A DNA stretch of 33,462 bases from Thermoplasmatota archaeon (lineage in GTDB: Archaea; Thermoplasmatota; Thermoplasmata; GCA-020350865; JAUVCJ01): assembly GCA_030595765.1 (NCBI GenBank), contig JAUVCJ010000001.1, positions 1 through 33,462 of the forward strand, given 5' to 3'. The translations under genes were made by a program, and so were the position numbers. The notes beneath the pieces are model-generated. The model was not told the origin of the DNA. It saw nothing but the letters and a program-made list of their open reading frames with translations, and ran no database searches. Positions within the stretch are counted from its first letter, which is position 1, and every line of letters begins with the position of its first letter. Shown piece after piece: positions 1-33,462 of this stretch.

Positions 1-510
1 CTGCTTTCAGATAGGCCCATCTATCTTCTGGACGAACCAACCTCCAACCTGGATCCGATATCAGCCAACTTTCTGCGGCTATTCGCCCGTGATGCCCTGG
101 CCATATCAGGCAAGACAGTGGTATTGGCAACCCACAATCTATGGGAAGCCGAGATGATCTGCGACAGGATACTGATACTCGACAAGGGCAGGATCCTATT
201 GATGGACAGCACCAGCAACATCAAGAGAACACGAGGCGAGGAGTATGCCGCCATAACCCTCGAAAAAGTGCCTGAGAAACTTATCAAGGAACTGGAAATG
301 CTTGAGTTCGTGGAGAAGGTCAAGAAAGATGGGGAGACCTGGATAGGCGAGTATCTTTGCTACCGTATCAAGGTATACGGCGACATCAAGATGAACATCC
401 AAAAGCTGCTGCTCAAGTGCACTGAGTTCACTGAAGTTGCAAAGCTGGAAATAAAGGAACCAAACCTCAATGACGTGTTCCTAAAATTAGTGGGGGAGAA
501 GAATGGGTAG
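1..510 (+). CDS. ABC transporter ATP-binding subunit, C-terminal part (5' end cut by window edge)
   Basis: Frame 1 is open from nt 1. It reads LLSDRPIYLLDEPTSNLD (Walker B/D-loop), then VVLATHNLWEAEMICDRILILDKGRI (H-loop region). The listed ORF 118..510 is the same frame from an internal GTG. The stop overlaps the next start by 8 nt. Confidence 0.85.
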   Translation: MLSDRPIYLLDEPTSNLDPISANFLRLFARDALAISGKTVVLATHNLWEAEMICDRILILDKGRILLMDSTSNIKRTRGEEYAAITLEKVPEKLIKELEMLEFVEKVKKDGETWIGEYLCYRIKVYGDIKMNIQKLLLKCTEFTEVAKLEIKEPNLNDVFLKLVGEKNG

Positions 511-1471
511 GAAGGACGAGCTCATTTTCTGGGACCCCTATGCTCACGACGAGGTTGTGGAAAAGCCTATAGAACTGCTTCCGCCGGGAAAGCATGAGGA
601 TGTCAAACACGGCCTCACCTTCAAAGAAAAGATGGAGATGATCGCCAGCTATGCCTCGGTCAGGGCAAAGCTATGGTACCGGTTCAGGGTTAGCTTTTTC
701 ATATCTCTTCTGTCAATGGTCATTGCCATCCTAATCTGGTTCTTCATGGGTGTGGTCCTGGGGAACATCGACCTTGGCAGTGGATACCAGAATGTGAACT
801 ACTTCACCTTCGTGCTGGTTGGCATCATCATCAATCAATACATCACCCTTACATTAACGACTTATCTAGATACGCTCAGGGAGATATATTGGGACAACCG
901 GCTTGAGCTTTACATGACCTCTCCTGCAAGGCTTAACACCTTCTTTGTCTCGGCATTGCTATGGACCTATCTCTACGCCACCATAAACGTTCTGATATAC
1001 TTCAGTGTGGGCATATTCGTATTCGGCGCCAATCTGAGCCTGCCATCGGCAGCCCACGCCTTTGGAATGATATTGATACTCCTGCTTCTCATCGTTGCAC
1101 TCTCAGGCATAGGCCTGATATCTGCAAGCATGTTCTTCTTCCTTGAGGCAAAGGGCTCTGAGGAGCCAATAAGCTGGTTTTTGGTCACCATCACAGGTCT
1201 GGTTGCAGGTGTTTTCTACCCTGCGGAGATATTCCTGACCCACTTCCCACCTCTATATTATCTCTCTCAAGCTCTCCCCCAGACCCATGCCATCGGCGCA
1301 ATACGAAAAATAATGATGATAGGGGGGCCTGGGCTACCCTTGACCGAGCTTCTCAGGACCATCATCATACTTGCCGTATTCGCCCTTATCCTGTTCCCCT
1401 TGGGTCAGGCCATGTTCAAAAAGGCCGTGAGAAAAGGAGAGAAAGAGGGAAAACTGGCTAAATGGAGCTAG
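503..1471 (+). CDS. ABC-2-type exporter permease
   Basis: 322 aa. A soluble N-terminus is followed by about six hydrophobic helices (e.g. FFISLLSMVIAILIWFFMGVVLG, FGMILILLLLIVALSGIGLISA, ILAVFALILFPLG). It is translationally coupled to the upstream ATPase. The family call rests on architecture and context only. Confidence 0.75.
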   Translation: MGRKDELIFWDPYAHDEVVEKPIELLPPGKHEDVKHGLTFKEKMEMIASYASVRAKLWYRFRVSFFISLLSMVIAILIWFFMGVVLGNIDLGSGYQNVNYFTFVLVGIIINQYITLTLTTYLDTLREIYWDNRLELYMTSPARLNTFFVSALLWTYLYATINVLIYFSVGIFVFGANLSLPSAAHAFGMILILLLLIVALSGIGLISASMFFFLEAKGSEEPISWFLVTITGLVAGVFYPAEIFLTHFPPLYYLSQALPQTHAIGAIRKIMMIGGPGLPLTELLRTIIILAVFALILFPLGQAMFKKAVRKGEKEGKLAKWS

Positions 1472-1492
1472 GGCTCGCCAACTCAATAATCA

Positions 1493-1560
1493 CTCGTTCA
1501 AACATCAATCTCGTTCAAGCACCATTCGTGTTCGAGTAGCTTTCTCATTCAAGCATCCTC
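1493..1560. repeat. Degenerate 17-bp tandem repeat, 4 units
   Basis: The units are ctcgttcaaacatcaat / ctcgttcaagcaccatt / cgtgttcgagtagcttt / ctcattcaagcatcctc. They start at 1493, 1510, 1527 and 1544, in the convergent intergenic spacer after the permease gene. Confidence 0.5.
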
Positions 1561-1574
1561 GCTGGTTTTATTTA

Positions 1575-1727
1575 TTACTGGACAAATTCGGATGAGTTTA
1601 AGTTAACCATCCTGTGCATCACACCAGCCATCACACCAGCCATCACACCAGTATGGTCGGGCTTTCCAAAATAGCCAAAACTACCACCCTTTCCACATAA
1701 CGGACACTTAATCATCATTTTAGTCAT
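1575..1727 (-). CDS. Hypothetical 50-aa protein (single CPLC knuckle, GVMA x3 repeat); may not be expressed
   Basis: The ATG at 1727..1725 overlaps the ligase stop (minus strand aATGACTAA). Translation is MTKMMIKCPLCGKGGSFGYFGKPDHTGVMAGVMAGVMHRMVNLNSSEFVQ. The listed ORF 1575..1802 is the same frame extended upstream into the ligase gene. No recognisable family. Confidence 0.2.
   Translation of the reverse strand: MTKMMIKCPLCGKGGSFGYFGKPDHTGVMAGVMAGVMHRMVNLNSSEFVQ
1617..1650. repeat. 12-bp perfect tandem repeat catcacaccagc, about 2.8 copies
   Basis: Read directly: catcacaccagc catcacaccagc catcacacca. On the minus strand it encodes the GVMAGVMAGVM stretch of the mini-ORF. Confidence 0.9.
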
Positions 1728-2697
1728 TTTGATTCGCCTCCAACAATTTTTGAAGATAACCTCTAAAAAAATACGAAGTCTTTTTGGATATTGCCTTCTC
1801 AATCGTGCTGGTCATTTCAAATTCTCCATCAGCTTCAACAACAATATCCTCTCGCATAGCTCTAATGACCTCTCCTGTCTGTTTTATGGACGGCGAGGGA
1901 AGAAAAGCATCAAGTACGTGCATAAATCTCATATGCGTACACCATTCGTCTGCGATAGCCTCTGCTTCAAGCAATACTTCAGGGCTTACTCCTGGCTTCC
2001 TTTTGCTCGTAGTCTCTCGAAAAGCATCGTTTTTGTGTTTGGCAATCGTACGTTTTCCATTGTTCTGGGTCAGTTCTATAAGAGGTCTGATAACAATCCC
2101 TTCCCTGGCCTTATCCCCTTCAATCCCAAGCATCTTCGACACCAACGATGGCCTATCCCTCACTTCATCCAATTTTTCCAACGTACAATCGATTATCTCA
2201 CCTGGAACGCACATTAGATCGAGCTTTTCACAAAGTGGTGGTATTTTTTCAAATGAAAGGAAACAATCATCCACCTGTATCTCAAACACAATGAACTGAT
2301 TTGTCTTCCCATAGGTTCCAGACATCTTCATAAGCTTCCCTCCAAAGTGTTCACCATAAATCCTCACTTTTTTCTCTCCGAAAATCTCCGTAAGTTTGAA
2401 ATGTAGGGCTTCCTCGTCAAAAAGAGCCTCGAAATTCATCTGTTTTGCACCGCCAGGATGAAAATTCATTCTCTTGCTATCTCCATAATAGAGAATCCAC
2501 GCTGAAGTTCCGTGAACTTTTTCGGTGACCCACACTTTCTTGAACATCATTATTGTTTGGTCAGAATACAAATTTGGTATTTTCATATATCCCATTTTCA
2601 TTTCTCCTTCAATCATTCCCATAAATTGTAATCTACGAGCCAAAAGCCACCAGGCCTGAACACTGAGCAAGTTCAAGTTCTGTAATAAAGCGGTCAA
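1720..2697 (-). CDS. ATP-dependent RNA ligase, Rnl2-like (T4 RNA ligase 2 / DRB0094-type nucleotidyltransferase)
   Basis: The covalent nucleotidyltransferase motifs appear in the canonical order: I EKVHGTS (compare T4 Rnl2 EKIHGTN), III FIVFEIQV, IV EGIVIRP, V TIAKHKND. The listed start is TTG at 2697 and overlaps the GTPase stop (2694..2696). In-frame ATGs at 2622, 2616, 2601, 2595 and 2586 are alternative starts. Confidence 0.75.
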   Translation of the reverse strand: MTALLQNLNLLSVQAWWLLARRLQFMGMIEGEMKMGYMKIPNLYSDQTIMMFKKVWVTEKVHGTSAWILYYGDSKRMNFHPGGAKQMNFEALFDEEALHFKLTEIFGEKKVRIYGEHFGGKLMKMSGTYGKTNQFIVFEIQVDDCFLSFEKIPPLCEKLDLMCVPGEIIDCTLEKLDEVRDRPSLVSKMLGIEGDKAREGIVIRPLIELTQNNGKRTIAKHKNDAFRETTSKRKPGVSPEVLLEAEAIADEWCTHMRFMHVLDAFLPSPSIKQTGEVIRAMREDIVVEADGEFEMTSTIEKAISKKTSYFFRGYLQKLLEANQND

Positions 2698-3545
2698 ACC
2701 TGGTGGATCCAGTTCTTTCTCTTCTCCAGCTTCCGCATGGCTTCTGCCTGGCCCAGCGCCCCCAGCTCCACTTTCATGAGCTTGTTCACCAAAGCCATTG
2801 CATGGGTCTTGGTGGGGTTGTTGATGTCGAGATTGACAGCTTTTGCCTGCTGCCTGGCTATGGCCATTGCATATTCAGCATCCCGACCCATGCCCTGGCA
2901 GAAATCGGTGATGATGGCGTCCAGCACCTTGGAAAGAGTAGGCCTCCCGCTTGAAAGCTTCTGCTCTACAGCTATCCTGGGAACCTTCTGCCTGGCAGGA
3001 GTGGAAACTCCTGTACCCAATAAGCGGCCGCCAAGCATTTCAAAGACCTTCTCGATGTTCTCTCCGGTCTTTGCGCTGGTCAGGAAACCCTCTGAACCAA
3101 GCTCTAGTGCCAGCTCGTTGATCTCATCAAGGCCATATTCCCGCTTGTCAACAAGGTCAGCCTTGTTGCCGATCACCATCATGGGAACCTCCAGACCCTC
3201 TGAATACATCTTGGCCATCCAGTACTCCCTCAAACTCTCAAGGGTCTGCTTCCTTGTAAGATCACAGACCAGTAGTGCCCCTTGTGCTCCCCGGAAGGCA
3301 GAAGAGAGTATCATCTCGAAGTCCCTCTGGCCTATGACGTCCCATATCATCAACTCCAGCATTGTTGCGCTGGCCTGATGAGTGATTTGCATGGTCTTTC
3401 TGGAGATCTTAGTTCCAAGTGTTGCAATATATTTATCATCAAAAGTATCGGTCACAAACCGTTTGATGCAACTGGTCTTTCCAACTGCATGATCCCCTAG
3501 AAGAACCACCTTCTTCCTAACTTCCCTGGTTTGGACGCCTGCCAC
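2694..3545 (-). CDS. Ras/Rab-like small GTPase with about 100-aa C-terminal helical extension
   Basis: All five G boxes are present: G1 GDHAVGKT, G2 IATLGT, G3 WDVIGQ, G4 GNKADL, G5 TSAKTG. The start is GTG at 3545. Residues from about 185 to 283 (…DAIITDFCQGMGRDAEYAMAIARQQAKAV…) match no family I can name. Confidence 0.85.
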   Translation of the reverse strand: MAGVQTREVRKKVVLLGDHAVGKTSCIKRFVTDTFDDKYIATLGTKISRKTMQITHQASATMLELMIWDVIGQRDFEMILSSAFRGAQGALLVCDLTRKQTLESLREYWMAKMYSEGLEVPMMVIGNKADLVDKREYGLDEINELALELGSEGFLTSAKTGENIEKVFEMLGGRLLGTGVSTPARQKVPRIAVEQKLSSGRPTLSKVLDAIITDFCQGMGRDAEYAMAIARQQAKAVNLDINNPTKTHAMALVNKLMKVELGALGQAEAMRKLEKRKNWIHQV

Positions 3546-3759
3546 AGATACCGCATTCCTTTTAAGTGACCCCGAGCAGCCTCGATAGTTTCAAGTAAAT
3601 TGCCACAAAGAGCCAATATATAAAGGACAAGGCAATATTTTATCTTTACTGCACAGGCGCAATTCTGAGAAAATTGATTGAGCCAGACCCCAAAACATGA
3701 GCTTATTGTTGATATTGTCTGTAAAGGTCTGTAAAGAGATGAAGAGCTTTTCACCAGAA

Positions 3760-3773
3760 GAAACCTATAAATA
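3760..3773 (+). promoter_or_regulatory. Candidate BRE/TATA box of the 5S rRNA gene
   Basis: The sequence gaaacc-TATAAATA has its TATA at 3766..3773, about 30-35 nt upstream of the predicted mature 5' end of 5S. This spacing fits archaeal promoters. Confidence 0.4.
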
Positions 3774-3802
3774 ACACAAGGAATATCGGGCTAAATACAA
3801 AA

Positions 3803-3927
3803 GTGGGCTGACGGCCATAGCGGCAGGGTCACACCCGGTCCCATCTCGAACCCGGAAGTTAAGCCTGCCTGCGTTCTCCGTTGTACTGTGGTGCGCGAGC
3901 CCACGGGAAGCTTAGGTCCTTGAGGCA
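3803..3927 (+). rRNA. 5S ribosomal RNA (archaeal type), not linked to 16S/23S in this window
   Basis: It contains the conserved 5S blocks GGCCATAGCGGCAGGG…CACCCGGTCCCATCTCGAACCCGGAAGTTAAGCCTGCCTGCG…GTACTGTGGTGCGCGAGCCCACGGGAA. The helix II, III and IV pairings are visible by eye. The ends are uncertain by about 5 nt because the terminal helix is weak. Confidence 0.85.
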
Positions 3928-4032
3928 CGTTGAGAATAAGGCCTAGGGGCGGGGCGTTAGATTTCCCTTCGGGGAGAACGACCGTTCCATCCTGTTTGAA
4001 AGCCATTGTTCTCTGGGAACGTCGTCAACCAC

Positions 4033-4056
4033 TTTTTACTTTCACTTTTTCATTTT
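4033..4056 (+). terminator. Oligo-T tracts (possible archaeal-type terminator for the 5S transcription unit)
   Basis: T5 lies at 4033..4037, T5 at 4046..4050 and T4 at 4053..4056 on the + strand, about 105 nt after the 5S 3' end. No comparable T tracts occur between them. Confidence 0.3.
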
Positions 4057-4062
4057 CTTCCT

Positions 4063-7000
4063 CTAACCGCTCGTGCTATCACAGTTCTGCTTACCACCGG
4101 TCTGTTTCCTACCAGCTTCAGCTTTTCTGCGCCTCCTCCTCATAAAAATCATACAGAGAATAATTATTCCGCTGGGAGCCATGATATCAGAGAACTCTGG
4201 TATTACCTGGGTTGAGGCATTATCCTGAGAGTGTTCCAGTGCAATGCCCTTTCGCTCATAATCGAGGCCAACTATGTTGTTCAAGAAAAAGGACGTTGCA
4301 GGGTCATCGATCTGGACAGTTATCGTAAAGGAGTTGAGCGTGTTCTTTCTAACCCTTGTGAAGACATATTCCAGGGGGTTGCCGGCGGTGTCCGAGGAAT
4401 CATAGCTTCCATGTGAACTCGCAGTATCGCTGACATAGGTTACTCCAGATGGTAGGGTGTCATTGATCCATACAGTATCAGCATCCCTGTCTCCAGTATT
4501 ATTGAAATATATCGTATAGGTCAGCAGGCTCCCGGGCAAAGCGGTTGTCAGGTCCACTGTTTTTCCAACTGTGATTTGAGGTCTCTTTATCCCGGTTGAA
4601 GCGCTGGCATGGGTTGAGGGCTGAATGTCTCCGGTCAGATTGGTATATGTCGCGTGAACTGTGTTCGTAATGGTAGAGCCATTCACCACCCCTATGGCCG
4701 TTAGGATGTCAAATTCAATTATACCTCCTATTGGAACCCCTGAAAATATGTAACTCATCTCCTGCCCATTAATGGCGCCTGATACAAAATAACCAGAACC
4801 GCTTGCATCATCGCTTACATGAGTCGCCCCTTCTGGCAGGGTGTCGTTCACCCAAATTGTGTCTGCTGTATCTCCACCAATGTTTTCCAAGGCGATCGTA
4901 TATGTAAGACTATCACCCATTTCCACATCCACCTTGCTGCCTACTTTTGTTGTGTCCATATATGGCCCAGGAAGAGTCACTGTCGTATCTTCTGTAGCCT
5001 GTTTGGGTGTTATTGGAATGCCCAGCACATCTTCGGCTTCGACATCGATAATATTGGTTATCAGGCCGCTAATCGGAAGTGTTACATCAAATGATATCGT
5101 GAATGTGATTGTAGCCCCATCAGCAAGCCCTGAGAACTCAAACAATAGTGGATTGCTGGTGGTGTCTGAGCTCACAAAATGTGAATCAGAACTGCTTGTA
5201 TCCGAGAGATAGACCAACCCGGATGGGGATGTATCGTTGACCCAAATAGCTCCGGTCGTGCCGTCACCGGTGTTTTCCACTGTGATCGTGTATGTTAGGG
5301 TATCTCCGATGGTCACCGGATCAGCCGAGCCCAGCTTGGTCACATCCAGGTCTGGCTCGTTCTTGTCATTTGGCTTTCCTTTTGTGTTCACTACAGATTT
5401 ATACCAATCTTTGCTGCTATCATCGTCATCTGGGTAACCAGTATCCCCTAAGCGATACCGAGCATGGGTCTCTCCACTTTTTAGCCTTATTCCATTGAAG
5501 CCGTCTATCTCAACGCCGCTGGAGTCGAATATGCGAATAAGCGGGGGGTCATCGCCTAAGACTGTCCCCAAGTCCACCACCAGATATTCACTGCCTGATA
5601 GCCAGGCTCCAATAGAAGTTCCAGCAGGGAACGTGTATATTATTATGCCTGCACCTCTGCCAGCCCTGATAGTCCATCCTGATAGGTCCACTGCAACGCC
5701 AAGGGGGTTTGCCAGCTCTACCCAATCATTTGAGCCAAAAGAGCTTATTTCATTGACCACGACATTTGTTGCCTGGGCTCTTGAGGTGTACTCACTAGCT
5801 CTGGTATCATACCTATGGATGCCAAGGTCGGAAAGGTCAGAGTGCAATTCAGAGTCTTGGGTCCAGTCCGAAGTGGAAAGCCAGGCTTCAAAGTCAGATG
5901 TATCGTTGATACCGATACTTGAATAGTCAACCTGTAGCTCCAGAGAGTCCGAATCCAGCGCGGCAGAGATATTGCTCACGAAAGTCCAATTCCATTCAAC
6001 ATTGGATGTTCCTGAATAGGTGTAGAATATGGATGAGAGTATTCTGTTGTCCCTCCCTGTCACCTCTATTAGGGCTTCGGCTCCAAACGGCGCGCCATTA
6101 GAGTAACCGGTATCTAGGTCACGGTCGAGGTCAAGAAATACCATGGCATAATCAAGACCCTTGAGCTCCTCGATCTCAATGGGTCTAACTATTGGGGAGC
6201 TGATGTACAGCTCTCCCAGATAGGTGTCATTGCCATTGGGCCAATCACGTATGCCGTCACCATCGGTATCGATATGAGCCACCTCGTCGAAGCCGTCATT
6301 ATCATCATCAGAATCATTGAACCAGTCAATGCCATCATTGTCGTAGTCCTGCCAGTTATCAGGCTCGTCTATGTCTGGAATGCCATCACCGTCGGTGTCA
6401 CGGAGTGGAAGGCCGATGAATATCGACACATTTCTGCCACTGTATGGTTCGGGGTAGCTCGTTGGAATGGTTGTTTCCAGATAAGTATCGTTGCCATACG
6501 GATAATCCATCACTCCATCACCATCCACGTCCCGATTGGTCTCTCTATCGGGTATACCATCATTATTGAAATCTCCCTGGAATGCCAGAGGTTCAAGGTA
6601 GTCCGGAACTGTGTCCAGGTCATAGTCTGGCTTGGAAACCGACCGTAGTTTCACAGCTGGCACACTGGTTCCGCCAAGCATTGAGCCAGACACCTTGAAT
6701 AAAAATGACAGGTCTCTGGTGCTAGCTACCATATGATAGGAGGTCAGGTCGATGTTCGGGTTGATAGCATCTCCAACCCGGTCATTGTAGGGGACGAACC
6801 TGTTCCAGTCCGCAAAGGCGCCATCAACCACCACCCAGTCCGGAATGCTCTCCAGGTAATATGAGCTCAGCTCTTGAGAGTGGAGCGTCACTGGCTCCAA
6901 AGTGGCGATGTCGGCAGGAGATACCAGACGGAGCCCAAAGGATGAGCCAGGCAAAACAGATATCGGAACATCCACGGTGGTAAAGAGCGTGATGTTGTTT

Positions 7001-10000
7001 CCGGGTTCCACTCTCAGGCTCGGAGAGAAGTTTACGGTGCATCCATCGATCTGGAGGTTACATGTTCCGATTATCGGATCATCCTGGCCAAACACCCCGT
7101 CTTGATTTAGATCCCTATGAAGCGAAAGAGCCTCGATCACAGTGTCGTTCCCCTGCCTGTGAAAGCGAATGGACTCAACGTCAATGCTTGAAGCCTGGGC
7201 TGAAAGCTCAAGGCTCAGAACCTCCTGGTCATCGTCAGCATGTAAAATAGGTAATGAAGGCGAATTCTGAATTACCTGAAGTGCGCCAATGGTTGGAGTA
7301 ATTATCATATCTGTAAAGTCCTGGCTCATCTGAGTGACCGCCATGTTATTGGTCAGATGGAATATTGCCCTGATATTTTCTCTTAGAGTGAGGTCAATGG
7401 TTCCGGAAAGGAATTTTCCCTCTATGGTATTGCCCGATGTAGCGAGTTTGGGAGCAGTTGGAACCGGGTTGAAACCATTCCAGTCCATGGGATCAGACTC
7501 CGAATCAAAGATGAACATCGCAATGGATGTTACCCTGTTTGACCACCCATGCGTCTCCAATAGGTAATCAGCCCCCATGTCCTGAACGATATATCCAGTG
7601 TCTGGATTATTATCAGTATCCAAAAACACCCTAAGAGAATCAGTGCCAAACTCGCCTCTGAATATCTCTGGGCCAACAACTTCAAGGAAGAATGAAAGCT
7701 CTCCTGATCTGGTTGCCAGACCATAGCTCTGGATGTTGATGCTTTCGGAAATTCCATGCTCATAGCCATCATAATAAACTGCCTGACCGTCCCAGTCCGA
7801 CCTATCGCCATCTATCAAAAGGCCTGGTTCGCCATCAGGAAGCAAGAAATGGGACAAAAATGGAGCACTAAGCAGTAGAATGAATATCATGCATATTGCC
7901 ATGAAACTGCGCAGCATCCTGCCAGGCTCTGGCTCGAACCGACCCCTATACATCTGCCTGTTACCGTTGACAAGGCCGTTGCCGTTGACAAGGCCACGAG
8001 AGAAAAGACCATTGACAAGGCCGTTGCCGTTGACGAAGCCGTTGCCATTTATCAGGCCATTCCCGTTGATAAGGCCACGATTTGCACCTGTGCGAAGGCC
8101 ATTGACGAGGCCGTTGCCATTAATCAATCCACGACCGTTGGTAAGGCCATTGACAAGACCGCGACCATTGATGGCACCTCGGCCGTTTACGAGACCGCGA
8201 CCATTGATGGCACCTCGACCGTTTACGAGACCACGACCATTGATGGCTCCTCGACCGTTGATAAGACCACCAGGCAGGCCATTGACAAGACCACGACCAT
8301 TGATGGCTCCACGGCCGTTGGTAAGACCATTGACCAGACCGCGGCCGTTGATGGTTCCGCGGCCGTTGCTAAGGCCGCCAGGCAGGCCATTGACAAGACC
8401 GCGACCATTGACTGCTCCACGACCGTTGGTAAGACCATTGACCAGTCCACGGCAATTTATGGCTCCACGGCCGTTTACCAAACCTCTGCCATTCACTGCA
8501 CCAGTTCCATTTACAAGGCCAAAATCATCCCGGTCTGAAACCCTGATAGGGAATAGTGAATCTTTCGTGAAAGGGGTGCCATTGGTCAGGCCTAGTCCAT
8601 TTACAAGGCCAAGCTTCTCACGATCCGGATAACGCTGTGGGGGCTGGGTCGAGAGGGCAGTAATTCGTTTTCCAGATGGTTGTGGGATAAGTGAGGCCTT
8701 TCCGTCTCCATCTAAAAGGATGCTATTGAGCACATCAACCTTGATGGAAGCCTCCATATCGAGGTTCAGCTCCGCAGCCTTATCGAAGCAAACCATGGCC
8801 TCTTCCTTCCGGCCAAGCATCCACAGAAGCTTGCCCTTGGAGTGCCAGGCTCGATAAAGGCCGGCATCGGCATCCAATAATTCATCAAAGAACCCAACCT
8901 GACCCTCGAGGTCGCTTACCCTACTCTCTTCCTCTGGGCTTAGGCCAGCCTTATGAGCTTTTCGTGCTGCCTTTTTCGGCATGGGTCTAGGCCTCTTTCG
9001 AGGCTGTGGAGGCTCTGGTGGCATAATCGATGCTGCAAGGGATGCCTGCTCCTCAAGAATCGACCTCTCCTGCTCAGAAATTACCTTCTCAACAAGCTCC
9101 GTTCCTACAAGTTCATCCTCAAAAATGACCTCATCATCCAAAGATGGCTCATCTACATAGGGCTCTTCTCCAATGGGAATACCGTCAACAGGAATGAGCT
9201 CATCATCAGAAGCTACTAGTTCCTCCTCAAAGATGGGTTCTTCCTCAAAGAAAGGCTCTTCCTCAAAGCCTAGTTCTCCTTCTAGAACGGACTCTTCCTC
9301 AAAGGCTGGTTCTCCTTCTGGAATGGGCTCTTCCTCAAAGAAGATTTCATCATCAGAGATGATTTCCTCGGTAGGAGCCGCATGCTCCTTCTCAAAGGCG
9401 GGTGCTTCGTCCAAGGGAAGCCCATCAACAGACATTGGCTCTTTTTCCAGGGAAGATTCAGCATCAGGCGCCACCGGCTCATCAGGTATCTGGGCTTGGG
9501 ACTCTTCCTCCACTACACCCTTCCATCTCTTCCTGAAGTCCTGGGATATCCCTCCCTTCCTCCTCTTGGGTTTTGCTGACCCGGTGCCTGCACTGTGGCC
9601 GCACAAAGCGCAGTGGTCAGCACCCTCCATCAATGGAGCGCCACAGTTGGCACACAATCCGTCTGTTGGCAGGTCTGGTGCTTGTGGCTCAAAGTCTCCA
9701 CTGGGCTCAGGATCCTGTGTCTCAGGTTCTAGGGCAATGTCAAAAATGTCATCAATGTCGGGAAGCTCTTCTGGTTTGGAGGTTATGGATGGAGCCAATG
9801 GAGCAGGCTCAAGCTCCTCCTCGATCTCGTCCACTTCAAACATGGGTGCTTCTACAAACTCATCGGCCTCAATGCCAATGTCATCATCAAACACACCTTC
9901 TCGGGGGATGGTGCCACCTGCCAGTTCTTCCTCGTCGATCTGAGTCCCACAAACTGGGCAGTCCTCCAACTCCTCTGAAAGCAATGCTCCGCAATCTTTG

Positions 10001-12159
10001 CAGATATACAACTCCTGGATCTCTGGCTTCTCGTCCTCTACGGGTCCGGCGACTCCTTCCTCATCAAGCTCAGATGCTCCTTCCTCCTCGAAGATGCCCA
10101 TGAACTTCTCCAGCTCATCCATCTGGGCTCTTTCCTCTTTAGCGGAGGATTCGTCGCTAACCTCTTCAGGCAATGCCTCTCTAGCAGTTCCTTCCCATGC
10201 AAGCTCACTCTCAGAAACTGCCTTCTCAACAAGCTCCGCCTCTACAACTTCCCCCTCATCACGCTTCCCCTCGACAAGAACCTCTTCAGCAAGTTCATCC
10301 TCGACGAGCTCGTCTATGCTGTCGAATGCCATTCCACAGAGCACGCAGCTGGCCATATCCGAGCTGTTGGTGGCGCCACACTTTGGGCAGGTTCTCATCT
10401 CAATACTATCCTGCTCACTGGCACCAGCTGTGTCGTCAGTAGCAGAATCAACATCACCATCCAGCTCTGGCTGTTCACCCAAGCCCAGGAACGCTCTTGC
10501 GGCCTGTATGGCCTCATCCTCTTCTTCATCAACTTTCACTTTCTCGACATCAGCTTCAAGTTCTGACCCGAGTTCTGACCCAAGTTCAGACCCAAGTTCA
10601 GATTCAGCAACTGCTCCTGTATCAGCATCAAAGCCTGAACCAGAACTGATATCGACCTCACCAGATACAACGTCGGCTTCGGCATCAGCTTTGACAGCGG
10701 CCTCGATACCGATCTCTGCATCGGCCTCAGCACCGGCCTCAACACCAACTTCATCATCGGCCTCAAACAATGCACCGCATATCTGGCACCCCTCTGCGCC
10801 TGCCGGTACGAATGCCCCGCAATTCGGGCACATATCCAGCTCATTATCCCCACGATACCAGTAACCATCCTGATCCTTATCTGCCTGAGATCTTCCTGCA
10901 ACTTCGGCTTTCTGAACCTCTTCGGCATCCTCTGATGTGTCCTGCTCATCGCCAGCCTCGAACACAGCGCCACAAATCCCGCATTCTTCGGAGTCGGGAG
11001 GCACAAAAGCCCCACAGTTGGGACACATCTCTATGTGAGTCTCGTCCTTGTACCAGTAACCGTCACGATCCTCGTCTTCTGGGATATGGACTTCTTCGCC
11101 ACCCTCCTCGCCATCATCTTCCTCGACCCCGCCAAACACGGCGCCGCAGATCTGGCATTCCTCTGAGTCAGGAGGCACGAAAGCACCACAGTTCGGGCAC
11201 ATCTCCAGGCTTGCCTCGTCCTTGTACCAGTAGCCGTCTGTGTCTGATCCGGCTTTTCCTCCTGGCTCTAGCTCACCGTCAGATGCTTCTCCAGTGGCAG
11301 CCTCGGAGCCATCCCCAACAGCAACACCATCATCCTCATCTGTGCCAGCCTCGAACACTGCACCGCAAATACCGCATTCCTCTGAATCTGGAGGAACAAA
11401 GGCGCCGCAGTTCGGGCACATCTCCAGGTTTGCCCCATCCTTGTACCAGTAGCCATCAGTATCAGGTCCAGCTTCTGCTCCTGGCCCTAGCTCACCTTCA
11501 GATGCTTCTCCAGTGGCAGCCTCAGAGCCATCCTCAACATCAATCCCTTCATCGTTTTTTGTGCTGGCCTCGAACACAGCACCGCATATCTGGCATTCCT
11601 CTGAATCTGGAGGCACAAAGGCACCGCAGTTCGGGCACATCTCCAGGCTTGCCTCATCCTTGTACCAGTAGCCATCAGTATCAGAACCGGTTCCTGCCTT
11701 TGGCTTACCACCAGATGAGTCTTCAGTGGCAGGCTCGGAACCGTCCTCAACAGCAACACCATCATCCTCATCTGTGCCAGCCTCGAACACTGCACCGCAG
11801 ATCTGGCATTCCTCTGAATCTGGAGGTACGAAAGCACCGCAATTGGGGCACATCTCCAGGTTCGATTCGGTCTTGTACCAGTAATCGTCAGTCTCCTGGC
11901 CAGTCAAGGCTTCATCAGCCTTTCGCTCAGCTTCCCTTTGGACCGCTTCCTCAACTTTGATTCTAGCATGCTCAAGAAGGTTTACGGCCAATACAGCTCC
12001 AAAGCCTCCAAGAACTAGAATGTCATGGATATCGGCGGAGAGCAATCTCTTCCATGAGTCGTAACCGGCTTCCACCAGCAATTGGGCCTTCAAAGGGCCA
12101 ATTTTTGGAACTCGTTGGAGCTCCTCCACAAAATCCTTGGTCATTATACATGCATCCAA
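4063..12159 (-). CDS. Giant (2,698 aa) bitopic protein: cytoplasmic HhH + 9 zinc ribbons + acidic linkers + TPR + NGRG hexapeptide repeats, one TM, adhesin-like ectodomain, PEF-CTERM-like tail
   Basis: This is a single uninterrupted ORF. Conserved motifs occur throughout (see sub-features), which argues that the whole frame is coding. A second in-frame ATG (MTKDF…) lies at 12144. Confidence 0.9.
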   Translation of the reverse strand: MDACIMTKDFVEELQRVPKIGPLKAQLLVEAGYDSWKRLLSADIHDILVLGGFGAVLAVNLLEHARIKVEEAVQREAERKADEALTGQETDDYWYKTESNLEMCPNCGAFVPPDSEECQICGAVFEAGTDEDDGVAVEDGSEPATEDSSGGKPKAGTGSDTDGYWYKDEASLEMCPNCGAFVPPDSEECQICGAVFEASTKNDEGIDVEDGSEAATGEASEGELGPGAEAGPDTDGYWYKDGANLEMCPNCGAFVPPDSEECGICGAVFEAGTDEDDGVAVGDGSEAATGEASDGELEPGGKAGSDTDGYWYKDEASLEMCPNCGAFVPPDSEECQICGAVFGGVEEDDGEEGGEEVHIPEDEDRDGYWYKDETHIEMCPNCGAFVPPDSEECGICGAVFEAGDEQDTSEDAEEVQKAEVAGRSQADKDQDGYWYRGDNELDMCPNCGAFVPAGAEGCQICGALFEADDEVGVEAGAEADAEIGIEAAVKADAEADVVSGEVDISSGSGFDADTGAVAESELGSELGSELGSELEADVEKVKVDEEEDEAIQAARAFLGLGEQPELDGDVDSATDDTAGASEQDSIEMRTCPKCGATNSSDMASCVLCGMAFDSIDELVEDELAEEVLVEGKRDEGEVVEAELVEKAVSESELAWEGTAREALPEEVSDESSAKEERAQMDELEKFMGIFEEEGASELDEEGVAGPVEDEKPEIQELYICKDCGALLSEELEDCPVCGTQIDEEELAGGTIPREGVFDDDIGIEADEFVEAPMFEVDEIEEELEPAPLAPSITSKPEELPDIDDIFDIALEPETQDPEPSGDFEPQAPDLPTDGLCANCGAPLMEGADHCALCGHSAGTGSAKPKRRKGGISQDFRKRWKGVVEEESQAQIPDEPVAPDAESSLEKEPMSVDGLPLDEAPAFEKEHAAPTEEIISDDEIFFEEEPIPEGEPAFEEESVLEGELGFEEEPFFEEEPIFEEELVASDDELIPVDGIPIGEEPYVDEPSLDDEVIFEDELVGTELVEKVISEQERSILEEQASLAASIMPPEPPQPRKRPRPMPKKAARKAHKAGLSPEEESRVSDLEGQVGFFDELLDADAGLYRAWHSKGKLLWMLGRKEEAMVCFDKAAELNLDMEASIKVDVLNSILLDGDGKASLIPQPSGKRITALSTQPPQRYPDREKLGLVNGLGLTNGTPFTKDSLFPIRVSDRDDFGLVNGTGAVNGRGLVNGRGAINCRGLVNGLTNGRGAVNGRGLVNGLPGGLSNGRGTINGRGLVNGLTNGRGAINGRGLVNGLPGGLINGRGAINGRGLVNGRGAINGRGLVNGRGAINGRGLVNGLTNGRGLINGNGLVNGLRTGANRGLINGNGLINGNGFVNGNGLVNGLFSRGLVNGNGLVNGNRQMYRGRFEPEPGRMLRSFMAICMIFILLLSAPFLSHFLLPDGEPGLLIDGDRSDWDGQAVYYDGYEHGISESINIQSYGLATRSGELSFFLEVVGPEIFRGEFGTDSLRVFLDTDNNPDTGYIVQDMGADYLLETHGWSNRVTSIAMFIFDSESDPMDWNGFNPVPTAPKLATSGNTIEGKFLSGTIDLTLRENIRAIFHLTNNMAVTQMSQDFTDMIITPTIGALQVIQNSPSLPILHADDDQEVLSLELSAQASSIDVESIRFHRQGNDTVIEALSLHRDLNQDGVFGQDDPIIGTCNLQIDGCTVNFSPSLRVEPGNNITLFTTVDVPISVLPGSSFGLRLVSPADIATLEPVTLHSQELSSYYLESIPDWVVVDGAFADWNRFVPYNDRVGDAINPNIDLTSYHMVASTRDLSFLFKVSGSMLGGTSVPAVKLRSVSKPDYDLDTVPDYLEPLAFQGDFNNDGIPDRETNRDVDGDGVMDYPYGNDTYLETTIPTSYPEPYSGRNVSIFIGLPLRDTDGDGIPDIDEPDNWQDYDNDGIDWFNDSDDDNDGFDEVAHIDTDGDGIRDWPNGNDTYLGELYISSPIVRPIEIEELKGLDYAMVFLDLDRDLDTGYSNGAPFGAEALIEVTGRDNRILSSIFYTYSGTSNVEWNWTFVSNISAALDSDSLELQVDYSSIGINDTSDFEAWLSTSDWTQDSELHSDLSDLGIHRYDTRASEYTSRAQATNVVVNEISSFGSNDWVELANPLGVAVDLSGWTIRAGRGAGIIIYTFPAGTSIGAWLSGSEYLVVDLGTVLGDDPPLIRIFDSSGVEIDGFNGIRLKSGETHARYRLGDTGYPDDDDSSKDWYKSVVNTKGKPNDKNEPDLDVTKLGSADPVTIGDTLTYTITVENTGDGTTGAIWVNDTSPSGLVYLSDTSSSDSHFVSSDTTSNPLLFEFSGLADGATITFTISFDVTLPISGLITNIIDVEAEDVLGIPITPKQATEDTTVTLPGPYMDTTKVGSKVDVEMGDSLTYTIALENIGGDTADTIWVNDTLPEGATHVSDDASGSGYFVSGAINGQEMSYIFSGVPIGGIIEFDILTAIGVVNGSTITNTVHATYTNLTGDIQPSTHASASTGIKRPQITVGKTVDLTTALPGSLLTYTIYFNNTGDRDADTVWINDTLPSGVTYVSDTASSHGSYDSSDTAGNPLEYVFTRVRKNTLNSFTITVQIDDPATSFFLNNIVGLDYERKGIALEHSQDNASTQVIPEFSDIMAPSGIIILCMIFMRRRRRKAEAGRKQTGGKQNCDSTSG
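4066..4200 (-). other. PEF-CTERM-like sorting signal (PEF + TM helix + RRRRRK), followed by an unusual 19-aa tail
   Basis: The C-terminus reads …QVIPEFSDIMAPSGIIILCMIFMRRRRRKAEAGRKQTGGKQNCDSTSG. PEF is encoded at 4192..4200. Confidence 0.6.
4215..5350 (-). repeat. Three DUF11-type ('conserved repeat domain') Ig-like modules
   Basis: The pattern …(V/L)TK/GK…GD(T/S)LTYTI…ENTG/NIG/NNTGD…(I/V)W(V/I)NDT(S/L)P(S/E)G…Y(L/V)SD… recurs three times with a period of about 125 aa. Confidence 0.7.
5440..5775 (-). other. Lamin-tail-domain (LTD)-like segment
   Basis: VVVNEISSFGSNDWVELANPLGVAVDLSGWTIRAG…LVVDLG…IRIFDSSGVEIDGF matches the typical LTD signature (INE…fVELyNp…vdLsGW). Confidence 0.6.
6225..6580 (-). 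other. Asp-rich Ca-binding-like repeats (thrombospondin type-3-like DxDxDGxxD)
   Basis: The motifs are DFNNDGIPDRETNRDVDGDGVMDYPYGNDTYL, then DTDGDGIPDIDEPDNWQDYDNDGIDWFNDSDDDNDGFDEVAHIDTDGDGIRDWPNGNDTYL. Confidence 0.6.
7838..7917 (-). other. Only internal hydrophobic segment of the giant protein (signal-anchor / TM helix)
   Basis: …YRGRFEPEPGR-MLRSFMAICMIFILLLSAPFLSHFLL-PDGEPG. Arg-rich sequence on the N-terminal side implies an N-in/C-out orientation by the positive-inside rule. Confidence 0.75.
7960..8612 (-). repeat. Asn-Gly-Arg-Gly hexapeptide tandem repeats (NGRG[LA][VI]; 18/36-nt DNA units), about 215 aa
   Basis: The protein reads …GLVNGRGAINGRGLVNGRGAINGRGLVNGRGAINGRGLVNGLTNGRG…. 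Near-identical 36-nt DNA units are visible, e.g. at 8160..8270. Confidence 0.9.
9590..10400 (-). other. Three divergent zinc ribbons (numbers 7-9) embedded in poly-acidic linkers
   Basis: The three ribbons are RTCPKCGATNSSDMASCVLCGMAF, YICKDCGALLSEELEDCPVCGTQI and GLCANCGAPLMEGADHCALCGHS. Confidence 0.8.
10758..11890 (-). repeat. Six tandem zinc-ribbon modules D(D/G)YWY(K/R)-x6-MCPNCGAFVP(P/A)…C(Q/G)ICGA(V/L)F with acidic linkers
   Basis: The module is repeated every 180-220 nt. The YWY codons lie near 10855, 11040, 11225, 11445, 11663 and 11875. The ribbon cores are nearly identical at DNA level. Confidence 0.9.
11965..12123 (-). other. Two helix-hairpin-helix (HhH) motifs at the N-terminus of the giant protein
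   Basis: ELQRVPKIGPLKAQLLVEAGYDSWKRLL and ILVLGGFGAVLAVNLLEHA fit the hxxhxGhGxxxAxxh HhH pattern. Confidence 0.6.
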
Positions 12160-12185
12160 GACGCTTGACCCGTCTTAGTATAGAG

Positions 12186-12206
12186 AACATATTAATGCAT
12201 TATAAC
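12186..12206 (-). promoter_or_regulatory. Candidate TATA region for the giant gene
   Basis: The minus strand reads …gttataatgcattaatatg…, 30-46 nt upstream of ATG 12159. This would give a very short leader. Confidence 0.3.
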
Positions 12207-12212
12207 AATAGG

Positions 12213-12236
12213 ATAGACACGTATCTATTATAGATA
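12213..12236. promoter_or_regulatory. ATAGA / TCTAT palindrome cluster (candidate operator)
   Basis: The sequence ATAGAcacgtATCTATtATAGAT contains a perfect 13-bp palindrome (atctat-t-atagat). This overlaps a 16-bp palindrome with one mismatched pair. The cluster lies just upstream of the TATA-like region of the giant gene. Confidence 0.35.
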
Positions 12237-12329
12237 ACATTAAGGCTTACAAAAATTTGTATGTATGCATCATGTGTTAGGCCAAAACGAAAGTAGAGAT
12301 GATTGGAAAACCCTTTCTTGCCAAAATAG

Positions 12330-13040
12330 TCAGATCCGGACTTCGCTGAAAGGGTCGGTAGAGACTATCAGGGTGTGAACCTCCCTGTCCATTTTTAGCT
12401 TTAGTATGAGCTCAAGGTCGGTCATTCTTACCACTTCAGGACTTAACCCTTCCTCTTTTAGCTTGTTGAGCAGCCGCTCCTTGAAACTTCTGGTTCTGGC
12501 GCTTCGACCCTCGCTAAGGGTTGCCAGCAATGCTGTTGGGTAGTAGCGGCGAAACCTGCCATCCTCGACAACCTCCAGCAGACCCTGGACCTGGAGCTCC
12601 TTTGCGTGCTTTCCTGTGGTCTGATGTGCGGTATTGAGCCTTGCTCCCAGCTCCTTTTGGGTCGAACCAGGGGATCTTAATATCTCCATGAACATAGCTC
12701 TGGTCCGTGACCTGTTCAGGAGAAGAAGTATCGGAAGTTCGTCTGGGTCAAGCAATCCCACAGGGCAGAAAGCGCATCTTCCTCCACTGCGAACCTGGAA
12801 GATGTATTGCCCCTGACGTAGCTTATCCAGATGCCACCTGAGGGTGTGCATGTCCATCCCCAACCCTGATGAGATATCTCCCTGATAGGAGCCTGGATGT
12901 TTGCATAAAAAAGTGTAGATGTTTCTCCGTCTTTCATTGACCAGAGGAGAGCGAAGACCCCTGCGCTTTTTGATGCCTGCAGATGGCAAGATATCTTTGC
13001 CAAGCGCCTTGTTCAAAGCCTTTCCCATTCTCTGGGGCAT
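12330..13040 (-). CDS. Transcription regulator with two winged helix-turn-helix domains (ArsR/MarR-like)
   Basis: wHTH 1 is RRRNIYTFLCKHPGSYQGDISSGLGMDMHTLRWHLDKLRQGQYIFQVRSGG. wHTH 2 is RTRAMFMEILRSPGSTQKELGARLNTAHQTTGKHAKELQVQGLLEVVEDGRFRRYYPT. The start lies 10 nt after the KaiC-like gene stop. Confidence 0.75.
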   Translation of the reverse strand: MPQRMGKALNKALGKDILPSAGIKKRRGLRSPLVNERRRNIYTFLCKHPGSYQGDISSGLGMDMHTLRWHLDKLRQGQYIFQVRSGGRCAFCPVGLLDPDELPILLLLNRSRTRAMFMEILRSPGSTQKELGARLNTAHQTTGKHAKELQVQGLLEVVEDGRFRRYYPTALLATLSEGRSARTRSFKERLLNKLKEEGLSPEVVRMTDLELILKLKMDREVHTLIVSTDPFSEVRI

Positions 13041-13050
13041 GCATTCATCC

Positions 13051-13914
13051 TCAGAGATACTCTTCGAGTATGTATTTGACTAGCTCTTCGGCAGGCAGGT
13101 CCTCAAAATCACCGTCAGTGAGCTCACCAAGGGTTTTTGCCATGTGAGTGGCAACAGATGCAGGTAGCTTGCTGCTCTTCAGAATTGATTCTAGCTCCAT
13201 TGGAATGGTCCTTGAGTCATCCACACGATATTCTCCATGCTGGACTATTAGCCCCAGCCCTTTTATTATACGGTATGGGTGGGAAAGTTCGCTATGACGG
13301 GTGGATCTTGCTTTAACTATCTTGAGCATCCTGTAGGCTCCGCCTTCCATTGCCCGATAACGCAGGTGCATGACACAATCAGCCAGGTACATCGGGATGA
13401 TAGTTTCGGATCCAGACAGGTCACTGGCTGTACCATGCTCTTCAAGGGTGCACAGCACGGTCCCGACCTTCCTGGTCTGCTTGAGTAGAAATGATATCAG
13501 GTCCCGTTGCTCATAATGATCCTTGGTGGACCACATCACAGGGGTCAGAGGATCGACGACTATCCTAGCATTCGAGCCCTTCCAATCCTCCACAAAGGAT
13601 GGCAATTCCTTTCTGATGAAGGTGGAAAACTCCCTGCCAGAGGCATCAATGAACACAAGCTGCTCCTCCTCCAGGTACCTAAGGATGTCTGGCCAACCCA
13701 TCTCTACGGCCTCGCGTATTATCTGCTCCTTGTTCTCGTCCAGGCTGACAAATATCGCTTCCTGGCCAAGCTCCAGTCCTCTTCGAATGAACTGGGTGGC
13801 AAAGGTGGTCTTGCCTGCGCCTGAGCAACCAATGACAACTGTGGTGGAGTTCTCGTTGATCCCGCCATCCAGAAGTGGGTTCAATCCGTAAATGCCGCTC
13901 TTGATCTTCTTCAA
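13051..13914 (-). CDS. KaiC-like RecA-superfamily ATPase (single domain) with about 60-aa C-terminal extension
   Basis: The N-terminal motif is SGIYGLNPLLDGGI, Walker A is GCSGAGKTT and the Walker B-like strand is ARIVVDPLT. The overall layout is that of archaeal COG0467-type KaiC/RadA-like proteins. Confidence 0.85.
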   Translation of the reverse strand: MKKIKSGIYGLNPLLDGGINENSTTVVIGCSGAGKTTFATQFIRRGLELGQEAIFVSLDENKEQIIREAVEMGWPDILRYLEEEQLVFIDASGREFSTFIRKELPSFVEDWKGSNARIVVDPLTPVMWSTKDHYEQRDLISFLLKQTRKVGTVLCTLEEHGTASDLSGSETIIPMYLADCVMHLRYRAMEGGAYRMLKIVKARSTRHSELSHPYRIIKGLGLIVQHGEYRVDDSRTIPMELESILKSSKLPASVATHMAKTLGELTDGDFEDLPAEELVKYILEEYL

Positions 13915-14093
13915 CGGAATACCTAATTGTTCATGTTAGCCTATGTTTATTTAGTTTTTGGAGTAAAATTAGTTTTTTGGTGGAATTAGTGTCTAGAATG
14001 AGACCTTTAGTGAAACTTTGGAGTGGAACAAAAGTGCTGCTAACGATTTAAACAATATCTAGCATCTAGCAAACATTTACACCAGGGCGAAGG

Positions 14094-14525
14094 TCAACCT
14101 ACCTGAAGCTCCCAGAGGTCGGTCTCGGGATTAAGCTCCCTTATCATTTTTGCCTTGCTTATCTTGTAAACTGCAATCTCATTTAGAACCCAGACAGTCC
14201 CTCTGTTGAGGTGGCCTCCAATGACCTTGTGGTCAGAGCCAGCTAGGTTTACATGGACGTGTATCATCATCTTCCCTTTACTGTTCCTGGCTGCAGTTCC
14301 CTGCATGGATGTCAGCTCGTGTGGCTCTACATGATGTTGAGTGTCATAGCCCTCTTCCTTGCCAGCAAAATAGCTCAGCTCAAAATCGGTCATCATGCCA
14401 ATGCCAACAGCAATAACTGCCGAGTCAATGCCATATTTCTCCAATGCCGCTTCCATGCTGGAGTGGAAGTCCTCGCCTGGATGCAATCGAATTATCAATA
14501 CCTCGTTGTCAAGTGATGTCTGCAT
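14094..14525 (-). CDS. PPC/DUF296 domain protein (PD1-like DNA-binding fold family)
   Basis: LIIRLHPGEDFHSSMEAALEKYGIDSAVIAVGIG… and …MMIHVHVNLAGSDHKVIGGHLNRGTVWVLNEIAV match the characteristic DUF296 pattern (HlH..l....g...GGHl..g.v..t.E). Confidence 0.65.
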   Translation of the reverse strand: MQTSLDNEVLIIRLHPGEDFHSSMEAALEKYGIDSAVIAVGIGMMTDFELSYFAGKEEGYDTQHHVEPHELTSMQGTAARNSKGKMMIHVHVNLAGSDHKVIGGHLNRGTVWVLNEIAVYKISKAKMIRELNPETDLWELQVG

Positions 14526-14663
14526 GAGCTTCCCTGTGAATGAAAACGAATTTGATGCTTATAGTCTTGATGGTTGCCTGCACCCAATTGTTTTCTTCAG
14601 GCTGTTGTAGCATTTGCTATTCATATGGTTATTCGGCTGATTATTCGATTTGAAAGCCAACTC

Positions 14664-14833
14664 TTTATTCCTAATTTATTACTAATTTACGTTATGAAAG
14701 TGCAGGAAGGAATTTCTCGAAAAGAGGGAGCGAAAAGGACGGCAATACCGCCTTGATAAAAGCTTCCTGGCCAGAATATGTGGGAGAGATTTTCTTGAGG
14801 ATTAGTAATAACAGAGTTTATTCCTAATTTATT
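14664..14833. repeat. Exact 17-bp direct repeat tttattcctaatttatt (14664..14680 and 14817..14833) plus 11-bp inverted repeat (14677..14687 / 14802..14812)
   Basis: Read directly in the 380-bp AT-rich spacer between the PPC gene and larB. Further attcctaat/attcctatt copies follow at 14834..14850. Confidence 0.7.
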
Positions 14834-14906
14834 CCTAATCCATTCCTATTCAAACAGCCACCCACGCCTGATAATTCTCGACATTGGACTCTGAATATCG
14901 ACCATT

Positions 14907-15593
14907 CTAATCTCTCGGCCCCTTCAGCCATCTCAACATCTTGGCCGCTGCTGCTGCTGCTCCAAAACCGTTGTCGATATTGACCACTGTTATGCCTGGA
15001 GCGCAGGAGTTAAGCATTCCCAGAACAGCGGAGAGCCCCCCCATTCCAGTTCCGTATCCCACCGAGGTTGGAACTCCAATCACTGGGGTCTTGATTCCTC
15101 CAGCGATCACCGACGGTAGAGCGCCTTCCATGCCTGCAACAACTATCAGAACATCCAGGTCGTGCTCTGTTATGAGTTGGACAGCTTGCTCCACCCTGTG
15201 GATGCCAGCAACTCCGCAGTCATAGCAACGATGGACCTTTAGACCCATGAACTCAGCAGATATTGCTGCTTCTTCAGCCACAAAATAATCAGAGGCTCCA
15301 GCAGAGAGTATTCCGATGTTTCCCTTTGAGTCAGGCCACTTGTAACCCTGCTGGGTCATCACCATGGTACCTGCAGTCCGGTCATAGGAATGCATGATAT
15401 CCTCGAAATTCTCAAGCAACATATCGATCTGTTGGTCTGTTGCCTTGGTGACCAGCACTTTTCCGTCTGGAAGTAGACCCATCACTGCTCCGATCAGCTG
15501 GGAGTCATCCTTGAACCTGGCAAACACCGCCTCTGGTATGCTGGATCTAGCCTCTCGCCCGGGATCTGCCTTCACGGGCGTGTCCTCATTCAT
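14907..15593 (-). CDS. larB: LarB, pyridinium-3,5-biscarboxylic acid mononucleotide synthase (PurE-like, nickel-pincer cofactor pathway)
   Basis: ILSAGASDYFVAEEA…VVAGMEGALPSVIAGGIKTPVIGVPTSVGYGTGMGGLSAVLGMLNSCAPGITVVNIDNGFGAA is the hallmark of the COG1691/LarB family. Confidence 0.85.
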   Translation of the reverse strand: MNEDTPVKADPGREARSSIPEAVFARFKDDSQLIGAVMGLLPDGKVLVTKATDQQIDMLLENFEDIMHSYDRTAGTMVMTQQGYKWPDSKGNIGILSAGASDYFVAEEAAISAEFMGLKVHRCYDCGVAGIHRVEQAVQLITEHDLDVLIVVAGMEGALPSVIAGGIKTPVIGVPTSVGYGTGMGGLSAVLGMLNSCAPGITVVNIDNGFGAAAAAAKMLRWLKGPRD

Positions 15594-15685
15594 GTTCTCA
15601 CCCTCCCATTTGCGTATTCATCATGACACTATCCATATCCCATTCTTGCTTGTGCTCATACCCATACCTGCCTGTAATCATATCC

Positions 15686-16525
15686 TCAAGCCTTCCCTAG
15701 GTCATTGGCACCACCCATCTTATATCCTTCCAAGTCCAAAGCAACGTGCAAAAAGCCCAAAGCCTTGATTGGCGGCACAATATCCCGTAGCTCAGCTAGG
15801 TTGGGTGTTTCGTCAGGGCCAAGCTCGATCCTAGCAAGCTCGCCTTGATGCCGTACCCGAACCTCACGATATCCCTGGCTCTTGAGCAGGTCTTCAGCCT
15901 TCTCTATCATTGTAAGCTTCTGCATGGTTATCTCACTGCCCCATGGGATACGGGAGGCCAAACAGGCCATTGCCGGCTTATCCCAGGTGGATAGCCCAAG
16001 CATTCTGGATATCTCACGGATATGTTCCTTGGTAAGGCCAGCATCCTGAAAAGGGCTAATAACCCCTAGCTCACCTGTAGCTTTGGCACCAGGACGATAA
16101 TCTGAAAGGTCGTCAATGTTGGACCCATCCAGCAGATGTGAGCAACCTCTGGATGTCATCAGCTCTTTTAGAGCTCCGAACAACTCCAGCTTGCAATGAT
16201 AGCAGCGTTTCGAACCGTTCCTGAGAATGGCTGGATCTGCAAATATGTCATGCTTCACCACCTCCAACTGGAGCTTATGGTCTCTAGCAAAGCTCATTGC
16301 AAACTCCAGCTCCTTTCGAGGTATGAAAGGGGAATCGATCAGACCAAGTTGGGTATCCGGCACAAGGCTTGAAGCAATAAAGGCCAGCAGGGAACTGTCT
16401 ACCCCGCCTGAGAACGCCACCAATGGCCTTTCCATTTCCTTTAAAGCACGAATGAGAGTGCGAAAACGCTCTCCACTGTCCTGAGACATCTTGTCTGCAA
16501 TGCTTAAAAGGTCAGTTTCATCCAT
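15686..16525 (-). CDS. larE: LarE, PP-loop ATP-dependent sulfur transferase (nickel-pincer cofactor pathway)
   Basis: The PP-loop is VAFSGGVDSSLLA. The COG1606-type core includes KRCYHCK (CxxC) and MACLASRIPWG. Confidence 0.85.
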   Translation of the reverse strand: MDETDLLSIADKMSQDSGERFRTLIRALKEMERPLVAFSGGVDSSLLAFIASSLVPDTQLGLIDSPFIPRKELEFAMSFARDHKLQLEVVKHDIFADPAILRNGSKRCYHCKLELFGALKELMTSRGCSHLLDGSNIDDLSDYRPGAKATGELGVISPFQDAGLTKEHIREISRMLGLSTWDKPAMACLASRIPWGSEITMQKLTMIEKAEDLLKSQGYREVRVRHQGELARIELGPDETPNLAELRDIVPPIKALGFLHVALDLEGYKMGGANDLGKA

Positions 16526-16582
16526 GCATCCCTATAATTTGCCCAAACCTACTTAAAGATACCATTGAAAGGAGTATCTGTA

Positions 16583-17395
16583 TCATTCCTTGGTAAGGCT
16601 TGCACTCATGCCGCAGCTCGGACATGTGATGGACTTATTTTTGGGGTTGAAATTAAAATCTTTTTTGCACGACGGACAGGTCACACTGGGCAAATAACTC
16701 CGAGAAGAGGGCTTAGTGGTTGCCGAGGCCATGGTTGTTACAGGAGGTGTAACAGGAGGAGTTACAGGAGGGGTGGTTGCTGAGGGAGCCTTATTCACTT
16801 CAGGAGGTAGTATCTGAATCTGAGGCGAAGGTGCAACTGACACACTGGCGGTAACGTTCTGATAGGGCTGCTCGATATTGACAGTGACACCATTATGCTG
16901 CCCATAGCTGGGATGATTCGAGGATATGTGGGCGATGAAGGCTGAACCAGCACCTATCATCCCCGAGGGAACTAAGAACATGCTAAGTTGGACGATTGCC
17001 TGACCCCAATCCACATTTGGAGTGTAGGAGTATCCAGCAGAAGTGGTAAAAGTCACTGGAAACTTGATGCTGATAGCTACTGCTAAAAATGAGATTATGA
17101 TTAACATGAGAAGCAGATAGCCTATCATTCCAGAGACACTGCCAATTAGAATAGCGGAAAACCTGCTACTACTAGACCGGCCCTGTGATGCGCCTGTGAA
17201 CAATGAGATTATCGGAGAAACGATTATAACAAGTAAGCACCCAGCGAGGCCGAACACGCCAGACAAAACGGAGTAGGAACCATTCAAAAAAACTATAGAG
17301 GAAAAATATGCCAGGCCAAATGCCAGGCCAACAAGAACAAAATATGTTACGCCAAAACCTATGCTTTTTACAAGCTCTATCTCTTTTTGATCCAT
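16583..17395 (-). CDS. Membrane protein (4 TM) with Pro/Thr-rich linker and C-terminal zinc ribbon, paralogue 1
   Basis: The TM helices include FGVTYFVLVGLAFGLAYFSSIVF and LLMLIIISFLAVAI. The linker is TPPVTPPVTPPVT and the C-terminus is LPSVTCPSCKKDFNFNPKNKSITCPSCGMSASLTKE. Confidence 0.7.
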   Translation of the reverse strand: MDQKEIELVKSIGFGVTYFVLVGLAFGLAYFSSIVFLNGSYSVLSGVFGLAGCLLVIIVSPIISLFTGASQGRSSSSRFSAILIGSVSGMIGYLLLMLIIISFLAVAISIKFPVTFTTSAGYSYTPNVDWGQAIVQLSMFLVPSGMIGAGSAFIAHISSNHPSYGQHNGVTVNIEQPYQNVTASVSVAPSPQIQILPPEVNKAPSATTPPVTPPVTPPVTTMASATTKPSSRSYLPSVTCPSCKKDFNFNPKNKSITCPSCGMSASLTKE

Positions 17396-17664
17396 TCTAA
17401 TCTCCGATGGAGTATCGGAATTTACCTCTTAATATTTTCACTCGCCTTTACATGCACGAAAGCAACGTTATTTGATATACCAGTAAGCCTCATCCAGCCA
17501 ATAAGATAAACCAGCCCTCTGTTTACTGAGCAGAAGGCGGCTTCTATCATCTAAGCCGAGAGCTCTCAATTCTAGATCTTGTATTGGAAAGGATAACTTC
17601 TTCTGATGCACTCAAGAAAATGTTTCTGCATTGGTCAAAAAACAAATAGGCACGTGGTCAAATC

Positions 17665-18537
17665 TCATTCCTTGCTAGCACTTCCCTTCATGCCACAGTT
17701 CGGGCAAGTTATGGATCGGTGTTCAGGGTTGAACCGGAATTCGGTATTGCATTCTGGGCATGTGATGCTGGGTAGGGGCTTGCCCAGTGTGGTCTCTGGC
17801 GCCTGTGGACTTTGGCTTCGATTTGGACTTAGACTTGGACTTGGACTTTGACTTCGATTTGGACTTAGACTTTGGCCTGGACTTTGATATTGATTTCGAT
17901 TTTGGGTAGATGGCCGGGGGGCTACTGCCATAGGAACAGGCGAGGTGTGAGGTGGTCGTGGTTGAGGATACGGGCTTCCCATCGGTTGCTGTGGATGCCC
18001 ATAGGCGTTGGGAGCATACCCAGTTGGTGTGTCTGGGAAATACCCGACAGGAGCCGGGCGCAGGAAAAAATATGCCAGGAAAGACGTGCCAGCTCCAATG
18101 AATCCTGCTGGCAGGAAGAATATGGCCATCCCGTATAATACAAGACCCCAGTCAACGTTCGAATAGTAGAAGTCTGTAGTTGAGGTGGTGGTGCCAGGCG
18201 GATATTTTATTCCCATAGCAGCCGCCATGAGGCCGATCACAATGAACATGAGAAGCATGTATCCCACCATTCCAGATATGCCGCCGCTGAGAATAGCGGA
18301 AATTGTGTTCTTACTGGTTCTGCCCTGGATCATGCCTGTGAACAGGGCGAGAATTGGCGCAATTACTATGAATAACAGGCTTCCAACTAAGCTAAACATT
18401 CCCATCACCAGAGAAGTTGAGGAATCTAAGGTGACTATCGAGAGAAAGGTGCCAATGCCAAATCCGAGGCCAACCACGATGAAGCATGCTATGCCAAATA
18501 CTATGCTTTTTAAAAGGCTCATCTCTGTTCGTTCCAT
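17665..18537 (-). CDS. Membrane protein (4 TM) with Pro/Ser-rich linker and C-terminal zinc ribbon, paralogue 2
   Basis: The start is placed at ATG 18537 (MERTEMSLLKSIVFGIA…) by alignment with paralogue 1 (MDQKEIELVKSIGFGVT…). Shared blocks are FTGxxQGRxS, SAILxGxxSGMxGYxLLM, SNVDWG and PxGxIGAG. The C-terminus is LPSITCPECNTEFRFNPEHRSITCPNCGMKGSASKE. The listed ORF extends to 18660. Confidence 0.7.
   Translation of the reverse strand: MERTEMSLLKSIVFGIACFIVVGLGFGIGTFLSIVTLDSSTSLVMGMFSLVGSLLFIVIAPILALFTGMIQGRTSKNTISAILSGGISGMVGYMLLMFIVIGLMAAAMGIKYPPGTTTSTTDFYYSNVDWGLVLYGMAIFFLPAGFIGAGTSFLAYFFLRPAPVGYFPDTPTGYAPNAYGHPQQPMGSPYPQPRPPHTSPVPMAVAPRPSTQNRNQYQSPGQSLSPNRSQSPSPSLSPNRSQSPQAPETTLGKPLPSITCPECNTEFRFNPEHRSITCPNCGMKGSASKE
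17808..17905 (-). repeat. 36-bp tandem repeat encoding SPNRSQSPSPSL-type linker
   Basis: cttcgatttggacttagact occurs at 17816 and again at 17852, and the surrounding ggactt/gacttt units are reiterated. Confidence 0.7.
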
Positions 18538-18691
18538 ATCGATCTCCAATAGGGATATCGAAAATGGGCTTTTTATGTCTTTCACAGCAAAGAGCCGAGC
18601 CGTATATCTCACAGGAAAAATGGTGCGGGAACTAGCTATTACCTGTTGCCAGGCAACCACGATATAATGAGTACAATTGCCCTAGCCGTCC

Positions 18692-19744
18692 TCATTCGCC
18701 TAGCTGAATTACTCTGCCCTCTTTTGCAGACTGGAACGATGCTTCTATCATCTGGACAGAGCGTTTACCGACCTGAACATCACACTGAGGAGAGCAGATT
18801 CCCTTGACGCACTCAAGAAAATGTCTCTGCTCCTCCTTCAGAGGCTCCTGCTTCTCGAACTTCACAGGTGTCTGCTCCCCCTGGGTGGATACCAGGTTCT
18901 CTTCACTGCCATCTTCATCATCGCCTCCTGAATCGCCGCTCTCTTCAGGATCCCTTTCTATGCTGGCTGGAAACAATGAAAGCTCGTCATGGACCATGTA
19001 GTCCACCTTGACGCTGGCCTTGGTCCCTACCACGATAAGGTCGCGTCTCCTCACTGTAGGGTCAAGCCAGCTTTCCGTTGCATAGGCCAACTGACCCCCT
19101 GGGAACTCCATGGTAATGGCGGTATGCTCATCAATGCCAGGTCTGTACCAGCTTCCAATGCTAGCTGAAATGGAGTCCGGCTTGGGTTGGTCCAGAATAT
19201 GGCAGAATAGATCCAATTCGTGAACTGCAAGTGCATGTATAACTCCCATGTCAGGTCTTGGAGCTCTGTAGGCCAGCCTGGAGCTGGACATGTAAAGAAC
19301 CTCGCCAAGCTCTCCATCGGAAAGCATCTGCTTGAGCTTTCGGATGGCAGGGTGAAACCGGAAAATATGGCCGACCATGAGGTGCTTACCGGTTGTTTCC
19401 ACCAGATCCACAAGTTCCTTGGCCTCTTCGCTGGTCTGGGTCATCGGCTTCTCAACAAGAACGTGCTTGCCAGCCTTTAGAAATTCCCTGGCCATGATAA
19501 AATGAAACGGTGTGGGTGTTGCAATGCAAACACCGTCAAGGTCAGGATCAGTTGCCAGAGAGACCGGGTCAGATGTCCAATCAACTCCGTATTGCTCGGC
19601 CTGCTCCCTTACGCGGGTCTCTTCCAGGTCGCACAGCACCAGCTCATCAAGCTCTCCAACCATCTTGAGCTCAGAGAATCCTCTCGCATGATTTTTTCCC
19701 CATCCCCCGGTTCCAATAACAGCCAGTTTCACCATTGATGTCAA
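18692..19744 (-). CDS. Gfo/Idh/MocA-family NAD-dependent sugar oxidoreductase (WbpB-like)
   Basis: The Rossmann motif is KLAVIGTGGWGKNHARGF and the EKP motif is VLVEKPMT. The context is an adjacent aminotransferase and acetyltransferase. An acidic insert, DPEESGDSGGDDEDGSEENL, lies near the C-terminus. Confidence 0.85.
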   Translation of the reverse strand: MTSMVKLAVIGTGGWGKNHARGFSELKMVGELDELVLCDLEETRVREQAEQYGVDWTSDPVSLATDPDLDGVCIATPTPFHFIMAREFLKAGKHVLVEKPMTQTSEEAKELVDLVETTGKHLMVGHIFRFHPAIRKLKQMLSDGELGEVLYMSSSRLAYRAPRPDMGVIHALAVHELDLFCHILDQPKPDSISASIGSWYRPGIDEHTAITMEFPGGQLAYATESWLDPTVRRRDLIVVGTKASVKVDYMVHDELSLFPASIERDPEESGDSGGDDEDGSEENLVSTQGEQTPVKFEKQEPLKEEQRHFLECVKGICSPQCDVQVGKRSVQMIEASFQSAKEGRVIQLGE

Positions 19745-19820
19745 CTCCTAAATTATCTCAGCCATCTGTATCCATATCTCGATCTGAGCGCTATCAACCT
19801 CAATCTGAGCGGTCGCAACC

Positions 19821-20915
19821 TCAACCCCCAAAGAAATTCCGTATCGAGGCGCACACCCGCTCCACCATCTCCTTGGTCAGCATTGGATGCATTGGCAGGG
19901 AAATGATCCGGTCAACGCAGGCATCGGTGTGTGGCAGAGAGGTCATGTCGATGTGCTGTTCGATGCAGGGCTGCTTGTGCAAAGGTACTGGATAATATAT
20001 TCCGGTTGCTACATCGTTCTTGTTCAGGTACTCGGCCAGTCCGTCTCTATCAGGAACCTGAATGGTATAGACATAATACGCATGCTCAGCCCATTCCATG
20101 GTTCTGGGTGTGATGACATCGGGCAGGTCTGCCAACAGCTCGCTGTACACAGATGCCCACTTTCTTCTGGCCTCCACCCAACCAGGCAGCTTCCTGAGTT
20201 GAGCCCTACCAACTGCTGAAGGGAGCTCACTGAGCCTGAAGTTAAAGCCAAGGATGTCGTGAACGTATTTGCTGGATCTTCCCTGATTGATAAGCTTGGA
20301 AACCTTTCCTGCCAGCTCCTCATCGCTGGTCACAACCATGCCTCCATCGCCAGCAACCGTCATGTTCTTCGAGGGGAAGAAGCTAAAGCAAGCTGCATGC
20401 CCAAGTGAGCCAGCTTTTCTCCCTTTGTAGGTTGCTCCATGAGACTGGCAGGCATCCTCGATAAGGGTCAAGCCATTCTCGTTGGCAAGCTCCATTAGTG
20501 GGGCCATATCTGCTGTATGGCCGTAGAGATGGACCGGTACGATTGCCTTTGTCCTCTCGGTTATCAGAGGCTTTACTGTATCAGCAGTGATGGTGTAAGT
20601 ATCTGGGTCAATATCAGCAAACACTGGCTTGACACCTAGATGCATCGCAGGGGTAACGGTGGCAGCGAAAGTATGCGAAGGCGCGATGATCTCATCACCT
20701 GGCTTAAGACCCAGAGCGGAATATAGAGCAAAAAGGGCTGTGGTGCCTGATGATGTTGCGACTCCGTGGCCGGCACCGCAAAAATCTGCAAATTCCTGCC
20801 CGAATGCCTTGACCTCGGGGCCGTTTATGTAATAGCCGCCATCCAGAACATCCATTGCTGCCTTTCTGATGTCATCGTCAACAAACATCTTGACAAGTTG
20901 TATCCTTTCACTCAT
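19821..20915 (-). CDS. DegT/DnrJ/EryC1/StrS-family PLP-dependent sugar aminotransferase (WbpE-like)
   Basis: Diagnostic segments are YINGPEVKAFGQEFADFCGAGHGVATSSGTTAL, a Schiff-base lysine in FFPSKNMTVAGDGGMVV, and GFNFRLSELPSAVG. Confidence 0.9.
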   Translation of the reverse strand: MSERIQLVKMFVDDDIRKAAMDVLDGGYYINGPEVKAFGQEFADFCGAGHGVATSSGTTALFALYSALGLKPGDEIIAPSHTFAATVTPAMHLGVKPVFADIDPDTYTITADTVKPLITERTKAIVPVHLYGHTADMAPLMELANENGLTLIEDACQSHGATYKGRKAGSLGHAACFSFFPSKNMTVAGDGGMVVTSDEELAGKVSKLINQGRSSKYVHDILGFNFRLSELPSAVGRAQLRKLPGWVEARRKWASVYSELLADLPDVITPRTMEWAEHAYYVYTIQVPDRDGLAEYLNKNDVATGIYYPVPLHKQPCIEQHIDMTSLPHTDACVDRIISLPMHPMLTKEMVERVCASIRNFFGG

Positions 20916-20996
20916 ACTTTTTCCTCCTATTTATCGCCTTATCACAATAATTCATTTATTCTCTCATCTGTAGACATATAACAATTATGCCAGCAC

Positions 20997-21638
20997 TCAC
21001 GCTCTTTCCTCCCATTCATAGGGAGTGTCGTAAAAATGAAGCAGGCAATCAAGGTCGTCCAGTGATTTCATAACTCTTGCTGGGCTGCCCACTGCAACCA
21101 CGTTATCTGGTATGTCCCGGGTCACTACCGAGCCAGCACCTATTAGGGAATTTTTACCTATTCTGACCCTTGGCATGAGGGTCACGTTTCCACCGATCTT
21201 GGCGTTCTCGCCAATGTAATTGGATCTGGCACACTCCTCGAATGAGGGACAAGGTGGGTGAATGGTGTTGAGGACGACAACGCCTGGGCCTAGCCACGCT
21301 TTCTTGCCGATCTCCACGAATTCCGGTATGAAACAGTTGGAGTGTATTCGCACCCCGTCTCCAATGATGTTGTCCCGCTCCACCACGCTATGAGTGCCTA
21401 TGCTGACATCGTTGCCTATGAGGTTGTTCTCCCTGACCATGACGCCATGGCCGGTCTGGAAGTTGTTGCCGATTATGTTGCCTGCATACAACACAGAATG
21501 GGACCTAATCACTGCATTCTCGCCTATGCGAAGTGGCTCAAAAGTCTTGCCGGGTGGGCACTGCCCTATGAGCACGAACTGCTCAAGCCTGTGGTTCTTT
21601 CCTATCACCACGTTGTTTGGTATGGGGGATTGTTCCAT
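20997..21638 (-). CDS. Left-handed beta-helix (hexapeptide-repeat) sugar N-acetyltransferase (WbpD-like)
   Basis: Reiterated [LIV]Gxxxx hexapeptides are present: IGENAVIRSHSVLYAGNIIGNNFQTGHGVMVRENNLIGNDVSIGTHSVVERDNIIGDGVRI…. Confidence 0.85.
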   Translation of the reverse strand: MEQSPIPNNVVIGKNHRLEQFVLIGQCPPGKTFEPLRIGENAVIRSHSVLYAGNIIGNNFQTGHGVMVRENNLIGNDVSIGTHSVVERDNIIGDGVRIHSNCFIPEFVEIGKKAWLGPGVVVLNTIHPPCPSFEECARSNYIGENAKIGGNVTLMPRVRIGKNSLIGAGSVVTRDIPDNVVAVGSPARVMKSLDDLDCLLHFYDTPYEWEERA

Positions 21639-21853
21639 CTATGACACCTCCAATATCTCCTCAAGGATCGCATCCAGAGCCGCATCCAGATATACCTCAT
21701 GGTTGGCACCATGGCTTCGTCCAGATTTGCCTCCTGGGTTGGCTCCAAGGCTGCCTCCAAGATTGACTTCAGGATTATCCTGGGAAACAGGTAAAATCCT
21801 AACGTGTCTTTAATGTTTTCCTACAGAGCACAAACTATTCTTAGCTGGCCTCA

Positions 21854-22165
21854 TTACATTTTCACTGCTGTTCCAAAGGCAATGAGTTCAGCGGCTCCCA
21901 CCATGGTCTGGGCAGTTGCGTATCTCATGCCTACGATAGCATCGGCATCGATCCGTCTTGCATCCTCTATGACCCTCTGCATGGCAGTTCTTCTGGCCTC
22001 TTCCATCAGCTCAGTATAACCTTTTGCTTCGCCGCCAACGATGCTTCTAAAACCAGCACCGATATCCTTTCCGATGTGTTTTGTCTGGACGCAGGAGCCA
22101 AAAACAACTCCCAGCACCTCGGTTATCTTTTTTCCTGGTATATTCTCAGTTGTTGTCACAAGCAT
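21854..22165 (-). CDS. YbjQ/UPF0145 (DUF74) family protein
   Basis: The full-length match to the family pattern is TTTENIPGKKITEVLGVVFG…GGEAKGYTELMEEARRTAMQRVIEDARRIDADAIVGMRY…. GGAGG lies 6 nt upstream of the ATG. Confidence 0.8.
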   Translation of the reverse strand: MLVTTTENIPGKKITEVLGVVFGSCVQTKHIGKDIGAGFRSIVGGEAKGYTELMEEARRTAMQRVIEDARRIDADAIVGMRYATAQTMVGAAELIAFGTAVKM

Positions 22166-22207
22166 TTCATTCCTCCTAATTTCAGGGTCTCGCCCCTATC
22201 ATTTTAG

Positions 22208-22289
22208 AATATCATTCCTCCAGTTCAATATCTCATTCCTCCGGTTCGATATATCATTCCCCTCATTTTTGAATCATTTCTGCTCATCC
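22208..22289. repeat. About 21-bp tandem repeat x3-4 reiterating the ybjQ ribosome-binding/start region
   Basis: The units are aatatcattcctccagttc / aatatctcattcctccggttc / gatatatcattcccctcattttt / gaatcatttctgctcatcc. On the minus strand each carries GGAGGAATGA-like sequence identical to the real SD-ATG context at 22163..22176. Confidence 0.65.
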
Positions 22290-22305
22290 AATTATTTCAA
22301 GCCGT

Positions 22306-22518
22306 CTAAAACTCATATCCACATTTTGCACATCTAAAGTCGTTGCCATCAAACTTCAACTTGGAGCTTGTACACTTTGGACAATTCCCAAGCACCCGCT
22401 CGTCCATTTGCCTGAGGCGTTTAAGCTCTTTTTCAGCAAGCTGGGAGAGGTTTATCCAGCCATTCTTCTTCCACCATGACCAGATCTCATCGTTTAGGGT
22501 GATCGTCACTTTCTGCAT
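22306..22518 (-). CDS. Small ribbon-helix-helix (CopG-like) protein fused to a C-terminal zinc ribbon
   Basis: MQKVTITLNDEIWSWWKKNGWINLSQLAEKELKRL has the beta-strand plus two helices of the RHH type. It is followed by CPKCTSSKLKFDGNDFRCAKCG. The listed ORF starts at TTG 22539; ATG 22518 is preferred. Confidence 0.55.
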   Translation of the reverse strand: MQKVTITLNDEIWSWWKKNGWINLSQLAEKELKRLRQMDERVLGNCPKCTSSKLKFDGNDFRCAKCGYEF

Positions 22519-22535
22519 TTTTTTCACCTTGTCAT

Positions 22536-22709
22536 TCAAAGTAGCAGACTGGCCACAATAAATGCCACTCCGGTACCCATTACTCCAAAGGCCTTTATCC
22601 TGGCGTTTCCGGGAAAATTGATAACTTTTTCCAGGCCTGGAAAAAGGAGAGCTAGAACCCCGAAACCGATCAGAAATGAGCCAATCAAAATCAATATTGA
22701 GTAATCCAT
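22536..22709 (-). CDS. Small two-TM membrane protein (57 aa)
   Basis: The translation MDYSILILIGSFLIGFGVLALLFPG…AFGVMGTGVAFIVASLLL has two hydrophobic helices. Its stop abuts the RHH gene. The listed longer ORF uses a GTG inside a palindrome at 22748. Confidence 0.4.
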   Translation of the reverse strand: MDYSILILIGSFLIGFGVLALLFPGLEKVINFPGNARIKAFGVMGTGVAFIVASLLL

Positions 22710-22736
22710 TCTGTTACACTCCGATAGTTCGGCTAT

Positions 22737-22750
22737 ACGTGTATACACGT
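22737..22750. promoter_or_regulatory. Perfect 14-bp palindrome acgtgtatacacgt in a divergent promoter region
   Basis: Read directly. It sits between the minus-strand small-membrane/RHH pair and the plus-strand TPR gene. Confidence 0.4.
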
Positions 22751-22847
22751 GTTAATACATATAGATGTTGGTGATGCCGCCATATGTTTAGTGTTGCCCG
22801 ATTTCGTTGCCAAATTCTTTTACGGTATAAGGACAATACGCTATGTG

Positions 22848-23984
22848 ATGATTCCCATCCAGATTCAAAAGCTCATGGACGAGGCGAAGATTGCCTACTC
22901 CAGCTTCGAGTTTGCAAAGGCCTTCAATGCCTATGAAATGGCCTTGAAAGAATTGAACAAGGAAGCTGGCCAGAGGATGGACAGAAGGGTTTGGGCTCAA
23001 ATCTACAAGGGCATGATTGATTCATTGGACATGGACGGTGATTGGCTCAAAGCCCTGGAATACGCAGGCATCCTCATCACCGAGGCTAAGATGAAGAATG
23101 AGATTAAGATAGAGATAGAAACACGGCTCATGACCTGCAAGATACTCTTAAACCATGGTAGCTGGGAAGAAGCAAGAAAAAGATTCGATTCGACTCTAAA
23201 ACTAGCAGAACAAAGCGGTGCCGACATGGATATTGGCCAGTGCATCTACGGCATAGCATATATTGACTGGAGGAAAGGAGATATGCAAGGCGCCATGTTC
23301 AAAACTGAAAAGGCTCTGTCTTATATCAGGGGGCATGGACAAAAAATACTAGAAGCAAAGACTATCATCCTCAAGGCCTCCATCGAGGATGCCATGGGAA
23401 ACCCCGAAGAAGCTATTAAACTTTTTAAGGAAGCAATAGAGACCCTTACCGGCCTGGAAGAGAATGAGGAGCTGGCTAGAGCCTACAACAACCTAGGAGA
23501 GGTTTACAAAGGCATCGAAGACTACACATCTGCATCTGAGCAATATGAAGCCTGTGTCAAGGTTTCCAGAAAGGTTAAGAGCAAGCGCAGTGAACTTTAT
23601 GGACTGAGCAATGCTGCCGAGTGCTACGCCTACATAGGCCGCCCCGATGATGCTAGAAAGATGTTGACCCAAGTTGAAAAAATCTTGAAAAAGACGCATG
23701 AGAGATACATAATGGCTCAAATACACTACATACTGGGTGTTATTGCCAACGTCGAAAAAGACTACAGGAGTGCCGTCAAGGAGTACGAAATTGCCATTGA
23801 CAAGATGATAAAAATGGGTGAACCCCCCTATGATATGGGTCTTGTATTCTTCAGATATGGAGAAGCACTTAAGGCTCTAGAGGACGAAACCGAAGCCAGG
23901 CAGGCGTTCGACAGGGCGGAAAGCTATTTTAAGAAGATTGATTCAAAATTATACCTAAAAAAACTGCGAGATTTACGGGATTGA
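22848..23984 (+). CDS. Tetratricopeptide-repeat (TPR) protein
   Basis: Multiple 34-aa TPR-like units are present (…ARAYNNLGEVYKGIEDYTSASEQYEACVKV…, …YILGVIANVEKDYRSAVKEYEIAIDK…, …FFRYGEALKALEDETEARQAFDRAESYF…). ATG 22848 is preferred over the listed GTG 22749. Confidence 0.75.
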   Translation: MIPIQIQKLMDEAKIAYSSFEFAKAFNAYEMALKELNKEAGQRMDRRVWAQIYKGMIDSLDMDGDWLKALEYAGILITEAKMKNEIKIEIETRLMTCKILLNHGSWEEARKRFDSTLKLAEQSGADMDIGQCIYGIAYIDWRKGDMQGAMFKTEKALSYIRGHGQKILEAKTIILKASIEDAMGNPEEAIKLFKEAIETLTGLEENEELARAYNNLGEVYKGIEDYTSASEQYEACVKVSRKVKSKRSELYGLSNAAECYAYIGRPDDARKMLTQVEKILKKTHERYIMAQIHYILGVIANVEKDYRSAVKEYEIAIDKMIKMGEPPYDMGLVFFRYGEALKALEDETEARQAFDRAESYFKKIDSKLYLKKLRDLRD

Positions 23985-24081
23985 ATAAATACTCCAGGAA
24001 CTTCATTTTGCCCTCCCTTATTAGCGCTGCTTTACCAAAAGCCTAAAGTAAGTCCCTACGGATTGTGATTACGGTGTTCCA

Positions 24082-25950
24082 ATGAAAGCCCTCATTGTTA
24101 TTCTTTGCATTTTGGCCCTAGTAATAAACGCTTATTCTGGAGTTCTCCTGATTAACGAGACCGATATCGCAGGGTCAGGTGATGATGGAGGAGACGGAGG
24201 CGATGGCGGAGATGGAGGGGACGGTGGAGATGGCGGAGACGGAGGGGACGGTGGAGATGGAGGGGACGGCACTCCTGCCAACATTACATACGCTCAGATG
24301 CCTGAACGAAAGCTCTACGAGATATTCCAGTACGACCAAGAAATCTTTTTTGAGACATACTGGTCCAACACTACCACTGGTAACTGGACACGAATGACCA
24401 TATCCAGCGATGGCCAGATGCGCGAGAAGGTGCCAGGTATCAAGAAGGAGCGAGACGGCTTTGGCACTACCCACTCTGTCATGGAGATGAACGGCCTCTT
24501 CACTGGTGCTCTCACAGTAGTGATTGCCGGTTCCGACTCCGAAACTGCCACGATTACCGCGGCCTACGACATCAACAGGTACGATTACAAGGATCTGGAC
24601 GAGAAGAATATCATTCAGACCCTTACCTTCATCAATCTATCACTGGATGCTCCTTTGCCATCTTTTGACCTTCAGGTCCCAATTGCAATGGAAGGAAAGC
24701 TCAGAACCTTTGTGGATCCCAATACTCCGGTGGAGACTTCCATCGAGGACAGAGTCTTCGGCCAGGGTCAGAACCTGTCAGTAAGCGATACTGGAAACAT
24801 CACCCAAGGGTATTCGACCTATGGATGGGACGTGGAGGCTACAGAGGAGATGAATGGCTTCGACACTGTCCGCCTGAATGTCAGCACCACCCTCTGGGCG
24901 GATGAGAACTGGACCGGGCTTCCGTTCTACAGAAAATTCTGGATTTCCAGTGAGGTTAGCCAACCAGTAAAGTTCGAGACATACACAGGCATGCATTTCG
25001 AAGACGAAGAAGGGGAGTTCTACATAATTACCAAGCTCACAAAGACACTCCAAACTAGCGGATTCACCAAAGGGAGCCAGCCCATTCCCTGGGGATCCTG
25101 CCAGGCAACAGGAGATAGTGGAAGCCATTTCAAAACAAAGAACCCAATAGGCGACTATGAGAGCTGGGAATTCATGGGTGAAGCTGGTGAGAGTTACGGA
25201 GACAGTTCCAGCTCCTTCAGGTTCAGCCCCCAGGAAGCAATTGATTATGCCATTTCAAATACAGGCGAAGATGGAGGACTCCAGCAATTCCTGGATACCT
25301 ACAACACCCCAGACAATCCAGTATTTATCTCTGAAGCATGGTACAACGCTTCATTAGAGCATCCTAATTTCCCAAACGACGTCAGTGGAACCTATGGATG
25401 GAACCTGACCTTCTCTAAACCAAACACTGAAATAACGGATTGGAGAGAGAGACGGAACCTTCATGAAAGATACAATGTGCTGGTTCAGGAAGAATGGGAG
25501 AAATCCAACCTTCCGCTGTCTCAAGATTACACTTCCAGCACTCACATTGAAAAAGACTTAGGCACCATAAACGGAACTGGATGGCTTAAAAAATCCAGTC
25601 TTCCCACCAAGGTACTGACAATATCATCACTGGAGGACATACTAAGAGATGACCCCGAAATAGAGGCAGGACTCTATCACCCCATAACTAACAGAATAGA
25701 CTGGGGGGATGGCGAGACCCACGTTTACCTAACCCAGGATGATGGCGAGACCGAGGAGGGGGCATTTGACGTTCTTATGCAATTCACAGATTTCTCGATG
25801 CCTAGAGTGAAGTATGGATGGGCAGTGCAAAAAGGTGGCGCCTTTGCGACAGGTGATATGTTCATGGCAGCTGTGGATGCAGGCACCGGGCAGTATGTCT
25901 ATGTTGCCGAGATTTCCACCAACATACCAGTTGGAGACCTGTTCTTTTAA
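24082..25950 (+). CDS. Secreted/surface protein of unknown family with N-terminal (GDG)n acidic repeat and many N-x-S/T sequons
   Basis: The signal-peptide-like N-terminus is MKALIVILCILALVINAYSG, followed by GSGDDGGDGGDGGDGGDGGDGGDGGDGGDGGDGT. At least 10 N-x-S/T sequons occur (NET, NIT, NTT, NWT, NLS, NVS, NAS, NLT, NGT…). There is no C-terminal anchor. Confidence 0.75.
   Translation: MKALIVILCILALVINAYSGVLLINETDIAGSGDDGGDGGDGGDGGDGGDGGDGGDGGDGGDGTPANITYAQMPERKLYEIFQYDQEIFFETYWSNTTTGNWTRMTISSDGQMREKVPGIKKERDGFGTTHSVMEMNGLFTGALTVVIAGSDSETATITAAYDINRYDYKDLDEKNIIQTLTFINLSLDAPLPSFDLQVPIAMEGKLRTFVDPNTPVETSIEDRVFGQGQNLSVSDTGNITQGYSTYGWDVEATEEMNGFDTVRLNVSTTLWADENWTGLPFYRKFWISSEVSQPVKFETYTGMHFEDEEGEFYIITKLTKTLQTSGFTKGSQPIPWGSCQATGDSGSHFKTKNPIGDYESWEFMGEAGESYGDSSSSFRFSPQEAIDYAISNTGEDGGLQQFLDTYNTPDNPVFISEAWYNASLEHPNFPNDVSGTYGWNLTFSKPNTEITDWRERRNLHERYNVLVQEEWEKSNLPLSQDYTSSTHIEKDLGTINGTGWLKKSSLPTKVLTISSLEDILRDDPEIEAGLYHPITNRIDWGDGETHVYLTQDDGETEEGAFDVLMQFTDFSMPRVKYGWAVQKGGAFATGDMFMAAVDAGTGQYVYVAEISTNIPVGDLFF
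24178..24270 (+). repeat. 9-bp (GGn GAy GGn) tandem repeat encoding (GDG)n
   Basis: Read directly: ggtgatgatggaggagacggaggcgatggcggagatggaggggacggtggagatggcggagacggaggggacggtggagatggaggggacggc. Confidence 0.9.
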
Positions 25951-26202
25951 CCCTACTAGTGTCAAGACAAGCAAGTTATGTTACATAACTCAAAAAGCCA
26001 CTGTTATGTGTAATCCGTCGTCCAGTATATCCCGCAGCCTGAAGCTGACCTGTTTGTTAATGTGTATAAATTAAATTGTCACAACACTAGCGATGTTGCC
26101 CAGTGAGTGATTGGTAAAAAAGAATCTTTTACCCATTGTTCTCATTCTTAAAAATAGGAACCATTTGCCCCATGAATTTGTAATGAATTTTAAAGGTAAT
26201 TC

Positions 26203-26766
26203 TCAGAGCTTGCCTTTCACTCCGCAATGTGGGCAGGTCACTATAGCTCCAGGTACCTTCTGGCTTGCCAATATCCTGAACTCCTGGGAGCACTTCGGGC
26301 ACACCATGTTAACAGTCTGGGGCTCTGCTGGTGCCTGTGGAGCGGCCATTGGTGGGGTAGCCATCTGTGGTTGTCCTGCTTGCTGAATGGCACGATTGGC
26401 AACCGGGCCGCTGAGCATTCCCTCATGGGCGTGTCTTTCTTCAAGGATGGACTCACCCATTGCCTCACGCATGTTCTTCTCATATCTTTTGCGGGAAAGT
26501 ATGGCGTTCTCGACCAGAAGTGCAATACCGATTATCAGGAAAAATATCAACTTGAGCAGAGTAAGAAGCTCCTGGGTGGCGCTGATCGTGCCAGCCATGA
26601 AACCAGAGAGGTAATACATCCCCAAACCCAGTTGCAATCCTCCAATGGCATATACAAAACCCTTTGGCATCATGAAGGCTGCAATCAGGGCGGTGATTAT
26701 CGCAATTATCGAGATAAGCACCATAAGCAGGTCAAGTTCAGAAATATTAGCACCCAGATAAGTCAT
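26203..26766 (-). CDS. Membrane protein (3 TM) with Pro/Ala/Gln-rich linker and C-terminal zinc ribbon, third member of the architecture
   Basis: The TM helices are LLMVLISIIAIITALIAAFMM, LQLGLGMYYLSGFMAGTI and LIFFLIIGIALLV. The C-terminus VNMVCPKCSQEFRILASQKVPGAIVTCPHCGVKGKL aligns with the ribbons of 16583..17395 and 17665..18537. Confidence 0.65.
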   Translation of the reverse strand: MTYLGANISELDLLMVLISIIAIITALIAAFMMPKGFVYAIGGLQLGLGMYYLSGFMAGTISATQELLTLLKLIFFLIIGIALLVENAILSRKRYEKNMREAMGESILEERHAHEGMLSGPVANRAIQQAGQPQMATPPMAAPQAPAEPQTVNMVCPKCSQEFRILASQKVPGAIVTCPHCGVKGKL

Positions 26767-26817
26767 AAATCAGGTTGTACTTAAGGTTTAAGTAGTTTCC
26801 AGTAACTGCCAAAAGCC

Positions 26818-28224
26818 ATGGATTCAGCAGGGTTTGGCAAAAGAAAGATAATTGGGCTGATTATTGTAGCATTATTGGTCTCTACCACTTTGGTCACATT
26901 CATCAGCCAGGACATGCCCTGGGCAACCCTGGATACAAGTATCAAGACCGGCGCTGGTGATATACGGGTCAATGCCACCATTACCCAGCACACCATAAAC
27001 TATACTGGAGCCCTGGACTCCAGCGGCGGCGGTCTTGGACTTGGCTCATCTTTGGGGCTTGACAGTGGTGGGCAAAATATCTCAGCAGAGAAGGAGATGC
27101 TAGAAGGCTTTGACAACTTTACAGCACTTTTTGGAATTCTCATAGCCTCCTATAACAATAGAACATACAAGGCCCAATACTCCACCTGGGATGCTTCAGC
27201 AGATGTCGATGTCAACCTACAGACCGACAGGATACCCTGGTTCCCAGCAGGAATGGCTCAACAATTCGAGGCCAGGATAAGCTTAGGCGCTGTTGCAGGA
27301 AACTTCGACAGGATCGAGCTGGAGAAGTTAGAATTGAGATTATATCGCGACTTTGACGAAACTAGCAGTGTGCCTGATTTTACTGATTTCATAACCTTGA
27401 AAACCATTTCAATGGATGATATCCTCCGTACCCAGGATGATGTGGTGGTATTGAACCTGGAAGGTGTCAACCCAAGGGACGAGAGAAGGGTGGGATACGC
27501 AATTGCCATTCAGGCCAAGATCGTGGATAGTGGTGGCAATGAATCCAGCAGTGCCACAGTTCCCTGGTCATCGAACAGCCATCCACCATCGATCAACATG
27601 ATACCCACAAGCCAGATCGAAACCATCCAGCTTGCGCTTCTGGTGCTGGCATATCCACTGTCGTTCGTTCTCATTGCGTTCGGCCTGATTTGTGTTGTGC
27701 CTATCTTGCTTGACAGGAAGAAGAATTACCTGCTTCTGATATCATTTGCAGTGTTCGCCTGGATGATACCTCTGTTCTTCAGTATGGGTGGAAACACCTT
27801 AGTGGCCCTGCTCAAGGAGACCTTCACTACCTTCGATACAAAGAGTTTTGTCTGGCAAGAGGGATTGACCACAGGCTACATGGCGGCAGTGCTAGCTAGC
27901 GCAGCGGCAGGTCTAGGAGTGTTCCAAAGGGTTACAATGGACAAGGAGCCTGCAATGGGTAAGGATCCTACACTGGACACAGAAGAGGTCGTTGCCACCC
28001 AGGAAGAGGAAAATATAGGAGCCGAGGGTAGCGAAGAGACCGTTAATGAACCTCATTACGCAGAGGTTGAGCCTGTAGATGCTATTGTATCCGAGAACAA
28101 AGATGAGGAAGAGGTCGAGGTTGTCGAAGCCCTGTCAAAAGAGCCCACCGAGCCTGAAAAAGACAAGAGCTCCGAGGACGTAGGGCCTGAATACGTCTCG
28201 TTTTCCGAGGCTGAACAGAACTAA
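26818..28224 (+). CDS. Polytopic membrane protein of unknown family with about 250-aa ectodomain and acidic C-terminal tail
   Basis: The N-terminal anchor is KRKIIGLIIVALLVSTTLVTFIS. Three or more later TM helices are present (IQLALLVLAYPLSFVLIAFGLICVVPILL, LLLISFAVFAWMIPLFF, YMAAVLASAAAGLGVF). The tail is rich in E and D. Confidence 0.65.
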   Translation: MDSAGFGKRKIIGLIIVALLVSTTLVTFISQDMPWATLDTSIKTGAGDIRVNATITQHTINYTGALDSSGGGLGLGSSLGLDSGGQNISAEKEMLEGFDNFTALFGILIASYNNRTYKAQYSTWDASADVDVNLQTDRIPWFPAGMAQQFEARISLGAVAGNFDRIELEKLELRLYRDFDETSSVPDFTDFITLKTISMDDILRTQDDVVVLNLEGVNPRDERRVGYAIAIQAKIVDSGGNESSSATVPWSSNSHPPSINMIPTSQIETIQLALLVLAYPLSFVLIAFGLICVVPILLDRKKNYLLLISFAVFAWMIPLFFSMGGNTLVALLKETFTTFDTKSFVWQEGLTTGYMAAVLASAAAGLGVFQRVTMDKEPAMGKDPTLDTEEVVATQEEENIGAEGSEETVNEPHYAEVEPVDAIVSENKDEEEVEVVEALSKEPTEPEKDKSSEDVGPEYVSFSEAEQN

Positions 28225-28273
28225 GACTTAAGCGCAACCCTTTTTAGCTTGCATCCCCTAACTAAGGGAATCT

Positions 28274-30040
28274 ATGCCTGACCCAACCAATCCCCTGACG
28301 GTACTAACCGACAAATCAATGCTGCTTGAGACTGGACACCCTCTCTACCCTGAGGTGCGTGATGCGATCTGTGGGTTTGCAGAGCTTGTGAAAAGCCCGG
28401 ATATGGTGCATTTTTACGAGATCACGCCGCTATCGCTTTGGAACGCAGCTGCTCTTGGAGCTGACCCTGATGAGATCCTGGATGTTCTGGAGCGATTTGG
28501 CAAGTATCCAGTCCCGAGAACCGTGGCTGATGAGGTCAGCACTTCCATGGGCAGATACGGCCTGGCAAAACTGGAGAAGGATGAACTGGACAGGCTGGTA
28601 CTTCGGGTCAAGAACAAGGCGATGGCCAGGGAGCTATGGAACCACAGAGAGGTCAGGGCCTGCCTGCTGGACAGGATCGATGAGACCACCTTCACGGTCA
28701 GGCCAGATAATCGAGGACTTGTAAAACAGGCAATGGTGATCGCTGGGTACCCTGCCCAGGACCTTGCCGGTTACCTGGAAGGAGAAAGCTTCCAGCTACG
28801 CTTCAGGGAGAAGATAGGCAATGGGAACTCGTTCTCACTTCGCCCGTATCAACAAAAAGCAATTGATAAGTTCTGGCAAGACGGAAGCATCCTTGGAGGC
28901 AACGGAGTTGTAGTCCTACCCTGCGGGTCTGGAAAGACCATTGTAGGGATGGGGATAATGGAAGAAGCCGGTACCAGCACCCTTATCATTTGCCCCAACA
29001 TCGTGGCTGCTAGGCAGTGGAAGACTGAATTGATGGACAAGACCAATGTATCCGATGAAGATATCGGAGAGTACTCAGGAGAGATCAAGGAGATACGACC
29101 CATCACCATCGCCACCTACCAGATACTGATATACAGGAAAAAGGGCACGTTGGGAACCCCTCGAGGCCAGGAGGAAGAATGGGTCTATCCACACTTTGGC
29201 CTGTTCAACCTGCGCAACTGGGGCCTGATAATCTATGACGAAGTACATTTACTGCCAGCGCCGGTCTTTAAGGTCACAGCCGAGCTTCAGGCCAGAAGAA
29301 GGCTAGGTCTCACCGCCACCCTGGTAAGGGAAGATGGCAGGGAAAAACAGGTATTCAGCCTTATCGGGCCAAAAAGATTCGAGGCTCCCTGGAAAGAGCT
29401 GGAAAAACAGCAATGGATCGCAACTGCGCTGTGCCACGAGGTAAGGGTCGAGATGGACGAGGAGTACAGGATGGACTATGCTGTCACATCCAAGAGAGGA
29501 AAATACAGAATGGCCAGCGAGAACCCGAGAAAACTGGAACTAGTGAAAAACCTGCTGGAGCATCACAAGGGCGAGAAGATACTGGTTATCGGCCAGTACC
29601 TGGATCAGCTCAGGATGGTGGCAAGGGCTCTTGATGCAGAGCTGCTGACAGGCCAGACTCCTACAAAGATAAGACAAGAACTCTATGACAGGTTCCGTGA
29701 TAACGGGCCAGATGGTCTGGACCTTCTGGTGGTATCCAAGGTAGCCAACTTCGCGATTGACCTTCCAGATGCAAACGTGGCAATCCAGCTTTCAGGTGCC
29801 TTTGGCTCAAGACAGGAAGAAGCCCAGAGGCTAGGCCGAATTCTGAGGCCGAAGAAAAATAAAAAGCCAGCACACTTTTACACCCTGGTAAGCAATGACA
29901 CGGTTGACCAGGATTTCAATTCAAAGAGGCAAAGATTCCTTACAGAGCGAGGGTACGGTTATGAGATACTGGATGAGCTTGACCTGCTAGACATGATCGA
30001 GAATCCAGAAAAATACAAGCAATGCGAAAGCAAAAAATAG
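28274..30040 (+). CDS. xpb: XPB/Rad25 (ERCC3/SSL2-type) SF2 DNA repair helicase
   Basis: The helicase motifs are Q/I LRPYQQKAI…PCGSGKT, II YDEVH, III plus the XPB-specific RED motif GLTATLVREDGRE, and VI QRLGRILR. An N-terminal damage-recognition-like domain is present. Confidence 0.9.
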   Translation: MPDPTNPLTVLTDKSMLLETGHPLYPEVRDAICGFAELVKSPDMVHFYEITPLSLWNAAALGADPDEILDVLERFGKYPVPRTVADEVSTSMGRYGLAKLEKDELDRLVLRVKNKAMARELWNHREVRACLLDRIDETTFTVRPDNRGLVKQAMVIAGYPAQDLAGYLEGESFQLRFREKIGNGNSFSLRPYQQKAIDKFWQDGSILGGNGVVVLPCGSGKTIVGMGIMEEAGTSTLIICPNIVAARQWKTELMDKTNVSDEDIGEYSGEIKEIRPITIATYQILIYRKKGTLGTPRGQEEEWVYPHFGLFNLRNWGLIIYDEVHLLPAPVFKVTAELQARRRLGLTATLVREDGREKQVFSLIGPKRFEAPWKELEKQQWIATALCHEVRVEMDEEYRMDYAVTSKRGKYRMASENPRKLELVKNLLEHHKGEKILVIGQYLDQLRMVARALDAELLTGQTPTKIRQELYDRFRDNGPDGLDLLVVSKVANFAIDLPDANVAIQLSGAFGSRQEEAQRLGRILRPKKNKKPAHFYTLVSNDTVDQDFNSKRQRFLTERGYGYEILDELDLLDMIENPEKYKQCESKK

Positions 30041-30127
30041 AGCAGAGCTAGAAGCGTGCCAGTGCTAGAGTTCGGGTGCGAACTCCTCAAGTTTCTTCCT
30101 GGCCGGCTAGTGCTAGAAATCGATTAT

Positions 30128-30229
30128 TGCCAGGATTGAAGTGGTGCCAGATATGGGCTATTGGTTGAGATAAAGAATAGCCAGAATTGGATTGTTGCCA
30201 GAGTCAAGATGTTGTCATAAGTTTTAATA
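30128..30229. repeat. 17-bp periodic degenerate tandem repeat x6 (consensus TGCCAGAnnTGnnnTGT)
   Basis: The units start at 30128, 30145, 30162, 30179, 30196 and 30213: tgccaggattgaagtgg / tgccagatatgggctat / tggttgagataaagaat / agccagaattggattgt / tgccagagtcaagatgt / tgtcataagttttaata. The array ends 12 nt before ATG 30242. Confidence 0.6.
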
Positions 30230-30241
30230 ACAGTTCGGCCA

Positions 30242-31660
30242 ATGGTAATCATGATGGCTTCAACAGGTTACGATGAGTTCGAAGATCCTCTTGATTTTGA
30301 GCTCTCATCCTACGAGGCGGTGCCTCCGCCTCCACCACCGCCGCCAGCCAATGATTACTACAACCAACCGCGCAGGCAGCAGCCACAGAGACAGCCTGCT
30401 CAAAGACAGCGTCAACAACAACCCAGAAGGCAGCCCCAACAAAGGAGCCAGGGGCAGCGCAGGGGCAGAAGGTCAAAGCCACCATCAAGGATAGTGGGGC
30501 CTCTGATATCCGTTGTGGTGCTAATCCTGCTTGTAGCGCTTCTGGTCACACCCTACGGCCAGAGCCTGCTTCAAGACCTGGCAGACCCGGCTAGTTATTC
30601 ATACAGGGAGTATCCAAAAGAAGCCGAGTACATTGTGGACAGGACCATCACTCTGAATGGAGTAGCAGAATACACTCTGTATTCTCCCCAGCCCTACAAT
30701 CAAGGGAACGTCCAGGTTCCTGTTCAAGACATTGTTTCCATTCAACCCGAGATCATCAGCGGAAGTGCGACCTACACCCTTGAAGAAAAATGGGGCGGAG
30801 GCATAGAATGGATGACATGGCGAGCCAGCGCCGCTTCAGGAGCGCAGGTAATCAAAATACGGTACCATGTCAAGACCCATAGCGTGCTCTGGGACATCGA
30901 CAGGGAAACTTCGGGAAATGTGGATCAGATCGATGATACCTACAAGAACCGCTACCTTGGCGATGGCTGGAAGATAATACCCAACAACAGGACTATTCGA
31001 GAGCTCGCAGCGCAACTTACAAAGGACGAGCCCACGGTCTATGGCAAGCTCAAGGCCATCTACGACTATATGGATTCGAACTTCGAGTATGAGACTGGCG
31101 TCACCTCCGAGCCAAAGAACCCCTATGACACCCTGATCGACAGAAGAGGGGATTGCGATGACCAGTCCTTGCTTCTGATATCGCTTGCTAGAGCAGTTGG
31201 TATACCAGCATGGCTGGAGCTGGGCATTCTCTACATCTCAACATCAGAGAGCTGGGGACTTCATGGATGGGCAAAGGTCATGATACCTACAAGGGATGGC
31301 CAGAATGGCTGGGCAAACATCGACATCGTCAATGACCAGTTCCTGTTCCGGGACCCAAATCGCATTACCGAGTGGGAGGATGACGGGATATTCGAGAACG
31401 GAGAATGGCATCTTTACAATTACTACTATGCGCTGGCTGATTATAGACCTGGAGATGGTCCACTGGTCTGGAGGGATGATTTCGAGACAAAGGACATGAT
31501 AACCTCAGGCACACCCATCCGCATCAACACAAAGACCGGCAGACCAATAGAGGAGAAGCTACCAGGGTTTGAGGCTCCAGCATTGCTCGTGCCTCTTGCG
31601 GTCATGGCAATTTTGGGTCGCAAACATAAAAAAAAGAATAAAATGATTGAGATGTTATAG
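30242..31660 (+). CDS. Transglutaminase-like cysteine protease-fold protein with P/Q/R-rich cytoplasmic N-terminus, one TM and PGF-CTERM tail
   Basis: The Cys-His-Asp core is RRGDCDDQSLLLISLARAVGIPAW … HGWAKV … NIDIVND. The N-terminus contains PPPPPPPPANDYYNQPRRQQPQRQPAQRQRQQQPRRQPQQRSQGQRRGRRSK, followed by the TM helix IVGPLISVVVLILLVALLV. Confidence 0.85.
   Translation: MVIMMASTGYDEFEDPLDFELSSYEAVPPPPPPPPANDYYNQPRRQQPQRQPAQRQRQQQPRRQPQQRSQGQRRGRRSKPPSRIVGPLISVVVLILLVALLVTPYGQSLLQDLADPASYSYREYPKEAEYIVDRTITLNGVAEYTLYSPQPYNQGNVQVPVQDIVSIQPEIISGSATYTLEEKWGGGIEWMTWRASAASGAQVIKIRYHVKTHSVLWDIDRETSGNVDQIDDTYKNRYLGDGWKIIPNNRTIRELAAQLTKDEPTVYGKLKAIYDYMDSNFEYETGVTSEPKNPYDTLIDRRGDCDDQSLLLISLARAVGIPAWLELGILYISTSESWGLHGWAKVMIPTRDGQNGWANIDIVNDQFLFRDPNRITEWEDDGIFENGEWHLYNYYYALADYRPGDGPLVWRDDFETKDMITSGTPIRINTKTGRPIEEKLPGFEAPALLVPLAVMAILGRKHKKKNKMIEML
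31562..31657 (+). other. PGF-CTERM archaeosortase-A-type sorting signal
   Basis: The sequence is LPGFEAPALLVPLAVMAILGRKHKKKNKMIEML: a PGF motif, a hydrophobic helix and a basic cluster. Confidence 0.7.
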
Positions 31661-31732
31661 AAGATTCCGCAATGTTATACACGAAGCATCGATCCTGAGC
31701 CCCATTTTTTCCCTTTTGGAACAGAACATTGC

Positions 31733-31978
31733 TCAATCCATCAAGCTCTCAACTTCGTTCTTGCCCATGTAGGTCAGCCTGAGATTTAACTCCATGTCCC
31801 AGTCAATGAGGCCAGAATCACCCAGATACCTCAGGATGCGGCCGCAAAGGTCATGTTCATAGCCCAGCTCCTTCTCGCAAAAGTTACGGGGGACTGATTC
31901 CTCAACGTCTCCATCGGTAAGCTCATACAGCTTGGCAAGGAACTGGCGGATCATTTCCTTCATTTCATTCTCTGGCAT
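31733..31978 (-). CDS. Hypothetical 81-aa protein, possibly winged-helix
   Basis: The translation is MPENEMKEMIRQFLAKLYELTDGDVE…CGRILRYLGDSGLIDWDMELNLRLTYMGKNEVESL. The N-terminal 43 codons of the listed ORF (to 32107) look non-coding (SSSTSLTQIHIRARAVRMHARAGG). No family is recognised. Confidence 0.35.
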   Translation of the reverse strand: MPENEMKEMIRQFLAKLYELTDGDVEESVPRNFCEKELGYEHDLCGRILRYLGDSGLIDWDMELNLRLTYMGKNEVESLMD

Positions 31979-32240
31979 TGAATGGGCACCCCCTGCCCTT
32001 GCATGCATTCGAACCGCCCTGGCTCTGATGTGGATTTGGGTTAAGCTGGTGGAGGAAGAATGATATAATATTTTAGTGTACAGAACTCTATTTAATGTTA
32101 TTGTCAATAATATTTTCCTAGAATATGTTTATGTTAGCAATTATGATAACTATATTCGCAAAAACATCTATGCTTACAAAAATATAGGCACGAATATGGA
32201 TACGCGAAGTAGCTAAATATCGAGGCCTGCATGACAAGTC

Positions 32241-33164
32241 GTGAACTGTGACAAATGCAAAAGAAGTGCTGACACCTTTATCAGGTACAGCGGCGCCCAT
32301 CTATGCCACCACCATTTCTCAGAGTTTGTTAGGGCAAGGGTCAGGAAACAGATGAGGATCCAGACCAAGCTCAAGCGCGATTCGGTAATAGGCCTAGCAG
32401 TGTCGGGAGGTAAGGATAGCATCGTTTTGATGCATCTTCTGCATGGCATTCTGGAGAAGCACAGGGATGTTAAGCTGGTGGTGCTCACTGTTGACGAGGG
32501 GATAGAGGGCTATAGACCTGATTCCATCGATATTACAGCCTCCAACGCAAAAGAACTGGGGCTGGAGCACAAGGTAGCCTCTTTTAAGGAAATGTTCGGG
32601 GTGACAATGGACTCCATCGCTCCAAAAAGCGACAAGCAGACCCCTTGCTCCTATTGTGGAGTGTTTCGCAGGCGCGCCCTCAATGAGCTGGCCAAGGCCG
32701 CTAACGTAGACAGGCTGGCACTGGGGCACAACCTAGACGATTGCACTCAATCCATACTCATGAATCTTCTTCGAGGCGATGTTGAAAGGCTTGCAAGAAT
32801 GAGCCCGCATGAAAGGGTCAAGCCAGGCCTCATCCCGCGAATGCTGCCATTGCGCACAGTTCCGGAAAAGGAATGCTACCTCTACGCCCTATTCAATAAC
32901 CTAACTGTCCATCATGGGGAATGCCCCTACTCTGAAAGGGCCTTGCGCGGCACCTATCGCAACATCCTCTACGGCCTGGAAGAGCAGACCCCTGGCACCA
33001 GGCACACACTCCTCTCGACATTCGACCGGATAAAACCGCTGCTTGCAGACTCGTTCAAGCCAGCTGACCTCAACTCATGCATCTCTTGCGGAGAGCCGAC
33101 CCCATCAGAGCTTTGCAAGGCCTGCCAAATGCAAGAAGAAATGAAGAGCCAAATTTCACAGTGA
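32241..33164 (+). CDS. TtuA/NcsA (Ncs6/Ctu1)-type PP-loop tRNA 2-thiolation enzyme
   Basis: The N-terminal zinc finger is CDKC…CHHH and the PP-loop is GLAVSGGKDSIVLMHLL. PCSYCGVFRR plus a later ECPY supply three Cys for an Fe-S cluster. Also present are GHNLDD and a C-terminal zinc finger CISCG…CKAC. The start is GTG. Confidence 0.85.
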   Translation: MNCDKCKRSADTFIRYSGAHLCHHHFSEFVRARVRKQMRIQTKLKRDSVIGLAVSGGKDSIVLMHLLHGILEKHRDVKLVVLTVDEGIEGYRPDSIDITASNAKELGLEHKVASFKEMFGVTMDSIAPKSDKQTPCSYCGVFRRRALNELAKAANVDRLALGHNLDDCTQSILMNLLRGDVERLARMSPHERVKPGLIPRMLPLRTVPEKECYLYALFNNLTVHHGECPYSERALRGTYRNILYGLEEQTPGTRHTLLSTFDRIKPLLADSFKPADLNSCISCGEPTPSELCKACQMQEEMKSQISQ

Positions 33165-33351
33165 CCTAAAAAAAGCTAACTAATAGTAGGTCATAAGCAA
33201 AGTGGTGATACCTTGGAGAAAGGGACATTCGAAATCATTAGTGAGGAATACATATCTCCACAAGAACCGGTAAATCCACCCTACCAGGAAGAGAGACCAC
33301 TGGTTGGAAATGTCACTTTTGCACCGACAAAAAAGAAAAGCAAGCTTCCTA

Positions 33352-33462
33352 TGGTGATTGCAACTGTGGTTGTTGGCATCGTGGTCCTAGCCATGCTTTA
33401 CATCCTGGTATTAAATCCTGCGCCAGAAGCAATGAATTATAAGGAGTTCATGCTGAAATATG
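33352..33462 (+). CDS. 5' part of a membrane-anchored protein (runs off the window)
   Basis: ATG 33352 opens MVIATVVVGIVVLAMLYILVLNPAPEAMNYKEFMLKY…. An upstream frame (TTG 33213) reads plausibly until a 1-nt frame offset near 33300, so the true start is unclear. Confidence 0.25.

Follow-up and report, generated by a model that had tools for sequence, protein, structure and literature searches.

What is the function of a KaiC-like ATPase gene that is followed by a gene of a tandem winged-helix (wHTH) protein and then by a gene of a giant envelope protein? The three genes lie in a 33,462-nt stretch of DNA from a Thermoplasmatota archaeon (GCA_030595765.1, JAUVCJ010000001.1:1-33462), which was analysed as a whole and is called the window below. 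The module is lineage-specific: dozens of uncultured Thermoplasmata archaea have it. A preliminary description of the window knew of no system of such composition; our search of the literature also found no published description of a KaiC/wHTH/giant module. In particular, a giant HhH/zinc-ribbon/TPR/adhesin membrane protein is not described there as a conserved third partner. Comparison of the sequences suggests that the recurring arrangement controls the cell envelope as a unit of a kind that has not been described so far.

The best explanation, which we put forward tentatively, is that the ATPase and the wHTH protein may form an ATP-dependent transcription switch with the giant envelope gene as its main linked target. 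How active or stable the wHTH protein is, or which oligomeric state it has, would depend on the ATPase, and the wHTH protein would act on a separate promoter of the directly downstream giant gene. The outer half of the giant is an adhesin-like stalk (LTD and CLIPPER/DUF11 domains with a PEF-CTERM-like anchor), and the inner half is a string of docking modules, namely (HhH)2, zinc ribbons and TPR. The sequences show the conserved gene order, the domains, a promoter for the giant gene alone and, in one clade, conserved non-coding blocks 5' of it. Binding of the wHTH protein at the giant's spacer, modulation of the wHTH protein by the ATPase and the role of the giant gene as the main target are all inferred. 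We prefer this reading because of the adjacency of the pair, the recurrence of the giant in varied contexts and the gene order in L106 and CP070751.1, the BRE/TATA-like boxes, the conserved blocks in the spacer, the conserved domains and residues, and the precedents of CirA/CsmR and GvpD/GvpE. The locus is laid out as follows.

13051..13914, minus strand: KaiC-like ATPase gene, 287 aa, TTG start, Pfam PF06745
13041..13050, minus strand: gap of 10 nt from the stop codon of KaiC to the start codon of wHTH
12330..13040, minus strand: tandem winged-helix (wHTH) gene, 236 aa, Pfam HTH_20, HTH_24 and MarR_2
12145..12329, minus strand: AT-rich spacer, 185 nt, 34% GC, presumed promoter of the giant gene
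4063..12144, minus strand: giant envelope protein gene, ATG at 12144, the ORF reaching TTG at 12159
2694..3545, minus strand: Ras/Arf-family small GTPase gene, 283 aa, Pfam Ras with E = 3.4e-35

ORF calls and translations reproduce the three minus-strand genes of the preliminary description, and the 10-nt gap reported there, read directly in the sequence, is exact. Such a gap implies that the KaiC and wHTH genes make a single transcript, and the operon proposed earlier gains support from the orthologous loci, where the two ORFs abut or overlap. We regard the pair as co-transcribed and probably also translationally coupled. The earlier spacer of 170 nt is correct if the ORF is counted from TTG 12159 (2,698 aa), and it is indeed AT-rich. 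However, a spacer of 185 nt is likelier: the start is most likely ATG 12144 (MTKDF..., 2,693 aa), because the orthologues begin with MEEDF or MDESY.

By its domain content, the KaiC-like gene product is a single-domain RAD55/GvpD-type RecA-fold ATPase. It matches Pfam PF06745 in residues 4-225 with E = 2.9e-37 (128.7 bits, cut-off 26.6), and the match covers profile positions 1-227 of 231. A sequence search of the PDB found the CI domain of KaiC (~1e-37) and also PH0186, SSO2452 and PH0284. The N-terminus LKKIKSGIYGLN aligns with MKKIKSGIYGLN of the homologues. The columns invariant among 14 orthologues are G32-A-G-K35-T36, D59-E60, the Walker B D121 and R203/H207; the Walker A motif is GCSGAGKTT. 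Both Walker motifs and the acidic pair of the catalytic site are intact, where the correspondence to residues of KaiC CI is our reading of the alignment, and the ATPase is predicted to be catalytically competent. The protein also has a conserved helical C-terminal extension of ~60 aa (pLDDT ~70) that ends with an acidic ..EEY tail.

Two more specific identities were rejected. A bona fide circadian KaiC has two tandem ATPase domains (~500 aa) versus the single domain of this 287-aa protein, which scores 58 bits with TIGR02655 (cut-off 546) and 102 with PRK09302 (cut-off 408); KaiB and KaiA families are absent from the 20 neighbouring ORFs of the window and from the annotated orthologous loci. 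The NCBIfam model of ArlH/FlaH gives 42.8 bits, its cut-off being 215, and no archaellum (arl) genes are present among the neighbouring ORFs. The ATPase reaches none of the NCBIfam equivalog cut-offs for archaeal KaiC. More than 1,000 homologues have 67-75% identity to it, and the organism, where the source names one, is always a Thermoplasmata archaeon. The orthologous group is restricted to Thermoplasmata.

The domain models place the second protein among winged-helix DNA-binding proteins of the ArsR/MarR type: HTH_20 (31.5 bits, cut-off 27) and HTH_24 (28.3, cut-off 21.9) match at residues 35-80, and MarR_2 (41.4, cut-off 27) at residues 118-162. The more specific ArsR/SmtB metalloregulator model NF033788 is not reached (35.3 bits, cut-off 55). 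The AlphaFold2 model (pLDDT 75) has two helix-helix-helix-wing units. A conserved N-terminal helix with a GKAL motif and a disordered linker precede the ArsR-like wHTH1 (residues 36-94), whose recognition helix carries the invariant W69-H70; the MarR/ArsR-like wHTH2 (residues 99-168) is followed by a long helix (170-196) and a three-stranded sheet (200-227). ArsR, MarR, PF0095 and PH1932 are among the PDB sequence matches. The family includes 230 clusters at E<1e-10, and nearly all of the best 150 listed are ~235 aa long. In the main clade both recognition helices are among the most conserved segments of the protein, since their entropy is 0.74 and 0.71 versus ~1.0-1.4 in most other segments; we count this in favor of the transcription switch. 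When the other clades are compared, the second recognition helix belongs to the more variable parts of the protein (entropy 2.56).

We surveyed ~135 orthologous loci in Thermoplasmata genomes and metagenomes. Recurrent co-occurrence of the genes in relatives had been set beforehand as a test of the module, and it was borne out. In 69 of the 75 metagenome loci that could be evaluated, the KaiC gene is immediately followed by the wHTH gene, which speaks for the switch; the evaluable loci of genomes and other assemblies show this order with a single exception. Between the two genes the median gap is 1 nt; 63 of 81 gaps fall within -40..+12 nt, and the ORFs often overlap. A giant of the same architecture comes next in 39 of 60 evaluable loci from metagenomes, and in 14 of 20 where genomes and other assemblies could be evaluated.

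On the other hand, in about one third of the loci the pair has no adjacent giant, which counts against the switch reading. These include the loci with the nearest relatives of the window's KaiC (L143 and L145, 72-75% identity). The pair, which must hence have a role independent of the neighboring giant gene, forms the core, and the giant accompanies it often but not always. This leads to the explanation that the gene order is simply inherited, i.e., that the pair is a general or housekeeping regulator and the giant an unrelated surface protein that happens to be adjacent in one large clade. We regard this as unlikely. The loci where other genes follow the pair (e.g., RpiA, restriction-modification-like or NurA-like genes) are in line with it, and a part of the set shares a longer synteny of PolD, thioredoxin, the pair, the giant, an Arc_PepC_II peptidase, a Ras GTPase, a permease and an MS channel; in these extended-synteny loci the order could come from common descent. 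However, the trio is kept down to a KaiC identity of 53% and at wHTH identities of ~28-36%, and in at least four upstream contexts. Gene order is seldom kept at such divergence without selection, which argues against mere inheritance. The upstream neighbors are PolD-DP2/thioredoxin, PdxS or an acetyltransferase gene, and in the window a PCC-domain gene with LarE further upstream. The order also survives a 280-aa insertion in locus L106, and it is re-created with paralogues in the closed genome CP070751.1, where three giant paralogues are clustered with two KaiC-like and two HTH genes. The unequal rates of change of the three proteins (identity of 54-75% for KaiC, ~30% for the wHTH protein and ~30% for the giant) are compatible with the transcription switch and are not diagnostic of it.

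In the switch, the wHTH protein would act in the spacer between the pair and the giant. Every orthologous spacer contains a BRE/TATA-like box ~27-35 nt 5' of the ATG of the giant, and a further box belongs to the KaiC gene. With a promoter for the giant gene alone, the module comprises two transcription units, not one. The window spacer (185 nt) is the longest of 46 orthologous spacers, whose median is 88 nt. It contains the following candidate elements.

12222..12236, no strand: palindrome TATCTAT-A-ATAGATA, candidate binding site
12230-12234, 12224-12228, 12213-12217 and 12180-12184, no strand: four copies of TCTAT/ATAGA in the same spacer
12213..12236, no strand: putative binding region, comprising the palindrome and the third TCTAT copy

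The ATAGA/TCTAT palindrome cluster noticed earlier is thus real and includes a 7-bp inverted repeat, the 7-mer of which occurs nowhere else in the window. In 5,000 dinucleotide shuffles at least four TCTAT/ATAGA copies appear with p ~0.007, a value that is post hoc and hence overstated, and the 7-bp inverted repeat alone with p ~0.16. The cluster therefore goes only modestly beyond chance, and this counts against the switch.

The spacers of the main clade share a 52-nt element located 5' of the TATA box in 23 loci and conserved beyond neighboring third codon positions. Columns 1-62 of the spacer alignment (17-18 distinct loci of one clade) are 66.5% identical, while third codon positions in the flanking genes reach 50-57% and the remaining spacer 47%. 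The conserved blocks are CATGTTAACG, TAGA, TGATAC and GATACAA. A search with nhmmer found the element once per locus in the 23 loci and only at the spacer position, and RNAalifold predicted no RNA structure in it. Two observations weigh against the switch: nhmmer did not find the main-clade element in the window, and within a locus the region upstream of KaiC and the spacer before the giant have no motif in common. The conserved blocks could also be bound by some other factor.

The giant protein itself raises further explanations. Its features in the window are listed below.

11962..12126, minus strand: (HhH)2 domain, N-terminal and cytoplasmic, Pfam HHH_5 with 31.8 bits
9580..11850, minus strand: nine CxxC-x10-CxxC zinc ribbons with acidic linkers between them, Pfam DZR, Zn_ribbon_3 and Zn_Ribbon_1
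9523..9540, minus strand: DFRKRW motif (DFxxRW in 16 of 21 complete orthologues)
8761..8856, minus strand: TPR repeat, cytoplasmic, near the membrane, Pfam TPR_8, TPR_1 and TPR_2 below cut-offs
7960..8475, minus strand: Gly/Asn-rich repeats (G-R-G-L/A-V/I-N) directly before the TM helix, tandem repeats of 18/36/108 nt
7840..7896, minus strand: internal TM helix, approximately residues 1422-1440, hydropathy 2.34 over 19 residues
5566..5778, minus strand: LTD (lamin-tail domain), extracellular, Pfam LTD with 33.7 bits versus a cut-off of 34.3
4180..5400, minus strand: three CLIPPER/DUF11 domains (CnaA-like, adhesin-stalk), DUF11 with E = 3.2e-35 in three stretches
4123..4206, minus strand: C-terminal IPEF, hydrophobic anchor and RRRRRK, PEF-CTERM-like by pattern (IPE[FLM] in 19 of 21 orthologues)

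The orthologues (1,440-2,294 aa) share this domain order: (HhH)2, from one to nine zinc ribbons, DFxxRW, TPR, LVNG repeats and a TM helix, and then an ectodomain, LTD, CLIPPER/DUF11 domains and IPE[FLM] with a TM segment and a basic tail. By Pfam and motif content the window giant has HHH_5, nine CxxC..CxxC ribbons, TPR, LTD and three DUF11 domains. The first zinc-ribbon units are recent tandem duplicates (period of 219 nt, 3.3 copies, 11135..11860). Consensus TPR proteins were matched in the PDB search (E = 9e-6), and orthologues have TPR_1 matches. LVNG-type repeats occupy the equivalent position in the orthologues, as does the TM helix in 21 of 21; LTD is clearly present in them. The CLIPPER/DUF11 region (TIGR01451, 120 bits) lies between both TM segments. 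The giant had been called bitopic, which is not strictly so, as hydropathy reveals two hydrophobic segments, the internal TM helix and the C-terminal anchor. The giant has no N-terminal hydrophobic signal, its first ~1,400 residues being (HhH)2, Cys4 zinc ribbons, acidic linkers and TPR. The internal helix is by inference oriented N-in/C-out, which would place the ~1,200 residues between the two segments outside the cell.

Such a protein could be a partner of the pair and not only its target. The ATPase and/or the wHTH protein might dock on the TPR, zinc ribbons, (HhH)2 or DFxxRW of the giant in a physical signalling complex, where surface adhesion or strain on an isopeptide-stabilised stalk would be relayed inward, e.g., by holding the wHTH protein at the membrane and then releasing it. 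This is possible, though somewhat unlikely, and it can coexist with the switch. The cytoplasmic interaction modules are conserved in order in 21 complete orthologues, the acidic ..EEY tail of the ATPase is of a kind that TPR domains often bind and may link it to the giant, and the GKAL helix and disordered linker of the wHTH protein are as expected for a docking peptide. The clustering of paralogous giants with KaiC-like and HTH genes in CP070751.1 also agrees with a complex. However, loci without an adjacent giant retain both the ATPase tail and the N-terminal motif of the wHTH protein, so that neither is specific to the giant, and the variation in zinc-ribbon copy number argues against a fixed stoichiometric interface. 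A further point in favor of docking is the recurrence of a Ras-like GTPase nearby: homologues of the window's GTPase (35-46% identity) are encoded downstream of the giant in L007, L020, L022, L030, L043, L064, L087, L091 and L118. The Ras/Arf-family GTPase is thus a recurrent downstream neighbor and possibly a fourth component of the module.

We consider it quite unlikely that the three proteins, possibly with the Ras-like GTPase, make one transmembrane signalling machine of a kind undescribed in archaea. If this were true, the giant would be an adhesin-like receptor, whose cytoplasmic tail binds nucleic acid or chromatin via (HhH)2 and zinc-ribbon arrays and recruits a KaiC-type ATPase and a tandem-wHTH factor. 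Surface contact or strain would then lead directly to gene regulation or nucleoid tethering, in a class of hosts that includes members without a paracrystalline S-layer.

The (HhH)2 domain brings up yet another role: the module might be a device in the envelope that handles DNA, for example in its uptake, its export or the tethering of the chromosome. A RecA-fold ATPase, a DNA-binding protein and a membrane (HhH)2 serving as a DNA clamp would resemble RadA split between two genes. A profile of (HhH)2 built from 10 orthologues matches the HhH repeats of Topo V (E = 4.5e-22) as well as L32e, Hel308, NusA, XPF, UvrC and the N-terminal domain of RadA, and the domain resembles those of RadA/Rad51, ComEA, XPF and Topo V. 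The ATPase is annotated in the sources as RAD55 family and matches the aRadC protein SSO2452. In bacteria LTD is fused to extracellular nucleases and ComEC, which fits DNA handling too. Nevertheless, we find this role very improbable. The giant has only two TM helices and no channel-forming membrane domain, none of the conserved genes of the module codes for a nuclease, a pilus component or a secretion ATPase, and the ATPase is far closer to KaiC (E = 1e-37) than to RadA (5e-4). Besides, (HhH)2 domains can be purely protein-binding, as in the AR domains of NusA. PADLOC models of defense systems gave only generic matches to the P-loop (mad8, E = 1e-6) and the wHTH (C-terminus of Csa3).

Known systems give the transcription switch its precedents. 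In haloarchaeal gas-vesicle clusters GvpD, a KaiC/RecA-fold ATPase, lowers the activity or amount of GvpE, a leucine-zipper-type activator encoded next to it, and the two control the neighboring structural genes. The likeness is in the ATPase and the regulator encoded side by side, while control of a neighbor by our module is a proposal. GvpE is not a tandem wHTH protein, its targets are gas-vesicle proteins, and there is no orthology to the module. In Haloferax volcanii the KaiC-like CirA is proposed to tune CsmR, a transcription factor for surface structures and cell shape that binds a semi-palindrome adjoining the TATA box (PMC13286277). Here too a KaiC-like ATPase would tune a DNA-binding regulator, a likeness of mechanism and not homology of systems. 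However, CsmR is a regulator of another type, and it targets genes for the archaellum, chemotaxis and cell shape instead of a single giant gene next to it.

KaiC-like ATPases have been proposed by Makarova, Galperin and Koonin (2017) to be archaeal signalling hubs, as cited in PMC13286277 and PMC6393860. The window has the corresponding single-domain ATPase gene beside a wHTH output gene. Unlike the general proposal, the module is confined to Thermoplasmata, lies below the NCBIfam KaiC equivalog cut-offs and has a giant third partner. ArlH (FlaH) is likewise a single-domain KaiC-like ATPase serving a membrane-anchored surface machine, but the ATPase of the window scores far below its model, and archaellum genes are lacking in the window. 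Like the wHTH protein, the archaeal regulators PF0095 and PH1932 (PDB 2qlz and 1uly, ArsR/MarR superfamily) have two winged-helix domains in one chain of ~200-230 aa; the similarity is weak (E = 1e-4 to 3e-3), and the family of the window adds the conserved N-terminal helix, the C-terminal helix and sheet and the invariant W-H.

The CLIPPER/DUF11 stalk family is found in archaeal and bacterial fibrillar adhesins, with archaeosortase sorting signals (PMC12617251). The outer half of the giant resembles these adhesins in its tandem CLIPPER domains and, by pattern, in its PEF-type motif, TM segment and basic tail. In contrast to the adhesins, which start with a signal peptide and are wholly outside the cell, the giant family starts with 400-1,400 cytoplasmic residues before the internal TM helix; the giant has the tandem extracellular CLIPPER domains of a fibrillar adhesin and lacks the N-terminal secretion signal. 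No archaeosortase was named among the 20 neighboring ORFs of the 33-kb window (Pfam for all, NCBIfam also for five). With TIGR03024 (PEF-CTERM) the C-terminus of the L002 orthologue reaches 24.6 bits (cut-off 23), and those of the window giant (IPEF-SDIMAPS-TM-RRRRRK and 19 residues) and of L001 are below significance. Several giant orthologues have a conserved tail after the C-terminal TM helix, which is unusual for a cleaved-off signal.

To our knowledge, no candidate signalling proteins of archaea are more expanded or less understood than the KaiC-like ATPases; a partner or target is known for very few of them. The preliminary description had placed such an ATPase in a module of three genes. 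The three open reading frames are indeed present on the minus strand at the positions proposed. The first two form a pair, with only 10 nt between the ATPase stop codon and the start of the regulator gene, as had been claimed. The third encodes a very large envelope protein, designated here as the giant.

13051..13914, minus strand: KaiC-family single-domain ATPase, 287 aa, TTG start (Pfam PF06745)
12330..13040, minus strand: protein with two winged-helix (wHTH) domains, 236 aa (Pfam HTH_20/HTH_24 and MarR_2)
4063..12144 or 4063..12159, minus strand, depending on the start codon: the giant

Pfam family PF06745 covers residues 4-225 of the ATPase (E = 2.9e-37). The nearest solved structures in a PDB sequence search are KaiC CI domains (about 1e-37), followed by PH0186, SSO2452 and PH0284. 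According to the orthologue alignment, all catalytic residues are retained. A protein search gave more than 1,000 homologues with 67-75% identity; those with a named organism are from Thermoplasmata without exception (one is Proteinoplasmatales SG8-5), and the genome matches are Thermoplasmata or Methanomassiliicoccales MAGs. An Asgard origin of the window, which the Ras-like GTPase had suggested, was rejected on the strength of these names. The predicted model of the ATPase, built from 14 very similar sequences, is poor (pLDDT 47) and was left out of the fold search. The protein is not a bona fide KaiC, since it has a single domain and no KaiB was found; the NCBIfam ArlH model also rules out an ArlH identity.

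In the regulator, HTH_20/HTH_24 (residues 35-80) and MarR_2 (residues 118-162) each score above the Pfam cut-off. Its AlphaFold2 model (pLDDT 75) consists of a short N-terminal helix, a disordered linker and two wHTH units, with a long helix and a small sheet in the C-terminal part. Foldseek matched this model only with low scores, to the tandem-WH proteins ScpB, ESCRT-II and TFIIIC (TM about 0.25) and to single ArsR domains. An ScpB- or ESCRT-II-like reading is unsupported, and these matches led us to no functional conclusion. A metalloregulator identity is ruled out by the subfamily model. The family is visible only by an exhaustive phmmer scan, which gave about 230 clusters at 50% identity; the best 150 are nearly all about 235 aa long. 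A word-indexed protein search with the window protein returned only the query itself, and a profile of 12 sequences found only 14 proteins, mostly from one high-GC sub-clade.

Orthologous loci came from three sources: exact look-ups of homologues, species-representative genomes scanned with the KaiC alignment, and metagenomes scanned with a DNA pattern. The pattern encodes the peptide RIxxDPLTPVxW, which occurred in all of the first 20 orthologous loci and is absent from a haloarchaeal paralogue. The genome scan gave at least 13 loci. Among 120 metagenome loci, 114 encode the orthologous ATPase. The wHTH gene lies directly 3' of the KaiC gene in 69 of the 75 evaluable metagenome loci; the median gap between the two is 1 nt, and it falls within -40..+12 nt in 63 of 81 cases. 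A giant of the same family follows the wHTH gene in 39 of 60 evaluable metagenome loci. The co-occurrence expected by the preliminary description is thus conserved. The full trio is also present in 11 loci from genomes and assemblies (L001, L002, L004, L006, L007, L008, L014, L019, L020, L022 and L144). The window and the truncated locus L009 raise this number to 13, and with L021, counted as associated, the total is 14 of 20 evaluable genome and assembly loci.

Locus L021 (4354186-4375055 of CP070751.1, a closed 5.16-Mb Thermoplasmata genome) is a 20-kb cluster of three giant paralogues (4924-9921, 13085-18049 and 18310 onward) with two KaiC-like and two HTH genes. Besides the orthologous KaiC/wHTH pair, it contains another HTH gene (202 aa), accompanied by a KaiC-like gene of 231 aa. 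The genes upstream of the trio vary between loci (PolD-DP2/thioredoxin, PdxS or an acetyltransferase; in the window, a PCC-domain gene and, further upstream, LarE). In locus L106 the order of the trio survives an insertion of 280 aa. Because of the locus counts, the differing upstream genes, L106 and the CP070751.1 cluster, we regard the association as real; that the adjacency of the giant reflects inherited synteny alone seems unlikely. The proteins change at very different rates: identity between loci is 54-75% for the ATPase and about 30% for both the wHTH protein and the giant. Association with the giant is optional: unrelated genes, such as those for RpiA, a NurA-like protein or a protein resembling restriction-modification enzymes, come after the pair in about one third of the loci. 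Loci without an adjacent giant include L012, L013, L015, L143 and L145; in the last two, the ATPase shares 72-75% identity with that of the window. The core is thus the pair, to which the giant is frequently linked as a partner.

Domains of the giant, all encoded on the minus strand, from the N-terminus to the C-terminus
N-terminus: (HhH)2 domain (10-sequence profile)
After (HhH)2: nine CxxC-x10-CxxC zinc ribbons with acidic linkers (Pfam and motif count)
Between the zinc ribbons and TPR: DFRKRW motif
After DFRKRW: TPR (Pfam, PDB search)
Just before the TM helix: Gly/Asn-rich GRGLVN repeat (18/36/108-nt tandem repeats)
After the GRGLVN repeat: TM helix
Between the TM helix and LTD: about 700 residues without a family match
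C-terminal part: LTD domain, then three CLIPPER/DUF11 domains (Pfam)
C-terminal end: IPEF, hydrophobic anchor, RRRRRK

This anatomy argues for two membrane segments with an adhesin-like loop between them outside the cell, instead of the bitopic protein proposed before. If its C-terminal signal is processed, the giant would be a lipid-anchored type II protein. The PEF-CTERM model TIGR03024 scores above its cut-off on the L002 orthologue and below it on the C-terminus of the window giant. Separately, the giants of L002, L006, L007, L029, L030 and L118 have a conserved cytoplasmic tail, (G/A)VADSVP..GR, after the C-terminal TM segment and basic cluster. Such a tail is unexpected if an archaeosortase simply removes the segment; the tail of the window giant differs from it. 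The giant belongs to a class in which some members, of the order Thermoplasmatales, lack a paracrystalline S-layer. With 400-1,400 cytoplasmic residues at its start, it is no standard fibrillar adhesin. In such adhesins, CLIPPER domains build the stalk and are stabilised by isopeptide bonds; in archaea they are often accompanied by archaeosortase signals (PMC12617251).

The (HhH)2 profile of 10 sequences matches the HhH repeats of Topo V (4.5e-22), and also L32e, Hel308, NusA, XPF, UvrC and the RadA N-terminus. These matches bring to mind a DNA-handling device anchored in the envelope, a reading that we consider very improbable for the module. A defence system is ruled out by the PADLOC comparison. 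PDB sequence searches with the ectodomain (aa 1440-2135) and the juxtamembrane cytoplasmic region gave nothing except TPR. All 21 complete giants (1,440-2,693 aa) have a common domain order with one to nine zinc ribbons, and that of the window is the longest because of tandem-repeat expansions. Its first zinc ribbons are recent tandem duplicates with a 219-nt period (3.3 copies, 83% matches, 11135..11860), and the GRGLVN units are repeated with periods of 18, 36 and 108 nt (7960..8475). No giant paralogues were found elsewhere within the window.

Counted from the TTG at 12159, the giant has 2,698 aa. Its true start is likely the ATG at 12144 (MTKDF), because orthologues begin with MEEDF or MDESY. 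The spacer between the wHTH gene and the giant would therefore be 185 nt long; the 170 nt reported earlier hold up to the TTG, and the spacer is AT-rich as described (34% GC). It is the longest among the orthologous spacers (median 88 nt, range 62-185). The palindrome cluster noticed in it is present, with TATCTAT-A-ATAGATA at 12222..12236 and four copies of TCTAT/ATAGA. The copy number is unusual in comparison with shuffled sequences (p about 0.007, for a motif chosen post hoc), and the inverted repeat alone is not (p about 0.16).

In every orthologous spacer a BRE/TATA-like box, for example GAAACGGTTTATATCC, precedes the ATG of the giant by about 27-35 nt. Where it does not abut pdxS, the KaiC gene also has a box of its own. 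Since each has its own predicted promoter element, the pair and the giant appear as separate transcription units. Within individual loci, no motif common to the KaiC upstream region and the giant spacer was found. In the main clade (17-18 distinct loci), the spacer through the TATA box contains the invariant blocks CATGTTAACG, TAGA, TGATAC, GATACAA and TTTAAGTA.

Mean pairwise identity in the main clade
Spacer alignment columns 1-62 (blocks and TATA box): 66.5%
Third codon positions of the flanking genes: 50-57%
Remaining spacer: 47%

In this order the blocks form a 52-nt element, found between the wHTH and giant genes of 23 loci (in L007 at 5247-5299). According to an nhmmer profile, it occurs exactly once per locus, always at the same position, and in no other part of the 1.1 Mb of DNA collected; nhmmer gave no match to it in the window. 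Contigs of the L007 type stem from sediments and soils. The best wHTH match of the window protein is only 40% identical, and thus the window spacer has no close relative for footprinting. A structured RNA in the spacer is ruled out (RNAalifold 0 pairs, no Rfam match there). Both wHTH recognition helices are among the best-conserved segments of the regulator in the main clade; across the remaining clades, the second of them ranks with the more variable segments. Together these findings fit a sequence-specific factor at the promoter of the giant, and the adjacent wHTH protein is the obvious candidate for it.

We tentatively favour a mechanism in which the ATPase, with all its catalytic residues, would act on the co-translated tandem-wHTH factor in a nucleotide-dependent manner. 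The factor would control the promoter of the neighbouring giant gene and probably additional promoters. A physical complex of the pair on the cytoplasmic docking modules of the giant, compatible with a transcription switch, is a less probable alternative. It is suggested by the TPR of the giant, by the acidic tail (..EEY) in which the ATPase ends and by the N-terminal helix that is conserved in the wHTH protein; however, these features of the pair are retained where no giant is adjacent. The favoured mechanism has a known parallel in GvpD, which acts on the regulator GvpE. In Haloferax, CirA has been proposed to act on CsmR in a comparable way (PMC13286277).

The module agrees with the general view that KaiC-like ATPases serve as signalling hubs in archaea, with wHTH proteins as their outputs. 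As the preliminary description supposed, we found no described system of such composition in the literature; the key 2017 survey of KaiC proteins may mention the pair. The module is well delimited, with a highly conserved ATPase, one operon-linked regulator family and, in most loci, one very unusual linked gene as target or partner. It turns a vague class of "KaiC-like hubs" into a defined, phylogenetically broad three-part system, for which one clade offers a 52-nt candidate operator. EMSA, pull-down and metatranscriptomics could thus put the hub idea to a direct test. For the biology of the archaeal envelope, the giant is interesting in its own right, as it joins an outer isopeptide-type adhesin stalk to inner DNA- and protein-docking modules.

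One gene of the window recurs downstream of the giant gene in other loci.

2694..3545, minus strand: Ras/Arf-family small GTPase

Its homologues (35-46% identity) lie downstream of the giant in L007 (11600-12145), L020 (17915-18460) and L022 (17317-17862), as well as in L030, L043, L064, L087, L091 and L118. The GTPase is thus a possible fourth member of the module. Outside the window it adjoins an oppositely oriented Arc_PepC_II gene (A24-like, prepilin-peptidase-type), which also follows the giant in L001, L002, L006, L019, L029 and L144. The start of an RNA-ligase-family gene (PF09414, 1720..2697, minus strand) overlaps the GTPase stop by 4 nt, which suggests one operon. Convergent with the giant gene at its 3' end is a stand-alone 5S rRNA gene (3807..3926, plus strand; Rfam RF00001, 80 bits). 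Next to it, a reading frame of 85 aa (3497..3754) is probably spurious: no family matches it, and it overlaps the GTPase gene at the start of the latter.

Elsewhere in the window, a 622-aa secreted protein (24082..25950, plus strand) has an N-terminal signal-like segment, a (DGG)n run and no Pfam or NCBIfam match. Three multi-TM proteins encoded on the minus strand (16583..17395, 17665..18660 and 26203..26766), none with a family match, each have a CxxC..CxxC zinc ribbon at the C-terminus. Of these, the first two are paralogous and contain linkers rich in Pro, Ser and Thr. LarE (TIGR00268, 285 bits) and an adjoining gene with an AIR-carboxylase domain (LarB-like) occupy 14907..15593 and 15686..16525 on the minus strand, and the PCC-domain gene (14094..14525) is the immediate upstream neighbour of the KaiC gene. 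Together these three genes look like part of a nickel-pincer cofactor cluster.

Follow-up and report, generated by a model that had tools for sequence, protein, structure and literature searches.

Among the archaeal KaiC-like ATPases that have been characterised are the archaellum protein ArlH and, in Haloferax, CirA. Archaeal signalling is poorly understood, and very few inputs or outputs are known for the KaiC-like hubs that have been proposed to organise it. The gene module reported below offers a defined and testable candidate. KaiC-family ATPases have been put forward as archaeal signal-transduction hubs (Makarova et al. 2017, cited in PMC5847659). As far as the hubs are set out in PMC5847659, a single-domain KaiC ATPase neighbours a winged-helix (wHTH) protein and a multidomain partner, as is the case here, and inactivated KaiC (iKaiC) domains, which we found in paralogues of the giant partner, are a hallmark. 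Unlike in the described hubs, the partner here is a giant one-pass protein with an (HhH)2/zinc-ribbon/TPR/NG head and an adhesin-like ectodomain. No giant one-pass input component of a KaiC hub is described in the literature covered, which includes the 2017 proposal only as cited elsewhere.

Bacterial one-pass sensors of the ToxR/CadC, RsgI/SigI, FecR and zf-HC2 types also join a cytoplasmic N-terminal regulator or nucleic-acid part through one transmembrane (TM) helix to an external sensor, as the giant protein does. Their external part is a beta-sandwich or carbohydrate-binding-like module and a dedicated transcription factor gene lies adjacent, the same logic as here. The likeness is one of analogy and not of homology; zf-HC2 and sigma-factor partners are absent from this locus, the giant protein had no Pfam or NCBIfam match to anti-sigma domains (zf-HC2 or RsgI), and the only link is one weak, generic Foldseek match of the ectodomain to the RsgI-like anti-sigma domain 6qdi (E about 1e-3). 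Archaea have no sigma factors. Compared with the bacterial sensors, the cytoplasmic part here is 10-30 times longer, the adhesin-type repeats of the ectodomain exceed 1,200 aa, and a KaiC-like ATPase belongs to the module.

Two further groups resemble parts of the protein. Giant DUF11/LTD surface proteins, such as P0028 and P0033 (actinobacterial isopeptide-forming fimbrial or DUF11 proteins) and the PGF/PEF-CTERM surface proteins of archaea, are homologous to its C-terminal ~570 aa, which hold the LTD-like domain and the three DUF11 repeats, and they share a C-terminus in three parts (motif, TM helix, basic residues). These proteins carry a cleavable signal peptide, seen in P0028, P0031, P0033, P0035 and P0037 as a hydrophobic peak at residues 5-7, whereas the giant protein relies on an internal signal-anchor that follows about 1,415 residues of cytoplasmic sequence. 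Models of the HVO_0416 type (NF041910 / PF28085), which describe small zinc-ribbon proteins of archaea, and of DZR double zinc ribbons match its unit "D-x-[FY]-W-Y-K ... CPxCG-x10-CxxCG"; HVO_0416-type proteins are stand-alone micro-proteins of ~60 aa, whereas here the unit occurs six times in tandem, with three divergent ribbons, in a membrane protein. In the literature searched, the name HVO_0416 appears in lists only, with no characterisation.

Integrity of the giant gene and topology of its product

The window, that is, the whole stretch of 33,462 nucleotides that was analysed, contains an uninterrupted reverse-strand ORF (4063..12159) of 2,698 codons, counted from an in-frame TTG at 12159. 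Since the first ATG, at 12144, agrees with the N-termini of the homologues, it was taken as the start, and amino acid positions are counted from it. The product consists, in order, of an (HhH)2 domain, nine ribbons, acidic linkers, a TPR-like unit, a basic NG repeat, a TM helix, ectodomain modules and a tail, the ectodomain running from beta-sandwich through Asp-rich, LTD-like and DUF11 modules to a PEF-CTERM-like tail (Table 1). The first-pass annotation of this DNA had described such a cytoplasmic half of HhH motifs, nine ribbons, acidic linkers, TPR and NGRG repeat on one TM helix with an adhesin-like ectodomain; our analysis confirmed it, with the TPR and LTD models scoring below threshold.

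Table 1. Positions and supporting evidence of the features of the module
Feature	Position	Strand	Residues	Basis
KaiC-like ATPase, single-domain, upstream partner	13051..13914	-	287 aa	Pfam PF06745, 2.9e-37
Protein with two winged-helix (ArsR/MarR-type) domains, upstream partner	12330..13040	-	236 aa	Pfam MarR_2, HTH_20, HTH_24
AT-rich intergenic region with TATA-like elements	12145..12329	-		sequence read directly
CDS, giant one-pass membrane protein	4063..12144	-	2,693 aa	from ATG 12144
N-terminal (HhH)2 domain	11962..12126	-	7-61	Pfam HHH_5 31.8 bits vs cut-off 27
Six tandem "DGYWYK + CPNCG-x10-CxICG" zinc-ribbon units with acidic linkers	10750..11889	-	~86-465	motif, TRF
Three more divergent zinc ribbons (7-9) with acidic linkers between	9601..10389	-	586-848	motif, Pfam
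Basic short motif PKRRKGGISQDFRKRWKG (family "RGISKDF..RW" motif)	9514..9570	-		composition, homologue motif
Second poly-acidic linker, 35% D+E	9010..9489	-	886-1045	composition, alignment
TPR-like helical repeat	8707..8925	-	~1074-1146	Pfam TPR_8/TPR_1/TPR_2 sub-threshold; AlphaFold2
Basic Gly/Asn-rich NG(R)G juxtamembrane repeat	7960..8604	-	~1181-1395	composition, tandem-repeat periods, alignment
Single internal TM helix (signal-anchor)	7837..7908	-	~1413-1436	hydropathy peak 2.34
Membrane-proximal beta-sandwich (IDGxxxDW / DxDxN..TGY..GAD motifs) and Ig-like beta-sandwich	6859..7827	-	1440-1762	alignment A1, AlphaFold2
Second IDGxFxDW beta-sandwich broken by DxDxDG Asp repeats	5815..6843	-	~1768-2110	motif at aa 1773
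Lamin-tail-like (LTD) domain	5566..5778	-	2123-2193	Pfam LTD sub-threshold
Three DUF11/CLIPPER-type repeats	4225..5400	-	~2249-2640	Pfam DUF11, TIGR01451
C-terminal tripartite tail: IPEF, hydrophobic helix, RRRRRK	4066..4200	-		sequence, homologue motif

Two tandem-repeat regions, 11135-11860 (219-bp units) and 7960-8475 (18/36/108-bp units), are prone to assembly error, which leaves some uncertainty in the exact number of repeat copies. They also lend something to the explanation that the architecture is an artefact, either an assembly chimera or fused gene call of a zinc-ribbon protein and a separate secreted adhesin, or a protein read in inverted topology. We regard this as extremely improbable. 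Alignment spans the repeat/TM/ectodomain junction (within aa 1251-1850) in 29/29 family homologues, all collinear through it, which rules out the two-gene chimera or frameshift between 7920 and 8700 that the first-pass annotation had named as evidence that would refute its reading. The same order of repeat, TM helix and IDGxFxDW domain, the last ~28 aa past the TM start, recurs in independent assemblies from NCBI, JGI, ENA and Logan. Judged from these alignments, chimerism is effectively refuted; the two halves are one gene, and the ORF encodes one genuine single-pass N-in/C-out surface protein.

The inverted form of the artefact explanation is answered by the topology signals. The hydrophobic helix noted earlier after Arg-rich sequence was found, with five Arg in the 20 residues before it and an acidic stretch after it, and it is confident in both AlphaFold2 models. 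The median K+R count is 5 in the 20 aa before the TM helix vs 1 after it, and the former exceeds the latter in 80/80 relatives. N-x-S/T sequons number 17 in the C-terminal half of the giant protein vs 3 in the N-terminal half; sequon density is 0.21 per 100 aa inside vs 1.67 outside (8-fold), and again higher outside in 80/80 relatives, while Cys density is 3.05 per 100 aa inside vs 0.22 outside. Neither a signal peptide nor a hydrophobic segment was found in the first 40 aa of the giant protein or of any of the 80 relatives, and the first TM helix begins at aa ~1413, so that the cleavable N-terminal signal peptide of a classical secreted giant adhesin is absent. In paralogues, a KaiC-type domain is fused at the N-terminus and should be cytoplasmic because of its ATPase fold. 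Charge, sequons, Cys, the lack of a signal peptide and these fusions support an N-in/C-out orientation, and the family-wide charge, sequon and Cys asymmetries together with the missing signal peptide speak against an N-out topology, which we reject. It is thus almost certain that the N-terminal ~1,415 aa lie in the cytoplasm and the C-terminal ~1,250 aa outside the cell, which bears out the earlier placement of the N-terminal half inside the cell. A gene called as a "giant adhesin" in an archaeal MAG can therefore conceal very large cytoplasmic domains, which affects annotation, for example where such genes serve to mark attachment or interaction with a host.

Domains of the cytoplasmic half and the ectodomain

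The N-terminal domain contains two HhH motifs and scored above the Pfam threshold for HHH_5. The family profile of this domain matched the N-terminal (HhH)2 of eL32 (3e-16) and the N-terminal domain of Rad51/RadA (4e-11), and also Topo V, Hel308 domain 5 and Pol X, the solved (HhH)2 domains being matched at 3e-16 to 1e-7. An (HhH)2 domain occupies the N-terminus in 56/61 related giant ORFs, and such matches make nucleic-acid contact through it possible.

Downstream, exactly nine CxxC-x10-CxxC units, at aa 99, 170, 243, 316, 374, 439, 586, 715 and 831, are predicted zinc ribbons, the number given in the first-pass annotation. The zinc-ribbon models DZR (81.8 bits), Zn_ribbon_3 (74 bits) and Zn_Ribbon_1 (71.8 bits) all exceeded their Pfam thresholds in the giant protein, and the six tandem units matched DZR, Zn_ribbon and HVO_0416-type models. 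The first ribbons sit in a tandem repeat with a 219-bp period (x 3.3, 83% DNA matches by TRF), and the ribbon copy number hinges on its correct assembly. Across the ribbon cores, 420 codon comparisons gave 151 synonymous and 91 non-synonymous differences. The units are not identical copies, because many synonymous sites differ between them, and the excess of synonymous differences is consistent with purifying selection on the cores.

The acidic linkers contain 27-35% D+E, and the cytoplasmic half carries a net charge of -214; the second poly-acidic linker is the least conserved stretch of the protein. Preceding that linker, the basic motif may be a candidate docking site. A GISKDF-type motif is present in 16/29 homologues, and a stricter pattern including ..RW in 15/61 ORFs. 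The TPR-like unit scored 20.4 bits (aa 1097-1128) vs a Pfam cut-off of 25.7, formed a confident helical repeat in AlphaFold2 (pLDDT about 75-93), and has counterparts in homologues that match several TPR families above threshold.

The juxtamembrane NG(R)G repeat is strongly basic: aa 1211-1400 have a net charge of +21 and zero acidic residues. Its DNA has periods of 18, 36 and 108 bp, its N/G columns are invariant in alignment A6, and it precedes the TM helix in 62/67 of those wider-family representatives that have 100 or more cytoplasmic aa. AlphaFold2 gave the repeat no confident fold (pLDDT 30-68), and a regular left-handed beta-helix is unlikely because the distance between NG units is not constant in homologues (4 to 6 residues).

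Outside the membrane, AlphaFold2 returned a confident model of the TM helix and two beta-sandwiches, with a pLDDT of 85.6 for the membrane-proximal ectodomain. Foldseek with this ectodomain returned generic two-beta-sandwich matches only (TM-score <=0.30), with no functional or ligand lead. The second IDGxFxDW region is conserved in at least 92% of homologues. Its DxDxDG-type Asp repeats, read from the sequence with no Pfam match, are putatively thrombospondin-type-3-like and Ca-binding. LTD (PF00932) was borderline in the giant protein (33.7 bits vs 34.3) and is annotated in most homologues, while DUF11 scored 121.3 bits over 3 stretches and TIGR01451 120.1 bits. The extracellular-type modules expected from the first inspection were accordingly recovered, LTD and the Asp repeats with the reservations just given.

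The protein ends in IPEF...IIILCMIFM RRRRRK, and a PE[F/M] motif lies inside the last 70 residues in 25/29 homologues. This tripartite tail is probably a PEF-CTERM-like sorting or anchor signal that would provide a second anchor at the C-terminus. Membership of the PEF-CTERM HMMs was rejected, the tail falling below the thresholds of TIGR03024 (8.3 bits vs 23; three homologue tails, 9.5-14.6 bits) and TIGR04296. No archaeosortase-like gene was found among the ORFs of the 33-kb window. This second hydrophobic segment at the extreme C-terminus was absent from the first-pass annotation.

The gene module and the protein family

The two genes immediately upstream of the giant gene, a context that the first-pass annotation had missed, encode a KaiC-like ATPase and an ArsR/SmtB-type double-wHTH protein. 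The ATPase scored 128.7 bits against PF06745 (cut-off 26.6) and 2.7e-32 against KaiC CI in the PDB. Its Walker A, Walker B and catalytic Glu are intact (GCSGAGKT, IVVDPL, TLEEHG), and it has a ~60-aa C-terminal extension. We compared it with the named subfamilies KaiC_arch_3, KaiC_arch_4, thermo_KaiC_1 and ArlH at NCBIfam equivalog cut-offs. KaiC_arch_3 was best (108.7 bits vs 249), and ArlH gave 42.8 vs 215; by these scores the ATPase is a distinct subfamily, below the cut-offs of all named archaeal KaiC subfamily models.

The order KaiC, wHTH, giant gene is shared by the window and loci L001, L002, L003 and L005, whose other neighbours differ; in these four the double-wHTH orthologues, 27-37% identical, keep the same position. 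Relatives of the ATPase were found in 134 species-representative genomes in a scan with KaiC alignment A4 as query. A 227-242 aa ORF follows the KaiC orthologue in most of 80 loci. Among the 59 informative loci (fetched loci of Thermoplasmata MAGs with at least 3 kb downstream), 55 contain the full triad, and in 2 others it is disrupted or displaced; two KaiC-orthologue loci, L033 and L045, have no giant gene. The ATPase is thus linked to putative input and output domains in many genomes. In a parallel "type 2" cassette, wHTH is followed by KaiC/DUF7125 and then by a giant protein with an inactivated KaiC head.

The 185-bp spacer before the giant gene is AT-rich with TATA-like boxes, which suggests that the gene has its own promoter. 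A link to the downstream Ras/Roc-like GTPase and Rnl2-like RNA ligase was rejected, as an opposite-strand 5S rRNA gene lies between and both are absent from homologous loci. Anti-phage defence was likewise rejected: PADLOC gave no match for the giant protein, and generic P-loop and Csa3-type wHTH similarity only for KaiC and wHTH.

The search for the same domain order in other genomes, proposed in the first-pass annotation, showed that the architecture is not singular, with 29 homologues of 1,523-2,821 aa sharing the domain set. That annotation could not assign the protein to any described family; indeed no named family covers the whole, but it is a member of a large conserved family and not a one-off. 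Its relatives bear only the database names "lamin tail domain-containing", "zinc ribbon domain-containing", "DUF11 domain-containing" and "TIGR01451 repeat protein". The family is conserved in uncultured Thermoplasmata archaea and is unstudied. No description of this architecture was found in the literature covered, which takes in Makarova et al. (2017) as cited in PMC5847659.

Identity to the homologues is ~30%, vs 65-73% among the KaiC orthologues. Family members have between about 400 and about 1,400 cytoplasmic aa and between 1 and 15 ribbons, a typical one having about 1,500 aa, ~3 ribbons and ~500 cytoplasmic residues. The giant protein is the most expanded member seen here. Compared with its relatives, its ~1,400-aa cytoplasmic half is a head, normally of ~500 aa, that has expanded in this lineage: ribbons would have been duplicated, and the acidic linkers and the NG repeat would have lengthened. 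Paralogues P0027, P0029, P0030 and P0016 and a 1,640-aa ORF in L001 carry an N-terminal KaiC-type domain, and inactivated KaiC (iKaiC) domains occur in paralogues on the same membrane scaffold. The giant protein of the window has no KaiC-type domain of its own, the fusions being confined to paralogues.

Signalling, surface structure or nucleic-acid tethering

The giant gene almost always has the genes of a KaiC-like ATPase and a DNA-binding regulator as neighbours, an arrangement suggestive of signalling from surface to cytoplasm. We lean, with modest confidence, towards the giant protein being a surface receptor or adhesin coupled to the KaiC-like ATPase and a wHTH output. The observations are that the gene is intact, its architecture and topology signals, the conservation of the family, the linkage of the genes and the iKaiC fusions; from them we infer physical docking and the direction and output of signalling. 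Outside, an adhesin- or ligand-binding-type stalk is formed by two beta-sandwich modules, Asp repeats, the LTD-like domain and three DUF11 repeats. Inside, from the membrane inward, follow the membrane-hugging basic NG repeat, the TPR-like unit, the ribbon array, whose nine ribbons are very acidic "beads-on-a-string", and the (HhH)2 tip. This scaffold could dock the ATPase and/or the wHTH regulator, so that ectodomain binding or mechanical load would alter the ATPase state or regulator availability, and thereby gene expression. The module would then be the archaeal KaiC-hub counterpart of membrane-tethered sensors (ToxR/CadC, RsgI anti-sigma factors).

The KaiC/wHTH pair could alternatively serve simply to regulate transcription of the giant gene. 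This use is also part of an explanation that we consider unlikely, in which the protein is a purely structural part of the envelope (an adhesin, S-layer-like protein or cell-surface tether) that passes no signal across the membrane; the cytoplasmic half would only anchor or space, for instance as an acidic "brush" with a membrane-hugging basic repeat, and KaiC/wHTH would control expression. The typical adhesin and surface modules of the ectodomain (DUF11, LTD, beta-sandwiches, Asp repeats), the PEF-CTERM-like tail, the fast evolution of external and linker parts next to a conserved ATPase, and the giant gene's probable own promoter all agree with it. However, a plain anchor leaves unexplained the near-universal N-terminal (HhH)2, the apparent purifying selection on the ribbons and the repeated fusion of inactivated KaiC onto the same scaffold in paralogues, and a local regulator pair is not normally 65-73% identical and syntenic over more than 50 species. 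If the protein is only structural, it still represents a large unnamed family built on NG repeat, TM helix and beta-sandwich core, the profile search with the membrane-proximal ectodomain having returned 760 cluster representatives at E<=1e-30.

The (HhH)2 tip also bears on a membrane-to-nucleic-acid tether, in which it would bind DNA or RNA with the KaiC-like ATPase acting in trans, and the chromosome, or incoming or outgoing DNA, would be attached to a surface structure, echoing the HhH domain and ATPase core of RadA. The match to nucleic-acid-binding (HhH)2 domains including that of Rad51/RadA, an ATPase of the KaiC/RadA-like group (RecA superfamily), a conserved partner with two wHTH DNA-binding domains and a basic NG(R)G repeat that may resemble RGG-type nucleic-acid-binding low-complexity sequence all fit this picture. 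Yet (HhH)2 domains also mediate protein contacts, the strongly negative cytoplasmic half disfavours bulk nucleic-acid binding, no linked nuclease, translocase or pilus genes were seen in any locus examined, and the best matches of the ATPase are KaiC, not RadA. We judge such a tether improbable.

The first-pass annotation had guessed at a tether or signal between the surface and cytoplasmic nucleic acid, ribosomes or partner proteins; partner proteins gained support from the ATPase, the double-wHTH triad and the iKaiC fusions, and ribosomes did not. The only pointer to ribosomes is the sequence resemblance of (HhH)2 to the N-terminal extension of archaeal eL32.

Returning to the receptor coupled to the KaiC-like ATPase, we put forward tentatively, at a little under even chances, that the triad is a previously undescribed archaeal trans-membrane signalling system and the first concrete "receptor" input to a KaiC-type hub. 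Surface attachment or ligand binding would be turned into an ATPase-gated transcriptional response, with the variable zinc-ribbon and acidic array acting as a tunable docking platform. Were this so, conservation of the system would extend over a large radiation of uncultured Thermoplasmata, beside a parallel version with fused iKaiC. The candidate is a surface-exposed adhesin-like receptor whose gene is firmly tied to those of a highly conserved KaiC-like ATPase and a DNA-binding protein, and the module occurs in over 50 Thermoplasmata species from soil, sediment and groundwater, none of them with cultured representatives.

Domain content and integrity of the giant gene

Translation of the single long minus-strand ORF in the window met no internal stop, and from the first ATG (12144) it gave a 2,693-aa product whose N-terminus matches those of its homologues in alignment. 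We checked the domain content by Pfam and NCBIfam scans and direct motif counting. Nearly all of the domains listed by the first-pass annotation (HhH, nine ribbons, acidic linkers, TPR, Gly/Asn-rich NG repeat, one TM and ectodomain modules) were confirmed: the scans recovered HHH_5, the zinc ribbons and three copies of DUF11, with a borderline LTD match next to Asp-rich DxDxDG repeats in the ectodomain and a weak match for the TPR-like unit, and the linkers contain 27-35% Asp+Glu. Absent from that list was a PEF-CTERM-like C-terminal tail (IPEF, a hydrophobic helix, RRRRRK), which scores below the PEF-CTERM HMM threshold.

Features of the giant protein, its neighbourhood and homologous loci (window coordinates unless marked aa or L)
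Feature	Position	Strand	Detail	Basis
Rnl2-like RNA ligase	1720-2697	-	4-nt overlap with GTPase gene	
Ras/Roc-like small GTPase	2694-3545	-	283 aa; ~110-aa C-terminal extension	
5S rRNA	3807-3926	+	80 bits	Rfam RF00001
Giant ORF	4063..12159	-		
(HhH)2 domain, HHH_5	aa 7-61			Pfam
Zinc ribbons, CxxC-x10-CxxC			nine	motif count
Gly/Asn/Arg-rich NG repeat	aa ~1181-1395			
Lone internal hydrophobic helix	aa ~1413-1436; 7837..7908	-		
Double winged-helix (wHTH) protein	12330..13040	-	236 aa	
KaiC-like ATPase	13051..13914	-	287 aa; single-domain; intact Walker A, Walker B, catalytic Glu	
Multi-TM/zinc-ribbon proteins	16583-17395; 17665-18660; 26203-26766	-	first two are adjacent paralogues	
(GGD)x11 protein	24082-25950	+	622 aa	
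Unannotated gene	26818-28224		468 aa	
Side-by-side giant paralogues	L001 15567-21747; L006 1-12603; L053 4828-9960			
Peptidase_M50 with PDZ domains	L005 611-2227		site-2-protease type	

Ribbons 1-6 are near-identical 'DGYWYK...CPNCGAFVPPDSEECQICGAVFE' units, and Tandem Repeats Finder reported a 219-bp x 3.3 tandem array beneath the first ribbons and an 18/36/108-bp periodicity in the NG-repeat DNA. The ribbon-core codons of the six units show 151 synonymous versus 91 non-synonymous differences over 420 pairwise comparisons. Since the units differ at many synonymous positions, their codons point to old copies under selection, not identical repeats invented by an assembler.

Among 5.8 billion proteins searched, we found 29 homologues (1,523-2,821 aa) in NCBI, JGI, ENA and Logan assemblies, with MAGs labelled 'Thermoplasmata', 'Thermoplasmatota' or 'Methanobacteriota', sharing HHH_5, DZR/Zn-ribbon, TPR, LTD and DUF11 with the query. 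The same domain order recurs in independent assemblies: all 29 run from an (HhH)2 or KaiC-type domain through the ribbons (2-12 per protein), TPR, NG repeat and TM to IDGxFxDW, and 16 carry an 'RGISKDF' motif between ribbons and TPR. The NG repeat stops ~20 aa ahead of the TM helix; the IDGxFxDW domain begins ~28 aa past the TM start, with a second copy ~320 aa further on, followed by a distal ectodomain of variable repeats and a PE[F/M] tail. The first-pass annotation had raised the possibility of two genes joined in assembly, for example between about 7920 and 8700. BLASTP HSPs of all 29 homologues cover query aa 1251-1850 at this junction, which rules out an assembly chimera there, and we consider an artefact of any kind hardly credible.

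Topology and the membrane-proximal core

We counted topology signals across 80 family members. In all 80, the K+R count was higher over the 20 residues preceding the TM than after it (medians 5 vs 1), and N-x-S/T sequons were denser on the C-terminal side (1.67 vs 0.21 per 100 aa on the N side). Cysteines were concentrated N-terminal of the TM (3.05 vs 0.22 per 100 aa C-terminal), and none of the 80 has a signal-peptide-like N-terminus. The query itself has 3 sequons and 38 cysteines on the N-terminal side, vs 17 and 2 on the C-terminal side. Independently of charge and sequons, the KaiC-type ATPase fold at the N-terminus of paralogues places this end in the cytoplasm. Taken together, these sequence signals indicate an N-in/C-out protein with ~1,415 cytoplasmic residues, consistent with the cytoplasmic N-terminal half proposed earlier. 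An N-out placement is contradicted by the charge and sequon asymmetry in all 80 members counted.

From an alignment of 17 homologues, AlphaFold2 built a confident model (pLDDT 85.6) of the TM-proximal 357 residues, in which two beta-sandwich domains come after the TM helix. Foldseek against the PDB gave only generic two-sandwich matches for this ectodomain (TM-score <=0.30), including peptidylglycine monooxygenase, the staphylococcal adhesins Bbp and FnBPA, sialidase carbohydrate-binding modules, integrin legs and an RsgI-like anti-sigma domain. When TPR, NG repeat and TM were modelled together, the TPR-like helices and TM helix were confident and the NG repeat was not.

A profile of the TM-proximal region matched 4,529 of 1.84 billion cluster representatives, 760 of them at E<=1e-30. 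Among the 141 top-listed representatives inspected, 87 had a recognisable TM helix and IDGxFxDW, and 67 of these 87 had at least 100 cytoplasmic residues. NG repeats stood just ahead of the TM in 62 of the 67, with zinc ribbons in 43 and an HhH-like motif in 11. By these counts, members of a large unnamed family have the core 'NG repeat, TM helix, beta-sandwich' in common and carry cytoplasmic heads that are interchangeable.

The KaiC-wHTH-giant triad

The first-pass annotation had not noticed two same-strand genes directly upstream of the giant gene, which encode a wHTH protein and, ten bases further upstream, a KaiC-like ATPase. Contigs of five homologues were retrieved, and in the P0001, P0004, P0011 and P0024 loci KaiC (~290 aa) is followed by wHTH (204-236 aa) and then by the giant gene, with outer neighbours unlike those in the window. 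Identity to the window proteins in homologous loci was 65-70% for the ATPase, 27-37% for the wHTH and ~30% for the giant protein.

A scan of one genome per GTDB species with the KaiC alignment yielded 134 genomes with a relative; the best 80 of these 134 (64-73% identity) all came from Thermoplasmata, 'Methanomassiliicoccales', Proteinoplasmatales SG8-5 or soil/groundwater MAGs. Fifty-nine of the best 80 were informative, extending at least 3 kb downstream, and 55 of the 59 carried the full triad: a KaiC orthologue, a wHTH-sized ORF (mostly 227-242 aa) and a giant ORF (1,045-2,889 aa) with 1-15 zinc ribbons, NG repeats and the IDGxFxDW motif. Of the remaining four loci, two had a disrupted or displaced triad and two lacked the giant gene. 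The (HhH)2 profile matched the extreme N-terminus of 56 of 61 giant ORFs from KaiC-anchored loci. A typical member has ~1,500 aa, three ribbons and a TM near residue 480-560; the window protein, with its TM at about residue 1413, surpasses all others seen in cytoplasmic expansion, those next in size reaching ~1,340-1,360 aa. The double-wHTH gene and the strongly conserved KaiC-like ATPase gene are near-obligatory neighbours of the giant gene, and no cultured organism carries the module.

The single domains (HHH_5, DZR, DUF11, KaiC) are ordinary members of known families. As the annotation had claimed, the architecture could be assigned to no described family: neither the whole protein nor the three-gene module matched a named Pfam or NCBIfam family. 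The module matched no known defence system, and we found no published account of either, Makarova et al. 2017 being considered only through PMC5847659.

Some loci hold a second cassette encoding, in this order, a wHTH (178-233 aa), a KaiC/DUF7125 ATPase (233-239 aa) and an NG-TM-beta-sandwich giant whose N-terminal KaiC-type domain lacks Walker A; this head is full-length in P0027, P0029 and P0030 and shorter in P0016 and a 1,640-aa ORF of L001. Makarova et al. 2017 (as summarised in PMC5847659) proposed that KaiC-like ATPases are archaeal signal-transduction hubs, and inactivated KaiC (iKaiC) domains fused to signalling partners figure in that proposal. The same kind of fusion is present here, in paralogues of the giant protein. 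Several genomes have at least two giant paralogues side by side, each of them either accompanied by a separate small wHTH and KaiC-type gene or bearing an iKaiC head, which suggests a multi-receptor repertoire.

The giant protein crosses the membrane once, N-in/C-out, and joins an adhesin-type exterior to a cytoplasmic scaffold of protein- or nucleic-acid-interaction modules, and paralogues fuse KaiC-type domains to the same scaffold. The triad linkage is strong and widespread; as to function, we infer a KaiC-hub module in which the giant one-pass protein would be the adhesin-like receptor. The scaffold would dock the ATPase and/or the wHTH regulator, and ectodomain events (binding, tension, clustering) would alter ATPase state or regulator availability and, in turn, transcription. 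Such a protein would be functionally akin, without homology, to the bacterial membrane-tethered sensors ToxR/CadC and to RsgI-type anti-sigma factors. An adhesin-type exterior would also suit a purely structural envelope protein, its KaiC and wHTH neighbours merely regulating its expression; with KaiC-type domains fused to the scaffold in paralogues, we consider this unlikely. The N-terminal (HhH)2 is similar to (HhH)2 modules that bind nucleic acid, among them the Rad51/RadA N-terminal domain, and may therefore contact DNA or else the RecA-fold ATPase. Contact with DNA would fit a membrane-nucleic-acid tether, which we regard as still less probable than the envelope protein.

The wHTH partners, in the window and in orthologues, share an N-terminal 'GKALE.A' motif, and a similar 'GLGKALSE' directly follows the first zinc ribbon of a giant paralogue in L053; judged by this likeness, the two may represent one short docking motif. 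Intramembrane proteolysis is the signalling route of many one-pass bacterial sensors. One locus only (L005) has a Peptidase_M50 gene ~4 kb upstream of the triad, which may be coincidence.

Other genes in the window

The stop codon of the giant gene is separated from the GTPase gene downstream by 517 bp, and this spacer holds a lone 5S rRNA gene on the other strand. The 33 kb window has no further rRNA or tRNA, in keeping with the unlinked rRNA genes typical of Thermoplasmata. The eukaryote-type GTPase and the RNA ligase, an unusual pairing, are apparently co-transcribed; the pair is not conserved beside the giant gene in other loci. A common layout is seen in three membrane proteins: a multi-TM block at the N-terminus, then a linker rich in Pro/Ser/Thr/Gln, and at the C-terminus a 'CPxC...CPxCG' zinc ribbon, to which their Pfam match is limited; membrane proteins with a zinc ribbon attached appear to recur in this genome. 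The (GGD)x11 protein has no Pfam match and is predicted to be secreted, its repeat following a signal-peptide-like N-terminus. The product of the next gene combines several TM helices with an external domain and an acidic tail.
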